Positions 1 to 64,000 of a DNA stretch of 64,000 bases are shown piece by piece (positions within the stretch are counted from its first letter, which is position 1; each line of letters starts with the position of its first letter). The DNA lies in assembly GCA_018653365.1 (NCBI GenBank), contig JABIAG010000001.1, positions 260,772-324,771 of the forward strand, given 5' to 3'. This DNA is from Candidatus Woesearchaeota archaeon (GTDB lineage: Archaea; Nanobdellota; Nanobdellia; Woesearchaeales; JABIAG01). The notes below the pieces were generated by a model that saw only the letters and a list, made by a program, of their open reading frames with translations, searched no databases and had not been told where the DNA came from. A program made the position numbers and the translations under genes.

Positions 1-1
1 A

Positions 2-487
2 AATGAAAAAGAAAAAGCAGTAAAAAAATTAAGTCTAGAAATTGAAAACGTATTGGGAAGTTATGAAGAAGAAACAGCACAAATCTATAAAGGATATAAA
101 GGAATTAAAGTCGCATTTGAAAAAATATTTGAAGAAGTAAAAGGAAAAAGTTATTCCTTCTTTAGTCTAGATGATAACGAATTTGGAGAAGGATCAGTAA
201 GATTTTTTCAACAAATTAGTGTGAAACGAGGAGAAATGGGGGTAACAGCCAAAGGTATAGCAAACTTAAGAACAAAAAAACAATTCCTTAAAATAATGGG
301 ACATATACCAAGTTATGATGTAAGATTTTCTAAATTAAACCTGCCTTCATCAGTAACTTTCACAAAAAAAAGAGTTTTAATTACCCTTTGGGAAGGAAGC
401 CCAATTGGATTTGAAATAGTATCCGAACGAGTAGCAAAAAAATATCAAGAATTATTTGATGAAATTTGGAATCAATCCCCTAAGTAA
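2..487 (+). CDS. TrmB-family transcriptional regulator, C-terminal part (5' end outside window)
   Basis: The reading frame is open back to window base 2. The C-terminal region resembles the C-terminal domain of the TrmB-like protein at 6643..7365 (shared ...G.P.G..I.....Y...FD.IW.Q motif). Confidence 0.5.
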   Translation, partial: NEKEKAVKKLSLEIENVLGSYEEETAQIYKGYKGIKVAFEKIFEEVKGKSYSFFSLDDNEFGEGSVRFFQQISVKRGEMGVTAKGIANLRTKKQFLKIMGHIPSYDVRFSKLNLPSSVTFTKKRVLITLWEGSPIGFEIVSERVAKKYQELFDEIWNQSPK

Positions 488-1203
488 GCTTCTAATACTT
501 TCTTGTTATTTCTTATTTGATCGGGAGTGCCTTCAGCAATAACCTTGCCATTGTCTAAAACGATAACGTGATCAGCAATGTTTAATGTAAAGTTCATATC
601 ATGTTCTATAAGTAAGATTGTGTCCCCTTGTTGTTTTAGTTGTTTGATAACTCTAGAAATGGTGTTTCTTAATTTTGGATTAACGCCTGCAACAGGCTCA
701 TCTAACATTAACAATTTATGAGGATTAAGAATAGATCTTGCTATCTCAATTAAACGCTTCTGACCAAAACTAAGATCCGAAGACTTCTTATTTTTATGTT
801 GAGACATGTTAACAAGTTTTAGAATAGAGTTAATTGTTGATTTGTTATCTGGATTGTTTCTGTTAAGAAAATTCTTCCAAAACTTAGTATCTTCCTGGTT
901 TAGTGCTAATTCCAGGTTTTCTTCAATAGTTAAATTGCTAAATAAACGTGATTGTTGAAATAATCTAGAAATGCCTTTATTAGAAATTTGTTCAACTGAT
1001 AGGTTGGTTAGATTTTCTTTATTGAACTTGATGTTTCCAGAATCAGGTTTGATAATGCCCGAGATAAGATCAAATAATGTAGATTTACCAGATCCATTAG
1101 GACCGATTAGTGCAGTTATTGTGTTGGGCTTAATCTCAAAACTACACCCATCAACGGCTTTGACCCCACCAAAATGTTTTTTTAGATTAGATATTTGTAG
1201 CAT
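472..1203 (-). CDS. ABC transporter ATP-binding protein (branched-chain amino acid LivG/LivF-like)
   Basis: Walker A GPNGSGKST, ABC signature LSFGQKR, Walker B LLMLDEP and H-loop. Confidence 0.9.
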   Translation of the reverse strand: MLQISNLKKHFGGVKAVDGCSFEIKPNTITALIGPNGSGKSTLFDLISGIIKPDSGNIKFNKENLTNLSVEQISNKGISRLFQQSRLFSNLTIEENLELALNQEDTKFWKNFLNRNNPDNKSTINSILKLVNMSQHKNKKSSDLSFGQKRLIEIARSILNPHKLLMLDEPVAGVNPKLRNTISRVIKQLKQQGDTILLIEHDMNFTLNIADHVIVLDNGKVIAEGTPDQIRNNKKVLEAYLGD

Positions 1204-1204
1204 T

Positions 1205-2077
1205 TTAATCTAACTCCACCCTACCAAAGAGCCCTTTGGGGCGGTAGATTAAGATTAGTAAGAGTAATAATGCGTAGATAATTTGTCTCATTGGACCAAC
1301 TATTGAAGAGGGAAAACCAATGAACCTAAGTGGTTCTGGTAAAAGCACCAAAATAAACGTGGCAATAAAAGTACCTTTCAAGGAAGCTAATCCTCCAATA
1401 ATAACAATAGCAACAATCGGAATAATCTGTAAAAGTGTGAATGAAGAAGGATCAATAAACGTAATATAATGAGCGTATAATGATCCGGCTATACCTGCAA
1501 AGAACGCTGAAATACCCATAGCATACATTTTCATCTTAAATGTATTCTTACCCAAAGTCTTACTTGCCAACTCATCATCTCTAATAGATTCTAAAACTTT
1601 ACCAAACGGAGAGTTAACAATTTGTCTAATCACAAAATAAGTTATTGCTGCAATTATGGCAGTAAATATAAGAAATGAGAAATTGTTAGCGATAACAAAA
1701 CCAAAAAAGTTAGGTTTGGTAATACCTGGAATACCTAAAGGACCTCGAGTAAGCGAAACCCAGTTGAGTAATATCGCGTATATAACAAAAGAAAACCCCA
1801 ATGTAGCTAATGCCAGATAATCACCTTTAAGTTTGTTTAAAGGTAATGAAAGTAAAAAACCAAATAACATTGTGACAATACCTGCTGAAAGAAACGCAAT
1901 CAAGAATGGAACTCCATTCATCACCATTAAAGCAGAAGTATAAGCACCAATACCAAAAAAAGCAATATGTCCAATGTTAAGTAAACCCGAATAACCAATT
2001 GTTAACTGTAATGAAATTGCTAAAATAAGGTAAATGCCAACTAATATGGCTAAGTGAATAAAATACGCTTCTATCAT
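1205..2077 (-). CDS. ABC transporter permease (LivM-like)
   Basis: Polytopic membrane protein. Its stop is 2 nt from the ATPase start, as expected for an operon. Confidence 0.8.
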   Translation of the reverse strand: MIEAYFIHLAILVGIYLILAISLQLTIGYSGLLNIGHIAFFGIGAYTSALMVMNGVPFLIAFLSAGIVTMLFGFLLSLPLNKLKGDYLALATLGFSFVIYAILLNWVSLTRGPLGIPGITKPNFFGFVIANNFSFLIFTAIIAAITYFVIRQIVNSPFGKVLESIRDDELASKTLGKNTFKMKMYAMGISAFFAGIAGSLYAHYITFIDPSSFTLLQIIPIVAIVIIGGLASLKGTFIATFILVLLPEPLRFIGFPSSIVGPMRQIIYALLLLLILIYRPKGLFGRVELD

Positions 2078-2117
2078 ATTATATTTGTTACATAATTAGT
2101 TAATAAACCTTTGGAAA

Positions 2118-3176
2118 TTATTCTAAGGTAATTGATTTTCCATCAACCATCTTTTTGGTGATGGCTTCAGTAACAAATGTGCCCTCAGAATCAACATAAA
2201 AAGAACCCATTGCTCCTTTAAATTGATCTAATTCCATTAATTTAGTGGCTGCAATTTCAGAACCAATTAGGTTATCCTTTTCAACAAATATTTGACCTAA
2301 AACTTTTACAATGTCGTAAGCATTACCTGAAAAAACTCTTGGTGCATTTCCGAATTCAGATTCAAATTTGTCTTTAAACTCTTCTGTGGGTTCTGCAGCA
2401 TTAATGAACCAATTATCATTATACAATTCTGGTTCATCAGTATAGTCTGGGCTTTCAATAGTAACAACTGGAATGTCAAGACCAAGTTCAATTCTCTGTT
2501 TCAATATTAATTCAAATTCAGGACTAATTGCACTAAAAAAAACTATTTCAGGATCGGATTCTTTAATTTTGTTCCAAATAGTTTTGAAATCTTTTTCTCC
2601 TTGCGTGAATTTTTCTTCTAAAAGAACTCGAATATTATTCTTTTCCAATTCATTAAATACTTCATTTCTAATTGCTATTCCACCTTCTTGATTCATAGTA
2701 ATTACAGATATTTTAGTAATGTTATCTTCGTTTAATTTTTCAACTAATTTTTTTGCTTGAGATTTAGGGGGAGTCCAATGGTTAAAATTTAAACTTCCTA
2801 ATGTTGCAATATCTGCACTTGCAATTCCTACATGCAAAATATTATTTTCTTGTGCTATTGGTGCAATAACGGTTCCAACAGGAGAACCAAGACTAATAAT
2901 TGCATTAACATCATTAATATTAATTAATTTATTAACATTATTGATCGCTTTTGAAGGTTCAAACATATCATCTTCAAAAATTAATTCAATTTTAATATCT
3001 GAATTCGTATTGAATTCCTCTGCAGCTAAGTTCATAGCTTCTTGACTACTTTCACCAATAAAAGCTAAACTTCCAGTTAAAGGAAGTGTAACACCTAACT
3101 TAATAGTTTCCTGATTATTGCAACCAATTAACGTAATGAGTGTTAGTAATAATAAAATTGTTATTAACTTTTTCAT
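2118..3176 (-). CDS. ABC transporter substrate-binding lipoprotein (Liv/amide family), paralog 1
   Basis: Signal peptide MKKLITILLLLTLITLIGC with a lipobox Cys, and a periplasmic-binding-protein type I fold pattern. Confidence 0.8.
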   Translation of the reverse strand: MKKLITILLLLTLITLIGCNNQETIKLGVTLPLTGSLAFIGESSQEAMNLAAEEFNTNSDIKIELIFEDDMFEPSKAINNVNKLININDVNAIISLGSPVGTVIAPIAQENNILHVGIASADIATLGSLNFNHWTPPKSQAKKLVEKLNEDNITKISVITMNQEGGIAIRNEVFNELEKNNIRVLLEEKFTQGEKDFKTIWNKIKESDPEIVFFSAISPEFELILKQRIELGLDIPVVTIESPDYTDEPELYNDNWFINAAEPTEEFKDKFESEFGNAPRVFSGNAYDIVKVLGQIFVEKDNLIGSEIAATKLMELDQFKGAMGSFYVDSEGTFVTEAITKKMVDGKSITLE

Positions 3177-3370
3177 TGTATCACCTTTTTATTTAATTAG
3201 TTGGATACTTTTAAACCTTTTGATTTTATTTTTCTTTTTAATACCTAAAATTTTTGTGGGTTTTAAAATAAGTATGATTAAGAATAAAATAAAAAAGTTA
3301 GAACAAAATAATAATATTTTGATACACAATACATATTTCCTGGCCAAAGAGTATTGTTTTGGGAATAGAT

Positions 3371-4456
3371 TTATTCTATAGGAACAAATTCTCCATCTTT
3401 AACAACATAAATGGAATAACTCTTACCCACCGTATCTCCATTCTCATCAAAATTAGTAATGCCAGACGCACCTCTCCAATCTTTCAGATCATATAGCCAG
3501 CCTTTAGCTTGTTCAACGTCACCCTCATTTTCAAGTAAAGCTTCTAAACTTAAAACAACACAATCATAAAGACCTGAAGCAAAATATCCTGGTTCAACTC
3601 CAAATTTCGCATCATGTGCTTCAAGGAATTCAGTTAATTCTGGAGATTCAGGATCTACATAATAAGGAAAACTAATGCCCTCTGCTAGTTCTAAGCTTTC
3701 ATCATCAGAAATAGAAATAAGAGTCTCAGAAGCAACTAAAGGCAAGTCCAATCCTAGTTCTTTAATTTCTTTTAAAATTGTCGGATAATGATGTGCAATA
3801 ATCAGTAACACTTCAGGATCAGCACGTTTAATCTTATTAAGTTCTGTTTTGAAATTTGTTGATTTAACTTCAAAACTTTCAGCAATAACAACTTCACCAC
3901 CATTTTCAACAATTCTATCCTTGACAACCTCACTAATTCCAGTACCATAATCATTTAAGATATTCAAAATTGCGATTTTTTCATAACCCTGTTCAGAGAT
4001 GAAATCTGCAAGATCATTACCCTGATACAAATCAGAAGGATAAACTCTAAAAATATAATCTCCTGCATAAGTAATATCTGGATGACTGCCTCCCCCAATT
4101 AAAAGAACCTTATTTTCTTCAATAATTGGAGCCATGGCAAGAATTTCACCAGAACTTCCTGGAATAATAGCTTTAACTCTATCTACATTTATTAATTTTT
4201 GAGCAGCAATGACTGCTTCAGCAGATTCTAGTTGAGAATCCTCAAGAATAAGTTCGACCTCAACGTTGTATTTATCTTCAATCTTTTCAACTCCTAGTGC
4301 AAGTGCTTTTTCCCAGGCTACACCATAATCTGAAGCCGGACCGGTTAAAGGAAGAATGGCTCCAAGTTTAATTGTTTCCTTTTCTTCAACTTCATTAGAA
4401 CAACCTATAAGAGTAATTAATGTAAGTAATAATAAAATAGTTATTAGTTTTTTCAT
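3371..4456 (-). CDS. ABC transporter substrate-binding lipoprotein, paralog 2
   Basis: N-terminal 19 aa identical to paralog 1, then a divergent mature domain of the same PBP type I class. Confidence 0.8.
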   Translation of the reverse strand: MKKLITILLLLTLITLIGCSNEVEEKETIKLGAILPLTGPASDYGVAWEKALALGVEKIEDKYNVEVELILEDSQLESAEAVIAAQKLINVDRVKAIIPGSSGEILAMAPIIEENKVLLIGGGSHPDITYAGDYIFRVYPSDLYQGNDLADFISEQGYEKIAILNILNDYGTGISEVVKDRIVENGGEVVIAESFEVKSTNFKTELNKIKRADPEVLLIIAHHYPTILKEIKELGLDLPLVASETLISISDDESLELAEGISFPYYVDPESPELTEFLEAHDAKFGVEPGYFASGLYDCVVLSLEALLENEGDVEQAKGWLYDLKDWRGASGITNFDENGDTVGKSYSIYVVKDGEFVPIE

Positions 4457-4505
4457 GGTATCACCTTTATGTTCTACTATTAAAGCATTATTAAATCTTG
4501 TGATA

Positions 4506-5378
4506 TTAATCTTTCTTTTTAATCCCTAAAATGCCTGTAGGCTTGAAGATAAGGAAAATGAATAAGATAATAAAAGCAATAGCATCCTTGTAACCTGAGG
4601 GAAGCCACCAAATACCATAATTCTCAGCAAAGCCAAGTAAGAAAGAACCAAGAACTGCCCCCGGTACAGAACCAATACCCCCAATGATTGCACCAGTAAA
4701 ACCTTTAATGATGAGATTAGTACCCATTGTTGGCTCTAAATTTTGTTCTAATCCAATGAGTATTCCTGCAACACCAGCAATGGCAGAACCTAAAGTCATG
4801 GCCCACATATAAATACGTTCAGAAGATATGCCCACAATGGCAGCTACATCTTTATTATCAGAAACTGCCCTCATAGCTTTACCAATTCGAGTTTTCTTCA
4901 TAAAAAAGTATACGCCGATAAGTAAAATTGCTGCTACAACAACTATAACAATTTGCAAAGGAGTTATGATCGCTCCAGCAAACTCTAACCCTTTAGCAAC
5001 CTTAAGATAACCAATAGTCTTAACATCCGCCCCAAAAGAGAGAAGAATTATAGACTCTAATAAAATAAGAAGTGCAAAACTAGCAATAAGCAAGATTACA
5101 TTAGATGCTTTCTTTATTCTAAGTTGTTTGTAAATATGGTGCATTCCATAACCTAGTAATGAGGCACATAAAACTGCTAAAATTACTGAGAAACCAAAAT
5201 TAATACTTAATAATGAAAAGAATAAGTAAAGAAAATATGCAGAGAACGCAACAGTAACACCATGTGCAAAGTGAATTACTTTAGATGTAGAATAAATTAA
5301 AGAAAAACCCGCAGCAACCAATGCATAAATAGCTCCAGCAATTAATCCATTAACAAATAGTTGTGCAACAATACCCAT
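4506..5378 (-). CDS. ABC transporter permease (LivH-like)
   Basis: Hydrophobic polytopic protein with a Gly-rich LivH-like C-terminus (GFTGAIIGGIGSVPGAVLG). Confidence 0.8.
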   Translation of the reverse strand: MGIVAQLFVNGLIAGAIYALVAAGFSLIYSTSKVIHFAHGVTVAFSAYFLYLFFSLLSINFGFSVILAVLCASLLGYGMHHIYKQLRIKKASNVILLIASFALLILLESIILLSFGADVKTIGYLKVAKGLEFAGAIITPLQIVIVVVAAILLIGVYFFMKKTRIGKAMRAVSDNKDVAAIVGISSERIYMWAMTLGSAIAGVAGILIGLEQNLEPTMGTNLIIKGFTGAIIGGIGSVPGAVLGSFLLGFAENYGIWWLPSGYKDAIAFIILFIFLIFKPTGILGIKKKD

Positions 5379-5442
5379 GATGTAAAATAAAAACTTGGGT
5401 TAATAAATTTTACTTAAAAAAAAGAATAAAAAAATAAAAAAG

Positions 5443-6528
5443 TTAGGAAAGATCTGTGATCTTTCCATTAACAATTTTTTTCACTGCAAACGTTTTGGTG
5501 AAAGCACCAGTTCCATCAGATACTAAGTGTCCAGAAACACCATCATAAACCTTGATGTTGTTTAAGTACTCACTTAAAACAGTTGTATCTTCTGAATTAG
5601 TAGCTTCCATTGCCTCAGCAATCATCATAACTGCATCGTAAGCAGATGAAGCACCAATATCAATTGGAATGTTATACTTGGTTTCGTAAGCAGTCTTGAA
5701 TTCTTCAGTTGGTGTTAATGAAGTTAAAAATTCCATTTCTTCATAAGCACCTTCTGCAGCATCAATAACGTCCTGATCCATTGTAATACAATAAACTGGA
5801 AGCGCAACACCAAGTTCTCTAACTTTTTTAACAACTAAAGTTCCAATCATTATCCCATCCGTTGTTGATACAATTGCATCAATGTTAGCATTCTTAATTT
5901 TCAATGCTTCACTATTGACGTTCTTATTTGTAGTAACGGGTTCAACTAAAACTTCAATAGTTCCTCCCAACTCCTCAAATCTTGCTTTAAACGCGTTAGT
6001 TTGTTCTTTAACCCAAACTTCTTCAGCTCCAATTAAAGCAATTCTTCTATGGCCTTTACTATACACTCGGTCTGCTAATTCTGCAGAAAGGATGTAATCG
6101 TGTGGCCAAGTATTGAACAAATAATCACTTTCTTCATTAAACTCTGCTTTTCCTAATGAAGGAGAGACCATTAAAACCTCTTTCTCATGTGCCAAATTTT
6201 TTAATGGAAGTCCTGTATGAGACCAGGTAGTTCCAATAACAATATCTATATCTTTAACTTCAGTAAGTTGTTGAAACGCACTTAAAGCATGTTTAGCATC
6301 ACTTTGATCATCTTGATGGTCAACAACAAGTGTTTTACCATTTATTCCACCATTGTTATTGATTTTTTCAAGGGCCATATCAATGCCGTTCATTGAGGCA
6401 GTACCCCATGCAGCGCCAGATCCGGAAAGAATCAATATGCTACCAATTTTGATTTCTTCTTTGCTATTGGAACAACCACTAAATATGATTAAGGTTAGTA
6501 CCAAAAGCAAAAACATTTTTTTTATCAT
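5443..6528 (-). CDS. ABC transporter substrate-binding lipoprotein, paralog 3
   Basis: Start moved to the internal Met (MIKKMFLLLVLTLIIFSGC) at 6528, which is preceded by a GAGGTGA SD-like motif. The upstream extension in the ORF track has no signal peptide. Confidence 0.75.
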   Translation of the reverse strand: MIKKMFLLLVLTLIIFSGCSNSKEEIKIGSILILSGSGAAWGTASMNGIDMALEKINNNGGINGKTLVVDHQDDQSDAKHALSAFQQLTEVKDIDIVIGTTWSHTGLPLKNLAHEKEVLMVSPSLGKAEFNEESDYLFNTWPHDYILSAELADRVYSKGHRRIALIGAEEVWVKEQTNAFKARFEELGGTIEVLVEPVTTNKNVNSEALKIKNANIDAIVSTTDGIMIGTLVVKKVRELGVALPVYCITMDQDVIDAAEGAYEEMEFLTSLTPTEEFKTAYETKYNIPIDIGASSAYDAVMMIAEAMEATNSEDTTVLSEYLNNIKVYDGVSGHLVSDGTGAFTKTFAVKKIVNGKITDLS

Positions 6529-6642
6529 ATTATCACCTCTTTTGTTACTACCTAGTGAGCCGAGGAAGATATATAAGAACTCCCTCTCCATAAATGGAGG
6601 AGAAAGAAAAGATTTAAATAGGGGGTTGGTTGATTAATTAGT

Positions 6643-7365
6643 ATGGATATTACAATACTAGAAGACTTAGGGTTCACAAACGCGGAAATTAAAATTTATC
6701 TTGCATTGCTCGAGCTTGGAACTTCAACAGCAGGTCCAATAATAGAAAAATCCGGACTCCAAAGTTCTGTTGTACATATGACGTTAAACAAGTTGGTTAC
6801 CAAAGGATTTGTTTCCTTTGTAAAAGAGGGACAAAGAAACCATTATCAAGCAACAAACCCCGAACATATTTCAACATATATTGATGAAAAGAAAAAACAA
6901 TTTGAACAAATCTTACCTGAATTGTTAATAAAACAACAATTAGCTAAACAAAAATTTGAAATGACTGCATTTCGCGGAATTAAAGGAGTAAAAGAATTGT
7001 TATTAGAACTGTTGGAAGCAGGGGGTAAAGAACATCACACCTTTGGATCATCAAAAAAATCATTAATGCTGGGGGAATCATTCTGGTTAAATTACCACAA
7101 AAGAAGATTAGAAAAAGGGATTTTTGCTAAATTATTGTTTAATGAATCTCTGAGAACTTGGTGTAAAAAGAACAAGTATGGAAATGTACAATATAGATTT
7201 ACAAAAAAAGGATTTGAACCATTAACAGAAACAATAATTCGAGCAGATAAAGTGGGCATAATAATCTGGTTAGAAACTCCCCTAGGAGTTCTGATTCAAG
7301 ACAAAATTGCAGCAGAATCATATGATAAATTTTTTGATATGATTTGGGCACAGGCAAAATCTTAA
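6643..7365 (+). CDS. TrmB-family transcriptional regulator
   Basis: N-terminal TrmB-type winged HTH (LGFTNAEIKIYLALLELG...). Divergent from the ABC operon. Confidence 0.7.
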   Translation: MDITILEDLGFTNAEIKIYLALLELGTSTAGPIIEKSGLQSSVVHMTLNKLVTKGFVSFVKEGQRNHYQATNPEHISTYIDEKKKQFEQILPELLIKQQLAKQKFEMTAFRGIKGVKELLLELLEAGGKEHHTFGSSKKSLMLGESFWLNYHKRRLEKGIFAKLLFNESLRTWCKKNKYGNVQYRFTKKGFEPLTETIIRADKVGIIIWLETPLGVLIQDKIAAESYDKFFDMIWAQAKS

Positions 7366-7384
7366 ACTTTTTTATGAGTTTAAC

Positions 7385-7984
7385 TTACTTAAAACAGATT
7401 AAACCAACTCTACTACCATATGGAATCGAATTTGGTGATGTGTCCTTCTGAATCCAATGAATTGTTTCATTAGCATTTTCTGCAGTTTCAAAAACATTAA
7501 TCCCAAAAGCCTCCATGGCAGGAAGTGCTTTTGATTCTTGAGAACAGCAACCTTTTTCTAAAAGTTGACAAGGAACATCTTTACAAAATACTTTTTTACA
7601 GGGACCTGCAGCAAGAAGTAAAAATTCAAAGTGTCCATCTTCTTTAAGTTTAGTTTTTAATTCGTTTAATAAATTGTAAAGAATTAATTGACTTTTTTGA
7701 GAGTGTCCTTGTTTATGACCTTCCCAGGTTAATTCTTTGCTTGGAACTTTAATAAAAACTAAGTATGCGTCCTTAAATTGTTTTATTTGGTGTTTACCCT
7801 CTTTGTTAAAATTGTTCTTCTCATTAGGACAATGACCACTGATATTTGCTAATTCACAATGATTTAAGCACCAATCTAAAACAGATTTGTTATAAAATTC
7901 TGAAAAAGAGATCTTTGAAGTAGATAAGGGAACGATGTTTAAATCATATTCTTCTGGAATTTGAGTTTTTACTTCAATCATCAA
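7385..7984 (-). CDS. Cys-rich hypothetical protein (possible metal/Fe-S binding)
   Basis: Clustered cysteines: CLNHCELANISGHC and PCKKVFCKDVPCQLLEKGCC. Confidence 0.35.
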   Translation of the reverse strand: MMIEVKTQIPEEYDLNIVPLSTSKISFSEFYNKSVLDWCLNHCELANISGHCPNEKNNFNKEGKHQIKQFKDAYLVFIKVPSKELTWEGHKQGHSQKSQLILYNLLNELKTKLKEDGHFEFLLLAAGPCKKVFCKDVPCQLLEKGCCSQESKALPAMEAFGINVFETAENANETIHWIQKDTSPNSIPYGSRVGLICFK

Positions 7985-8060
7985 GTGTAGAAGGGTTAAG
8001 CATATTTAATCTTTCTCATATTAACAACCTTTAAATACTTGTTTTTTCACTTTGAATTAA

Positions 8061-8624
8061 ATGGTATTTGAATCACTATTCGATCTGTTCCAGGGACAAA
8101 TAGATTTTTTTGCAGGATTATTTACTAGATTGATGATTGCAGCAATAGTTCTAATTGTAGGTTTGGTAATTGGACGACTTGCAGGTAATTTCACTAAACG
8201 AATCTTAACAGAGATAGAATTAAGTAAAGTTTTAAAGAAAACTACTAAACTAGAAACTAATGTAGAGGGCACAATAGGTCAGATAGTAAGTTACATAATA
8301 TACTTTTTTGCAGTACTAATGGCATTAAGTCAGTTAGGAATAACAACTACTGTGTTGACCGTAATTGCAATCGGAGTTGTGGTAGTAATTGTATTAGCAT
8401 TTGTTATGGGAGTTAAAGATTCCATCCCTAATATGATTGCAGGCATAATGATTAACAAAAATAAATTGTTTAAAGAGGGAGATGTAATTGACGTAGCAGG
8501 AGTAAAAGGAAAAGTGGTCCATTTAAAACTAATAGAAACCGAAATAAAAAGTAAAAAAGATAGCATATTCATTCCAAATTCTACTATATTAAAAAACAGT
8601 TTGAAAATAGTGAAAAAAAGTTAA
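8061..8624 (+). CDS. small mechanosensitive channel, MscS family
   Basis: Three TM helices followed by an MscS-like beta domain (GDVIDVAGVKGKVVHLKLIETEI). Confidence 0.55.
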   Translation: MVFESLFDLFQGQIDFFAGLFTRLMIAAIVLIVGLVIGRLAGNFTKRILTEIELSKVLKKTTKLETNVEGTIGQIVSYIIYFFAVLMALSQLGITTTVLTVIAIGVVVVIVLAFVMGVKDSIPNMIAGIMINKNKLFKEGDVIDVAGVKGKVVHLKLIETEIKSKKDSIFIPNSTILKNSLKIVKKS

Positions 8625-9394
8625 AATTGTTTTGTAAATTTTATGATCTTTTTCATATTATTGAGTCCAACATGTTTTTCAAAATACTTCTCAGAAGGCA
8701 TTCGTTTAGGAACATGAGATGCACTAGTGTGAACTATTAATAATTCTTTGATTTTCTTCTTGAAATATGCCTCTTCTTCATTAGCACAAACCAGTTCATC
8801 ATTTTCATTAATAAGTAAAATGGGGGGCTTCTTTTTGAACTTAATTGGTTCTTTGTTAGTTAAAAGGATCCAAGCAACCTCAAAGAAAGATCGAGCATCC
8901 ATTGTTCTAAGCATTCGAGTTACACGTCCTGCTAAATTGTTTTTAGTAAGAAGTTTTTTGAAATAAGGGCTATACCAAAACCATTTGTATAATTTAAATG
9001 TGTGAATAAATTTAATTACAATTAAATCTGTAATTTTATTAAGAAAACTCTCTTTAACTTCATTAATGTTAAGATATGGTTCAATAGCAAAAATACCTTT
9101 ACATTTTTTAGACTTTCTTACATGATTAGCAAGTAAAAAACCAAAAGATAATCCACCCAACCAATATTCGTCAAGATTAAGTTTTTTAATCTGATCATTA
9201 ACGTAAGCAACATAATTATCAAGAGATATTTTCTTTAGGGGAGGTACTTGTTTAGAAAAACCTGGAAGATCAATGAAATGAAGTGAGACAAATCTATTTA
9301 GGAAACTAATTAAGTGTTTTAGTTCAAAACTATTAGTGGCAAACCCAGAAATTAGTATGAAATTAGACTTCATTAAGTGATGTTTTGAAAACAC
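8621..9394 (-). CDS. alpha/beta hydrolase fold protein
   Basis: GLSFG nucleophile elbow (GxSxG) and overall alpha/beta-hydrolase spacing. Confidence 0.5.
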   Translation of the reverse strand: MFSKHHLMKSNFILISGFATNSFELKHLISFLNRFVSLHFIDLPGFSKQVPPLKKISLDNYVAYVNDQIKKLNLDEYWLGGLSFGFLLANHVRKSKKCKGIFAIEPYLNINEVKESFLNKITDLIVIKFIHTFKLYKWFWYSPYFKKLLTKNNLAGRVTRMLRTMDARSFFEVAWILLTNKEPIKFKKKPPILLINENDELVCANEEEAYFKKKIKELLIVHTSASHVPKRMPSEKYFEKHVGLNNMKKIIKFTKQF

Positions 9395-9421
9395 ATATTT
9401 AAATGTTTATAATAAAAGACG

Positions 9422-9667
9422 TTATAGGTCTAATTGTTCAATGGAACTCGCAATATCTAATATTTGAACTCTAATCCCTGCTTCTATGTTGTTACCATTA
9501 CTTTCTAATTCTTCTAATTCATTACAACATTTATTCTTTTTAACATTAACATCTTCATCAGCGTTAAGAATGTTAAGAATTTTATTTAATGTAGCAGAAA
9601 CATTTTTTGGAAGAGTGTTTTCTTCAATAACATAACCTACGAATTCAATCAGTTCATTTACTTTCAT
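9422..9667 (-). CDS. small hypothetical protein (UPF0147-like)
   Basis: 81-aa ORF immediately downstream of prefoldin beta. Contains an ...PKNV...L..IL..L motif resembling archaeal UPF0147. Confidence 0.35.
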   Translation of the reverse strand: MKVNELIEFVGYVIEENTLPKNVSATLNKILNILNADEDVNVKKNKCCNELEELESNGNNIEAGIRVQILDIASSIEQLDL

Positions 9668-9977
9668 TTTTAGTCTCTTTCATAATCTCATTTCTAAGTT
9701 CATCTGCTTTTTCTTTGAGTTTTCTTTCCTGAGTTTCAAGAGTTTTAATTCGTAAATTTAATTCTTCGTTTTTAGTAGAAAGTTCTTTTTGTAAATCCTC
9801 TTTGCTTGTAGAAAGCATAACTCCACCAAGAATTTTATAACTTTCTTTAGAAGTTTCAAGTTCTTTAAGTGCGGACTCAGTTTCAATAATTGCTTGTTGA
9901 AATTGTTGTTTTTGCATGAGAAATTGTTGAAGGTTTTGTTCGATTAATTGCATTTGTTGCATATTTTCTGCGTTCAT
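9654..9977 (-). CDS. pfdB: prefoldin beta subunit
   Basis: Coiled-coil, Q/E-rich ~107 aa protein with the central ILGGVMLSTSKED beta-hairpin motif. Confidence 0.8.
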   Translation of the reverse strand: MNAENMQQMQLIEQNLQQFLMQKQQFQQAIIETESALKELETSKESYKILGGVMLSTSKEDLQKELSTKNEELNLRIKTLETQERKLKEKADELRNEIMKETKNESK

Positions 9978-10192
9978 TGTATCTCCTTAACTTTGTGAAA
10001 AACACTTAACATTTGAGTTAATGAATTTAGAGTAGCTCTTAAAGCCACTGCATCATTAGCTTCGATCTTAAAAGTTAGCTTATCTGTTTTTTCAATTTCG
10101 ATTGTTGATCGTAATTGTTTTCTGATTTCAGGTTGAATTGCTTTGTAAAGTTCTTCAACATTTTCATCAATAGTAATAATTGCACTGATCAT
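9974..10192 (-). CDS. pcc1: KEOPS complex subunit Pcc1
   Basis: ANDAVALRATLNS motif matches the archaeal Pcc1 consensus. Position between rpoP and pfdB is conserved in archaea. Confidence 0.65.
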   Translation of the reverse strand: MISAIITIDENVEELYKAIQPEIRKQLRSTIEIEKTDKLTFKIEANDAVALRATLNSLTQMLSVFHKVKEIQ

Positions 10193-10326
10193 CTTGCTTT
10201 AACGTGTGTTGGTTGCGTGCAAGGTTTGTAAATCATCTTAGAGCCACAATATGGACATCTAACTTTCTTTCTTAAAAATTCTTCTCCAACTTTTTTATTG
10301 CATTGAAAACATTTGTATAAAACCAT
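10189..10326 (-). CDS. rpoP: DNA-directed RNA polymerase subunit P (RpoP/Rpb12-like)
   Basis: Manual translation of the gap between Pcc1 and L37ae gives MVLYKCFQCNKKVGEEFLRKKVRCPYCGSKMIYKPCTQPTHVKAR (45 aa, CxxC...CxxC). It is absent from the ORF track because it is under 60 aa. It overlaps the Pcc1 start by 4 nt. Confidence 0.75.
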   Translation of the reverse strand: MVLYKCFQCNKKVGEEFLRKKVRCPYCGSKMIYKPCTQPTHVKAR

Positions 10327-10327
10327 T

Positions 10328-10570
10328 TTATTCCTCGGAATCTTCTTTTACGCTCTCTTTTATTTTAGTTTTGCCTATATCATAAGCTTTACCAGTAAAT
10401 TTTGAATTACATTTAGTACATTCCCAAATTCCCGAAGCTATTCTTCTAACCTTTAGAGCATGACAATAAGGACATTTTTTATCTTTATTTTTAATGTCAA
10501 GAAATTTTGAGAGTTTACCTCTAACTTTTCTACCGTATCTTACTCCGTAACTTAGTTTTGTTGTCATCAT
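10328..10570 (-). CDS. rpl37ae: 50S ribosomal protein L37Ae
   Basis: YGVRYGRKVR...CPYC...C.KC zinc-ribbon ribosomal protein. Confidence 0.9.
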   Translation of the reverse strand: MMTTKLSYGVRYGRKVRGKLSKFLDIKNKDKKCPYCHALKVRRIASGIWECTKCNSKFTGKAYDIGKTKIKESVKEDSEE

Positions 10571-10641
10571 TACACCTTTTGTTTCATTCTGGACTTGCCT
10601 TTTGCAAGTGTCATTGTTTTTTTACCTGTTATTATTTTAAA

Positions 10642-10746
10642 TGGGGCTGCCCAGACATTCGACAACCCCTATTTTTTGAGTTGTATTCGAACTGGGGTCC
10701 TCTGGTCCCAAACCAGAGAGGATGGACCAAGCTACCCTACAGCCCC
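10642..10746 (-). tRNA. tRNA-Pro (anticodon UGG) with ~30-nt non-canonical intron in T-loop
   Basis: Acceptor GGGGCTG/CAGCCCC. Anticodon stem TCTGG/CCAGA with loop TTTGGGA. T-stem CCCAG/CTGGG is interrupted after TTCGAA by a 30-nt insert carrying a TCGA/TCGA 4-bp helix flanked by 3-nt bulges (BHB-like). No CCA is encoded. Confidence 0.8.
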
Positions 10747-10868
10747 TTTATGTCTATTAAGTAAAGGGAAAAATAATGCGTTTATAAATGTTACTGTAAT
10801 ATAAAAAGAAATAACCGCTGCACGCTTTTTGAGGGGGGTGTATCCAGAAGGATAGTGTGCAACGGTTG

Positions 10869-11279
10869 TTAACTGTCAATCAAGGTCTGAGCTGATTTGG
10901 AAAGTTCTTTACTCCACAATAAACCAATTCTCATCATTTCTTTCTTGAAATTATCTGAAAGTTTGTAGGTTTTTTTGTACATATCGTAGTCAATAATGCC
11001 CATGCTTCTAAAGGGGGTTAATATTCGGTCGTAAAATTGGCGTTTGTTATAGGAAAGTTTGACTTTTCTTCCCTTAAACTTCGGTGTTGGGATTTTTGCA
11101 ACAATTTTTCCTTCATGTAAACTTGTTGCAAACATGGACATCTGAGTTTTTCCGATTTCATTTCCATTATCTTTCATGAAATCTATGAGCAGTCTACCGA
11201 CTATTGCTTGCTGTTCTGTAGCAAACACTAATTCATATATATCCTCCGGCAGGTTAAACCTGTCGAATAATATTACCAT
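10869..11279 (-). CDS. hypothetical protein (possible DNA-binding)
   Basis: 136-aa ORF divergent from the oxidoreductase gene. Confidence 0.35.
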   Translation of the reverse strand: MVILFDRFNLPEDIYELVFATEQQAIVGRLLIDFMKDNGNEIGKTQMSMFATSLHEGKIVAKIPTPKFKGRKVKLSYNKRQFYDRILTPFRSMGIIDYDMYKKTYKLSDNFKKEMMRIGLLWSKELSKSAQTLIDS

Positions 11280-11300
11280 TTTGTAAGGAAAGCATAACTA

Positions 11301-11380
11301 GTATATAAATGTTACGTTTAGTATACTAAAAGGTATACTAATCTCCATCGGAAACAGGGGGGTGGTGTAAAACGTATACT
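11301..11380. promoter_or_regulatory. divergent promoter region with repeated palindromic GTATAC(T) motifs
   Basis: GTATATA at 11301, GTATACT at 11321, 11334 and 11374, between divergent genes 10869..11279(-) and 11431..12471(+). Confidence 0.3.
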
Positions 11381-11430
11381 GGTTTGGCATGGTTTAAAGA
11401 GATATTTTTATAAATAACCTGTGCTTCTTT

Positions 11431-12471
11431 ATGCTCATGAATAAAGTATTAATCCTTGGTGGACGTGGACCAAAATCATTCGGAAGACACGCTGCTAGAA
11501 TTCTAATGCAAAAAGGATATAGAGTATTCATGTCAAGTACAACTCAAGAAGGAGTTAACGAAATAAACGCAAGAGACAATCCTAAACTGGAAGGTTGTTT
11601 AGTAAGAGGATCTGATCATGGAGACATTACTATTGGATTAAACGATTTACACTGTATTCTAGAAAGAGATAATCCCGCATTAGTCTATGATGCATCACAA
11701 GACAGATTTTTGGGAGACTCAATACATGTACATCATGGGATTGTATGTTTACTTAATGGAACACCTTTCTTGTCTGAAAAACCCCTTTGTAATACTGATA
11801 ATTATGGTCAACAAAAATTAAGAGAACTGCAACAATTAAATTATCCTGATCAGGAAAGATTATTCGGAACCCATCTTCCAATGGTTCTAGTGGGAGACGC
11901 GCTAATGGAAGATGAAGTATTTGCAGAACAGGTTCTACAAGCTGACAAGATTGGTTGTTATTGGGTAACAAGAGGTAATACTCAAGGAAAAGTTCCAATT
12001 ATAGATAACTTATTCTTACATACTTTTCCATCCCTATTTGGAAGACACTTGGATTTTGATTTTGAGGATGCAGAAGTCGAAGAGAGAGGAGATTGGGGAC
12101 ACGCAGCCTTTTATGCAACATTAAGAGATATAGTTTATGAAAGTCAAGTTCCTCGAATTATAACTTGCGAATTACATGTACAATATGGTGGAAACTTTAC
12201 TGGATTTGAATTTGATGGGAATTTAGTTGGATTACATCAATATTTGAAAGAGGGAGTTCCTGTAGTACACCCAAAATGGATAGTGCCTTGTTGTCCAACT
12301 ACCGCAATGGAACAGGGAAACGATGGAATTATTGGATCTCAGATAGTGGCACCAATAAGTAATCCTTTAGAATACACTTTAGAAATGAGTTTAAGAAGAG
12401 AACCGGTAGTACCATTATCTGAATCAATAAGATATCAACAAAATCTACAAGAAGTAGTGGATAGTGAGTAA
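11431..12471 (+). CDS. Gfo/Idh/MocA-like NAD(P)-dependent oxidoreductase
   Basis: N-terminal Rossmann motif VLILGGRGPKSFGRHAA and the EKPLC signature. Lys-poor, Arg/His-rich composition atypical for this genome. Confidence 0.45.
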   Translation: MLMNKVLILGGRGPKSFGRHAARILMQKGYRVFMSSTTQEGVNEINARDNPKLEGCLVRGSDHGDITIGLNDLHCILERDNPALVYDASQDRFLGDSIHVHHGIVCLLNGTPFLSEKPLCNTDNYGQQKLRELQQLNYPDQERLFGTHLPMVLVGDALMEDEVFAEQVLQADKIGCYWVTRGNTQGKVPIIDNLFLHTFPSLFGRHLDFDFEDAEVEERGDWGHAAFYATLRDIVYESQVPRIITCELHVQYGGNFTGFEFDGNLVGLHQYLKEGVPVVHPKWIVPCCPTTAMEQGNDGIIGSQIVAPISNPLEYTLEMSLRREPVVPLSESIRYQQNLQEVVDSE

Positions 12472-12515
12472 AGAATAAGAATAAACAATATAAAGGGTTT
12501 GAAATTCTTTATTTC

Positions 12516-13805
12516 ATGGTTAGTGTTAAAGCACTTGCAGTGATGGTATCCTCGCCTTTTATAAGGCTGCATAAAAGTTCTATTCCTCAATCAAGAAGAG
12601 TAACTGAATTATTTATTGATGATGAAGAACGAACATTAGCAAAAGCAAGTATTTGGAGAAGTAATGATCCAATAGTAAATAATATTGCGGTTTTAAGAGT
12701 AAAAGGCACTCATTATGAGATGGGATTTCAACATGGAAGACTTTTAGAAACTGAAGTTAATTCATTTTATAATTCAATGCTAAAGTTAGCAATAGCCTAT
12801 GTTGGAAGAGAGGGGTTGTATGAAGCGTATCATATAATGGAACCATTTATACCTTCTTGCTATAAAGAAGAAATGTTGGGATTGGCACAGGGAGCCAATT
12901 TGCCATTAAGCTCAGTACATTTTGCTCATGTAGTTCCAGCACTAACTGAATATTACCATAGAACACAATTTGCAAGAGGGCTATTTTATAGAAGACCAGA
13001 ACAAAGAGATTTTGTATCACAAACTTGCAGTTTTGTAACTGCCTGGGGCGATGCAACCGTTAATGGAAACATGATTTCACTAAGAAACTTGGATTGGTTA
13101 AGATTTCTAAATGTTCAAAAAACTCCAACAGTAACTGTTTATGAATATGCTGATGGAACTAGTGTAGCAAATTTTGGATTTGCAGGATTTATTGGAAGCA
13201 TAACAGGAATGAATAATCAGGGATTAACTTTTGCAGAAATGGGAGTTACTGACGATCCCAGAGAGACATTAAAAGGAATCCCTTTTATTTTTTTAGCAAG
13301 AGAAATGTTAAGAACAGGTAAAACACTAAATGATGTGGTGAGTATGGCAAGAGAGGCCCCAAGAACTTGTAGTTACGGATACTTACTGGGGTCTGCACAT
13401 GAAAAAAATGCGGTAATGATGATTTCCAACCCTGAAGAGTTTGAAGTTTATAACCCTGGAGAGGATATAAAAGGGTTAAGTTATGGACAATCTGCTTTTT
13501 TCCCAGGAATAAAGAATGTCGTATATGCTGGAATGTTTGATAAACAATTAAATACATCCATTTCTCGAGCTTGGAGTAATATTGATGTCTCCCGAATGCA
13601 ACAGATTGCACATGAATGTGCTACAACTTCTTGTGTACAATCAGCAATAATGTGTCCAGATAAAGACCCCCACGTATTTGGAACAGCATATGTAGCAAAT
13701 GCCAAAGGATTATTTTTAGCAAAAGGGCAAGCAACAAACCGACCATATTTCGGAATAAATTTAGATAAAGTGTTAGCAAATGATGAAAACATTAGAATTA
13801 ACTAA
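12516..13805 (+). CDS. C45-family Ntn hydrolase (acyl-CoA:6-aminopenicillanic-acid acyltransferase-like)
   Basis: Probable nucleophile Cys in QTCSFVTAWG, followed by an NLDW motif. Atypical composition. Confidence 0.5.
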   Translation: MVSVKALAVMVSSPFIRLHKSSIPQSRRVTELFIDDEERTLAKASIWRSNDPIVNNIAVLRVKGTHYEMGFQHGRLLETEVNSFYNSMLKLAIAYVGREGLYEAYHIMEPFIPSCYKEEMLGLAQGANLPLSSVHFAHVVPALTEYYHRTQFARGLFYRRPEQRDFVSQTCSFVTAWGDATVNGNMISLRNLDWLRFLNVQKTPTVTVYEYADGTSVANFGFAGFIGSITGMNNQGLTFAEMGVTDDPRETLKGIPFIFLAREMLRTGKTLNDVVSMAREAPRTCSYGYLLGSAHEKNAVMMISNPEEFEVYNPGEDIKGLSYGQSAFFPGIKNVVYAGMFDKQLNTSISRAWSNIDVSRMQQIAHECATTSCVQSAIMCPDKDPHVFGTAYVANAKGLFLAKGQATNRPYFGINLDKVLANDENIRIN

Positions 13806-15627
13806 AAAAGTCTTCAATTCGTTCTTCAAAATCTTGATGCATTTCAACATCTTCTGAAAAACATTTTTTATAATTAGGCCAGGCATATCTTTTATCTAAA
13901 AAAACTACTAACCCTTTATCTGTTTCACTACGAATGCACCTGCCTGCATTTTGAAACACTTTGCTGATTGCAGGAAGAACATAACCATAATCCCATCCTT
14001 TAGAATACTTACGATCATAATGATCAATTAACGCTTGAGTTTCTAAATCTGGTTTGTTAAGTGGCAAACCAACAATAACTACACACTTAAGCAGATCTCC
14101 GGGAAGATCAATACCCTCACCAAAACTACCTGAAGCAACACCTAATAACACTGCACCATTATCTTTGTAAGATTTGAATCTTTCTAATAGGTCTTCTTTT
14201 TCTTGTTTGGACATCCCACTAACCTCATTAAAAACTGTTTTTTCACACCATTCAGAAAGAAAAGCATAAACTTGATCCCTAATAGAATAACTTGGAAAGA
14301 AAACAACACTATTCCCGGGAACTATATTAGTAATTTTTGCAATATGCGCAGCAATGTTCTTAAACTGATCTAAACTTCTTTCAGAATATTTTGTAGTGGT
14401 CTGAGGAACGATTAAATTAAGTTTATTTTTTTTTGGAAATGGAGAGGGGAGTTCTAGTACCTTGCCCTTAATTCCTAAAACTTCCTGATACATTTTAGCA
14501 GGGGTTAAAGTACCACTCATTAAAATTGAGGAATGACAATTCTCAAAGATTGTTTTAGCATTAACCGAGGGATCTAAACAAGAATGAGTAAGCTCAATTC
14601 TCTCGCCCCTCGGGGTAACAACATGTCGAATTATATTCACAAAGTCCTCTGCATCTTCGTAATGTTCTAAAAATAATGCAATACTTCTCAAATAACTCCG
14701 TTTGGACTTTAAAATGGTTTCATCAGCAAGTTGATCAAATAAATCAATAACATCATTTTTATTATCAATTTTAAATTCACCCTTTCTAATTATTTTTTCT
14801 TCATCCAATCCGATAATGTTCAACAATTTCTCTTGTAACTCATCAAGAATTGGAAAGCAATCATCTGCTTTTAACTCATCTGCCTCTTTTCTAGCACCTT
14901 TAATAGTTAAGGTAGAAACTTTATGCGTCATTAACTCTCTAATTCTATTTGGTAAATTGTGAGCCTCATCAACAATAACAATACACTCATCTAACCCTTT
15001 TTCTGCTTTGTTTAAAAACTTCATCAGAATTGCAGGATTAAACAAATAATAATAATCCGCAATAACAACTTTAGCTTTTTTAGAGAGTAAAAGAGACATT
15101 TCATATGGACAAAGCTTTACCTCTTCACACTTGTCAATAACTTCTTGCACACCTAACGGAGAGGCAATTTCAATACTCTCAAGAGTGCTTTTAGCACTAA
15201 GCGAAAGATTACTCCCCTTTTTAAGATTAGAAAAAAATTCACACTTATCTCCCTCCTTCAGGTTTTTACAATATTCAGAAAACTCATTAGATTGTAATAA
15301 AGTAACTGAGGGTTGCAAACACATCCATTTCTTACCAATAATATCAATTACAGGAATTGAAAGATCATACTTTTCTTTAATTGCATTAAGAGTCTCTAGA
15401 GCAATCTGATGTTGAGTGTGCCTTGAGGTCAAGAAAAAAACAGTTAGTTTGTCTTCTTCAGCTTTTTTTAAAGCAGGCCCTAGTGCAGAAACGGTCTTTC
15501 CTAAACCTGTTGGCGCATGAACAACCAAATTCTCTTTATTTTTTATTGTAGTTGCAATAGTGCTAATGAGCTCATCTTGAATTTTTCGTATTTCTTCAAA
15601 AGGAAAAAGAACATCTTCTTTCTTCAT
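13798..15627 (-). CDS. xpd: ATP-dependent DNA helicase XPD/Rad3 family
   Basis: Walker A HAPTGLGKT, DEAH box VDEAHN, and a 4-Cys FeS-domain pattern (WMCLQP, EYCKNLKEGDKCEF, KLCPYE). Confidence 0.85.
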   Translation of the reverse strand: MKKEDVLFPFEEIRKIQDELISTIATTIKNKENLVVHAPTGLGKTVSALGPALKKAEEDKLTVFFLTSRHTQHQIALETLNAIKEKYDLSIPVIDIIGKKWMCLQPSVTLLQSNEFSEYCKNLKEGDKCEFFSNLKKGSNLSLSAKSTLESIEIASPLGVQEVIDKCEEVKLCPYEMSLLLSKKAKVVIADYYYLFNPAILMKFLNKAEKGLDECIVIVDEAHNLPNRIRELMTHKVSTLTIKGARKEADELKADDCFPILDELQEKLLNIIGLDEEKIIRKGEFKIDNKNDVIDLFDQLADETILKSKRSYLRSIALFLEHYEDAEDFVNIIRHVVTPRGERIELTHSCLDPSVNAKTIFENCHSSILMSGTLTPAKMYQEVLGIKGKVLELPSPFPKKNKLNLIVPQTTTKYSERSLDQFKNIAAHIAKITNIVPGNSVVFFPSYSIRDQVYAFLSEWCEKTVFNEVSGMSKQEKEDLLERFKSYKDNGAVLLGVASGSFGEGIDLPGDLLKCVVIVGLPLNKPDLETQALIDHYDRKYSKGWDYGYVLPAISKVFQNAGRCIRSETDKGLVVFLDKRYAWPNYKKCFSEDVEMHQDFEERIEDFFS

Positions 15628-15672
15628 TATTCTGGAATTAACGGACGGTTAATAAATTTTGTTATGCTAGAA

Positions 15673-16362
15673 TTATTTTTTTAATTCTTTTTTACCTAAT
15701 AACGTAAAGGTGTTGTAATATTCACTGACACTACCTACATTAAAACAGGTTCCTTTAATTTCAACATCAGTTAATTCATCTCGGTTTCTTAGTATTTTCA
15801 ATACTTTATTAACAGTCTTTAGGTCTTCACCTGCTTTAAAATTAATTTTGCTTAAAATTTTAATTAAGTTAGGTGTGAAAACAAATCTTCCACTAGCATG
15901 AATGTTGGTTTCTTTTTTATTAAATACATTAATTGCTTGTTTTGCTGCAGGAGTTCGCGAATGATAAAGTAAATCAGAAAAAACAACAATGAAATTATCC
16001 TTAAGAAATTTTCTTGCATTGTAAACCTCAAACATCCAACCGGTTGGCTTGTTTTGTTTAACAAAAGTAATTTTACATTTCCTTTTAGCAGTTTTAAGTT
16101 TGCTTAAAGAACCTCTCTGACCTAATTTCCGAGTTATTTCTAATAATTGAGGGGTTGCTCTAAAATACTCTTTAATTGCCTTCAGATATCTTCCTGTAAT
16201 GATTATTTCTTCAATACCTGAATCAACAAGTTCATCAACAAGATACTGGATGATTGGTTTGTTAAGAATTGGCAACATAAGCTTATTAATGTGTTTGGTG
16301 TAAGGAAACAACCGAGAACCTATTCCTGCAGCAGGAATGATCGCTTTTTTAACCTTGGTCAT
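15673..16362 (-). CDS. galU: sugar-1-phosphate nucleotidyltransferase (UTP-glucose-1-phosphate uridylyltransferase-like)
   Basis: N-terminal AIIPAAGIGSRLFP pyrophosphorylase motif. Confidence 0.7.
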   Translation of the reverse strand: MTKVKKAIIPAAGIGSRLFPYTKHINKLMLPILNKPIIQYLVDELVDSGIEEIIITGRYLKAIKEYFRATPQLLEITRKLGQRGSLSKLKTAKRKCKITFVKQNKPTGWMFEVYNARKFLKDNFIVVFSDLLYHSRTPAAKQAINVFNKKETNIHASGRFVFTPNLIKILSKINFKAGEDLKTVNKVLKILRNRDELTDVEIKGTCFNVGSVSEYYNTFTLLGKKELKK

Positions 16363-16418
16363 AAACTTTTAATCCATTTAATAACATATAAATGTTTCGA
16401 AAATAATTGTTTTAAAGG

Positions 16419-17075
16419 TTATTTTTTATTTTTTTTAAATAATAAGGTGATTCCTCGAAGTTCAACTAAAATGGTCCAGTAAATAATTTTTAAATCAAGA
16501 ATAAAACTCGGGTTTCTAGAATAAAATACGTTTAAAACATCAATTAAATTGTTTTGTTTTGCATCTATGTTGTGTTTCTTAAGTATTTTAGAAACCTTTT
16601 TGGGATTAAGATAATGTAGTGCACTTCCAAGTCCGGTTAATCCGGGTCTAGAAGAAACAATATCTTGCCAAAGCGGATCTCGTTTTACCTCTTTGATTAT
16701 TTTGCCTTCGGATTTATCAATACTTGGTGCCCTAAATCCAATAAAACTCATATCTCCCTTAAGAATGCATAACAATTGAGGAAGTTCATCCAGATTAAGT
16801 TTTCTCATAAACTTTCCAACAGGGGTGATAAGATTTTTTTTATTCTTACCCTTTTTTTCAAACTCTAAAGCATTATTTACCATACTTCTAAACTTATACA
16901 AAGTAAAAAGATGGGTGTCTCTACCAACTCTTTTTTGAGAAAAAAATACTGGACTCCCAGAAAAAATACGAACAAAAATGTACAAAATTAAGAAAACAGG
17001 AGATAATATGATAATTAACAATAGAGAAAAAATAAAGTCTAGGCCTCTTTTAATACTTTTATAACACATAGTCAC
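16419..17075 (-). CDS. polyprenyl-phosphate sugar-1-phosphate transferase (bacterial sugar transferase family, PglC/WbaP-like)
   Basis: KRGLDFIFSLLLIIILSPVFLILYIFVRI membrane anchor plus SPVFFSQKRVG...LDELPQLLCILKGDMSFIG core. Confidence 0.8.
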   Translation of the reverse strand: MTMCYKSIKRGLDFIFSLLLIIILSPVFLILYIFVRIFSGSPVFFSQKRVGRDTHLFTLYKFRSMVNNALEFEKKGKNKKNLITPVGKFMRKLNLDELPQLLCILKGDMSFIGFRAPSIDKSEGKIIKEVKRDPLWQDIVSSRPGLTGLGSALHYLNPKKVSKILKKHNIDAKQNNLIDVLNVFYSRNPSFILDLKIIYWTILVELRGITLLFKKNKK

Positions 17076-18182
17076 TTATTTACCGAACTCATTTATATTT
17101 TTTACTATCTCCTCTTTCTCAGTAAGAGTTAATTCTGGAAAGATTGGAATAGATAAAACTTCTTTACATGCTGCTTCAGCTTCTGGAAAATCGCCCTCTT
17201 TATGATTAAGAAATTTAAAGCAGGGTTGCAGGTGTAGTGGTCGCGGATAGTAAATCATTGTTGGAATGTCTTTTCTTTCTAGAAACGCTTTAAGTTTATC
17301 TCTATTTTTAGTTCTTAAAGTAAACTGATTGAAAACATGTTTGCCTTGAGTGTCGATAACCGGTAAAATATTTTTATCTTCTATTTTTTCAATATAAAAG
17401 TTGGCGTTATTAATGCGATCAGCATTCCATTTATCTAGATGATCAAGTTTGATGCTAAGGATTCGAGCTTGCAATGTATCTAATCTAGAACTTTTACCAA
17501 TAATCAAATGAGAGTATTTATCTTCCGGGGAAGAACCATGATTTCGTAATAAAATAAGTTTTTTGTATGTTTCATCAGAATTAGTTGTAACTAAACCCCC
17601 ATCACCAAAACACCCTAAATTTTTTGCTGGAAAGAATGAAAAACAACCAACACCAAAACTTCCAACTTTTTTGTTGTTTATTTCAGAACCAATCGCTTGA
17701 GCACAATCCTCAATTACCTTGCAATCATACTCCTCAGCTAATTGCATGATCTTTTCCATATTACACGGATTACCAAAGAGATGAACTGGAATTATTGCTT
17801 TAATATTATTATCTTTTAGAACTTCTTCTAATTTAACCGGGTCTATATTAAAGTCTTGACCTATATCAACAAATACGGGAATTGCACCCACTTCAACAAT
17901 CGTTTCAGCAGTAGCAATAAAAGTAAATGGAGAGGTGGCAACTTTATCTCCTGGTTTGATATCTAATGCTTTTAGTGAAAGAAGTAGCGCGTCTGTACCG
18001 GAAGCAACACCAAGGGCATATTTAACACCTAAATATTCTGCCACTTTTTTTTCAAATTTCTTTAATTCTTCGCCCAGGATAAACATTTGGGAAGCAAGCG
18101 TATCAAGAATTTCATTATTAATTTCGGTTTTTATGTTGTTGTATTGTCTTTTTAAGTCTAAAAAAGGAATCATAAATCCCAA
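17076..18182 (-). CDS. DegT/DnrJ/EryC1/StrS-family sugar aminotransferase (WbpE/PglE-like)
   Basis: PLP-dependent aminotransferase motifs (GTDAL, SFFPAKNLG). The true start is probably the internal Met at 18173. Confidence 0.85.
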   Translation of the reverse strand: MGFMIPFLDLKRQYNNIKTEINNEILDTLASQMFILGEELKKFEKKVAEYLGVKYALGVASGTDALLLSLKALDIKPGDKVATSPFTFIATAETIVEVGAIPVFVDIGQDFNIDPVKLEEVLKDNNIKAIIPVHLFGNPCNMEKIMQLAEEYDCKVIEDCAQAIGSEINNKKVGSFGVGCFSFFPAKNLGCFGDGGLVTTNSDETYKKLILLRNHGSSPEDKYSHLIIGKSSRLDTLQARILSIKLDHLDKWNADRINNANFYIEKIEDKNILPVIDTQGKHVFNQFTLRTKNRDKLKAFLERKDIPTMIYYPRPLHLQPCFKFLNHKEGDFPEAEAACKEVLSIPIFPELTLTEKEEIVKNINEFGK

Positions 18183-18901
18183 CCCTGATTCTCTAATAAT
18201 TGCTCAGAAGGAACATCTTTTATTATCTTAGCCGGATTGCCAAATACTATTTTTTTTGTAGGTACGTCTTTTGTAACAACTGCACCTGCACCAACAAGTG
18301 CATCTTCACCAATTACAAGCCCTGGAAGAATTACTGCGCCTACCCCAATTCGACCCCCTCTTTTTATTGTAACTCCCTTAAATAACTTTTTTCTTTCCTC
18401 TGTTCGTCCAGCAAATTTATCATTAGATGTAACAACTCCGGGAGAAACAAATACAAAGTCTTCAAGTTCAGAGAATTTTGTTATATATGCATTTGTCTCA
18501 AGCTTGCAAAACTTTCCTATTTTACAATCATCTTCAACACAAACTCCGCGTCCTATAATCGTTCCCTCACCAATATCAACTCTCTCTCTTAAAGAGGCAA
18601 GATCAGCAATAAAAACATCTTTATTAATATTACACCCTGCATAAATAACAGAATTAGCTCCAACAGTACAATCATTACCAATTTTGCACTTTCTTAGGTC
18701 TGTATTTGGTTTGAAAATACTATTTTTACTTTTACCCGGAATTCTTCCAATAACAGAATTATCATGAATTACTACATTACTTCCTAGTTCAGTATTTTTT
18801 TTTATAACTACATTATTTCCAACAATACAACCCTCTCCAATTAAGACGCCTTCTTCAATAACAGTGTTTTTTCCAATTTCAAAGTTTGTCATTTTCTTCA
18901 A
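18170..18901 (-). CDS. hexapeptide-repeat sugar N-acetyltransferase (WbpD/PglD-like)
   Basis: Left-handed beta-helix hexapeptide repeats run throughout the protein. Confidence 0.8.
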   Translation of the reverse strand: MKKMTNFEIGKNTVIEEGVLIGEGCIVGNNVVIKKNTELGSNVVIHDNSVIGRIPGKSKNSIFKPNTDLRKCKIGNDCTVGANSVIYAGCNINKDVFIADLASLRERVDIGEGTIIGRGVCVEDDCKIGKFCKLETNAYITKFSELEDFVFVSPGVVTSNDKFAGRTEERKKLFKGVTIKRGGRIGVGAVILPGLVIGEDALVGAGAVVTKDVPTKKIVFGNPAKIIKDVPSEQLLENQGWDL

Positions 18902-19847
18902 GAACCTTTACTAAGAAAGGATGCATTTTATTTGTTCCAGATTCAACAGCGTTCGCGTTTCTAATCTCATGTAATAAATTAATTGCAGGTCTAGCTTCCT
19001 CAATTCCTAACCCTCTACCTGCCAGGATTTCTTCATACATTCTAGTATGTAGATCTTCAAATCCATCAGAAAATTCAACTTCTTCTTCATCTATTAAAAT
19101 AGATCTAAATGTTCTCTTTCCTTCTTTTCTTAAATTCTCTGGAACATCATTTTTATCAATTGATAAAAACCATCTAATGTTCGCTTTTTCAAGTTCTAAA
19201 TAACCACTCATTTTCTTTTTATCAGAATAATAAAGTTCGTGATGTTTTAAATCTCCAAATATCCATAAAAGCATATCAAAGAAGTGAATTCCTATGTTGG
19301 TAGCCACTCCTCCAGATTTACTTTCATCTCCTTTCCAAGAAGAATGATACCACCTTCCTCTTGAGGTGATGTAAGTCAGATCAATTTCATATTTTTTATC
19401 GCTGGATGCTTTTTCTACTTGTTCTTTGATTTTTAAGATAGATGGATGTAATCTTAACTGAAGGATGGTGTAGATTTTTTTACCTGTTTCTTTTTCTAGG
19501 TCTTTTAATGCTTCTAAATTCCAGGGATTTAACACAATGGGTTTTTCACAAATAGCATCTGCACCAATTCTTAATGCAAATCTAACATGGGCATCATGTA
19601 AATAATTTGGAGAACATATACTAACATAATCAATTTTTTTTTCTTTATCTCTTTTAATTTTTTCAGCATATCTATCAAAACGTTCAAATTCGGTAAAGAA
19701 AAACACATTTTCAGAAAAACTATCCATGATTCCAACGGAATCGGATTTATCTAGAGCGCAAATAAGTTTGTTGTTAGTATCTTTAATGGCTTTAAGATGT
19801 CTGGGTGCCACAAAACCCCCCACTCCAATCATTGCAAAGTTTTTCAT
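18879..19847 (-). CDS. Gfo/Idh/MocA-family sugar oxidoreductase (WbpB-like)
   Basis: N-terminal Rossmann MIGVGGFVAPRHLKA and CEKPIVLNP motifs. Confidence 0.8.
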   Translation of the reverse strand: MKNFAMIGVGGFVAPRHLKAIKDTNNKLICALDKSDSVGIMDSFSENVFFFTEFERFDRYAEKIKRDKEKKIDYVSICSPNYLHDAHVRFALRIGADAICEKPIVLNPWNLEALKDLEKETGKKIYTILQLRLHPSILKIKEQVEKASSDKKYEIDLTYITSRGRWYHSSWKGDESKSGGVATNIGIHFFDMLLWIFGDLKHHELYYSDKKKMSGYLELEKANIRWFLSIDKNDVPENLRKEGKRTFRSILIDEEEVEFSDGFEDLHTRMYEEILAGRGLGIEEARPAINLLHEIRNANAVESGTNKMHPFLVKVLEENDKL

Positions 19848-19902
19848 AAATTTCCCCCTGTTTATAAGAAATTATAAACGTATTATAAATTTTTGTATTA
19901 TT

Positions 19903-20961
19903 TTAAGTTTTTTGTTCTTGACTTTTAAGTATTTTAACACTTTTTGGATAGTTCTCAACAAGCCAAACAAAAAACTTTGTTGGATCAATCTTTTCCTCAA
20001 TTAGTTGAGCTGTTCGCTTCATGAATTCCGTTCGAAAGTTATCTGATTTAATGATTTCTAATGCTTTCTCAATCACTTCATCTCCGTTAAGAATCTGAAA
20101 TAATAATCCGCGTTGTTTTAATTCATCACAAATTCCAGATTTATAACTATTAACTAAAATGTTGGGTGTGCCCATCATGGCACACTCACTAGTTGTAGTA
20201 ACTCCCTCACCAATATGTAAACAAGAAAATGCTAAAGCATCATGCAATCTATCAGGGGGTATGTCAAGTTCAAATTCTTTTAATTCATCATCAATTTCAC
20301 CTTCACTTGAAATGAAAACTTTGACTATTTTTGAGAGCGTATGAACCAACTTCTTTTTTTCCTCAAGAGAAAACCCTTTTAGAGTTAAGTCATGAAATGC
20401 ATTAAACGAAATAAACCGAATTATAACATATTTTTCTCCCGGCTTTACTTTAAGAAGGTCTAAAACGGATTCATCAGGTTTAAAATAATTAGGATGTAAA
20501 TAGCTAAGTTCTATGAATCCATTGAAATTAATTTGTTTTTTTCCTAAATCCTCAGAAAAACAAGAGGGAGTGCAGATTGTTTTAGTAAATGGTTTGTAAA
20601 GCATTTGACCTAGTTTAGCATTTTCAGTATCATTAAAAATTATTGAAGGTTTTCTTAAAAACCAGGCAGCCTGAGCAGCATACATGGATCCAAATCCTAA
20701 AAAAATATCTGGTTTGAACTTTTTAGCAATTTTAATCATTTTTAGATCAGCTTTTAATAAATAAAACATTTTACCAATCATCTTTTTAGAACCTGTACCT
20801 CGACTAACAAAAGGGAGTTGGAACTTTTTTATAAGTTCAAAAACAATCCCTCTGTTTCTGGCAACAATCAAACACTCATGCCCTTTTTCAGTCATTATTT
20901 TAATGAAGTATTTAAAATAATGAACGTGTGCAGGATGTCCGATATCAATTAATACTCTCAT
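19903..20961 (-). CDS. DUF354-family protein (predicted glycosyltransferase-like)
   Basis: MRVLIDIGHPAHVHYFKYFIK N-terminus is characteristic of DUF354. Confidence 0.6.
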   Translation of the reverse strand: MRVLIDIGHPAHVHYFKYFIKIMTEKGHECLIVARNRGIVFELIKKFQLPFVSRGTGSKKMIGKMFYLLKADLKMIKIAKKFKPDIFLGFGSMYAAQAAWFLRKPSIIFNDTENAKLGQMLYKPFTKTICTPSCFSEDLGKKQINFNGFIELSYLHPNYFKPDESVLDLLKVKPGEKYVIIRFISFNAFHDLTLKGFSLEEKKKLVHTLSKIVKVFISSEGEIDDELKEFELDIPPDRLHDALAFSCLHIGEGVTTTSECAMMGTPNILVNSYKSGICDELKQRGLLFQILNGDEVIEKALEIIKSDNFRTEFMKRTAQLIEEKIDPTKFFVWLVENYPKSVKILKSQEQKT

Positions 20962-22445
20962 TTTTTAAAAATTAAACGCACTCCATTTTTAACGTTTTTC
21001 TTAATCCCTGTTTCTTTGATCATATCGAAAATTCTTAATGAGAATAGCTTTTTAATTCTATTTCTGCGGTTTTTGTTATCGGTAATTTTTTCCATCTTTG
21101 AAACAAGTGTATTAAATTTTTCTTGATCTAAATTTAAACAAAAACAATGTTCGCGACTTTGATGGTTTTGAAGCGAGGGATTATAATCCTCTTTAATTAA
21201 ATTATGTTCTTTACAAAATTTAAATATTTCAGTTCCGGGATATGGACAAAAGGTACTTAATGTAACACTATCTGCTTTTATTTTCTTTATTGCTTTAAGA
21301 GTATCTTTTAGCGTTTCTTCTGTCTCATATGGAAAACCTACCATAAATAATGCACTCAACTCAATTCTATTACTTTTTATGATTTTACAAGCATTAAAAA
21401 TCTCTTCAATAGTAACATTTTTTCTCATTTTATCAAGAATAAAATTGTTGCCTGATTCAACACTTAGCAATATTTTATAACATCCTGCTTTTTTCATAAT
21501 TTTAATGGTTGCATCGTCAACAAGTTTTGCAGAAAATTCACAAACCCATTTTAAACCAGGAAAGTGTTCAAGTATAGCAAGACATAACTTTTTAATTTGA
21601 TCATTATTAATTCTAAACAGGTCATCACGAAAATTGATAAACTTGACCCCTAATTCTTGTAATAATTTTATTTCTTTGATGACATTTTCAACACTTCGAA
21701 TTCTAGGTTTTCTACCCCAAATTTCTCTTGCCCCACAATAAAAACAATTAAACGGACATCCTCTTGTAGAAAAAATAGACTTAAAAGCAGTTACTGGATA
21801 CTTATTATAATCTTTAAGAATTTCAGGAGCAAATTCATGAGGAAAGGGTAGGGAGTCTAGGTTTTCGATTAGAGGTCGACGAGGGGTTTCAATAATGTTG
21901 CCCTCTTTTTTAAAAATAATTCCTTCAACTTGTTCTAAATCTTTATTATCTTCAATGAACTTAAGCAGTTCAACAATTGTGCGTTCTCCCTCCCCAACAA
22001 CAATAACATCCACTTCATCATTTTTAAGAATGTCCTTGCCGGCAGTAGAAGGATGTGAACCCCCCAGTATAACTAATGTGTTGTTATTAATTTTTTTAAC
22101 AAGTTTAGCTACCTTTAATGCAGAAGCAAAATTGCTTGAATTTGTACTAATCCCAACTACGTCAGGTTTTAAATCTAGAATTGTTTGTTCAATCTCTTTC
22201 CAAACGTGCATTGAGGGATCTTCTAAATTCTTAATATAATTTTTAAATCCCTGACCTGCAAGAAAACCAAACTCTGTAAACTCGCTGTTCTCATTAAAAT
22301 CTGCATTATACGTTGTTACATTCCACGAGGTGTGTTGTTTTATAACTCCTGACAAATATCCTAACGCGAGAGGGTAGATGTCTAGAGAGTAAGAATTTTT
22401 AAAAAGTCTAAAATAAGGAGGTTCAATTAAAAGAATTTTATTTTT
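20958..22445 (-). CDS. B12-binding domain radical SAM protein
   Basis: N-terminal cobalamin-binding domain pattern and FSTRGCPFNCFYCGA (CxxxCxxC). Start taken at MKNKILLIEPP. Confidence 0.8.
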   Translation of the reverse strand, partial: KNKILLIEPPYFRLFKNSYSLDIYPLALGYLSGVIKQHTSWNVTTYNADFNENSEFTEFGFLAGQGFKNYIKNLEDPSMHVWKEIEQTILDLKPDVVGISTNSSNFASALKVAKLVKKINNNTLVILGGSHPSTAGKDILKNDEVDVIVVGEGERTIVELLKFIEDNKDLEQVEGIIFKKEGNIIETPRRPLIENLDSLPFPHEFAPEILKDYNKYPVTAFKSIFSTRGCPFNCFYCGAREIWGRKPRIRSVENVIKEIKLLQELGVKFINFRDDLFRINNDQIKKLCLAILEHFPGLKWVCEFSAKLVDDATIKIMKKAGCYKILLSVESGNNFILDKMRKNVTIEEIFNACKIIKSNRIELSALFMVGFPYETEETLKDTLKAIKKIKADSVTLSTFCPYPGTEIFKFCKEHNLIKEDYNPSLQNHQSREHCFCLNLDQEKFNTLVSKMEKITDNKNRRNRIKKLFSLRIFDMIKETGIKKNVKNGVRLIFKK

Positions 22446-23376
22446 CATTAAGCACATCCGTATAAACCTGGAATATCCTTTTTGCTATGTTTTCATTGCT
22501 GAGATGAAGAATGCTCTCTCTTTCATTATGATTTTTTCCAATTGTTAGTGCAAGTTTAACTTTTTCTTCTATTTCTTTTGCATCAAATGAGGTAAGATGA
22601 CAATTTTCATTATTACCAAACAATTCTTTAACATCTCCTATATCTGTAGAAACAATAGGCAAATTACAAGCTAGTGCTTCTTTAATTGCTAATGGTGACC
22701 CCTCTCGAAAAGAGGTCATTAAAAGAAGATCAGAAGCATTCATTAACAAATTGACCTGTTCTCGAGAATAACCTTTTAATTCTAGTAGTTCAACATCCTC
22801 AAACTTATCCATAACCTCTTTAGCAAGAGGATAGTTCTTAACAGGCCTACTAAATGAGGAAGAAAACAACACATATTTTTTCTTAAGGTCTAAACCCATC
22901 TGTTGTCTGGCATCTTCTTGATTAATTGGGAAAAAAGTTTTAATGTCAACACCACAAGGAATTATGCTAGATCTTCTTGGTTTAAGTAAAATCTTTTTAT
23001 GTAATTTTTTAGTTACAAAAATTCCATACTTTGAAAATAAACCAGCAAAACTCGAAAACAAATTAAGTTTAAAGAAATTAACATCAGAGCCATGGAATGT
23101 TACGACTACTGGACAAATGCGTTGAAGAACCGTTAACCATCCGGTAGTTCCGTGATGGGCATGAACTAAATCAAAATCATTATTCTTAATTGTTTTTCTA
23201 AGTCGTGATAAGTTTTTAAGATAACCTCTAAATTTCTTACCTTTGATCAAAAAAAGAGTTGTTTCAACACCTAAACTTTTTAATTCCTCAACTTGTTCAA
23301 AAATAAAAGGCCTATCCCGTCTCAAATCAAAGTCTTCTGTGTTTACATTTCCACTAAGAACATATAAGACCTTCAT
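22438..23376 (-). CDS. glycosyltransferase family 4
   Basis: GT-B fold. The EX7E-type C-terminal motif region (SFREGSPLAIKEALAC) is present. Confidence 0.75.
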   Translation of the reverse strand: MKVLYVLSGNVNTEDFDLRRDRPFIFEQVEELKSLGVETTLFLIKGKKFRGYLKNLSRLRKTIKNNDFDLVHAHHGTTGWLTVLQRICPVVVTFHGSDVNFFKLNLFSSFAGLFSKYGIFVTKKLHKKILLKPRRSSIIPCGVDIKTFFPINQEDARQQMGLDLKKKYVLFSSSFSRPVKNYPLAKEVMDKFEDVELLELKGYSREQVNLLMNASDLLLMTSFREGSPLAIKEALACNLPIVSTDIGDVKELFGNNENCHLTSFDAKEIEEKVKLALTIGKNHNERESILHLSNENIAKRIFQVYTDVLNEK

Positions 23377-23429
23377 ACTAAAACTTATTGTCTTCTTCTT
23401 TTAAAGATTTTGCAAATTAAGAGTTAAGA

Positions 23430-24689
23430 CTAAAACGAGGTAGTTTTTAAATTGCTCTTGGCAACAATACGAATTAACTTACAAAAAGCTCCCAGATAAA
23501 AGAACATAAACGTCCCATAACTAATAGAGTTGAGACTGCCTGAAATAGTAAATAGCGCAAATGAGATTAGTAAAAGGATGATATATTTCCTAAAGAAGAT
23601 AAAGTCTGGCAAACGCTTTATCTGACTTGGTGATTTTTTAATGTAAAAGATTATCTTCAAAAAGACATTTAAAAACAAAACAAGCCCAATAATTCCACTG
23701 CCATGCAATATAATGTTAAAATCCATATGAAGTTGCCGATATAATCCATAACGTGCAATGAAGTATTCTGCAGAATTAAAAAGTTCTTTTCCCACTAAAA
23801 ACTGTTTAGGTGAACTAAATAATTCTTTGAGTACTATTCCTGTTTCCCAATATCTTCCTTCCTCTTGAAGCCCTCTTGAAAAAAGTCGATCATTTATGGT
23901 GTCTGAGAACCAGGCACTGGAAATTAAAACTATTGGAATTAAAACGATAAAAAAGAGTGCTAAATATCTAAACTTCTTTGGTTGTTTACTAGAAGAAAAT
24001 ACGTGAAATATTATGGCAAAAACTGCAACTAAAATCGATATTCTTCTAAAGATTAAAAATATTAATGCGAGAGCAGAGAATAATAATGTGCTTAATAGAA
24101 TTTTATCTTTTTTTCTGCTTATGAATTTGAAAAGTAATGGGAAAAGCGCAATTCCTAGGGCTGCAAGATACGTTATCTGAATGTTTGTACCCCCTAAACG
24201 AATACCTGTTGCAACATAAGGATTACTCTGACCTCCAAATGTAACTTGAGCAAAAATAAATTGTGCGATTATGATTAATAAAGAAGCAATAAGAGCCCAG
24301 TTTAGCTTTTTTAGGTCAGAAAATTGTTTTACGACAAAGAATCCGACCGGAAACATCATGAAGTTAATGAATACTTTTGAAAAATAAATAAACGAACCCG
24401 ACATGTTGGAAGAAAAAAAAGTTAGTAGAAACGTATAACCTAAAAAGATAGCAATCGCGTTTGAGACGGGCTCAAATTCAAATTTACGTAAGTATATGAA
24501 CAGGAACAGAATTAAAAATGCACCTCGAATATATCCTGTACTGAACGAATCAGTTTTTGAATAAAACATGATTACCTCAATAAGAATGTTTGCTGGAAGA
24601 ATACCATAGATTGCATTCATGCCCCATTTTTTAAGGGCCCATACAAAAAGAATGAATAATACAATCACACTTCCAATAATAATTATCAT
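23430..24689 (-). CDS. O-antigen polymerase/ligase-like polytopic membrane protein
   Basis: About 11 predicted TM helices with a larger loop near the C-terminus, sitting in a glycan cluster. Confidence 0.45.
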   Translation of the reverse strand: MIIIIGSVIVLFILFVWALKKWGMNAIYGILPANILIEVIMFYSKTDSFSTGYIRGAFLILFLFIYLRKFEFEPVSNAIAIFLGYTFLLTFFSSNMSGSFIYFSKVFINFMMFPVGFFVVKQFSDLKKLNWALIASLLIIIAQFIFAQVTFGGQSNPYVATGIRLGGTNIQITYLAALGIALFPLLFKFISRKKDKILLSTLLFSALALIFLIFRRISILVAVFAIIFHVFSSSKQPKKFRYLALFFIVLIPIVLISSAWFSDTINDRLFSRGLQEEGRYWETGIVLKELFSSPKQFLVGKELFNSAEYFIARYGLYRQLHMDFNIILHGSGIIGLVLFLNVFLKIIFYIKKSPSQIKRLPDFIFFRKYIILLLISFALFTISGSLNSISYGTFMFFYLGAFCKLIRIVAKSNLKTTSF

Positions 24690-24731
24690 AATTTGAATAG
24701 TATAAAACTATTATATAAAATATGTGTTTTT

Positions 24732-25136
24732 TTAACCCCACATTACATTAAAGACGTAAGATGCAAGGGTAAGAGAAAATAAATTGTTTATAACATTCCA
24801 AACAGTAATTGAAACTGGAAGAACGTAAATGAATTGAAACAAGATAATTGGTAGAGAGATCACAATTGCCAATAAAAGACCAATTGCAGCACCACTATTC
24901 TGAAGCTTTCGGTTTAATTCATAGATAAGAAATGTAAGAAATGCTAATATGAAAATGTAAAAAATTGGTGTTGATGAAGAAACTGAAAGAAATTCAATAG
25001 AATCAAACGCATTTTTCAATAATAACAAGTTTACGATGATCCCTGAGCCTAAAAGAATCAAAAAGGGAGTTAGTATTGCTGCTCCTCTCTTAACTAAACG
25101 TGAGGGTTTAAGCCCTATTTTCTTAAGTAAGGTCAT
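24732..25136 (-). CDS. small integral membrane protein, hypothetical
   Basis: 134-aa protein with about 4 TM helices. Confidence 0.4.
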   Translation of the reverse strand: MTLLKKIGLKPSRLVKRGAAILTPFLILLGSGIIVNLLLLKNAFDSIEFLSVSSSTPIFYIFILAFLTFLIYELNRKLQNSGAAIGLLLAIVISLPIILFQFIYVLPVSITVWNVINNLFSLTLASYVFNVMWG

Positions 25137-25302
25137 AACATAACTAATAGAATAATGGGTATTTATATGTTTCTATTGGAATAAGTATATCCGAAACATA
25201 TTTAAATGCAAAGCAATTCTCTAATATATATAACAAAAACCGTAAAGTTGGATTTTTGAGAGTATAAAAAAAGAGGTAGACCTTGTCCGGGGGGATACAA
25301 AG

Positions 25303-25584
25303 ATGAAAAACCAAAAAATATTCAATGTGTTATTTAGAGAAAAACCTGCTATGATGTTAGTAGAATTAATGAATGCAAAAACAGAAGTTTACGCATCTTC
25401 TTTAGCAAAAAGAATTGACTGTACATATTCTCATGTTGTAAAAGTTTTACAAGAAATGGAAAAAGCAGGATTGATTAATTTTGACAAACAAGGAAGACTA
25501 AAATTGTTAACACTTACTAAATCTGGTTCTGATGTAGCTGAACATATAGAACGAATAAGAAGTATGTTAACATCTTCTAAATAA
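25303..25584 (+). CDS. winged-helix transcriptional regulator (MarR/ArsR-like)
   Basis: 93-aa wHTH pattern (SSLAKRIDCTYSHVVKVLQEMEKAGLI). Confidence 0.5.
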   Translation: MKNQKIFNVLFREKPAMMLVELMNAKTEVYASSLAKRIDCTYSHVVKVLQEMEKAGLINFDKQGRLKLLTLTKSGSDVAEHIERIRSMLTSSK

Positions 25585-26953
25585 TTTTTTTTAATATTTT
25601 TTTAGCTTTATTTATGAATTCTTGTTCTTTATCTGTTGGAATGATTGCGCCTGCAGCAAACTTATGGCCTCCGGCTTCACCTCCAATTTCTTTAGTAATG
25701 GTTTGCAATATCTCTCTTAAATTAATTTTGTCATCATTAGAAGAAACTCTGAGAGAAACTTTAGTTTTATCTTCTTGTCTTGCTAAACCTAAAATGAAAA
25801 TTTCTTTCTTAACAAGTTGAGATTTTGAAATTATTGATGACATAGTTCCAATCATAGTAGACGGAACTTTATTTTGACCATTGATTATGACGTAATTGTT
25901 TTCTTCTAATATCTTTTTCCCCCGTTCTTCTCTAAACCAGTTCATAAATTGAACAATTTCACTTTTGTACTCTGCTAATGCTTTTAGGGCATGTCTTTTA
26001 GCATTAGGTTCATCAAGTAATGCACCAATGCCCAGGGTTGGACGTTGTAACCTACCGCACCCGTTTAAGATTGTTGAAAATTCTTTCAAATCATGAAATG
26101 GAGAATCATGTTTCTCATCCATTAAAAGATACCTATTGCCCAGAATGTCTTCAGGATTAGGTTCATTTTTTCTTTTAAGAATTAAATTCGTGATAAGTGT
26201 ACTTATTTCTTCACCAGTAAGATCATTAAACTTTCGCCACTTGCTTCCGTTCTTTGGATCAATACCAATCTCTTGAAGGAATTGAATTGCTCCTGATTTC
26301 GAACCCGAAATTCCTGGCAGGTTAATATCTGAACTATACTCTAAAAGTTTGTATAAAGGTCTGGTTTGTAAACCAAATATCTTTAGGCCTTTTTGCGTTC
26401 TAATCTTTTTTGAATTTAATGCATCTTGAAGTATTTCCTGGTTTAATGAAGAAAAACCACTAACCTCTTGAACATCACCAATAGCACCAATAATCGCAAC
26501 ATAAGCAAACTCTTTAATACCTTCATGAATTGCTCTACAAAATAAGTAAACCACGCCACTACCGGAAATATCCTGACTTCCATTAATATTAAAATTGTGG
26601 GGATTGATGTGTGTAAGATGTGGGTCGGGTTGAACTTTTTCTGGAGAGTGATGATCAAGAATTAAAACTTGTTTATCTTTCATTAAATGATTAATCAAAC
26701 TAATTTGGCCTGAACCAATATCAGCAAAAACAAAAAAATCATCTTTTTCTTTTGAGAGTTCGATAAGTTTGTTTTCATCTAATTGAGGTACGATAGAAAG
26801 AGTGTGTTGAATTCCTTTTAATTGACAGAGTTTAACAAGTAACGCTGCTGCCGAAATACCATCAGAATCAAGATGAGAAACTATCCTGATACTTTCGGGA
26901 TTGAATTTGCTAGCTTTCTCTTTAATAAACTCTTTAAATGCTTGAATAGTCAA
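25577..26953 (-). CDS. DHH-family phosphoesterase, archaeal RecJ/GAN-like nuclease
   Basis: HLDSDGISAA (motif I), FADIGSG and LDHH motifs, and GGH near the C-terminus (DHHA1). Confidence 0.75.
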   Translation of the reverse strand: MTIQAFKEFIKEKASKFNPESIRIVSHLDSDGISAAALLVKLCQLKGIQHTLSIVPQLDENKLIELSKEKDDFFVFADIGSGQISLINHLMKDKQVLILDHHSPEKVQPDPHLTHINPHNFNINGSQDISGSGVVYLFCRAIHEGIKEFAYVAIIGAIGDVQEVSGFSSLNQEILQDALNSKKIRTQKGLKIFGLQTRPLYKLLEYSSDINLPGISGSKSGAIQFLQEIGIDPKNGSKWRKFNDLTGEEISTLITNLILKRKNEPNPEDILGNRYLLMDEKHDSPFHDLKEFSTILNGCGRLQRPTLGIGALLDEPNAKRHALKALAEYKSEIVQFMNWFREERGKKILEENNYVIINGQNKVPSTMIGTMSSIISKSQLVKKEIFILGLARQEDKTKVSLRVSSNDDKINLREILQTITKEIGGEAGGHKFAAGAIIPTDKEQEFINKAKKILKKII

Positions 26954-26967
26954 TATGAAAAAATGGT

Positions 26968-27423
26968 TTATTCAACCATTAAAGCAATCCTTTTCGGATC
27001 GTAGTTCCAATCAACAGGAAGTCTACCATTGTTTTTGTAGTACTTTACTAGTCTTTTGGTTTTGGATTGAGTTAAAATTAGTCCTCTTTTAGCACCCTCA
27101 TCTTTATGATTTTTTTCTAAATGCTTTTTAAGAAAAACTTCTTTTTTTAATAATGCCATAACATCTTCTGGAACTTCAGGTTGAAGATCTTTTTCTTTTA
27201 AAACTTGAGTAATTCTCTTTTTGATTACTGTTTTAACATCGGGAATTCCATACTGATCTCTTAAATGAAGACCAATTGCAGAAGCAGTTTCACCAGTTTT
27301 AGCGAGTTTAGTAATGATTAGTTCTATTTCTTTAGCTTTATAGGTCATCCAGGGACCGATCTTTTTGTCTATTGGTTTGTATGATTTAGCTTTTCCATGT
27401 TTTCTTGAATGCATTCTTGCCAT
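26968..27423 (-). CDS. rps15: 30S ribosomal protein S15 (uS15, S13e type)
   Basis: Begins MARMHSRKHGKAKS at the internal Met, which is preceded by a GAGGT SD. The ORF-track N-terminal extension was rejected. Confidence 0.85.
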   Translation of the reverse strand: MARMHSRKHGKAKSYKPIDKKIGPWMTYKAKEIELIITKLAKTGETASAIGLHLRDQYGIPDVKTVIKKRITQVLKEKDLQPEVPEDVMALLKKEVFLKKHLEKNHKDEGAKRGLILTQSKTKRLVKYYKNNGRLPVDWNYDPKRIALMVE

Positions 27424-27525
27424 TTTATATACCTCAAGGAGAAATCTTTGTCTCTCCAGTGTATTCGAGCTTACACCTGAATACCTATTGAATAACATAA
27501 AGTATTAATTAATGATTTATAAAGC

Positions 27526-28860
27526 TTATTCTTTAGTTTGTGTTGATTCATTCATAGCAAAATTTGTTGAAAAAAGAATTGCTTGATCTTCAGTAGGGAA
27601 CATTTGAGAACCACTTGTGTATTTTTCATCAAGGATTTCTATGGCTCTTCTATAAAAACCTTTTATGGTATCTGCATTTTCAGCAAGAATCCAGGTGTTA
27701 TTTACTGGATTGATAACTCCTTCTTGTTTCTTTTTCCAAATTTTCCAACGTGAAGGTTTCCTACTTTGAGGTTGCCATTCAGTACTAAGGGCATTAGCTA
27801 ATTTGCTTTTTGCTGCTTGCATGGCTTTAGCACTAGCAAGAACTGGATCGTTAGCTTCTGTTTCTGATATGTAAGCAGTTAGGTCTCCATCATAACCTTG
27901 ATCAAGTCTATCTTTTGCTCTTTGAGCAACTCCCTCTCTTGCACGTCTATGGGAATTTACTCCTCTATCAGAAAGACCTGTAAAACCAAAATAGTTGTCT
28001 GCAGGTTTTTCTTCAATCGCAAGTTCGTAATCAGTTAAAGTTTGAAGATTATTAACGAAAGCATCACCTGTGTTGTTTGCTAAAGCATCAAGTGCAGGTT
28101 CAGCACTCATATCATGATCTTGAAGTGCAGTAACTATGTTATCTCTTAACCCTTGGATTGCGGTTTGAAGTCGTCTAGCTCCCCCCTCTCCTAAACTTCC
28201 AATATGAAGTTCATTTAAAGGACAAATATAACGATCATCTTCTTTTCTCCAGGTAGTATAATCTGTTGGAATAATTGGTTGAGGAACTTTTGCATCAGGA
28301 TCAATACTTACTGCGGGCATAAATCTTTCTATTAGTGTTGGATCTTGTTGAGTGTATCTTCCAAGCTCATCAAGTAAGTGAGCAGCTTGAGGAAAAGCAG
28401 CATTAGGTGAAGATGTAACGTTTTCTAACCAATCATGTAAGTCAGAAAGATGCCAGGGCTGACGAGCTTGCATTCTTGCATTACCACAAAGAGTTGCATA
28501 ATCTTGAGCTCTTCGTTCAGCACCAGTTCTAGAAAAACCACCAAATTGAGCTTCATCATCATCATCACAAAAAGGATCATTAAACATACCATTATCATAA
28601 GTAGTCCAGTTAGCAACATCAGAAGCATTTACAAGGCCAGTAATTGCATCTTCAATCAAATCAGCTCTTGCAATACGATCTGTTGCTTCATATTCTTGTC
28701 TAACAATTGCTTCTTTAGAATCTTGTCCATGAAAAATTTCTTTTATTAAATCAACGGTGTGAGGAATTGCTGTTGTTAGACCCATACCTATTGCAAGTGC
28801 AACGGCTCTTTTACGAACTCTTGGGTTTTCTGTTGGAGATCCTCTTGGTTCTGGTGTCAT
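27526..28860 (-). CDS. hypothetical protein (Lys-poor, Ala/Asp/Gln-rich)
   Basis: 444-aa ORF with no motif I recognise. Co-directional with, and 43 nt downstream of, the radical SAM gene. Confidence 0.5.
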   Translation of the reverse strand: MTPEPRGSPTENPRVRKRAVALAIGMGLTTAIPHTVDLIKEIFHGQDSKEAIVRQEYEATDRIARADLIEDAITGLVNASDVANWTTYDNGMFNDPFCDDDDEAQFGGFSRTGAERRAQDYATLCGNARMQARQPWHLSDLHDWLENVTSSPNAAFPQAAHLLDELGRYTQQDPTLIERFMPAVSIDPDAKVPQPIIPTDYTTWRKEDDRYICPLNELHIGSLGEGGARRLQTAIQGLRDNIVTALQDHDMSAEPALDALANNTGDAFVNNLQTLTDYELAIEEKPADNYFGFTGLSDRGVNSHRRAREGVAQRAKDRLDQGYDGDLTAYISETEANDPVLASAKAMQAAKSKLANALSTEWQPQSRKPSRWKIWKKKQEGVINPVNNTWILAENADTIKGFYRRAIEILDEKYTSGSQMFPTEDQAILFSTNFAMNESTQTKE

Positions 28861-28903
28861 TGACTGGTGGTAAAATAAATGAGCTTATAAAGGTTTTGGG
28901 TAG

Positions 28904-30244
28904 TTATGCTTGGGTGTTTTGAGGTGGGTTGTATGTTGCTAATTCTTCATTAAACTCAACATAACGTGGGTGCCAGTTCTCCGGCCACATTTGTTTAGCA
29001 ATTTGTTCACTAAGTAAACATAATGTTGAACGAACACTTCCTGCACGCTTTTGTTTTTCTAACAAAGCAAGATAATTCTGGTAATCTGGAAATTGAGTCA
29101 TTCTTTCTCTAATTGCATGAATGTTGTTTGCATAACCAATTCCCTCTATGCCTTCTTCAGAAACAAAATAACGATTAAGGGATGCTCTTATCTCTTGACT
29201 TTCGGGATCATCAAATTCAGTGTTATAAGGCACAACGTTTCCTATTGAATTAGTGTTGGGATAAACTTGAGAAATAGACATTCGCCTTTCCAAATTAGGA
29301 TCTAATCTAAACACTCGGTCTAGAGCTTCAACAATTGTATAGAGCCAGGGAATTCCAGTATGTTCTCCTTGTGCTAAACCGGCTCTTTCAAGAAGTGGGT
29401 CTGCTCTTAAGTGTTCATGCAAATATCCTTGTAAGGTGTATTGTTTTCTGTTTAAAGGTAAGACTGTAAAGTTAGTTCCTAACGGACTAAACCAAGTAAT
29501 CGTATCAACAAATTGCTGAATGGATTGTTCTTCTGTTAAACCGGGCATGCCAATAATTACATCTGGAGATGCTTTAACATCATATCTACGCATTAGCTCA
29601 ACAGATTTAACAATTTGTTCTCTAGTCAAATCTTTGTTTAACCAATGATTCAAAACAAATTCATCTGAAGTTTCTGCTCCAAATTCAAGAGTAAATTTGG
29701 TATCACCAAAACACCTTCTTAAAAGTCGAAGTCGATCTTCTGTAACATCTGTTGCTCTTACCTCAAATACATAACCTAATTTTGGGGGTTTAGATAATAT
29801 TGGAGTTTCAAATAATTCTAAAAATGTTTCTTCTGGAGTTTCTGTTGGACAAAACATATTGTAATTTGAAATTAATTCTTTTGGTCTCAGTGGATCTGGT
29901 TGTTCGCCTCTTGCGTTTGTAAAACTTCTTTTCATCACTTTTCCATACAAGTCAACATCTCTTTCTCTTAAAACCATCATTGCCGCTGCACCTGCTGTGA
30001 ATTCAGAATGATAGTCACATATACTACACCCTGCAAATTCACCTTCATTATTTCTGTGAACACAACCCAGAGAAGGTAAAAGACTTAGACTGCCGTGCTC
30101 ATATTGATATCCGCCCATGAGACAGGTTTCAGTTGCTTCTGCAACTAACTCTTCAGTGGAAAGTGCAGTTAATCTATCCTGATTTTGTTTGGAATTTGCT
30201 GAAACTGGTTCCCATATTTTTTTAATTACATCTTCTATAAACAT
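28904..30244 (-). CDS. radical SAM protein, YhcC/TIGR01212-like (Elp3-related) with CX11CX2C cluster motif
   Basis: GCVHRNNEGEFAGCSIC has the spacing C-x11-C-x2-C. DVIIGMPGLTEEQ matches the radical-SAM hhGhPGET motif. C-terminal ~130 aa has no recognisable domain. Confidence 0.55.
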   Translation of the reverse strand: MFIEDVIKKIWEPVSANSKQNQDRLTALSTEELVAEATETCLMGGYQYEHGSLSLLPSLGCVHRNNEGEFAGCSICDYHSEFTAGAAAMMVLRERDVDLYGKVMKRSFTNARGEQPDPLRPKELISNYNMFCPTETPEETFLELFETPILSKPPKLGYVFEVRATDVTEDRLRLLRRCFGDTKFTLEFGAETSDEFVLNHWLNKDLTREQIVKSVELMRRYDVKASPDVIIGMPGLTEEQSIQQFVDTITWFSPLGTNFTVLPLNRKQYTLQGYLHEHLRADPLLERAGLAQGEHTGIPWLYTIVEALDRVFRLDPNLERRMSISQVYPNTNSIGNVVPYNTEFDDPESQEIRASLNRYFVSEEGIEGIGYANNIHAIRERMTQFPDYQNYLALLEKQKRAGSVRSTLCLLSEQIAKQMWPENWHPRYVEFNEELATYNPPQNTQA

Positions 30245-30859
30245 TTATATCACCTTCACTCTGTCATTTAATGGTTCTCTGTTGGGTTTGCCACCAAGTT
30301 CGTTCTTAGGGTATCCAAATCTTATTCCGCTAACTAATTGAAAATCTTTTTTATTAATTTTAACCCAATCATAAATTTCTGGATTGATCCCTGTTTCGAG
30401 TAAATCTCCAGTAATGCAGGCTCCAATTCCTAAATGGTGCGCGGTTAAAGCCATGTTTTGTAATACGCAACCAATGTTGACGAGATCACTATATGCAAAG
30501 CCTCCAACATTTAAAAAATATGATTTAACTTTGCCTCCATAAAACCTGGGATCAACAAAAATTGATCTTCGCTTTTCAAAAAATATTGCTACAATTGCTT
30601 TTGGAATGTTTGTTTCATTAAATTCTTTTTGATCTATAAGTAGGTTTTTCCCTTCTGGGCGTTCAGGAGTTTTAGCATTCATTATTTTATGAATTAACTT
30701 TTTATTTTTTATAACAACAAAATACCAGGGCTGTGAATTTTTAGAACTTGGGGCATAATGGCCATGTTCTAATATTTTTGAAATTGTCTCATCCGAGATT
30801 TCTTTATTTTCATCATACAATCTTACGGATCTTCTATCCTTTATTGTTTTTAGTATCAT
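30245..30859 (-). CDS. nitroreductase-family protein
   Basis: RRSVRLY...APSSKNSQPWYFVVI FMN-binding nitroreductase motif. Its stop abuts the radical SAM start. Confidence 0.75.
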   Translation of the reverse strand: MILKTIKDRRSVRLYDENKEISDETISKILEHGHYAPSSKNSQPWYFVVIKNKKLIHKIMNAKTPERPEGKNLLIDQKEFNETNIPKAIVAIFFEKRRSIFVDPRFYGGKVKSYFLNVGGFAYSDLVNIGCVLQNMALTAHHLGIGACITGDLLETGINPEIYDWVKINKKDFQLVSGIRFGYPKNELGGKPNREPLNDRVKVI

Positions 30860-31416
30860 TCTTATCCCCTTCGGTATGCATGTTCTTTTGTGAGGGGCAG
30901 GGTTTTTTCAAACCTTTTTGTAACAAAAGGAAATAAACCGTGTCCCATTTTACTCCCTTGTGGGGCCATGGTCATGATTACTGCATGTCTTCTGACTGTG
31001 GGTTTTTCATATGTTTGAAGTTTGCTTTTCATTGTTTGATAACTCATTTTGAATTGCCTCTTAAATACCAAATTCCTAATTCTTGATTGAGGTTTTTGGA
31101 TGGTTGTTTTTTCTTTCTTTTACGATATTCAATTTGTTCTTCAATCTCATCTGCGGTGGGATCTGCTGCTCTTGACATTTTAATTTGTACTGGGCAAATA
31201 CCAAATTCCCTTTTCTTGAGATAGGTTTTTTGAACACTTGTGTTTGAGTGCTTTGTATTGACTTTCCAGGTATTGTTTTGCTATCATTTGTTTCACCTCT
31301 TTCCACTTACAAGTGGTAACTATGTTATTAGTAAAGTGCAGGTGTTATTTATATATTTCTAGAGAAACGCCTTAAATAAGGGTAATCTTTATATATAGTG
31401 CCTTATTAATTAAGGT

Positions 31417-31899
31417 ATGCCGGTTAAAACAAGCTTAAAATCAAGAGCAATTGATGAAATAGACAAAAAAATCTTGATGATACTGCAAGATGATGGACGA
31501 GAACAACTAACTTCTATCTCAAAGAAGGTTGGACTAAGTATAGATTCTGTACATAAACGAATAAAAGAGATGATGAGAAAAGATATTGTCGGAATAACCA
31601 CCTCTATAGATCCAAGAAAGATTGGGTACGACCTTATTGCCGATAATAAAATACGGCTAAAGAATGTGAGTGCTGAAGAGAGAACTCAATTTATAAGATA
31701 TTTGCAACAACATAATAGAGTGATAGATATATTTGCACTAATGGGGGACTATGATCTTACCTGTGTATTAATAGCAAAGGATTCAAATGAACTCGAGAAA
31801 TTAATAACTGAAATAAGACAAAAGTTTAGAGACCTAATTGATGAATGGAAAAGTTTGCTAGTATTAAAAACATATAAAATAGATCGCTACGATCTTTAA
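31417..31899 (+). CDS. Lrp/AsnC-family transcriptional regulator
   Basis: IDKKILMILQDDGREQLTSISKKVGLSIDSVHKRIKEM HTH plus a C-terminal RAM domain. Confidence 0.8.
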   Translation: MPVKTSLKSRAIDEIDKKILMILQDDGREQLTSISKKVGLSIDSVHKRIKEMMRKDIVGITTSIDPRKIGYDLIADNKIRLKNVSAEERTQFIRYLQQHNRVIDIFALMGDYDLTCVLIAKDSNELEKLITEIRQKFRDLIDEWKSLLVLKTYKIDRYDL

Positions 31900-33263
31900 T
31901 CAACATCTAAATGCCATCTAACATCTTTCTTAAGAATAACATTAGCTTGAGGGGGAATAGTTCCTTTTTTGTATGTGTAAATTGTTTGCTTTTTTATTTT
32001 ATCAATAATCTTCCAAGAGGTCTCAACCTCTTTTGCATGAATAAATGAAGATTTATTACCCTGAAAAACATCCAATAATAAGTTTTCATATGCTTTTGGA
32101 GAGTTAGGTTCAACACAAGACTGACAATAATCCATTTTAACTGGTTTAATATCTTTCTTACCAGGAACTTTAGCATTAATATGTAAATGAAAACCCTCCT
32201 TGGGTTGGATTTCAATAGTTAAATGATTTGGAATAAAGTCACAAACTCCTTTAAGTAAACCACAAGGAAGTTTCTTGAATTCAACATGAATTAGGACGAG
32301 TTTATTTTTTAGGTTCTTGCCTGTTAAAATGTAAAAGGGGGTTCGTTTCCAACGAGAATTATTTATCTGAAATTCACCACTAAAAAAAGTTTCAGTGCTC
32401 GAATTAGGTTTAACCCCGTTTTCTTTTTTATAACCTTCATACTGACCAAAAACACTTTTCTTTAATTTAGTTTTTTTAAGAACTGACAGTTTTTTTTCTC
32501 TAATCACTTTAGTAGAAAGTGAAGAGGGTTTTTCCATTGCAGTCAAAGCTAATAATTGTAGGGCATGATTTTGAACCACATCCTTTAAAGCACCATATTT
32601 ATCATAAAAACTTCCACGATCTCCAACTCCAAAATTTTCACTAAGAATTATTTGAATGTTATCAATATATTTCTTATTCCAAATAGGTTCAAGGAAAATA
32701 TTAGTAAAACGTAAAATAGATAAATTTTGAACGAGCTCTTTACCAAGATAATGATCAATTCGAAATATTTGAGATTCTTTGAAAACTTTTTGCACACCTC
32801 GATTTAATAATCTTGCAGATTTTAAATTAGAACCAAATGGTTTCTCAAAAACAACACGATGCCAACAATTATCTTTTTTGTTAAAACCCTGTTCACCAAG
32901 TTGATTTGCAATAACCTCAAAATGGGTTGGAAGCGTAGCAAGATAAAATAAACGATTACCTGGAAGAGTGTTCTTTTTTTCTAAATCTAAAATGAACTTT
33001 TTTAGATTCACAAAACTAGCTTTATTCTGAAAATTTGCAGAAAAATAATGGAAACTATCTTTTAAAATATTAAACGTTTTAGAATCTAAATTTTTAATAA
33101 ACTTTTTTGAGTGTTCTAAAATATTTTGAGAACGGTCTCTCGCAACACCCACTACAATGAACTTTTCTAATTTTTTGTTCTTGATAAGATTATACAATGC
33201 AGGAATTAACTTCTTCTTTGTTAAATCTCCAGTTGCTCCTAAAATAACTATTGTACAATTCAT
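31896..33263 (-). CDS. zwf: glucose-6-phosphate 1-dehydrogenase
   Basis: NADP site VILGATGDLTKKKLIPALYNL and the G6PD active-site signature RIDHYLGKE. Start at MNCTIV (33263), so it does not overlap the upstream gene. Confidence 0.85.
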   Translation of the reverse strand: MNCTIVILGATGDLTKKKLIPALYNLIKNKKLEKFIVVGVARDRSQNILEHSKKFIKNLDSKTFNILKDSFHYFSANFQNKASFVNLKKFILDLEKKNTLPGNRLFYLATLPTHFEVIANQLGEQGFNKKDNCWHRVVFEKPFGSNLKSARLLNRGVQKVFKESQIFRIDHYLGKELVQNLSILRFTNIFLEPIWNKKYIDNIQIILSENFGVGDRGSFYDKYGALKDVVQNHALQLLALTAMEKPSSLSTKVIREKKLSVLKKTKLKKSVFGQYEGYKKENGVKPNSSTETFFSGEFQINNSRWKRTPFYILTGKNLKNKLVLIHVEFKKLPCGLLKGVCDFIPNHLTIEIQPKEGFHLHINAKVPGKKDIKPVKMDYCQSCVEPNSPKAYENLLLDVFQGNKSSFIHAKEVETSWKIIDKIKKQTIYTYKKGTIPPQANVILKKDVRWHLDVD

Positions 33264-33301
33264 GAAGATATATGCGTCTAAACAGTATAATAATCTTTTG
33301 T

Positions 33302-33775
33302 TTAAGCAACTTTCTCTTTCCAATTAGAATTAACCTTTTCTAAAAAAGGCAACATTTTTGGTTTGAATTCAGAATTCCAAAAATTAATTGCATTATCAAT
33401 AAATGCACCTTCTTGAAGTTTGTCTTTCTTTAAACCAATTAAAGTATTAGAACTAGTAATTTGAACAAGTTTATTCATTATGTTAAGTAATTCAGTTCGT
33501 TCCTCTTCACTAAACAACTGATGTTCAGTCATAGATAAAAGTGAGTTTGGGATAGGCATAACAATTCCATGAAGGTAACCAATCCAAGAATTATAAGTGT
33601 CAGTAATCCTTTTACAAATTTGTCTGGAAAGTTGAACACTAACAAAACCTTCATGTTGAACAAAATCTTTAATGAAAAAAACTTCATCCAATTCATCAAG
33701 TGTTACATTAAATTTAAGAGTTTGTTTAAGTTTAGTAAACTCTTCATTTAGTGTTATTAGTAATTCTTTTTTCAT
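33302..33775 (-). CDS. hypothetical protein
   Basis: 157-aa ORF upstream of and co-directional with zwf. Confidence 0.4.
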   Translation of the reverse strand: MKKELLITLNEEFTKLKQTLKFNVTLDELDEVFFIKDFVQHEGFVSVQLSRQICKRITDTYNSWIGYLHGIVMPIPNSLLSMTEHQLFSEEERTELLNIMNKLVQITSSNTLIGLKKDKLQEGAFIDNAINFWNSEFKPKMLPFLEKVNSNWKEKVA

Positions 33776-33857
33776 ATTGTGGAAGTTGTATGGTGTGGTT
33801 TAAAAAGATTCTGCAATTTAGCGAAATACTTATAAAATCACATTAATAAGTGAAACT

Positions 33858-34556
33858 ATGATAAAAGAGCTATACCCTTCTGAAGCATATCTTAAAAACA
33901 ATCCTTCTTGGCATTCCAAAGATTCATACTGGAAAGCCAAACAAATAATAAAAATAATCAAGAAAAACAATCAAACATACGATTCAATCTGCGAGGTGGG
34001 GTGCGGAGCAGGCGAAATTCTTATTCAATTACAAAAAAGTATGCACAAAAAATGCGATTTTAGGGGATACGAAATTTCACCCGCTGCTTACAAAATTTGT
34101 AAAGAGAAAGAGAATGAAAAAATAAACTTCAAATTTAAAGATATTCTATTAGAAGAAAACGTTACTTTTGAACTAATGTTAATTATTGACGTAATCGAAC
34201 ACTTAGAAGATTATGCGAACTTTCTAGAAAAAACTAAAACCAAAAGCAAACATAAAATATTTCATATTCCTTTAGAAATGAACGCCTTAAGCATATTAAG
34301 AAAACAAGCTCTTTTAACAAAAAGAAAGAAAGTGGGACACATACATTTTTTCACAAAAGAATTAGCAATTCAAACCCTAAAAGATTGTGGATATGAAATT
34401 TTAGACTATTTTTATACTGCTGGCGGGGTAGAACTCAAATCTAAAAGTATTAGAAACAATTTGCTAAGACTTCCAAGAAAAATACTTTTTGCAATAAATA
34501 AAGATTTCTGTGTTCGTCTCTTAGGCGGGTATTCACTTTTAGTATTAGCAAAATGA
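33858..34556 (+). CDS. class I SAM-dependent methyltransferase
   Basis: Motif I ICEVGCGAGEIL and the downstream LIIDVIEHL motif. Confidence 0.7.
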   Translation: MIKELYPSEAYLKNNPSWHSKDSYWKAKQIIKIIKKNNQTYDSICEVGCGAGEILIQLQKSMHKKCDFRGYEISPAAYKICKEKENEKINFKFKDILLEENVTFELMLIIDVIEHLEDYANFLEKTKTKSKHKIFHIPLEMNALSILRKQALLTKRKKVGHIHFFTKELAIQTLKDCGYEILDYFYTAGGVELKSKSIRNNLLRLPRKILFAINKDFCVRLLGGYSLLVLAK

Positions 34557-35168
34557 TTATTCTTGTAAAAATTCAATTAAACCACGATGACGTATGGCAC
34601 TAACCATTGCACGATAATGATCTTCAAAAGTATCCAGGTTTATTTCTGCTCTACTTAAAAGTCTTTTTCCATAAGTGTTTTTAGGACAAAACTCGACCTT
34701 TTCTCCTGCTGGACGAAATTTACGACATTCTGCCCCAGTAATTTCAGCAATTCTTGCTCTAAACTTACTTTTCTCATTTTCTAAATCCTGGGTTGCGAAT
34801 TGGTCTATTGTGCTAAAACCCATTTTTGTGACTATATTTATTACACTATACGCAGAATGTACAAGTTGAAGTAATCTTAAATCTTCTTTGTCAAACTCAT
34901 ATCCGTCCTGTTGAAGTTGTCTATAAGATTTTAAACATTCTAGTATAAACGTTCTGTCACTCCAACCGAGTATTTGAGTTTGCACTCTTTGTTCCCATAA
35001 GTCTGCATTTAGAGTTGCAACAATTTTCGGAAGGGTCTGAGGTCCTGAAGTAACCGCATGAACGATTAAACCTGTCTTATTCCTATTTATCAAATCTGCA
35101 TGTTGTACACAAGAAGGTGCGTCTGTTAACAACTTTCTTGTCCTGGTCGCTACCTCATAAACGTTCAT
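34557..35168 (-). CDS. hypothetical protein (Lys-poor)
   Basis: 203-aa ORF divergent from the CARF-HEPN gene. Confidence 0.4.
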   Translation of the reverse strand: MNVYEVATRTRKLLTDAPSCVQHADLINRNKTGLIVHAVTSGPQTLPKIVATLNADLWEQRVQTQILGWSDRTFILECLKSYRQLQQDGYEFDKEDLRLLQLVHSAYSVINIVTKMGFSTIDQFATQDLENEKSKFRARIAEITGAECRKFRPAGEKVEFCPKNTYGKRLLSRAEINLDTFEDHYRAMVSAIRHRGLIEFLQE

Positions 35169-35181
35169 AACCTAAAGAAGG

Positions 35182-36534
35182 TTGTCTAATCTTAAAAAGA
35201 TTCTGGCATTTACCAAAGATTTAAAAAAGAGGTTAAATTGCTTTAATTCTTATATGGCAAGTGGATTAATTCTAGCACCTGGTTTAGACGAGTTTATGGC
35301 AGAATTTACTGTAAAAGAGATCAAGGCAGATCATGTAGCTTTCATGGCAACAGAAGCCACAGTAGAATTAATTCATCATGTTGTGGAAAAATTAGAGATA
35401 AAATCATATAAAACATTCTTTGTAAAAAACATAATCAGTACATCTGAAGCAATAGAAGAATTCATCAACGCATTTCAATGGCTAAAAGAAAAAGAGTGTA
35501 CTAAAATAACAGTAGACGCAACAAATTGTATAACTGTAATGGAAATGGCAACCTATGTTGCAGCAAGTTTAATGGACCTGTTTGAAAAAGGAGAAACTGA
35601 ACACGAAGTGAACTTAGTGTATGTACATTCAGATTTTGAAATTAAAAAAGATGGAGTTGCGGGAGAGGTAAGGGGAACAGAACGATTAATTGAACTAGAA
35701 AAGCCATTAGATAGTTTAGGAATTATCTTGGCACACGACGCAATACATGCATTTAATAGTAACCGATACGTACAAGCTGCAGAAAACTTTAAAGTATTGG
35801 GAGAGAATTCCACTTCTGATAAATCATTATTTTACCGAGGGTTGAAACACCTGTCTCAGGCATACAATTTTTGGGATAAAATGAACTTTAATGATGCACT
35901 ACTTGCTTTGAAAAAAGCAGAAGATGAACTTAATAGAGTGTGGTACACAAGAAACAAAAGTGCTTTTTCCCATGTGAAAGAAAACATTAAGGTTCTAGAA
36001 GAACTAAAAAACCATAATGAACTTGCAGTAATAATTGACCTGTACATGAACGCAGTAAGACGACAAAAATCAGAAAGGTATGATGACGCTCTCGCAAGAC
36101 TTTATGCGTGTGTTGAAAGAATTTCACAACACCAATTAAAAGAACATGGAATTGTTACAAAAAATCCAGATTATTCTAACTTACCTAAAGAGGTTAAGGA
36201 TAGATTTGAAAAAGAGATCGGACTACCTAAAGAATTAGAACTGAAAAAAGGACTGTATCTATTATCTTTGCTAAATGATCCAATAGGAAAAGAAGTACTA
36301 GGTCTGCGTTACAAGTCAATAGTCGGAATTATTGGATTACGTAATACCTCAATACTAGCACATGGAATAAAACCCATCGGTGAGAAAAACTTTCTTGATT
36401 TCAAAGAAAAATTATCAGATAAACTATACAATGCATTCTTATTACATTATAAAATGGGAGCAGGATTTATTGATGGCCATAAACACATAAAACTCTCAAA
36501 TGTACGTGATTTGATGTATAAAGAAAGATTTTAA
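35182..36534 (+). CDS. CARF-HEPN protein, Csx1/Csm6-like (orphan, no cas context in window)
   Basis: N-terminal Rossmann-like CARF pattern (LILAPGLDEF ... KITVDATNCITVMEMA). Central YMNAVRRQKSERYDDALARLYACVE helix is typical of Csx1/Csm6 HEPN. C-terminal RNTSILAHG contains the R-x4-6-H motif. Confidence 0.5.
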   Translation: MSNLKKILAFTKDLKKRLNCFNSYMASGLILAPGLDEFMAEFTVKEIKADHVAFMATEATVELIHHVVEKLEIKSYKTFFVKNIISTSEAIEEFINAFQWLKEKECTKITVDATNCITVMEMATYVAASLMDLFEKGETEHEVNLVYVHSDFEIKKDGVAGEVRGTERLIELEKPLDSLGIILAHDAIHAFNSNRYVQAAENFKVLGENSTSDKSLFYRGLKHLSQAYNFWDKMNFNDALLALKKAEDELNRVWYTRNKSAFSHVKENIKVLEELKNHNELAVIIDLYMNAVRRQKSERYDDALARLYACVERISQHQLKEHGIVTKNPDYSNLPKEVKDRFEKEIGLPKELELKKGLYLLSLLNDPIGKEVLGLRYKSIVGIIGLRNTSILAHGIKPIGEKNFLDFKEKLSDKLYNAFLLHYKMGAGFIDGHKHIKLSNVRDLMYKERF

Positions 36535-36588
36535 TTCTCGTGCTTAAATATGGCTAATCTTTTTAAATAAAGTGATATTAGCTGATGC

Positions 36589-38136
36589 ATGCCTGATTTT
36601 AGATCTACAAAAGAATTCGAAAGACTCTGTTTTGATGCAGAAGCATTTTTACAAGCTCAATCTGCAGGTTCAACAAAATATCTTTTGGTAATAAACCAAG
36701 AAAGACTTCTGACTGCATTAGGACCTGCGTTTACACTGAAGTGGGCACTAGAACCCGAAGAAATAGTAGAAGAGAAAAAACCAAAAAAAGAAGGCGACGA
36801 ACCGGAAATAAAAATCGACCGTCCAAGAGAACGAGCTAAAAGAAGAATAGATACTTTACAAGGAGAAATCAGACGGCAGTTAAGAGCTAATGCTGGATTA
36901 ACTATTGAACAAATAGGGCAAAACCACAGATATGGGCTAGTAGATCTGTTAAGTATACCGGTTTTAGATGAAGCTGCTGTAAGTGGAACTTTACTGGAAG
37001 GTCAAACGTGTTTGAAAATACTCAGAATAGTAAAACCTGGAAAATTAAAAGATTATAAAAAAAGATTTTCAAGATTCGACTTTAAACCATACTTACATCA
37101 AACCGAAACATTGACTGGCCTGGACTTAGAAAATATCTGTGCACATACTGAAGAAAGAAGAATAGAAAACCCTGCTTTGGTCGGGTTAAAAGATATTTTC
37201 ATAGAAAGTTATGAAGGAAGCAATATTGCAGGAGCATTAAATTTTCTTAGAGAACGAGCAACTGCACAATCTTTGAGCATATTAAGACAATCTGCAGAAG
37301 AAGTTTTTAGAACAAACAGTCAGATGATACAAGGAGACAAATTTGAAGAAGTGGAAGGAAGAAATTATGTGGAACTTTTGAGAGAATTAGGACATATTTC
37401 TTCATCAGATTATGCACAAGCAAAAGCAATGATGTTTGCCGGACATAAAGCAGTACATGGAGAACACACCGCATTCCATTCCCTCAACGCATTACTCTTT
37501 TATTCCTGGATTACTGATTATGTAGATAGAACTGTAGGAATGCACAGACTAACTAAATCAAAAGTAAATGGGACCTCTCTAAACATGCCTTACAATCAAG
37601 AATTAGATGAAGAAAGACACGGATTTACAAGAGCAATCTTTGATCAGTTTCAAGCAATGAGGGCAACAGAACCTGCAGGCAAGTATGAGGGAGGGCTTTT
37701 AGCGGGAGATAGAACAGTTAGCAAAGTGGATGCAATGACAAATGCAATGCAATTATTAGAATATGTTAAGCCATTAATTGACGATCTTTGTATGTCTGAC
37801 CAAAAGTTTTGTGAAGTTATGAGTTTTTGGAGAGGAAGACACGAGAAGAAAAAGTATGCAGAATATTCAAGTGAAGATGCACTGAGAGCAAACCTATTTG
37901 TTTTTGGAATATGCTATAAAGCACACAGACAAGAACCCTCAAGATTAGAATTAAAAGTTCCAGGGGATAGGGGAGATAATAATCTTTTCGTAGCAATAAG
38001 AAGAAAAGCAGCAGGACCAACGTTCTACAGTGAAGTGTTTAGAGACTTAGAACCTGCTTTGAATTCACAATTAACTATGGCAAAAGAAATAGCAGAAGCT
38101 TATCTGGCAACGCTTGTTGGAATTGAGTTGAAATAA
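36589..38136 (+). CDS. hypothetical protein (Arg-rich, Lys-poor)
   Basis: 515-aa ORF with no recognised motif, ending 36 nt from the tRNA-Gln 3' end. Confidence 0.5.
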   Translation: MPDFRSTKEFERLCFDAEAFLQAQSAGSTKYLLVINQERLLTALGPAFTLKWALEPEEIVEEKKPKKEGDEPEIKIDRPRERAKRRIDTLQGEIRRQLRANAGLTIEQIGQNHRYGLVDLLSIPVLDEAAVSGTLLEGQTCLKILRIVKPGKLKDYKKRFSRFDFKPYLHQTETLTGLDLENICAHTEERRIENPALVGLKDIFIESYEGSNIAGALNFLRERATAQSLSILRQSAEEVFRTNSQMIQGDKFEEVEGRNYVELLRELGHISSSDYAQAKAMMFAGHKAVHGEHTAFHSLNALLFYSWITDYVDRTVGMHRLTKSKVNGTSLNMPYNQELDEERHGFTRAIFDQFQAMRATEPAGKYEGGLLAGDRTVSKVDAMTNAMQLLEYVKPLIDDLCMSDQKFCEVMSFWRGRHEKKKYAEYSSEDALRANLFVFGICYKAHRQEPSRLELKVPGDRGDNNLFVAIRRKAAGPTFYSEVFRDLEPALNSQLTMAKEIAEAYLATLVGIELK

Positions 38137-38171
38137 AAATATAGTTCTAGTTTATTGCTTAATTAAAAAAA

Positions 38172-38284
38172 TGGTAGCCCCACCCAGATTCGAACTGGGG
38201 TCCCCGGACATTTTCATCTAAAACATCCAGATCGGCTTTTCAGATACCAAAATCCGAAATGATTGACCACTACACCATGGGGCT
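38172..38284 (-). tRNA. tRNA-Gln (anticodon UUG) with 37-nt canonical-position intron and genomically encoded CCA
   Basis: Acceptor AGCCCCA/TGGGGCT. Anticodon stem TCGGA/TCCGG with loop TTTTGG(G) interrupted after position 37. Intron forms an hBH-like structure (TTTT/AAAA and ATCT/AGAT helices). T-arm CCCAGTTCGAATCTGGG. ACCA at the 3' end. Confidence 0.75.
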
Positions 38285-38369
38285 ATAGTTCAAAAAAACC
38301 TGGGTTAATTAATAAATGTTTTTCTTTATTGTTGGAAAGATTTATTAAATAGTTGACGTTAAATAAGGT

Positions 38370-39137
38370 ATGAAATGGGTAATTCTTACGTTGATGTTAT
38401 TGTTATTGGTAGCGTGTAGTTCAGACATACCCAATAATGAAACTGTAAATGAAACTGTTGTTGAGGAAGTTCCTGAGACTCCTGAAGAAATGTACAAAAC
38501 AAATGGTGACTTCATACCCAAAGTAAATTCTGAAACAGCTTATCCTGAATTAAATCAAACAATGAAAATAAGAACTGCAGTACAAAATTATGGGGTTAGT
38601 GTAATTAATAATACTATGAGTTATACTTTGAAAATGACTCGATTAGAAGAAATAGTCTATGAAAAATCTGAAAGCGTGAATATTAATCTTCTAGCAACAG
38701 AAGAACTAGAACTGCATGAATTTGAATACACTTTTGACAGATACGGCGAATTTGATATTGAATTAATAGTAGATGAAAAAAACACAACTCATGAATTAAA
38801 AGAAGATAATAATGTTGAAGTGTTTACTGTTTATGTGAGGGCAGTAGTAGATGAACCTGATTCTGATGATGACGATGATGAAGATGAACCTCCCGAAACG
38901 GGATTGGATAATGATGACGCAAAAGATGAAGTATCAGCAAATGGTTGTTACGATTCAGATGGTGGAAAAGAATATGGTACAACTGGAATCTGTTATGATG
39001 ATGTTAGTTTTGAAAATGGACGAGCTGATTTTTGTGCTGGGGATGAAAGATTGGCAGAAGGTTTTTGTGAAGCCAAAGCATGTAATTTTGAGGTAAAAAC
39101 GTGTAGTGGTGTGTGTCGCGATGGTAAATGCGTTTAA
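38370..39137 (+). CDS. secreted lipoprotein with poly-acidic segment and Cys-rich C-terminal domain
   Basis: Signal peptide with lipobox LLVAC. Acidic run DEPDSDDDDDEDEPPE. 8 Cys in the last 70 aa. Confidence 0.5.
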   Translation: MKWVILTLMLLLLVACSSDIPNNETVNETVVEEVPETPEEMYKTNGDFIPKVNSETAYPELNQTMKIRTAVQNYGVSVINNTMSYTLKMTRLEEIVYEKSESVNINLLATEELELHEFEYTFDRYGEFDIELIVDEKNTTHELKEDNNVEVFTVYVRAVVDEPDSDDDDDEDEPPETGLDNDDAKDEVSANGCYDSDGGKEYGTTGICYDDVSFENGRADFCAGDERLAEGFCEAKACNFEVKTCSGVCRDGKCV

Positions 39138-39988
39138 TTAAGTAAAGTTTCTAAATCTGTTAAAACTTCTAAAGGAAATGATTGTCCCTTACAATTACAC
39201 CAATCTGGAACTCGAAGATCATTGATTGCTAACGTAGTTTGTCCATCTTTGAAAACATATGCCTCAACAACAGGAACAAGAACATAAGGTTTCTCAGTAG
39301 CAGGATCATAAGTTGGTTTGCCACGTCTTTCATTTCGTCTTTCAAGTCTAATCATGTAATTTGTATTACCAACACTACCCCTAAAAACACGGATATTTCT
39401 AAGCAATAAATTATCCATTAGACCCCATGAATGCCTTGCACTTCCTGCAAGTTTAAGAGCAGCCGAATAAATTCGTTCTCCAGTTTCATCTGATTCCAGA
39501 CCAGTTATTGCAGCATTAAGTCCAGGAGGTAAATCAATTCGATGACTTTGCCTTTTTGGGTTTGAAATTAGTTGTCCAACAAGATCTACCTCATCACAAC
39601 GAGGGTTAAATCGAGTAAAACAAAAATCTAAATTAAAATATGAATTTGTACTAGTTGGATGAACAACCCTCCAACACTCTTCAACGGAAACGTTACTCGT
39701 TCCCATCTGAACCATTGTTGGACCAGCACCCACCCTTCCTAAATCCAATTTTTTTTTATAAGAAAAAGGCGTTATACTTAAAGAACCTGAAGTTCCAGAG
39801 TGATGATGCCACTCAAACCCTGCGGGATTGCCGTTTCTACGATAATCAACACTAGCAACATATAATTTTTCGTTAAAAATACCTGCTTTAATCTTCTCAT
39901 GCCAAAACTCACCTTTAAAATCTATTCCAGTTTCTGCAGCAGCTTTAACTCCCTCATATAATTGACAAACAAATTGAGCATTATTCAT
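39134..39988 (-). CDS. hypothetical protein (Lys-poor)
   Basis: 284-aa ORF with atypical composition. Confidence 0.4.
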   Translation of the reverse strand: MNNAQFVCQLYEGVKAAAETGIDFKGEFWHEKIKAGIFNEKLYVASVDYRRNGNPAGFEWHHHSGTSGSLSITPFSYKKKLDLGRVGAGPTMVQMGTSNVSVEECWRVVHPTSTNSYFNLDFCFTRFNPRCDEVDLVGQLISNPKRQSHRIDLPPGLNAAITGLESDETGERIYSAALKLAGSARHSWGLMDNLLLRNIRVFRGSVGNTNYMIRLERRNERRGKPTYDPATEKPYVLVPVVEAYVFKDGQTTLAINDLRVPDWCNCKGQSFPLEVLTDLETLLN

Positions 39989-40063
39989 TAATATGGAGAA
40001 TAAGAATGTTTTTTTAACGCTTTTGGTTAATCTTTTTAAATCAAATTAAACTCGTTAATTAAT

Positions 40064-40513
40064 ATGCAAAGAACATATTTTAGAGCAATGTCTACTAGAG
40101 AATATCAGATTTGGGAAGGACAAGAACGTGTAGATTCTGGACTGGATTGGACAGAGTTAACAATCGCAAGATTTGGAGGGTATCCCTTAAGTACATTAAA
40201 AGAATCCATAGACTCTGGATTACCTGGCTGGGGACCACATGATGTGATGATTAAGTTAGTGAGTTCTGAGCCAGGGGAGTTTATGTTAAAAACAATGGAA
40301 GAACAACTTGGGGAGGGAGCTGGTTTTGATCTCATGGTACCCTACAGATACATGAATTTTGCTCCACTATCATTTAGTAAAGTACATGTTGTTTACGATC
40401 CTCGTGCAGAAGTTTCACCAAAACCAGTTGATGAATTAGAACAGTTTAGAGAAAAAGGGTTATGGGAATGCATGTCTGAGTGTTTGAAAGAAATGTTTGG
40501 AAAGTCTCATTGA
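40064..40513 (+). CDS. hypothetical protein (Lys-poor)
   Basis: 149-aa ORF with atypical composition. Confidence 0.4.
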   Translation: MQRTYFRAMSTREYQIWEGQERVDSGLDWTELTIARFGGYPLSTLKESIDSGLPGWGPHDVMIKLVSSEPGEFMLKTMEEQLGEGAGFDLMVPYRYMNFAPLSFSKVHVVYDPRAEVSPKPVDELEQFREKGLWECMSECLKEMFGKSH

Positions 40514-41229
40514 GAAATAAGTTCTTCTTCCACAAAATGCAAATTCCCTGGAATGATCAAACACTGAGGATATTTATTTATTAATTTAACATCTTTAACT
40601 TTACTAGTTCGAATTACTGGATTATTAGAACCAATTTGAGCACAACTGATAACTAAGGTAGTCTTATTTAAACCACATCGGATTAAGTAATCTGTAGCCT
40701 CTTTACAAGACATATACTTATTCTCTTCAGGACGTAAATCAAGTAAAAAAAGAGTGTGTAATCCAATTTCTTTATTTTTTTCATAGACGTCTAATGGGCT
40801 AGTAACATTTTCATTATCAAAAGGAATAGATGTAGTCTTACCATACTTATACAATTCTAACCCAACAATACCAATTGCATTAAGAATAGAGACGTTGTTA
40901 ATTATGTTAACTTTTATCTTCTTTTCTCTAGCTCGTTGTAGAAGGTCCATGTGAGTTGTAGCAGAAAATGGATCTCCCATAACTAAAAAAGAAACTTTCT
41001 TTGTTTTAGCATCTTTCAAAATAGTTGTTTCAGCTTGTTTCTCAACAACTTCACGATCGGCTTTGATAATTTTCTTTTTGTAGAATTTTTCTAAGTCAGT
41101 TATTGTAGCGTTAGTTAATTTAGAGGTATATGTTTCTAAATATAATACGTCTGAATCTTTAATTAGTTCTAGGCCTTCTAAAGTTATAGACTTCTCATCC
41201 TTTAATCCAATCCCTATTATGTTAAGCAT
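40507..41229 (-). CDS. dph5: diphthine synthase
   Basis: MLNIIGIGLKDEKSITLEGLELIKDSDVLYLETYTS N-terminus is a tetrapyrrole-methylase-type Dph5 pattern. The ORF-track N-terminal extension was rejected. Confidence 0.8.
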   Translation of the reverse strand: MLNIIGIGLKDEKSITLEGLELIKDSDVLYLETYTSKLTNATITDLEKFYKKKIIKADREVVEKQAETTILKDAKTKKVSFLVMGDPFSATTHMDLLQRAREKKIKVNIINNVSILNAIGIVGLELYKYGKTTSIPFDNENVTSPLDVYEKNKEIGLHTLFLLDLRPEENKYMSCKEATDYLIRCGLNKTTLVISCAQIGSNNPVIRTSKVKDVKLINKYPQCLIIPGNLHFVEEELISQ

Positions 41230-41377
41230 ATGTTTGGGAGGGAGTTGTCTATATATAAATCTTAGTAAATTAAGTGAGGTTGGAGAGGATTTAGTATAAA
41301 AACCGTAGCATTTAAAAAGGAAACAATGGTTCTTAAGATAAATGACAAAAAATATTGTCATAATGAGGAAAAATAAA

Positions 41378-41752
41378 ATGAAAGGAACAGTAAAATTTTT
41401 TGATGGAACCAGAGGATTTGGTTTTATCGCAGGAGAGGATGGCAAAGAGTACTTTGTACACCAAACTGCACTAGGAGAAGGAGTAACATTAAATGAAAAT
41501 GAGGCAGTAACCTTCGAAGTTGAAGAAGGAGATAGAGGTCCTAAAGCAGTTAATGTCGCAAGAGGTGGAGAAGATTCTGCACCTGCTGAAGAAGCAAGTG
41601 AAGATGTTGCAGAAGATGCAGCTGAAGAACCTGCTGAAGAAGCAAGTGAAGAAGTTGCAGAAGATGCAGCTGAAGAACCTGCTGAAGAAGAAGCTGAAGA
41701 AGAAGCACCTGCTGAAGAAGCAAGTGAAGACGAAGCTGAAGACGCAGAATAA
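41378..41752 (+). CDS. cold-shock domain protein (bacterial CspA-like) with acidic tandem-repeat C-terminal tail
   Basis: MKGTVKFFDGTRGFGFI (RNP1-like KGFGFI) and VHQTAL. Start at 41378 follows a GAGGA SD. The tail contains 16-aa AEEASEDVAEDAAEEP repeats. Confidence 0.75.
   Translation: MKGTVKFFDGTRGFGFIAGEDGKEYFVHQTALGEGVTLNENEAVTFEVEEGDRGPKAVNVARGGEDSAPAEEASEDVAEDAAEEPAEEASEEVAEDAAEEPAEEEAEEEAPAEEASEDEAEDAE
41582..41677 (+). repeat. 2 x 48-bp near-perfect in-frame tandem repeat (degenerate third copy to 41752)
   Basis: cctgctgaagaagcaagtgaagatgttgcagaagatgcagctgaagaa occurs twice in a row with one substitution. Confidence 0.7.
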
Positions 41753-41841
41753 TTCTGCTCTTTTTTTATTTTTTTTATTTTTAATTCTTTTTAATTAAAA
41801 TATGATTAGTTTAATAAACTAAAACCAATTTCTTAAGTCTA

Positions 41842-42402
41842 ATGATTAAGCAAATTCTGTTAACTAGACAACATTGTGAACAGTTAGCTCATGTAAATAA
41901 TGAGGATATTGAATTTAATGGTTTTGGTCTTTTGGTTAGAACTTCAGAAGATATTGCGGTTGTTTCGGAATTAGAGCTTGTTCTGGGTGAAGAAAATAGT
42001 TCAGTTGGTTGGAACCTGCCTACTTTTATGTCGCTTTGGCAAAAGAATCCTGAAAAGTACTCTTTGATAATGGTTCATACGCACTCAAGAAGGTATGGAG
42101 ATGTGATAAGAAAATTTGATCCTTATTGGTCTGTAAGTAGAAGAAATAGTGGACATAAACAAGGAACGGTTTTGGAAAACAGGTTTTATATTTCAAAACA
42201 CCTTGATTCTGGAGATAATGTAACAATGAAATATGGATATGAGAATGGCTTGTTTGAGACTGCTTTGCTTGTTCACCCTGTTGTTGGTTCTGAGGGAGAA
42301 GTAATGACTCCAGCGCATGTTAGAATAACAGCTTATGCTTATGATCCTGCAAGTCTTGGAAATGTTAAGGGTTTAGATCTTGTTATGCTGGCTGAGACGT
42401 AA
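41842..42402 (+). CDS. hypothetical protein
   Basis: 186-aa ORF. Its HTHSRRYGD segment is not a full JAMM motif. Confidence 0.4.
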   Translation: MIKQILLTRQHCEQLAHVNNEDIEFNGFGLLVRTSEDIAVVSELELVLGEENSSVGWNLPTFMSLWQKNPEKYSLIMVHTHSRRYGDVIRKFDPYWSVSRRNSGHKQGTVLENRFYISKHLDSGDNVTMKYGYENGLFETALLVHPVVGSEGEVMTPAHVRITAYAYDPASLGNVKGLDLVMLAET

Positions 42403-42674
42403 CTTTTTGTTAACAAACCAATCTTAGTATGGAAAAAAGTATATTCTAGAGTATATAAATATTTAAATAGTTTAATCTCAAATAAAATAGAATAAATATG
42501 AGTTTTTGGCGAAACTCGGTGTTAACTTTTTGGTTTGAACTTTTTTGTATGATCACTTATTGGCGTAAGTAACCATTCGTTCTAATAGTAGGTGTTGAAA
42601 AACAACCATATAAATGTTTCGATACTGTAACATATAGATTGCAGTACATAAATAAAACAAGGGGGCTAGAAAAA

Positions 42675-43745
42675 ATGGATTTTATCGTACAAAACGCATT
42701 AAAACAACAAGACGAAATGACTACGCCAGAGGTTGAGGTAGGTCAAGCAAGTATTAAAGTTATAGGAGTGGGTGGAGCAGGCGGAAATATGGTTAACTGG
42801 CTTTACAAAAAAGGAGTTAAAGGCGCAGAAATTATAGCATGTAACACAGACCAACAACACTTAAACATAACTGAAGCAGATAGAAAATTTCTGATTGGAA
42901 AAGACCTAACAAAAGGACTAGGATGCGGCGGATGGCCAGAAAGAGGAGCAGAAGCAGCACAAGAATCCATATCTCAAGTGAAAGATATTCTAAAAGAATC
43001 TGATATGGTATTTGTATGTGGCGGAATGGGTGGAGGAACCGGAACAGGAGCTTGCCCAGTAGTTGCACAAGTATCAAGAGACGCAGGCGCAATAGTAATT
43101 GGAACAGTAACCATGCCTTTCAATATTGAAAGAACAAGAGTTGATAAAGCCGAATTTGGTCTAAAACAACTAAGAAAAGTTTGTGACACAGTAATTGTTA
43201 TAGACAATAATAGACTGGTACAAATAGCAGGTAACCTACCAATTCAACAAGCATTTGCAGTAGCAAACGAATTAATCGCAACAATGATTAAAGGAATTGT
43301 AGAAACTATCGCAGTACCATCTTTAGTAAACCTAGACTATGCTGACGTAAAAACTATCATGACAAATGGTGGTGTAGCAGCAATTGGTGTTGGAAGTTCA
43401 GATACTAACAACAGAGTAGAAGAAGCAGTAAACGGAGCACTAAGTAATCCATTATTGGACATAAATTACGAAGGAGCAACCGGAGCTTTAATACAAATTG
43501 TTGGTGGTTCAGATATGACCCTTGATGAGGTCAACAAAATTGGAGAAATCGTAACCGAAAACCTAGACTCAGACGCAAACGTAATCTGGGGAGCTAGAAT
43601 CACAGAAGAAATGAAAGGAAAACTAACTGTGATGACAATAATAACCGGTGTAAGATCTCCATGGATTGTTGGAAGAGCCGAATCAGGAGAAGCAGAAACA
43701 ACTGCTTTGATGAATGACGAACTAGGGATAGAAATAGTGAAGTAA
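42675..43745 (+). CDS. ftsZ: cell division GTPase FtsZ
   Basis: GVGGAGGN and GGGTGTG tubulin signature motifs. Start at MDFIV follows a GGGGG SD-like motif. Confidence 0.9.
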   Translation: MDFIVQNALKQQDEMTTPEVEVGQASIKVIGVGGAGGNMVNWLYKKGVKGAEIIACNTDQQHLNITEADRKFLIGKDLTKGLGCGGWPERGAEAAQESISQVKDILKESDMVFVCGGMGGGTGTGACPVVAQVSRDAGAIVIGTVTMPFNIERTRVDKAEFGLKQLRKVCDTVIVIDNNRLVQIAGNLPIQQAFAVANELIATMIKGIVETIAVPSLVNLDYADVKTIMTNGGVAAIGVGSSDTNNRVEEAVNGALSNPLLDINYEGATGALIQIVGGSDMTLDEVNKIGEIVTENLDSDANVIWGARITEEMKGKLTVMTIITGVRSPWIVGRAESGEAETTALMNDELGIEIVK

Positions 43746-43754
43746 GATTCATTC

Positions 43755-43820
43755 TTGCCTTCACTTTTTTAATTCACCCCCCAAATGCTATTAGACTGGT
43801 GAAGGCAGTTTTTTTCTTTT
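43755..43820 (+). terminator. hairpin plus T-tract downstream of ftsZ
   Basis: tgccttcac ... gtgaaggca 9-bp inverted repeat followed by TTTTTTT. Confidence 0.35.
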
Positions 43821-43871
43821 TTTTCTTTTAATACCAAATTCTTTTTAAATAAATCTTAATTCCATATCTTT

Positions 43872-44474
43872 ATGCCAGAAATAGTGAGACTAACAAGACA
43901 AAGAGAAGAATTAGCATTAGATGTAACCGCATTCTATAGGACAGAATTATCAAAATTGAAAAACGTCTATTTTACACCTGAAAGAGTAAGAGAAATGTTG
44001 GCAAAAAGAAATTTAACTTATTTTCAAGAACTAGCAAGACAAGGAAATTTAAAAGTAACACCCAAACAACCTGTAACTAGAGTACAGCTTGCTTTGGATG
44101 GAGAACAATTAGTCGGAGTAAGAGAAACAACCGATTACGCAATGGAACAGGGGGGAGAGGTTGTGGGTTTAACAAGAGCACTAATTTGGTTATTGGCAGA
44201 ACCCAAAGGACGAGGAACAGGCACATTATTACTTAATGATATGATTGAAAATTCAGAAGGTGTTGATGCACTAGCACTTAATGTTGCACAAACAAATAAA
44301 GGGGCTAGAAAACTTTATCGAGGTAGGGGTTTTGAATACTGTTGTGTCCAACCAGGACATGAAAACCAATTAGTACCTAATCAATTATGGGTAAAACCTT
44401 TAACTCAGTTGGGTTATAAAACACTTAGGGTGGAAAGAAAAAGAGCACTAGCAGAAAAATCCAGTTCTAAATGA
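43872..44474 (+). CDS. GNAT-family N-acetyltransferase (Lys-poor)
   Basis: LAEPKGRGTGTLLL (Q/RxxGxG/A acetyl-CoA motif) and the ARKLYRGRGF motif. Confidence 0.5.
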   Translation: MPEIVRLTRQREELALDVTAFYRTELSKLKNVYFTPERVREMLAKRNLTYFQELARQGNLKVTPKQPVTRVQLALDGEQLVGVRETTDYAMEQGGEVVGLTRALIWLLAEPKGRGTGTLLLNDMIENSEGVDALALNVAQTNKGARKLYRGRGFEYCCVQPGHENQLVPNQLWVKPLTQLGYKTLRVERKRALAEKSSSK

Positions 44475-44526
44475 TTCGGGTGTAATTTAAGTAATCTTCT
44501 TAAACAAAGTTTAGTTCTTAAGAGCT

Positions 44527-45177
44527 ATGAAAGCAGTGTTAATGTTATATCCAATAAGACAAATTGTAGAAAGAGATCCAGAATTTCCAAGCTTAAGATG
44601 CGAACTGGTGGATGGCTTGAAACGTTACTGGACTCAAAGTTTAAATGGGGTTGTAACTCCTGAAGAATTTGATCAAGATTTTGGGTTAATTAATCGAAGA
44701 TTAGCTAACTACAGAAAACAAGGATTTAATGTGGGATGGATATTTTTCGGTCAAGAAGGTAATCTTGGCAAGCCCGATACATCAACACAAGCTTCACTAT
44801 TTGACATCAGAACAGAAGATGTAAAGCTTTCTGCAGGTTTTACTTATGCAAATTATCGAACAGGAGTGTTCTATTGCGATGCAGAATCAGTACTATCAAC
44901 TTTGCCAAGTTTGGATGATGTTGTAATTGGGGGATTTCATAATAGTGATTGTGTTCCAAAACTTGCAGGTTTATTGAAACAAGCAGGAGTTAAAGCACAA
45001 ACCGATCCAAGATTAACCGATGAAATATTTCTTTATTCTCACAGAATTTTAGAACAAAGACTCGCAAGATATCAAATAGACCATGGTTTTTTAGATTCAG
45101 AAATGAACGAAGATAATCCAGAAGAAATGCGAACTCTTTTTGAAAGAGAAGCCGTAGAAGAAAAACTTTTAATCTAA
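44527..45177 (+). CDS. hypothetical protein (Lys-poor)
   Basis: 216-aa ORF with atypical composition. Confidence 0.4.
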   Translation: MKAVLMLYPIRQIVERDPEFPSLRCELVDGLKRYWTQSLNGVVTPEEFDQDFGLINRRLANYRKQGFNVGWIFFGQEGNLGKPDTSTQASLFDIRTEDVKLSAGFTYANYRTGVFYCDAESVLSTLPSLDDVVIGGFHNSDCVPKLAGLLKQAGVKAQTDPRLTDEIFLYSHRILEQRLARYQIDHGFLDSEMNEDNPEEMRTLFEREAVEEKLLI

Positions 45178-45839
45178 TCTTTTTTATTTACTTTTTCATT
45201 AATACGATCTTTTAAAGCAACACTACCTTTCTTAACTTTTCTTAAAAGTTTATCAACCTGTTTCTTAGCCATACCAGACCATTGATAGAATGCTTCATCA
45301 AAGTCTTCAACTCTGCCACCATACTGTTCAAAGTAACACATTGATTCAAGAGACTCTAACAATTTAGTATCATGAACCTCATCAGAAAAGCCAATAGGAA
45401 TAATCGCTTGAGGTCGAGTATGATCTGGAATTTTAAGAAGACGCTTAATCATCCCCTCTTCAAAAGCACTAACAAAAGTTGCAGACAGACCTAAATCTGT
45501 AGCTCGTAATAATAAGTTTTCAACAGCTAATGCACAATTTTGAACTGAATATAACATTTCTCCCCTAACTCCATAATGACGTTTAACATCTTCCATAAGA
45601 GCAACAACAACAATAATTAACGGAGCAGAAGAGATCCAATTCTGTTGAAAACAAGCATCAGCAACCTGGTTTTTACTATCTTGATTCTTAACTAAAATAA
45701 ACTTCCAGGACTGTAAATTACCTGAAGATGGTGCTTTTCGAGCAGCATCCAATAAATCCATAACCTCATCCGCAGAAATTTCTTTGTCTTTGAATTTTCG
45801 CACACTTCTTCTTTTGTTAATTGCATCCTCAACATTCAT
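45174..45839 (-). CDS. nitroreductase-family protein
   Basis: KRRSVRKF...APSSGNLQSWKFILV motif. Confidence 0.75.
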   Translation of the reverse strand: MNVEDAINKRRSVRKFKDKEISADEVMDLLDAARKAPSSGNLQSWKFILVKNQDSKNQVADACFQQNWISSAPLIIVVVALMEDVKRHYGVRGEMLYSVQNCALAVENLLLRATDLGLSATFVSAFEEGMIKRLLKIPDHTRPQAIIPIGFSDEVHDTKLLESLESMCYFEQYGGRVEDFDEAFYQWSGMAKKQVDKLLRKVKKGSVALKDRINEKVNKKD

Positions 45840-45875
45840 ACTTATTTTTAGTAGAAGGAGTTAATAAATGTTACG

Positions 45876-46556
45876 TTATAAAGCAGTAGTAATAAGGTCT
45901 TCAATAAAGGGTTGATCTGAAAAATAAGTATGCTCTCGAAATGTAACTACTGGAAATTGGCATTCTTCGTTTAAAGTTCCCCCAAGCCTATCTGCTCTAG
46001 CATGAACTAAAACATCTAAGTAAACATCACCAACAGCTTCTTGAAATTTTCTAAACACAACTGCGGGATGGTTTGCCGTACTCAACCCAGTGTAAAGTCT
46101 TAAAGGTCTCATATGATTAGAAATTACTTGAGTCATATAATCAACTTCGGGTTTTTCAAGACCTAATTCATTTAAAATTTCTAGTGCTGCTTTAGCACCA
46201 ACTTCTGCATGGTTAGGACAAGAAGTAACCCCTCCAAATTTAGTTTGCATAACTGGACGGCCACTCTCAGTTACACAAGCTTTACCAATATCATGTAACA
46301 AAGCACAAGCACCCAATAAATCTCTTTTAGTATAATGGCCAACATTGTGAAAAAAATAAGTTCTTAATCTTGCTCGTACTTCAGGAACTTGAATAAAACC
46401 AAAGTTCAAAGAATCATCCAATGCAGCTTTCACGGCTTTAGTGTGATCTAAAACTGTAGGTTCGGTATGATACTGATTTACATCACGAACATTTGCCAAT
46501 GCCTGGACCTGGGGCTTGATTTCAATTATGCCCATTAAATTCCAAATTGGGATCAT
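45876..46556 (-). CDS. HD-domain metal-dependent phosphohydrolase
   Basis: ALLHDIGK HD motif with downstream His residues. Confidence 0.65.
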   Translation of the reverse strand: MIPIWNLMGIIEIKPQVQALANVRDVNQYHTEPTVLDHTKAVKAALDDSLNFGFIQVPEVRARLRTYFFHNVGHYTKRDLLGACALLHDIGKACVTESGRPVMQTKFGGVTSCPNHAEVGAKAALEILNELGLEKPEVDYMTQVISNHMRPLRLYTGLSTANHPAVVFRKFQEAVGDVYLDVLVHARADRLGGTLNEECQFPVVTFREHTYFSDQPFIEDLITTAL

Positions 46557-46629
46557 TTTACAAGGGAAATGTGTTTTTATTTTTAAAGATATAGCAACAT
46601 TTATAATAATTAAAATCGATAAAAAGAAA

Positions 46630-46827
46630 ATGGCAAAAAGATATAAACAAAGAAACTATGGGTACATGCTGCCAAAAAAAGGATTTCCCACATTTGCAAC
46701 ACTACTATTCATTATTGGTGTTTTGTGGTTATTAACTGAACTGAAACTAATAAAGTTTGAAATACCTTGGTGGCCGGTAGTACTGATTGTAGTTGCAATT
46801 GGATTATTATCCAACAGAAAAAAGTAG
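46630..46827 (+). CDS. small membrane protein (hypothetical)
   Basis: Internal Met start MAKRYKQRNYG, then two TM helices. Confidence 0.3.
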   Translation: MAKRYKQRNYGYMLPKKGFPTFATLLFIIGVLWLLTELKLIKFEIPWWPVVLIVVAIGLLSNRKK

Positions 46828-46868
46828 AGTAACAAAAAACTTTTATATTCTCCCAAATAAAGAGTAGA

Positions 46869-48668
46869 ATGCACTACGAAAAACTAGTAGAAACCTATGA
46901 AAAACTAGAAAGTACATCAAAAAGACTAGATAAAACCCATTATGTTTCTGAATTACTAAAAAGTACAACTGATGATATGGAAGAAATAACTTTGTTATTA
47001 CAAGGAAAAGTCTTCCCCTCTTATGATGAAAGAAAAATAGGCATGGCATCAAAACTAGTACTAAAAGCACTAAACATCGCAACAGGAACCGACGCAGACC
47101 AAATCATGAAAAGCTGGAAGAAAACTGGTGATCTAGGAAATAGTGCAGCAGAACTAATAAAAGAAAAAAGCCAAAAAACCCTATTCCAAACTAATCTAAG
47201 CGTAAGTAAAGTATTTACTAACATACAAAAAGTTGCATTAATCGAAGGACAAGGAACAGTAGATAAAAAACTAAAATTAATTGCAGAATTACTAACATCA
47301 GCAAAACCACTCGAAGCAAAATATATAATCCGAACAGTACTAGAAGACTTACGTGTAGGGGTGGGAGACGGAACTTTACGAGACGCAATAACCTTAGCAT
47401 TCCTAGACATTCCAGAAACAATATTCTCTAAATGCCCACGATGCCAAAAACTAATGCCAAAAATAGCAAGCTGCCTATATTGTACGGAAGACCTGCCTAA
47501 AATAAAAGAAAGTGGTGAAGACCGTGTAAAATATAATCTGTTATTGGAAGCAGTACAAAACGCTTACGATATGACAAACGACTTTGGACAGGTAGCAACA
47601 ATAGCAAAAACAAAAGGGTTGTCAGGATTACAAAATATTCAACTCAGTCCAGAAACTCCAATAAAAGTAATGTTATACCAAAAAGCAAAAGGATGGGAAG
47701 ACGCATTTGAAAGAGTAGGAACACCTGCAGCAGTAGAATACAAATATGATGGATTCCGAGTACAAGCACACGGTAAAGATGGAAACGTTAAACTATTTAC
47801 TAGAAGATTAGAAGAGGTAACAAAACAATTCCCAGAAGTAATAAACTGGATAAAACAAGATATTCAATCTAATGATTTTATCATTGATGGAGAAATTATA
47901 GGAATAAGTAAACAAGGCAAGTTTTTACCCTTCCAAAACATATCACAAAGAATCAAAAGAAAACATGAAATAGAAAAAATGGTAAAAGATTTACCTGTAG
48001 TAGTAAGATGGTTCGACCTAATGGAATTAGAAGGGAAAAACTATTTGAAAGAACCATATAGTGAAAGACGGAATGCTCTGGCTGGAATAATAAAAGAAAA
48101 TGATAACTTCAAAGCAGCAGAACAAATCATAACAGATGATATCGCAACAGGCGTAACCTTCTACGAAGAATCAATAGCAAAAGGAAACGAAGGAGTGATG
48201 GTTAAGAAATTAGATGCACCATACAAGCCAGGAAGTAGAGTGGGGTATGGAGTAAAAATTAAATCAACAATGGACCCACTAGACCTAGTAATAGTTGGAG
48301 CAGAGTGGGGAAAAGGCAAAAGATCAGAATGGCTATCCTCATTTATATTGGCATGTCAAGATGAAAACGGAAATATGTTAGAAATGGGTAGAGTCGGAAC
48401 AGGGATTAAGGAGAAGGCTGAAGAAGGAACAAGTTTTGGAGAATTAACTAAATTATTAGAACCATTAATCTTATCCGAAGAAAATAAAGTAGTAAAAGTA
48501 AAACCTAAAATTGTATTATCCATTGAGTACGAAGAAATACAACGTTCACCCTCCTATTCAGCAGGATACGCATTACGATTTCCAAGACTAAAAGAAATAA
48601 GAATAGACAAACCAGTAAGCGAAATATCAACACTACATGAAGTAGAAGACTTATATGAAGAACAATAA
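46869..48668 (+). CDS. lig: ATP-dependent DNA ligase
   Basis: Adenylation motif I EYKYDGFRVQAH (KxDG) and OB-domain motifs. Carries an unusual CPRCQ...CLYC zinc-ribbon insert in the DNA-binding domain. Confidence 0.9.
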   Translation: MHYEKLVETYEKLESTSKRLDKTHYVSELLKSTTDDMEEITLLLQGKVFPSYDERKIGMASKLVLKALNIATGTDADQIMKSWKKTGDLGNSAAELIKEKSQKTLFQTNLSVSKVFTNIQKVALIEGQGTVDKKLKLIAELLTSAKPLEAKYIIRTVLEDLRVGVGDGTLRDAITLAFLDIPETIFSKCPRCQKLMPKIASCLYCTEDLPKIKESGEDRVKYNLLLEAVQNAYDMTNDFGQVATIAKTKGLSGLQNIQLSPETPIKVMLYQKAKGWEDAFERVGTPAAVEYKYDGFRVQAHGKDGNVKLFTRRLEEVTKQFPEVINWIKQDIQSNDFIIDGEIIGISKQGKFLPFQNISQRIKRKHEIEKMVKDLPVVVRWFDLMELEGKNYLKEPYSERRNALAGIIKENDNFKAAEQIITDDIATGVTFYEESIAKGNEGVMVKKLDAPYKPGSRVGYGVKIKSTMDPLDLVIVGAEWGKGKRSEWLSSFILACQDENGNMLEMGRVGTGIKEKAEEGTSFGELTKLLEPLILSEENKVVKVKPKIVLSIEYEEIQRSPSYSAGYALRFPRLKEIRIDKPVSEISTLHEVEDLYEEQ

Positions 48669-49577
48669 CTATTTATTTCTACAACCAAATAATCTGATTT
48701 TATCCTCAACTACTGATTCTATCTCTTCTCGCCCTGCAGAAATAATCTTACGATAATCAAAATTAGTAGGGTTAAGTTGTAAAAATTTTCTGACACCATA
48801 ATCAAAAGCAATCCTCAAATCAGTATCAGTATTAACCTTCGTAATCCCTTTTTTTATTGCGCTTCTAATGTTTAATCTAGAAACTCCATGAGCATTAGCA
48901 ATTTTTGCACCATACTTATTTGCTTTGTTAACTAGCTCTGTTGAAACCTCTGAAGCACCATGAAGAACTAAAGGAATTGGAACAAGATCTTTTATCTCTT
49001 CTAAAATTTCAAAATTAAGTTCAGATTTACCTTTAAACTTGTAAGCACCATGACTAGTACCTATAGCAATAGCTAAATTATCGCATTGAGTTTGTTTTGT
49101 GAAATCTAACGCTTGATTCGGATTAGTATACTTAATCTTGCCTTTAACATAATCTTCCTGTCCACCAAGGGTTCCGATCTCTGCCTCAACAGATACGTTA
49201 TTCTTCTTTGCTAAGTTAACGACTGTTTTTGTAAGCTGAACATTCTTATTAAAATCAAAATGAGAAGCATCAATCATAACACTAGTATACCCCTTAAGGA
49301 TACACTGTTTTATGACATTCATATCATTTCCATGATCTAAATGAAGTGCAAATTTTTGTTTAGAAGATTTTGTTAAGTTTTGAAAAAGACTTACTATATT
49401 TTCTATTCCAGCATATTTAATTGCAGACTCAGAAGTGGCAATAATTGCAGGACTCTTAAGCTTATTACAAACATTAACAACAGCTTGCATGGTTTCAAGA
49501 TTTGAGACATTGAAATGAGGTAGAGCATATTTGCCTTTTCTAGCTTTGATTAGTAATTTGTTAGTGTTAACTATCAT
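48669..49577 (-). CDS. class II fructose/tagatose-bisphosphate aldolase
   Basis: YALPHFNVSNLE and HLDHGND metal-binding motifs. Confidence 0.8.
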   Translation of the reverse strand: MIVNTNKLLIKARKGKYALPHFNVSNLETMQAVVNVCNKLKSPAIIATSESAIKYAGIENIVSLFQNLTKSSKQKFALHLDHGNDMNVIKQCILKGYTSVMIDASHFDFNKNVQLTKTVVNLAKKNNVSVEAEIGTLGGQEDYVKGKIKYTNPNQALDFTKQTQCDNLAIAIGTSHGAYKFKGKSELNFEILEEIKDLVPIPLVLHGASEVSTELVNKANKYGAKIANAHGVSRLNIRSAIKKGITKVNTDTDLRIAFDYGVRKFLQLNPTNFDYRKIISAGREEIESVVEDKIRLFGCRNK

Positions 49578-50476
49578 CGCATTTCACTCCAGGTTAGAAG
49601 CTTATTCTTAGTACCCAAATGTTTCAAAACAGAAGAAGCATTTTTCATCCCAATATTTAATGCAGTCTTAATATCTTCACCCTTAATTCTTGCAGCAAGA
49701 AAGCCAGAAGTAAACGCATCACCCGCACCCGCAGTAGAAACAACCTTAGTTGGTTTAGCGGGAATTTTGAATTCATTAACCCCATCAAAATAATACACTC
49801 CCTTTTTACCCTCAGTAATAATAACTGTTTTAGGACCATACGAACTAATTATCTTAGCCAATTGTTTAGTGCCTGATTTTGATTTAGTCATTAATTGCGC
49901 TTCAACTTTATTCAAAACAATAATATCTGTTAATTTAAGAATTGGAGAAATCTTAGACTTTTGTTTAGCCAAATACTGAGAGGGGTTAAACAAAATTTTA
50001 GTGTTACGTTTTTTTACATATCTTGCTACCTCTTTACAGGTTTTGAAAGACTTGTTTAGATGCGTTGTCATGTACAACCATTTAGCTCTAACTTTCTTTA
50101 ACTTAAAATCATCTAAAGAAAGATCGTTATTAGCACCCTTAAATGTGAAAATAGTCCTATCTTTTTCTTTAGTCTCTAATAAGACAGAAAAAGAGGTTCT
50201 TAATTTAGAGAGCTTAGTCTTAATTACTTTAACATTTTCTTTTTTTAATTCTTTAAGAATTCTTTCACCATTATGATCATCACCAACCTTACCCAGGTAA
50301 GCAACTTTACACCCTAATCGTGCTAAAGAAACAGCACCATTAGTTCCTCCACCCCCAGTTTCATAATCAAGATTACTAACTAATGTTTTATCACCCGGAT
50401 GAATTTGTTTCATACTCTTATTGACATTAACAAACAAATCAATAGTAGAAGAACCCATGCAAACTACATCAAGCAT
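49574..50476 (-). CDS. PfkB-family carbohydrate kinase
   Basis: GGGGTNGAVSLARLG and the anion-hole motif AGAGDAFTSGFL. Confidence 0.8.
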   Translation of the reverse strand: MLDVVCMGSSTIDLFVNVNKSMKQIHPGDKTLVSNLDYETGGGGTNGAVSLARLGCKVAYLGKVGDDHNGERILKELKKENVKVIKTKLSKLRTSFSVLLETKEKDRTIFTFKGANNDLSLDDFKLKKVRAKWLYMTTHLNKSFKTCKEVARYVKKRNTKILFNPSQYLAKQKSKISPILKLTDIIVLNKVEAQLMTKSKSGTKQLAKIISSYGPKTVIITEGKKGVYYFDGVNEFKIPAKPTKVVSTAGAGDAFTSGFLAARIKGEDIKTALNIGMKNASSVLKHLGTKNKLLTWSEMR

Positions 50477-50552
50477 TTAATCACCCCTTTTTTCATGATC
50501 ATAAATTAACAATCAATTATATAAATGTTGCGATGAAGAATGTTTGTGGGGT

Positions 50553-51077
50553 TTAATTTGTTAACGTTTGCCAATTGTTTTTGTAATACTGAAACTTTTC
50601 TTCAAATTCTTCTCTTGGAGTTAAAATAATGTTTAGAGACTTGAGTTTATTCTTTAGGTTAGTAAGTTCTTCTTCATTATTCTCTTCACACATCTTCTCC
50701 ATTTCTATTATATGACCATAACCTTTAGTGAAATCCAAACAGACAGTTATATCCTCCCAAATGAATTGGGTTCGGTTTCTAAACCACTTAATTTCAATGT
50801 TGTAACCTAAACTGAGAAATAATTTTTCTAACTTTTCAAATTCATCCCTCTTAAATTTAATTTCAATTTCTTCACGTTGTTCATCATGAACAATGCCCTT
50901 TTTCATGGTTATCTTAGAATAAAGATTATTCTTTTGAATTCGTAAATCCTCTTTACAATCAAAATAAAAAGTTTCTTGATAATCTTCCTTTTCTAGTTCA
51001 GCATTAGTTTTAAAAAAATCTAACAAAGTATCGTATTGTTCTTTTGAAATAAAACTCTTAATCTCTACTTCTATCAT
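50553..51077 (-). CDS. CYTH-domain protein (triphosphate tunnel metalloenzyme/class IV adenylate cyclase-like)
   Basis: N-terminal EVEIK motif and a second ExE region. Confidence 0.6.
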   Translation of the reverse strand: MIEVEIKSFISKEQYDTLLDFFKTNAELEKEDYQETFYFDCKEDLRIQKNNLYSKITMKKGIVHDEQREEIEIKFKRDEFEKLEKLFLSLGYNIEIKWFRNRTQFIWEDITVCLDFTKGYGHIIEMEKMCEENNEEELTNLKNKLKSLNIILTPREEFEEKFQYYKNNWQTLTN

Positions 51078-51149
51078 GATGATTAATTGATGAATATTTA
51101 TTTAATGATTTCGGTAATCTTTTAAAATAGTGTTTAATTACCTATCTTT

Positions 51150-51761
51150 ATGAACATACTTGGACGAGAAGTAACCGCAAGGAAATATGGGAATTTACCT
51201 TTAATTAATGCATATGTGGCATTAAAAACCGGGGATTGTAAAAAGGAAATGAGTGCTGCTTACGTTTGTCTAGATAATTGTGAAAAGAGATTTATAACTG
51301 CACGGTTCGTTCAAGGACAACCAATTTCAGTTAAAGCAATAGTCCCTGGAGAACTCAGGGTAAGAGAAGATTTGTGTGAATTTGTAAGACAACATGAAAG
51401 TGCAGAATCTTTTATGCAAGCTCTAAGTCAACAATCAGGATATAGACTAATTGTTGAAGGTAATAAACAATCTTTATTTTATCAAGATGATCAAGTGGCA
51501 TTTAGTATACCCTGCGGGTATTCAAATAAAGCGGAGTTGTGGTCTTCCGAAGTTCAACAAAGTTTGGGCCAACTTTGTTCAAGATTTGGTGAAGTCGAAG
51601 CAATAGCAGAAAATGTTCTTTTAGAAAGACTTGTAGAAGATAAAGCATTGAGTGCACAATTAATGAACCCCATGATAATGCAAATGATGTCTTCAACTTT
51701 TGGATCTGAGGGAGAAAGGCTGGTGCGTATCTTAAGAGAAGCTCAAGCAAGACGAAATTAA
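51150..51761 (+). CDS. hypothetical protein (Lys-poor, Gln/Arg-rich)
   Basis: 203-aa ORF with atypical composition. Confidence 0.4.
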   Translation: MNILGREVTARKYGNLPLINAYVALKTGDCKKEMSAAYVCLDNCEKRFITARFVQGQPISVKAIVPGELRVREDLCEFVRQHESAESFMQALSQQSGYRLIVEGNKQSLFYQDDQVAFSIPCGYSNKAELWSSEVQQSLGQLCSRFGEVEAIAENVLLERLVEDKALSAQLMNPMIMQMMSSTFGSEGERLVRILREAQARRN

Positions 51762-51887
51762 ACTTCTTAGAAAGCTTTATAAACACCCTACTTTTTGTAA
51801 GTTGTATACCGTTGATTAATGAAGCCGTAAGGTGGAATGAGGTGACTATTCTTGTTACCAATTATATCAAATGGAGGAGAAAATAAA

Positions 51888-52358
51888 ATGAATCCAGAAC
51901 AATATTTAGAAGCAATAGAATCCGCAACTGCTTCAGGAAAACTAAAAAAAGGTGTTAATGAAGTAACCAAAGCATTGGAACGTGGAACTGCAAAATTAGT
52001 AGTAGCAGCATCTGATGTTTCACCAAAAGAAATAATCATGCACTTACCTTTACTTGCAAAAGAAAAAGGAACTCCTTACGGAGAAGTAGCATCAAAAGAA
52101 GAACTGGGAGCGGCAGCAGGATTACAAAGATCCACAGCAGCAATCGCAATTCTTGATGCAGGAAGTGCAAAAGACCTTCTTAAAAGTATAACTACTGATT
52201 CTGCAAAAGAAGCAAAAGAAGCAGCTCCAAAAGAAGAGAAAGTAGAAGAAAAGAAAGAAGAAGTTAAAGAAGAAAAACCTGCTAAAGAAGAAAAAGCAGA
52301 ATCAAAAGATTCTGAATCTCAGGACAAACCTGAGAAAGCAGAAGAAAAGAAAGAATAA
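51888..52358 (+). CDS. rpl7ae: 50S ribosomal protein L7Ae with Lys/Glu-rich C-terminal extension
   Basis: [44 protein letters not shown] matches the L7Ae core. GGAGG SD 8 nt upstream of the Met at 51888. Carries a ~45-aa KE-rich tail. Confidence 0.85.
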
Positions 52359-52360
52359 AA

Positions 52361-52642
52361 ATGGCAGACGTAAACAAAAAAGCAGCTCCAAAAAAGGGAA
52401 AGGAAGAAGTTGTAAAAGGCGGAATGCACTTTACAAATGCGGTCCCTGCAAAAGTTGAAGAACTAATGGGCAGAACCGGAACCCGAGGAGAAGTTGAGCA
52501 AGTAAGATGTAAAGTTCTAGATGGAACAGACAAAGACAAAGTCTTACGAAGAAATGTTAAAGGTCCAATAAGAATTGGTGATGTGTTAATGCTAAGAGAA
52601 ACAGAAATCGAAGCACAAAAACTAAACCAACGAAGAAAATAA
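52361..52642 (+). CDS. rps28e: 30S ribosomal protein S28e
   Basis: [19 protein letters not shown]...[25 protein letters not shown] is a canonical S28e sequence. Confidence 0.9.
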
Positions 52643-52677
52643 TCACGTTTTCATAACGTTATAAGGAGGCACAACGA

Positions 52678-52854
52678 ATGGTAAAATGTTCATATTGTAA
52701 TAGAGAAATAAAACCTGGAACTGGAAAGTTATACGTTACTAAAGAAGCAAAAAAGTATAATTTATGTTCCAACAAATGTGAAAAAAACATGCTAAAACTA
52801 GGCAGAGTACCGAGGAGACTAAAATGGATAACCAAGAAACAGAAGGACGAATAG
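52678..52854 (+). CDS. rpl24e: 50S ribosomal protein L24e
   Basis: Manual translation gives MVKCSYCNREIKPGTGKLYVTKEAKKYNLCSNKCEKNMLKLGRVPRRLKW (58 aa), which the ORF track misses. AAGGAGG SD upstream. It overlaps the ndk start. Confidence 0.8.
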   Translation: MVKCSYCNREIKPGTGKLYVTKEAKKYNLCSNKCEKNMLKLGRVPRRLKWITKKQKDE

Positions 52855-53363
52855 AACAAACACTATTCCTAATTAAACCAGACGGACTACAAAAATCCTT
52901 AACAGGAAATATACTAACAAAATTATCCGAAACTGGAATGAGACTAGTTGGATCAAAAGTACTAGTAGTACCAAGAGAACTAGCAGAAGAACATTATCAT
53001 AAACTAAAAGAAGAAAAAGGCGAAGCAATCTTTGAAGAAGTACTAAAATACATTCAAGGAGAGTTTCATACTGACAGAGTCCTAGCATTAGTATGCGAAG
53101 GCGTTGGCGTAATTGAAAAAATTCGTGCAGTTGCTGGGTCAACAAATCCAGAAAAAGCAGATCCAACATCAATTCGAGGAAAATACGGAAGAATACATTC
53201 AGAAACTAAAGTATTTGAAAACGTAGTACACACTTCTGACAGTGAAGAAGGTGCAGAACGAGAAATTAAGTTATGGTTCAGACCACACGAATTAACTCAC
53301 ACTATATATCCAACAAAAGAAGTTACTGAAGAAAAAACTGAATTAGATTGGGAGGAAAATTAA
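52824..53363 (+). CDS. ndk: nucleoside diphosphate kinase
   Basis: TLFLIKPDG, and the NVVHTSD catalytic-His motif. Confidence 0.85.
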   Translation: MDNQETEGRIEQTLFLIKPDGLQKSLTGNILTKLSETGMRLVGSKVLVVPRELAEEHYHKLKEEKGEAIFEEVLKYIQGEFHTDRVLALVCEGVGVIEKIRAVAGSTNPEKADPTSIRGKYGRIHSETKVFENVVHTSDSEEGAEREIKLWFRPHELTHTIYPTKEVTEEKTELDWEEN

Positions 53364-53364
53364 A

Positions 53365-55542
53365 ATGGCTAAAATGAGTGAAAGAGTAGTAAAAATTTCA
53401 TCAGATCCAAAACATATTAGAAATATCGCAATTTGTGCACACATAGATCACGGTAAAACAACTTTTTCTGACAACTTACTAGCGGGCGCTGGAATGATGT
53501 CCGAAGACCTAGCAGGAAAAGCATGTGTACTAGACTTTCACGAAGACGAATCCTCAAGAGGAATTACAATCGACTCTGCAGCAGTATCCATGGTACACGA
53601 AACCCAAGGAGCAGAATTTTTAATCAATTTAATAGACACCCCAGGACACGTAGATTTCGGGGGAGACGTAACAAGAGCAATGAGAGCAGTAGACGGCGCT
53701 ATTGTATTATCCTGTGCATCAGAAGGAGTAATGCCTCAAACTCAAACAGTTTTAAGACAAGCACTAAAAGAAAGAGTAAAACCTGTACTATTCATTAACA
53801 AAGTAGACCGGTTAATCAAAGAATTAAAATTAACACCAGAAGCAATGCAAGAAAGATTTATGAAAATCTTCAAAGAAGTAAATAAATTAATCAAAGAAAT
53901 TGCAGAAGAAGAATACGGCGACAAATGGCAAACTGACATTGTTGAGGGTTCAGTAGCATTTGGATCAGCATTTCACAACTGGGCACTATCAGTTCCATAC
54001 ATGAAAGAAAAAGGAATATCATTCAAAGACATAATTGATGCATACAATTCTGGAAATGATGATGATTGGAAAGCACTAGCAAAAAAAGCACCAATTCACG
54101 AAGTAGTACTAGGAATGGTAGTAGATCATTTACCAAACCCAGTAGAAGCACAAAAATACAGAATTCCAAAAATTTGGAGAGGAGATATAGAAAGTGAATT
54201 CGGAAAAGATCTTGCAAGCTGTAATCCAAACGGAAAATTAGGTTTTGTAATTACAAAAATAGTAGTTGATCCCCAAGCAGGAGAAATCTCTGCAGGAAGA
54301 ATGTTCTCAGGAACAATGAAAAAAGGAACCGAAGTTTATCTAAATCGACAAAAACAAAATTCAAGAGTACAACAAGTATTTGTATACAATGGAGCAAAAA
54401 GAGACTTAGTAGAATCAGTTCCAGCAGGAAACGTAATTGGCATAGCAGGAGTTAAAGCATTCCCTGGAGAAACAGTAACATTAGAACCTGAAGAACCATT
54501 CGAAGCAATTTCACACTTGTTCGATCCGGTAATAACCAAAGCAATTCAACCAGAAATGCCTGGAGACCTACCAAAAATGATCGAAGTACTAAGACAGGTA
54601 TCAAAAGAAGATCCCTCAATTAAAGTAGAAATTAACGAAGAAACTGGAGAAAGTTTAGTATCTGGAATGGGAGAATTACACCTAGAAATTATTGAAAACA
54701 GAATTCAAACAGAAAAGAATCTGAAAGTAAAAACCTCTCCACCAATTGTAACTTACAGAGAATCTATAACAAAAGAATCCATAGAAATGGAAGGAAAATC
54801 TCCAAACAAACACAACAAACTATTCTTCAAGGTAGAACCTTTAGAAGATGAAATGTACAACGCAATCAAAAAAGACCTAGTACCTTCAGGAAGAGTAAAG
54901 AAAAAAGACAGTTCTTTATGGAAAGCTCTAGAAGAGGGTGGAATGGATTCCAAAACATCCAGAAAAGTAAGAGACATATTCGAAGGAAACATGTTTATTG
55001 ACGGAACAAGAGGACTAGTATACATTAACGAAATTATTGAAATGGTACTAGACATGTTCGAAGACGTAATGAAAGCAGGACCACTTGCAAAAGAACCATC
55101 CAATAAAGTAAAAGTAACACTAATGGACGCAAAATTACACGAAGATGCAATCCACAGAGGACCAGCACAAATGTATCCTGCAGTAAGAAACGGAATTCGA
55201 GCAGCAATGATGCAAGCCGCACCAATACTACTTGAACCAATGCAAATCTTACAAATTGACACACCCACCGATTACACTGGAGAAATTTCTAAATTGATCC
55301 AAAACAAAAGAGGACAATTACTAGAAATGGATAATCAGGGAGCTCTTACAGTAGTAAAAGCAAAAATGCCGGTAGCAGAATTAATGGGATGGAGTTCAGA
55401 CCTACGTTCATCAACAGGTGGAATGGGAACAAGTTCAATCGTAGATCAGTCATTCGAAAGAATGAATACAGACTTACAAGATAAAGTAGTAAAACAAATC
55501 AAAGATAGGAAAGGACTAACTGACGCAATGCTTGGAGTTTAA
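53365..55542 (+). CDS. fusA: translation elongation factor 2 (aEF-2)
   Basis: IRNIAICAHIDHGKTTFSDNLLAGAGMMS G1 motif, DTPGHVDF, and the diphthamide-region H at the domain IV tip. Confidence 0.95.
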   Translation: MAKMSERVVKISSDPKHIRNIAICAHIDHGKTTFSDNLLAGAGMMSEDLAGKACVLDFHEDESSRGITIDSAAVSMVHETQGAEFLINLIDTPGHVDFGGDVTRAMRAVDGAIVLSCASEGVMPQTQTVLRQALKERVKPVLFINKVDRLIKELKLTPEAMQERFMKIFKEVNKLIKEIAEEEYGDKWQTDIVEGSVAFGSAFHNWALSVPYMKEKGISFKDIIDAYNSGNDDDWKALAKKAPIHEVVLGMVVDHLPNPVEAQKYRIPKIWRGDIESEFGKDLASCNPNGKLGFVITKIVVDPQAGEISAGRMFSGTMKKGTEVYLNRQKQNSRVQQVFVYNGAKRDLVESVPAGNVIGIAGVKAFPGETVTLEPEEPFEAISHLFDPVITKAIQPEMPGDLPKMIEVLRQVSKEDPSIKVEINEETGESLVSGMGELHLEIIENRIQTEKNLKVKTSPPIVTYRESITKESIEMEGKSPNKHNKLFFKVEPLEDEMYNAIKKDLVPSGRVKKKDSSLWKALEEGGMDSKTSRKVRDIFEGNMFIDGTRGLVYINEIIEMVLDMFEDVMKAGPLAKEPSNKVKVTLMDAKLHEDAIHRGPAQMYPAVRNGIRAAMMQAAPILLEPMQILQIDTPTDYTGEISKLIQNKRGQLLEMDNQGALTVVKAKMPVAELMGWSSDLRSSTGGMGTSSIVDQSFERMNTDLQDKVVKQIKDRKGLTDAMLGV

Positions 55543-55754
55543 TTTTTTATTTTATCTAATTTGTCTAAAGCTAGAATTAGGTGTTCTCCGGTATGACTTC
55601 GGCCTTTTTTTATTTTTTTCCCAAGTTCTTTAATTGTTTCGTGATCGTCTATAAGTAAGGTCCTTCCAATTCCCTTTAGACCCTCTAATGCTAGTTCGAT
55701 TTGAAAACAAACTTCTTCAAGCTGGGCTTTAATTTCATCATCCATAATCTCCAA
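55539..55754 (-). CDS. small hypothetical protein
   Basis: 71-aa non-repetitive ORF between fusA and tuf on the opposite strand. Could be spurious. Confidence 0.3.
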   Translation of the reverse strand: MEIMDDEIKAQLEEVCFQIELALEGLKGIGRTLLIDDHETIKELGKKIKKGRSHTGEHLILALDKLDKIKN

Positions 55755-55897
55755 TTACATATAATAATATAAAAACTTTGTGCATTTATGTGGAAAAGAT
55801 TTTCACCACAAACAAAGAAGTTTTCTTAGAAAACTTTATAAAGAGATCTTAAGTTCCGTTAGTTAATAACAATCCTAAATAAGGAGGAAAAAATAAA

Positions 55898-57181
<1,284 letters not shown>

Positions 57182-57250
57182 TTCCATAATTTTTATTTTT
57201 TTTTAATTAAATATATATGGTGAACAAAGTTTACCATAATGGTACGAAAA

Positions 57251-57562
57251 ATGCAAAAAGCAAGAATTAAAATAGCGTCAACGGACATTGGCAAAATAAA
57301 TGAAGTTTGTAGCTTTATTAAAGATATTTCTGAAAAAACAGGCGTTGCATTAAGAGGACCAATACCATTACCAACTAAAAAACTAAAAATTACCACTCGT
57401 AAAAGTCCATGTGGAGATGGCAAAGCTTCTTGGGAACGATTCGAAATGCGAATACATAAAAGACTAGTTGATTTAGGCATAGATGAACGTGCATTAAGAC
57501 TGGTTATGAGAGTACCAATACCCGAAGGACTAAATATTGAGATTGAAATGTTAGATAATTAG
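57251..57562 (+). CDS. rps10: 30S ribosomal protein S10
   Basis: [12 protein letters not shown]...[12 protein letters not shown] matches uS10. An alternative start at 57239 is possible. Confidence 0.9.
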
Positions 57563-57612
57563 ATTTCTTTTAACACTAAATTTATTAACACATTATTTCT
57601 AAACATAACATA

Positions 57613-58176
57613 ATGGATTCAGCATTACTTACCCTCCTCCTAAACAATGGATACCTAATCATATTCTTATTAGTATTCTTATATGGACCTGTGATAACAT
57701 ATGCAGGAGGGTTTTTAGCGTCGTTAAGTCTAATGAATGTATGGATAGTTGTACTAGTAACAATATTTGGTAATATCATACCTGACTTAGTACTATTTTG
57801 GATAGGAAAGACAAGCAGAACGAAAACAATAAACAAAATAGCAGATTACCTACACTTAACAGCACCAAGAAGAAAAAAGATAGAAAAACTACTAAACAAA
57901 CACATAATCAAAGCAGTAATCATATTCAAACTAATACCTGGACTAGCAATACCTGGAATGGTACTGGCGGGATATTCAAAAACCTCTACAAAAAAATTCA
58001 CCCTAATCAGCATAACCTATAATATTATTGCAGCAATAGTCTTTGCATTATTAGGATTTTATTCAGGAATAGCATCAACACTATTCACAACAGGAAAGAA
58101 CTTAGTAATTGTACTAATAGTTCTTGTAATAGTAATATACGGATTACTAAAATATTTTAAGAATAGAGTAGAATGA
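57613..58176 (+). CDS. DedA/VTT-domain membrane protein
   Basis: Conserved LVFLYGPVITYAGGFLAS motif region and about 5 TM helices. Confidence 0.65.
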   Translation: MDSALLTLLLNNGYLIIFLLVFLYGPVITYAGGFLASLSLMNVWIVVLVTIFGNIIPDLVLFWIGKTSRTKTINKIADYLHLTAPRRKKIEKLLNKHIIKAVIIFKLIPGLAIPGMVLAGYSKTSTKKFTLISITYNIIAAIVFALLGFYSGIASTLFTTGKNLVIVLIVLVIVIYGLLKYFKNRVE

Positions 58177-58217
58177 AAAACGTATTATTTATATAGAAAG
58201 ACTTCTAGAATATATAC

Positions 58218-59144
58218 ATGGTATTGGAATGGTTAACACAACTACTTAGTTCGCATCCTGTTGCACCTAAATTAGCCTACATCTTAGTACTATTACTATT
58301 CGCAGTCTTTGGAGTTAAAATCATTGACAAACTAACTCGAAGAATGAAATCCAAGTTCGGAGACAAAATGGAATTCAAAGTTGTCTCAGGATTAATGCAA
58401 GTAATATTCCTAGCAGTAATTATTGTAATAATGCTAGCACAAATTGGAGTATCACAAGACTTCTTAAAATTCTTAGGCTGGATCATAACAGGAATTGTAG
58501 CATTCTCATCCCAATCACTAATCGCAAACATAGTATCAAGTTTCATACTCCACATTACAAGACCATTTTATAAAGGAGACATAATAAAAATTGGGGATGT
58601 TGTAGGTAAAGTAATTAGCGTAAAATCAGTTTATACAGAAATTTACACTTTCAAAAAAACAAGAATAGAAGTACCCAATGCAACCTTCATAAAAGATAAC
58701 GTAATCAATTATTCTGCAGAAGGATTTAGAATCATCATCCCAATAAGCCTAGGATACGGAATAAACAGAATAAAAGCAGAAGACGCACTATTAAGAGCAG
58801 CAAAAATTAACAAGTTAGAAGACGTATTTGTAGCAATAACAAAATTAGACAACAGTTTCGTAGTATACGAACTTAATGGAACTTCTAGAGAGGCAGAAGG
58901 ACTACCATTCATAGAATCACAACTAAACAAAACAATAATTGACGAATTTAACACAATGAACGTAGAAATAGCATCACCAATGCTAATAACACACCAAAAA
59001 ACAGGAAAGCTAATCGCAAAAACCAATAAAAACTTAATGCGAAGAAAAGAAAAAGAAGACAAACAAAAAATCCAAAAACTAATCAAAGATACTTTCGAAA
59101 CTGAAAAAGGAAAAAAGAAAGTGAAAAGGAAGAGTAAAAAGTAA
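58218..59144 (+). CDS. mechanosensitive ion channel, MscS family
   Basis: 3 TM helices, then GDIIKIGDVVGKVISVKSVYTEIYTFKKTRIEVPN beta domain. Confidence 0.75.
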   Translation: MVLEWLTQLLSSHPVAPKLAYILVLLLFAVFGVKIIDKLTRRMKSKFGDKMEFKVVSGLMQVIFLAVIIVIMLAQIGVSQDFLKFLGWIITGIVAFSSQSLIANIVSSFILHITRPFYKGDIIKIGDVVGKVISVKSVYTEIYTFKKTRIEVPNATFIKDNVINYSAEGFRIIIPISLGYGINRIKAEDALLRAAKINKLEDVFVAITKLDNSFVVYELNGTSREAEGLPFIESQLNKTIIDEFNTMNVEIASPMLITHQKTGKLIAKTNKNLMRRKEKEDKQKIQKLIKDTFETEKGKKKVKRKSKK

Positions 59145-59178
59145 ACCTTTTTAAACAAAATTTGAGTAAATAATTCTT

Positions 59179-60285
59179 ATGCCAACAATGTATCAAACAA
59201 AGTCATCAGATTTTGATGGCAGAATAGCAGAGATAGAAGCAGAGATATCTAAAACAAAATATAATAAGAAAACACAACACCATATTGGCCTGCTAAAAGC
59301 AAGAATCGCAGAACTAAAAGACAAAGCAGCATCAAGACAAAAATCAGGCGGAACAGGCTACACAATTAAAAAATCAGGAGATGCAACCGTAGCACTACTT
59401 GGATTTCCCTCAGTAGGTAAGTCAACACTACTAAACGCAATCACAAACGCAGTTTCTAAAATTGGAGCATATGACTTTACAACATTAGATGTAATTCCAG
59501 GATTACTTAACTATGAAAACGCCAAAATCCAAATATTTGACGTACCAGGAATAGTAAAAGGCGCAGCAGATGGTTCAGGTAGAGGAAAAGAAGTACTAGC
59601 AGCAATACGATCAGCAGAATTAATAATGGTAGTGGTAGACTGGCAAAAACCAAAACAATACAAACATATCATGCAAGAAGTATGGGACACAGGAATACGA
59701 TTAAACCAGCAATTTCCAGATGTTAAATTTAAAAAGATGGGTGAGGGCGGAATAGACCTAGCAGCAACATGTAAACTAAAGAAGATGACTAAAGCAACAA
59801 TAAAAGAAATGCTTAGAGAAATGGGTATAATGAACTGTCAGATGGTAATCCGAGAGGACATAAACGACGATCAACTAATAGATGTAGTAAAAGGCAACAG
59901 AATGTACATTCCAGGATTAATAATAATAAACAAAGCAGATCTTAATCCAGAAAAAGCAAAAGCAATTAAGAAAAAACTAAAAGGAGATATACTAATTTCA
60001 GCAGATAAAAAAGAGGGGTTAGACCAACTTAAAGAACTAATATTCAAAAAGTTAAGACTAATTAGAGTCTACTTAAAAGAACAAGGAAAAGAGGCAGATC
60101 TAAACGAACCAATGATAATGCGAGAAGGAACAACAGTAAGAACAGTATGCGAAAAAATACATAGAAACTTCTTAAGTAAATTTAAGTGCGCAAAAGTATG
60201 GGGAAGTTCAAAATTCCCAGGACAAATATATGGACTAGACAAAGAAATAAAAGACAAAGATGTTGTTGAAGTACACTTAGATTAA
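59179..60285 (+). CDS. developmentally regulated GTP-binding protein (DRG, Obg family with TGS domain)
   Basis: VALLGFPSVGKSTLLN G1 motif, DVPGIVKGA, NKADL and a C-terminal TGS-like domain. Confidence 0.8.
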   Translation: MPTMYQTKSSDFDGRIAEIEAEISKTKYNKKTQHHIGLLKARIAELKDKAASRQKSGGTGYTIKKSGDATVALLGFPSVGKSTLLNAITNAVSKIGAYDFTTLDVIPGLLNYENAKIQIFDVPGIVKGAADGSGRGKEVLAAIRSAELIMVVVDWQKPKQYKHIMQEVWDTGIRLNQQFPDVKFKKMGEGGIDLAATCKLKKMTKATIKEMLREMGIMNCQMVIREDINDDQLIDVVKGNRMYIPGLIIINKADLNPEKAKAIKKKLKGDILISADKKEGLDQLKELIFKKLRLIRVYLKEQGKEADLNEPMIMREGTTVRTVCEKIHRNFLSKFKCAKVWGSSKFPGQIYGLDKEIKDKDVVEVHLD

Positions 60286-60305
60286 TTGAGTATGTTTTTT
60301 AAAAT

Positions 60306-60581
60306 TTAAATCCTTCTATGACAATGATGACAGAATTTAATATGCGGGTGATTCCAGGCTTTGCAATGACTACATTTAACATATTTGTTATCTGAACTAA
60401 CCTCCCTAGGACTTCTTGGGGTATCAAGTTCTTTTACTGGTTTGTTACCAATAAACTTAATTATACCAATAAACATAAAGACAATACCTACTGCAACAAA
60501 TAATGTAAGTTGATCATTAAACGCAGAAATGATTGTAACAGCTAAACCAACAACAATGTAAACTAATGCATGTAGTTTCAT
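60306..60581 (-). CDS. small membrane protein with C-terminal zinc ribbon
   Basis: Two TM helices, then CSHCKAWNHPHIKFCHHCHRRI. Confidence 0.45.
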   Translation of the reverse strand: MKLHALVYIVVGLAVTIISAFNDQLTLFVAVGIVFMFIGIIKFIGNKPVKELDTPRSPREVSSDNKYVKCSHCKAWNHPHIKFCHHCHRRI

Positions 60582-60616
60582 GGTATGTATATTAGAAAAG
60601 TCTTATTTAAATGTTT

Positions 60617-61891
60617 TTAATTTAATCCAATAGTTTTCTTACCATTCATATAAGGCTGTAATACTTCGGGAATGTCAATAGTACCATTCTTATTTTGATA
60701 TTGTTCAATAATAGCAGCCAAAGCTCTTGAGGTAGCAACACAGGTACTATTCAACGTATGAAGTGTTTTGTTACCATCACTACTTCTGTACCTTATACCT
60801 AATCTTGTGGCTTGATAAGCAGTACAATTAGAACATGATACAACTTCCTTGTAAGTTTTTAATGAAGGTATCCAGGCTTCTAAATCAAATTTCTTAGCAG
60901 CAACAGTACCCATATCTGCAGTACAAATGCTAACAACTCTAAAATGAAGTTTTAAACTAGTAAAAAAATCTTTAGCATTATTTAAAAGATCGTCATGAAA
61001 CTTTTCCGATTCTTCAGGTTTACATAAAACAATTTGTTCAACTTTAGTAAATTGATGAACTCTCCAAATACCTTTATCACCCTGGTGAGCGCCAACCTCT
61101 CTTCTAAAACAATGACTCAATCCAACCATTTTAATTGGAAGTTGTTTTTCCTCTAAAATCTCATTCATATACATTGCAGTAAGCGGATGTTCAGAGGTAG
61201 CAATCATGTAAAAATTATCCGGTTGAACATTATACATAACATTCTCAAAATCATCAAGATCAGTAACACCCTCATACGCTTTACGATTCATCATATGCGG
61301 AGGAATGATAAGTTCAAAATCTTTTTTAGTCATAAAATCAACAGCATACCTTTGTAATGCAAGATCTAATAGTGCTAAATCCCCTTTTAGGAAGTAAAAC
61401 CTTGCTCCTGTAATTTTAGCTGCACGTTCAAGATCAGCAAGATCTAGTTTTTCAACTAATTCCGCATGAGATATTGGTTCAAAATCAAATTCGGGTTTAG
61501 GATTGATTTGCTCAACTTCAACATTTTCTTCCTCTGTTTCACCAATAGGAACAGACTCATCAAGAATATTGGGAAGACGCATAAGTTTGCTCTTTATATT
61601 CGAAAGAAGTTTTTCTACTTTAGTCTCAATTTCATTAAGTTTTTTAGGAATCTCTTTAGCTTCTTGCATTAGGGCATCAACATTTTCACCCTTTTTCTTA
61701 CCCTCACTAACCTTTTTAGAAACTTCATTACGTTTTTGTCTAAGTGCTTGAGAATCATTTAATAACGTTCTATACTCCTCATCATCATGAAGAATTTCAT
61801 CAACCCAGGTTTTTTTTTCAAAATCTCTACGTTTTTCTAGATCATTCCGAATAACATCTGGATTCTCTCTTAGGTACTTTAGGTCTATCAT
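60617..61891 (-). CDS. serS: seryl-tRNA synthetase
   Basis: N-terminal coiled coil plus class II aaRS motifs (FRRE, GLSHCFRRE... motif 2/3 region). Confidence 0.9.
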   Translation of the reverse strand: MIDLKYLRENPDVIRNDLEKRRDFEKKTWVDEILHDDEEYRTLLNDSQALRQKRNEVSKKVSEGKKKGENVDALMQEAKEIPKKLNEIETKVEKLLSNIKSKLMRLPNILDESVPIGETEEENVEVEQINPKPEFDFEPISHAELVEKLDLADLERAAKITGARFYFLKGDLALLDLALQRYAVDFMTKKDFELIIPPHMMNRKAYEGVTDLDDFENVMYNVQPDNFYMIATSEHPLTAMYMNEILEEKQLPIKMVGLSHCFRREVGAHQGDKGIWRVHQFTKVEQIVLCKPEESEKFHDDLLNNAKDFFTSLKLHFRVVSICTADMGTVAAKKFDLEAWIPSLKTYKEVVSCSNCTAYQATRLGIRYRSSDGNKTLHTLNSTCVATSRALAAIIEQYQNKNGTIDIPEVLQPYMNGKKTIGLN

Positions 61892-61933
61892 AGAATAGTG
61901 AGATAAGAAGGTATTTATATATTTTTTGAGTAA

Positions 61934-62545
61934 TTATACTCCATCAACAAAGATTAAATCATCTGGCCAATCTTTTTTAATTCTTCCTTTATCCATATTG
62001 TGGGCAGGCATGTAATTATGATGAACTCGGAGGAGTTTAGTTAGGGAGGTTGTGCTAACACGACGAATGCAATCTTTGCCTAACTTAGTTCTTAAATAAG
62101 GCACAATTTTAGCATTGAATTCTTCAATTAGTTCTTCAGCATCTTTAGCATCTAGAGCAATAATTAAAGATAAATGGCCTCCTGAATCCCCTAAATAAGC
62201 AAAACTGATATATTTAGAATTAAGCAATCTCCATTTAGCATCACTTTCTAATTTTTCAATATATTCTTTTCTGCTAATTCCAATTTTAAATTGAATTATA
62301 AATAATTTTTTAGCACCAAAAATTTCCATTCCAAATTCTCCTTTATCCAATGAAGTATAATAACGAAGAACTTTTTCATCCTCTAATTTCTTTCGTCTCC
62401 GATTAACAGTCATAACCGGAATGCTGGTTTTTTTAGAAATTTCACTGTCTGAAGCACGAGCATTTCGTATAAGCTCTTTAACAATCTTTTGTTCAATTTT
62501 GTCTAATTTTACCATTTTATCTTTTTTTTTGGTTGTTCTTACCAT
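61934..62545 (-). CDS. Lrp/AsnC-like HTH transcriptional regulator
   Basis: IEQKIVKELIRNARASDSEISKKTSIPVMTVNRRRKKLE HTH_AsnC-type pattern. Confidence 0.55.
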   Translation of the reverse strand: MVRTTKKKDKMVKLDKIEQKIVKELIRNARASDSEISKKTSIPVMTVNRRRKKLEDEKVLRYYTSLDKGEFGMEIFGAKKLFIIQFKIGISRKEYIEKLESDAKWRLLNSKYISFAYLGDSGGHLSLIIALDAKDAEELIEEFNAKIVPYLRTKLGKDCIRRVSTTSLTKLLRVHHNYMPAHNMDKGRIKKDWPDDLIFVDGV

Positions 62546-62591
62546 AATTGTGGAGTAAAGTATATAAAGGTTTGTTTTAACTTTTTATTAG

Positions 62592-63353
62592 ATGACTTGG
62601 TTGGCGGAAGCTGAAAGAGATGAACTTGGACTTGAACAAGAATTAACGCAAGAAGAACTTAGTTTACATCATATCCCTCCTGAGCAAAGACCTTCAGAAC
62701 TAGTTTTTTTATTAGAGGATTTTCTTAAACATTTTCAATTAGGTGATGAAGTTCCTGTGAGTTCGGATCTTGGAAATGTTGTAACCGTTGCTTATGAAGG
62801 GGGAATGAAACATTGTTTCTTACATTATGATGCTGAAGATCCAAGACGCGTTTTGACTTATAATGCCCAGGGCGAGAGAGACGCGCGTGTAATCCCTGCG
62901 TTTATTTGTTGTCAGGATTTAATGATGGATGACGAATTATTAGCAAGATATGGGGTGGTGGTAACACGAAAAGATGCACAAGGATTTAATCCCCATTTTT
63001 ATGAACATGCACTTATTTTAAGTAAATGTGGTGAGGGCAATTTAAGAACTAGTATTTCTTTTGAGGGTTTAAGTCATCCAACTGGAACAAGCATGGCAAT
63101 GGATGAATTAACCCTAGCAACGCAAGTAACTGAACGATTAGGTCAAGCATACGGGGTTGATGCAAAACATTTTATTGCATTTGAGGTAATGCGGGATCAA
63201 TATTATCTAGGAGAACAATTACGTCGGACGATTGCAATTTCAGAGGCATTTGATCATTATTTACTCACGTATGCAAATGGTGCAAGATGTCTAATTCAAA
63301 AATACAAACCCGAAATAATGCAAGAAGTTGAAGAACACTCAAAAGTTGCATGA
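62592..63353 (+). CDS. hypothetical protein (Lys-poor)
   Basis: 253-aa ORF with atypical composition. Confidence 0.4.
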   Translation: MTWLAEAERDELGLEQELTQEELSLHHIPPEQRPSELVFLLEDFLKHFQLGDEVPVSSDLGNVVTVAYEGGMKHCFLHYDAEDPRRVLTYNAQGERDARVIPAFICCQDLMMDDELLARYGVVVTRKDAQGFNPHFYEHALILSKCGEGNLRTSISFEGLSHPTGTSMAMDELTLATQVTERLGQAYGVDAKHFIAFEVMRDQYYLGEQLRRTIAISEAFDHYLLTYANGARCLIQKYKPEIMQEVEEHSKVA

Positions 63354-63370
63354 TTATTTCTTAAGAATAA
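63353..63370. repeat. 18-bp direct repeat copy 1 (ATTATTTCTTAAGAATAA)
   Basis: Exact copy of 63888..63905. Contains the palindrome TTCTTAAGAA. Confidence 0.4.
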
Positions 63371-63408
63371 CAGAAAACAATTTAAATCAAGTTTTATTGA
63401 TAAACTGA

Positions 63409-63888
63409 ATGTACTGTTTAAGAAAAAAATTAGCAATTGGCGTTGTTGGAATGGCTGTAGCAGCAACACTTGCTCTTTATTGTACGGCAAATAAACATCC
63501 AAATCCCTTGGTGAGACGATCAGTTGAATTAAATGAGCAAATGGGATTATTTGCCCCCCTTTATCTAAAACGATTCAATTCAAAAGTTCTCGAACAAAGA
63601 GCAGCAATGTTTAAAGAACAAGCAGAACTATCAAAAGACCCAAAAATAAGAAGGGCAGCAATAATAAACAGACACAAAAATGTATTGGGCGGTATGTTGG
63701 CAGGAGGCCTTTTTGCTCTTTCAGCCAGTTACGCTTTAAACAATATACGATTGGGAAAAAGACCTGGTGTGACTCCTGAAGGTGGTGAAGCATATGCTGG
63801 AGAAGATTGTGGCGATTTGCCTCCAAGTTCCGAACCAGCTAAACCACAACCTAGATCTGAAACCTGGTTGGAACGCAATTTTATTTAA
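63409..63888 (+). CDS. hypothetical membrane/secreted protein (Lys-poor)
   Basis: 159-aa ORF with an N-terminal hydrophobic segment. Flanked by 18-bp direct repeats. Confidence 0.4.
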   Translation: MYCLRKKLAIGVVGMAVAATLALYCTANKHPNPLVRRSVELNEQMGLFAPLYLKRFNSKVLEQRAAMFKEQAELSKDPKIRRAAIINRHKNVLGGMLAGGLFALSASYALNNIRLGKRPGVTPEGGEAYAGEDCGDLPPSSEPAKPQPRSETWLERNFI

Positions 63889-63905
63889 TTATTTCTTAAG
63901 AATAA
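63888..63905. repeat. 18-bp direct repeat copy 2 (ATTATTTCTTAAGAATAA)
   Basis: Exact copy of 63353..63370. On the minus strand it encodes the last codons (...ILKK*) of the partial gene at the window end. Confidence 0.4.
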
Positions 63906-64000
63906 TAATCTCTTCATTTTTTCTTAAAGCAGTAGAAAGTTTTTCACCAAGTCTACCCTTCTTGTTTAAACGTACAGTAGCTTTTTTACCAGTTGTAGCA
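63889..64000 (-). CDS. partial CDS (C-terminal 37 codons; start beyond window)
   Basis: Minus-strand frame open to the window edge and ending ...ATTGKKATVRLNKKGRLGEKLSTALRKNEEIIILKK*. Confidence 0.4.
   Translation of the reverse strand, partial: ATTGKKATVRLNKKGRLGEKLSTALRKNEEIIILKK

Follow-up and report, generated by a model that had tools for sequence, protein, structure and literature searches.

A Csm6-family CARF-HEPN gene and its co-inherited, predicted HEPN-like partner in DPANN archaea: a candidate CRISPR-independent RNase module

What activates CARF effectors that occur without Cas10 is an open question. Orphan CARF genes are known and common (PMC4012209, PMC12669027), and these numerous orphans have mostly been dismissed as displaced accessories. 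The locus described here lies within a 64-kb stretch of DNA from an archaeon of the Candidatus Woesearchaeota, which we analysed at its full length (hereafter, the window), and offers a concrete handle on the question: it is a compact, conserved two-gene cassette found in small (~1 Mb) DPANN genomes, in which a Csm6-type RNase has one constant companion, a new protein that carries a second, predicted HEPN-like domain and no cyclase. Like the orphan CARF-HEPN (Csx1/Csm6) genes recorded by comparative genomics, the Csm6-like gene is unlinked to a CRISPR-cas locus in the neighbourhoods examined; unlike them, it comes with a specific, conserved and co-varying partner from a new family.

Identity and start of the Csm6-like gene

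An earlier sequence-only reading had described an open reading frame of 450 codons (35182..36534, + strand) as an orphan CARF-HEPN effector of the Csm6/Csx1 type with an intact HEPN catalytic site. The frame is present, the three stretches on which that description relied (KITVDATNCITVMEMA, YMNAVRRQKSERYDDALARLYACVE and RNTSILAHG) all occur in its translation, and profile searches with Pfam, NCBIfam and PADLOC bear out both the identity and the integrity of the HEPN catalytic residues. The protein matches PF09670 (Csm6 HEPN; E 3.6e-27), PF22205 (Csm6_6H; E 3.1e-10, 40.5 bits against a cutoff of 27.6), the PADLOC Csx1 profile (E 1.4e-55) and TIGR02710 of NCBIfam (E 1.1e-42, 146.3 bits against a curated cutoff of 83.9), the last over its full length, with residues 42-411 covering model positions 5-377 of 384. 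With Csx1_CARF of Pfam the score is 14 bits, short of the 24.7 bits that this model requires. Judged by these matches, the frame encodes a bona fide member of the TIGR02710/Csm6 family with a CARF domain (~aa 1-150), a 6H/HTH region (~aa 161-241) and a HEPN domain (~aa 253-388).

The gene itself thus stands, but not its proposed TTG start at 35182, which makes the frame 24 codons too long. The starts of the homologues all coincide with an ATG at 35254 (MxKGLIxAPGLD), and a gene caller run on a public copy of the locus also returned 426 aa. Together with the profile matches and the alignment to Csm6 of Thermus thermophilus (TtCsm6; 5FSH/8JBB), this defines the true coding sequence as 35254..36534 (+). 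The spurious extension falls in the 85-nt divergent intergenic region 5' of the gene (35169..35253, given on the + strand), where an A/T-rich TATA-like box, AAGATTTAAAAAAGAGG (~35217-35233), lies ~25 nt 5' of the ATG and could, by its sequence and position, serve as the promoter.

The HEPN active site and the CARF pocket

TtCsm6 (TTHB152; PDB 5FSH, 8JBB, 8JBC; TIGR02710) is the closest solved relative and has the same CARF-6H/HTH-HEPN architecture, although identity is only ~25% and the sequence alignment is limited to the 6H and HEPN region. In that alignment, the HEPN catalytic motif RNTSILAHG (R363-x6-H370; 36340..36366, +) is matched by RNSALLVHG of TtCsm6 within a common R-N-x-S/A-x-L-x-H-G pattern, R363 and H370 corresponding to R415 and H422 (PMC10897365). 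R363, S366, A369, H370 and G371 are invariant in 17 diverse members of the TIGR02710 family, and the asparagine is nearly so. The clade and wider-family alignments also delimit the first HEPN helix (YMNAVRRQKSERYDDALARLYACVERISQ; 36043..36129, +), which keeps N266, R269, D278, R282, Y284, E288 and Q292 in every member of the wider family. The invariance of R-x6-H and of the first-helix residues in the 17 family members points to an enzyme that is active and kept so by purifying selection, not to a relic. Within the closer Csm6-like clade, 60 columns are invariant in 14 members at 41-52% identity, with all HEPN catalytic residues among them. The CARF region ranks among the best-conserved parts of the clade and contributes invariant K58, S62, E65, T90, N91, T94, E97, Y123, E138 and E143.

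This conserved CARF domain departs from the canonical pattern. The sequence-only reading had placed the letters DATNCIT at the D-x-T-G-G-T-K position of CARF motif-II, and alignment to the wider TIGR02710 family agrees. Clade conservation and the same wider-family alignment define the motif-II region as VDATNCITVMEMATY (35512..35556, +), which keeps T90, N91, I93, T94, V95, E97 and M98 throughout the clade; T90-N-C92-I-T94 aligns to the D-x-T-S/G-G-T-K of other TIGR02710 proteins, with Thr94 in place of the lysine and Cys92 in place of a glycine. Motif-I reads A-P-G-L-D where canonical family members have G-T-S, and in the alignment neither canonical motif-I (G-T-S after beta1) nor canonical motif-II (T-x-G-x-K after beta4) is found in the protein. 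In TtCsm6, residues of these two motifs bind and cleave cA4 in a ring-nuclease reaction (PMC10897365). Where TtCsm6 has G58-T59-S60 and T133-G135-K137, the Csm6-like protein has A-P-G-L-D and T90-C92-T94, and it lacks the residues required for ring-nuclease activity (PMC10897365). Other parts of the pocket are kept: in a CARF strand and mobile-loop region (LVYVHS ... GEVRGTERL; 35614..35688, +), delimited by conservation and a pairwise HMMER alignment, the invariant Y123 and E143 align to Y161 and E179 of TtCsm6, which contact cA4 (PMC10897365).

As far as the alignments tell, the CARF domain has lost its ring-nuclease residues, namely the motif-I Ser/Thr and the motif-II Lys. The replacement of the motif-II Gly/Lys and of the motif-I Ser/Thr suggests that the ligand may be something other than a canonical cyclic oligoadenylate (cOA), or at least that the domain probably leaves it undegraded; the altered motifs could reflect a different ligand or even a loss of ligand gating.

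The downstream partner gene

The suggestion that the gene forms a non-CRISPR module with a neighbour appears to hold for the gene downstream (36589..38136, +; 515 aa), which proved to be a conserved and co-varying partner, separated from the Csm6-like gene in the window by an A/T-rich spacer of 54 nt (TTTTTAAATAAA; 36535..36588, +). In related loci, which were collected with the Csm6-like clade as the anchor, the gene is usually paired with this undescribed protein of ~500 residues. The partner lies directly 3' on the same strand, 30-61 nt away, in the window (L006) and in L001, L003, L005, L010, L011/L016 and L013. In L018, a ~25%-identical partner stands head-to-head with a ~28%-identical Csm6-like gene, which means that the adjacency survives both rearrangement and deep divergence. 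The pairwise identities of the two genes co-vary, with r of 0.88 over six loci and 0.68 when L018 is included. Three clade members have unrelated genes downstream in place of the partner (L002, L007/L008 and L015), a truncated downstream frame in L009 matches it weakly (E 0.007-0.02), and the short contig L019 carries a partner with no visible Csm6 neighbour.

The partner belongs to a new and very small family, represented by 19 cluster representatives among 1.84 billion proteins in an exhaustive HMMER search; a word-indexed homology search, run with the single sequence and with a four-sequence profile, returned only the identical protein. No description of it was found in the libraries searched, no Pfam family matches any of 17 members at E<=1, and a profile search of the PDB gave no sequence match. 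Structures predicted from representative sequences of the family comprise an N-terminal alpha/beta region (aa 1-211), a central helical region (~aa 212-360) and a C-terminal helical region (aa 361-515). Foldseek found nothing significant in the PDB for the whole model, and the N- and C-terminal regions have no structural match. In a fold comparison, the predicted central domain has the four-helix up-and-down arrangement of HEPN domains, and this fold similarity together with a short motif points to a HEPN-like domain; hhalign comparisons with Csm6 HEPN and HepT, also at the domain level, were not significant.

The motif in question is DRTVGMHRLTKS (37525..37560, +), with an R/K314-x4-H319 pattern. 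In the alignment of 17 sequences it takes the form D-R314-T-x-G-x-H319, with G317, H319 and K323 invariant and position 314 occupied by Arg in 11, Lys in five and Ile in one. According to the predicted secondary structure, the motif with its invariant histidine follows the third helix of the central domain, a placement in the modelled HEPN fold that makes it a candidate HEPN-type active or binding site. The variation at position 314 makes it doubtful that all partners share a canonical HEPN catalytic site. R233, Q277, H290, D352, D430 and R433 are also invariant, and the family has 12 invariant polar or charged residues. The partner differs from the minimal HEPN proteins and toxins (AF0298/UPF0332, TT1696, ST0689 and HepT of MNT-HEPN) in its variable arginine and in being four times larger; it has no sequence-profile similarity to them, and its terminal regions are without structural counterpart.

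The sequence-only reading had further suggested that a neighbouring gene might make the activating signal. For a generator of the usual kind this was not confirmed: Pfam, NCBIfam, PADLOC and fold searches found no Palm/GGDEF, CD-NTase, DAC or other nucleotidyltransferase signature in the partner, whose sole recognisable domain is the predicted HEPN-like one.

A proposed RNase module and its alternatives

We propose that the two genes form a CRISPR-independent RNase module of DPANN archaea, in which a Csm6-family CARF-6H-HEPN protein is teamed with an undescribed HEPN-like partner inherited along with it; we give this reading about an even chance of being correct. In this hypothetical module, (i) the Csm6-like protein would be a dimeric, ligand-gated RNase; (ii) an adenylate-type oligonucleotide bound in the composite CARF pocket would realign R363 and H370 and so trigger non-specific cleavage of single-stranded RNA; (iii) this cleavage would lead to growth arrest or defence; and (iv) the CARF domain, having no ring-nuclease residues, would probably leave its own activator intact. 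We infer that the partner would exert the control that type III systems leave to Cas10 and ring nucleases, setting when the RNase is on. In the version that we favour, the partner's HEPN-like domain would bind or cleave RNA, and linear oligo(A) ends with a 2',3'-cyclic phosphate, a class of ligand known to activate TtCsm6, would be provided or taken away as a result.

The chemistry behind this version has an engineered precedent. In the Cas13-Csm6 tandem (the FIND-IT / SHERLOCKv2 principle), the HEPN RNase Cas13 makes A4>P in vitro, which activates TtCsm6, a TIGR02710-type Csm6, through its CARF domain and in a cyclase-free manner (PMC8010768). SisCsx1 is reported to be activated by RNAs with tetra-adenylate tails (PMC5737841). 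By analogy, the same cascade logic is proposed for the natural pair, although the tandem is artificial and depends on a guide RNA, and RNA cleavage by the partner, like the making of such ligands, is hypothetical. Taken to its full extent, the analogy would give a natural CARF cascade without a cyclase, in which an invader or stress causes the HEPN-like partner to cut cellular or foreign RNA, the resulting short oligoadenylates with 2',3'-cyclic phosphate bind the ring-nuclease-dead CARF domain, and the Csm6-like HEPN RNase is switched on, so that a HEPN-to-CARF-HEPN amplification loop replaces Cas10. We regard this extension as speculative and improbable. If it existed, such a loop would mirror in nature what the engineered tandem does, and type III signalling might have evolved from it or given rise to it.

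Should the pair work alone, it would show that CARF-gated RNases can be wired to an input other than Cas10; it would establish a new family of proteins and probably a principle of regulation not seen before, and it would add a defence or stress module to archaea whose immune repertoire is poorly known. If, on the other hand, these genomes encode a type III locus at another site, what is left is a new accessory protein associated with Csm6.

That second outcome is the one foreseen by an explanation that we consider unlikely, namely that the genome encodes a type III CRISPR-Cas system at another site, or has lost one, and that the Csm6-like protein is its displaced accessory effector or its relic. 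Cas10-made cOA would then activate the protein in trans, and the partner would be an extra accessory or regulator. The TIGR02710/Csm6 family is defined as CRISPR-associated, genomic work has led to the proposal that effectors at other loci are activated in trans (PMC11229360), and the cas search at the source genome covers ~72 kb (the 64-kb window and 7.9 kb past its right end) of at least 1.1 Mb. Within this span, the claim that the window holds no cas genes or array withstood a repeat search, which found no CRISPR-like repeat family, and a PADLOC scan of all 76 open reading frames. Among the best 25 of 41 families matched in that scan there is no core cas gene, the matches being Csx1/CARF_HEPN on the Csm6-like gene, a DinG-type helicase and weaker generic defence-library matches; Rfam and tRNA searches of the window gave no match. 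A type III locus just outside the window, which the earlier reading had named among the findings that would overturn it, was sought in the adjoining 7.9 kb, and these are cas-free. Ten related loci, with neighbourhoods of 20-30 kb in some cases, also show no array or core cas gene, which makes ~11 independent neighbourhoods in all; the constant neighbour of the gene is the partner and not a cas gene, and the type III-A locus that adjoins TtCsm6 has no equivalent in these neighbourhoods. The displaced-accessory explanation is also at odds with the loss of the motif-II Gly/Lys and motif-I Ser/Thr, which TtCsm6 uses for cA4 binding and cleavage (PMC10897365), and every CARF family includes CRISPR-unlinked genes (PMC4012209).

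The tight linkage, short spacing and co-variation that support the proposed module would also suit a toxin-antitoxin-like pair. The partner would then be a cognate inhibitor of the Csm6-like HEPN RNase, for instance by engaging the HEPN dimer interface through its own HEPN-like domain, with the RNase as the toxin and CARF as no more than a modulator. In favour of this reading, identity is lower for the partner (28-41%) than for the RNase (49-66%), a sign of faster evolution, and toxin-antitoxin genes lie near some of the related loci (MNT/HepT in L001, PIN/RHH in L002). We nevertheless consider this rather unlikely: the size of the partner (~500 aa) and its 12 invariant polar or charged residues suggest an enzyme or a specific ligand site and not a simple inhibitor, it is missing from three clade members, and, in contrast to MNT-HEPN type II systems, no MNT-type nucleotidyltransferase antitoxin is found here, neither neighbour having an NTase domain.

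The contexts of the related loci are mostly ordinary chromosomal neighbourhoods and not defence islands, in part syntenic, with RFC and SOD genes flanking the pair in L001, L005 and L018; the window shows no mobile-element hallmarks, and none of the related loci is located on a viral contig. The ordinary contexts and the lack of viral contigs weigh against the proposed module. This setting would fit a housekeeping or stress RNA-turnover pair unrelated to defence, whose CARF domain senses an endogenous nucleotide (c-di-AMP, Ap4A or RNA ends with 2',3'-cyclic phosphate), and the gene next after the partner in L018 codes for a diadenylate cyclase. Yet the distribution of the pair is patchy and rare, as the 19 partner representatives indicate, integrase or toxin-antitoxin genes occur near some loci, and the pair diverges far faster than its housekeeping neighbours: identity in L001, L005 and L018 is 49-80% for RFC and SOD and only 26-35% for the pair. 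Read from these sequence comparisons, the divergence of the pair is the fast evolution typical of conflict genes. A diadenylate cyclase as the general source of the signal is rejected, since it adjoins the pair only in L018, with no DAC gene in the window or the other loci. We regard a housekeeping role as distinctly improbable. That the locus is in decay, with CRISPR loss having left a pseudo-effector without function beside an unrelated neighbour, would fit the lost canonical CARF motifs but is scarcely credible in view of the intact reading frames, the invariant columns of the clade with all HEPN catalytic residues kept, and the conserved, co-varying partner.

On the upstream side of the proposed two-gene module lies a divergently transcribed frame of 203 aa (34557..35168, - strand), which had been considered as the other possible signal generator. 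It has no recognisable cyclase or nucleotidyltransferase, no known family in Pfam, NCBIfam or PADLOC and no relative in the PDB, and its homologue occurs only in the closest relative, L012, at 36% identity (against 79% for Csm6 there); being absent from the other loci, it is rejected as part of the module. Lys-poor composition was likewise discarded as a mark of foreign genes, since the Lys-poor class includes FtsZ, a radical-SAM protein, a GNAT protein and an HD protein.

Assignment to the Csm6 family and divergence of the CARF motifs

The ORF at 35182..36534 (+), described in the sequence-only reading as an orphan CARF-HEPN (Csx1/Csm6-like) effector of 450 aa, is present, and its translation contains all three strings quoted there. 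Profile searches bear out the family: the protein matches the Csm6 HEPN (PF09670, E 3.6e-27) and Csm6 6H (PF22205, E 3.1e-10) domains of Pfam, exceeds the curated cutoff of the full-length NCBIfam equivalog model TIGR02710 ('CRISPR-associated CARF protein'; 146.3 versus 83.9 bits, spanning residues 42-411), and is matched by the PADLOC Csx1 and CARF_HEPN models down to 1e-55. Its nearest solved structures are those of Thermus thermophilus Csm6 (TtCsm6; 5FSH, 8JBB, 8JBC), with E values of 7e-5 from the single sequence and 5e-10 from the clade profile. The length had to be revised. Every homologue starts where ATG 35254 lies (MxKGLIxAPGLD), and gene calling on a public copy of this locus gives 426 aa. 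We therefore take 35254..36534 (+) as the CDS and reject the extension to TTG 35182 as spurious. NCBI holds identical proteins from Candidatus Woesearchaeota archaeon for this gene (MBT3304633.1, 'TIGR02710 family CRISPR-associated protein') and for its downstream neighbour (MBT3304632.1, 'hypothetical protein'), on contigs of up to 1.11 Mb. Profile matches, domain architecture and catalytic motif all place the protein in the TIGR02710/Csm6 family.

In the HEPN domain, N266, R269, D278, R282, Y284, E288 and Q292, together with R363, S366, A369, H370 and G371 around the R-x4-6-H motif recognised at first reading, are invariant among 17 diverse family members, which argues for a predicted active RNase. 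The CARF region is likewise strongly conserved within the clade. In TtCsm6, the key residues are motif-I G58/T59/S60, motif-II T133/G135/K137, Y161, N164 and the mobile-loop residue E179, and cA4 cleavage is abolished by K137A as well as by the T59A/S60A double mutation (PMC10897365). In our alignment, Y161 and E179 correspond to the invariant Y123 and E143; in contrast, K137 and the motif-II Gly are replaced by Thr94 and Cys92, and motif I lacks the Ser/Thr residues corresponding to T59/S60. Thus 'VGTG' of canonical members reads 'APGLD' in this clade, and 'D-x-T-S/G-G-T-K' reads 'D-A-T-N-C-I-T', so that the earlier placement of DATNCIT at D-x-T-G-G-T-K holds, with the Gly and Lys replaced. 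Taken together, the conserved and the substituted residues suggest that the ligand pocket is functional but probably unable to break down what it binds, and its specificity may be shifted. Unlike the usual family member, the protein lacks the canonical CARF motifs, and its gene is not linked to type III cas genes.

Surroundings free of CRISPR-Cas genes

That CARF genes can be orphans is already known. The reported lack of cas genes and arrays within 64 kb was upheld: the window contains no CRISPR-like repeat family, its sole tandem repeats being coding low-complexity stretches, and no core cas gene appears among the best 25 of the 41 PADLOC families matched by its 76 ORFs in this defence/Cas library. 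Strong matches among these 25 were confined to the Csx1/CARF_HEPN models of the Csm6-like gene itself and to 'typeIV_DinG' (CAS-IV-A associated, 1.8e-116), a DinG-type helicase model. The latter probably concerns ORF 13798..15627 (609 aa, with the string HAPT), most likely an XPD/Rad3-like housekeeping helicase, which automated annotators could wrongly flag as 'cas'. Rfam and tRNA searches of the window gave no match. A public copy of the window is available as GCA_018675265.1, contig JABGYM010000008.1 (527 kb); the 7.9 kb past the window's right end encode ThrRS, SAM synthetase, SRP54 and a PIN-domain protein, with neither a type III locus nor any other cas gene. CRISPR arrays and strong matches to core Cas models are absent from all related loci examined, and no such locus is on a viral contig; the neighbourhoods contain no cyclase gene other than one diadenylate cyclase gene discussed below. 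It is possible but unlikely that this member of a CRISPR-associated family serves, from such cas-free surroundings, as the displaced accessory of a type III system and acts in trans.

The only sizeable tandem repeat of the window (41581-41746; 12/24/48-nt units, not CRISPR-like) encodes the long acidic Ala/Glu-rich tail of a cold-shock-domain-like protein (41342-41752). The PIN-domain protein (609 aa; L020:6174-8003 (-), overlapping window positions ~63889-64000) has faint nSTAND3 and KH signals; its gene may be a further one of defence type (RNase or NTPase) in the region.

A linked partner of a new family

The Csm6-like protein belongs to a tight clade of ~15 homologues (42-52% identity) labelled Woesearchaeota, Aenigmarchaeota and Nanoarchaeota. 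The downstream gene 36589..38136 (+), one of two neighbours proposed earlier as signal generators, is kept beside it: homologues lie 30-61 nt downstream on the same strand in the window (L006), L001, L003 (=L004, L017), L005, L010, L011/L016 and L013. In L018, reached from the divergent partner P0040 (~25% identity) and not via Csm6, the partner directly adjoins, head-to-head, a distant Csm6-like gene (~28% identity, RDMSIIAHG), so the adjacency survives deep divergence and rearrangement. Between loci, pairwise identities for one gene correlate with those for the other (r 0.88 over six loci, 0.68 with L018). Because the locus pairs lack phylogenetic independence, this shows co-inheritance but does not prove interaction. 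Evolution of the cassette is much more rapid than that of the housekeeping genes beside it: among L001, L005 and L018, the common flanking RFC and SOD genes are 49-80% identical, the pair only 26-35%. Exceptions are L007/L008 (an unrelated 176-aa gene downstream), L015 (only small ORFs downstream) and L002 (an unrelated 723-aa gene without Pfam match); the L009 contig ends within the downstream ORF, and the 2.5-kb contig L019 has a partner without a visible Csm6 neighbour. The other proposed neighbour, a 203-aa ORF (34557..35168), was rejected as a module member: it is conserved (36% identity) only in the nearest relative, L012, whose Csm6 is 79% identical, and is absent from the other loci.

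Sequence searches of Pfam, NCBIfam, PADLOC and PDB gave no match for the partner (515 aa). Even among 1.84 billion cluster representatives, exhaustive searching with HMMER recovered no more than 19 relatives, each ~470-560 aa long. Twelve residues are invariant across an alignment of 17 sequences (P124, D179, L229, R233, Q277, H290, G317, H319, K323, D352, D430, R433), which also shows the conserved blocks 'GNAAVH' and 'D-R/K-T-x-G-x-H-R-L-x-K-S'. The motif Arg is variable (R in 11/17, K in 5/17, I in one), no HEPN was detected by sequence profile, and Foldseek on the model returned nothing significant, all of which speaks against a canonical catalytic HEPN. The partner may work like, or would at least fold like, a HEPN protein, and fits no described HEPN family. 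As far as the libraries and literature searched show, a conserved Csm6 partner of this new family is undescribed.

Possible mode of action and accompanying genes

We give about even chances to a CRISPR-independent module of the two proteins, in which the Csm6-like dimer would be a ligand-gated RNase and the partner would fill the regulatory niche held by Cas10 and ring nucleases in type III systems. Oligo(A) with a 2',3'-cyclic phosphate, made by the HEPN RNase Cas13, activates TtCsm6 (PMC8010768). By analogy, the partner might cleave RNA to give such a ligand, a speculative route of low probability; the ligand would resemble the tetra-adenylate-tailed RNAs described as SisCsx1 activators (PMC5737841). 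With a linked, co-inherited pair, a toxin-antitoxin-like arrangement is also conceivable but rather improbable, and a housekeeping or stress RNA-turnover pair, evolving so much faster than its housekeeping neighbours, is doubtful. A decaying relic, with its HEPN residues invariant, is hardly probable at all. The pair offers a concrete example, amenable to experiment, for asking what drives CARF effectors that have no Cas10.

Several related loci carry further genes. Directly after the L018 partner lies a diadenylate cyclase gene (10165-11259; DAC and DisA-linker domains), absent from the window and the other loci, which could hint at the ligand, c-di-AMP being a cyclic di-adenylate. A small protein directly after the partner in L001 (2821-3066, 81 aa) and L003 (3587-3964, 125 aa; 64% identical), with a weak match to EF-Tu domain-2 in Pfam, is perhaps a facultative third component of the cassette, although the window lacks it. 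In L003:4076-11274, a tyrosine integrase gene lies two genes downstream of the pair and is followed by very large ORFs (1148 and 624 aa) without Pfam match, so that the cassette of this genome may border an integrated element. L002:1-17127 looks bacterial rather than archaeal: clade member P0013 (44% identical) shares this contig with genes for DnaK/DnaJ/GrpE, RecO and PASTA-domain proteins and lies downstream of a PIN/RHH toxin-antitoxin pair, which suggests inter-domain transfer of the Csm6-like gene with partner swapping. In L015 (112 kb), six tandem paralogous small lipoprotein-like genes (6057-8732; N-termini MNxxYxTLKVVGALALAGCG...) lie just upstream of the partner-less Csm6-like gene.

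The window (GC ~33%) includes genes for EF-2, EF-1alpha, S10, diphthine synthase, FtsZ and SerRS, a content that identifies it as part of a small archaeal chromosome. About 15 of its ORFs are Lys-poor and Arg-richer (K 3-6% versus 10-15% in neighbours), with slightly higher GC (0.35-0.40 versus 0.27-0.34), and are interspersed among typical Lys-rich genes (11431-13805, 27526-30244, 34557-35168, 36589-38136, 39134-40513, several in 41842-46556, 51150-51761, 62592-63888). Most have no Pfam match; the class is not simply foreign DNA, because FtsZ, a radical-SAM protein, a GNAT, an HD protein and a peptidase-C45-like protein belong to it.

Two ORFs among the related neighbourhoods match prokaryotic viperin (pVip) models (E ~1e-24; candidate L005:5631-6698). 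In L005 the third gene after the pair encodes a radical-SAM protein, and in L001 an MNT/HepT pair follows the cassette at a distance of two genes; these may be weak defence-island signals.
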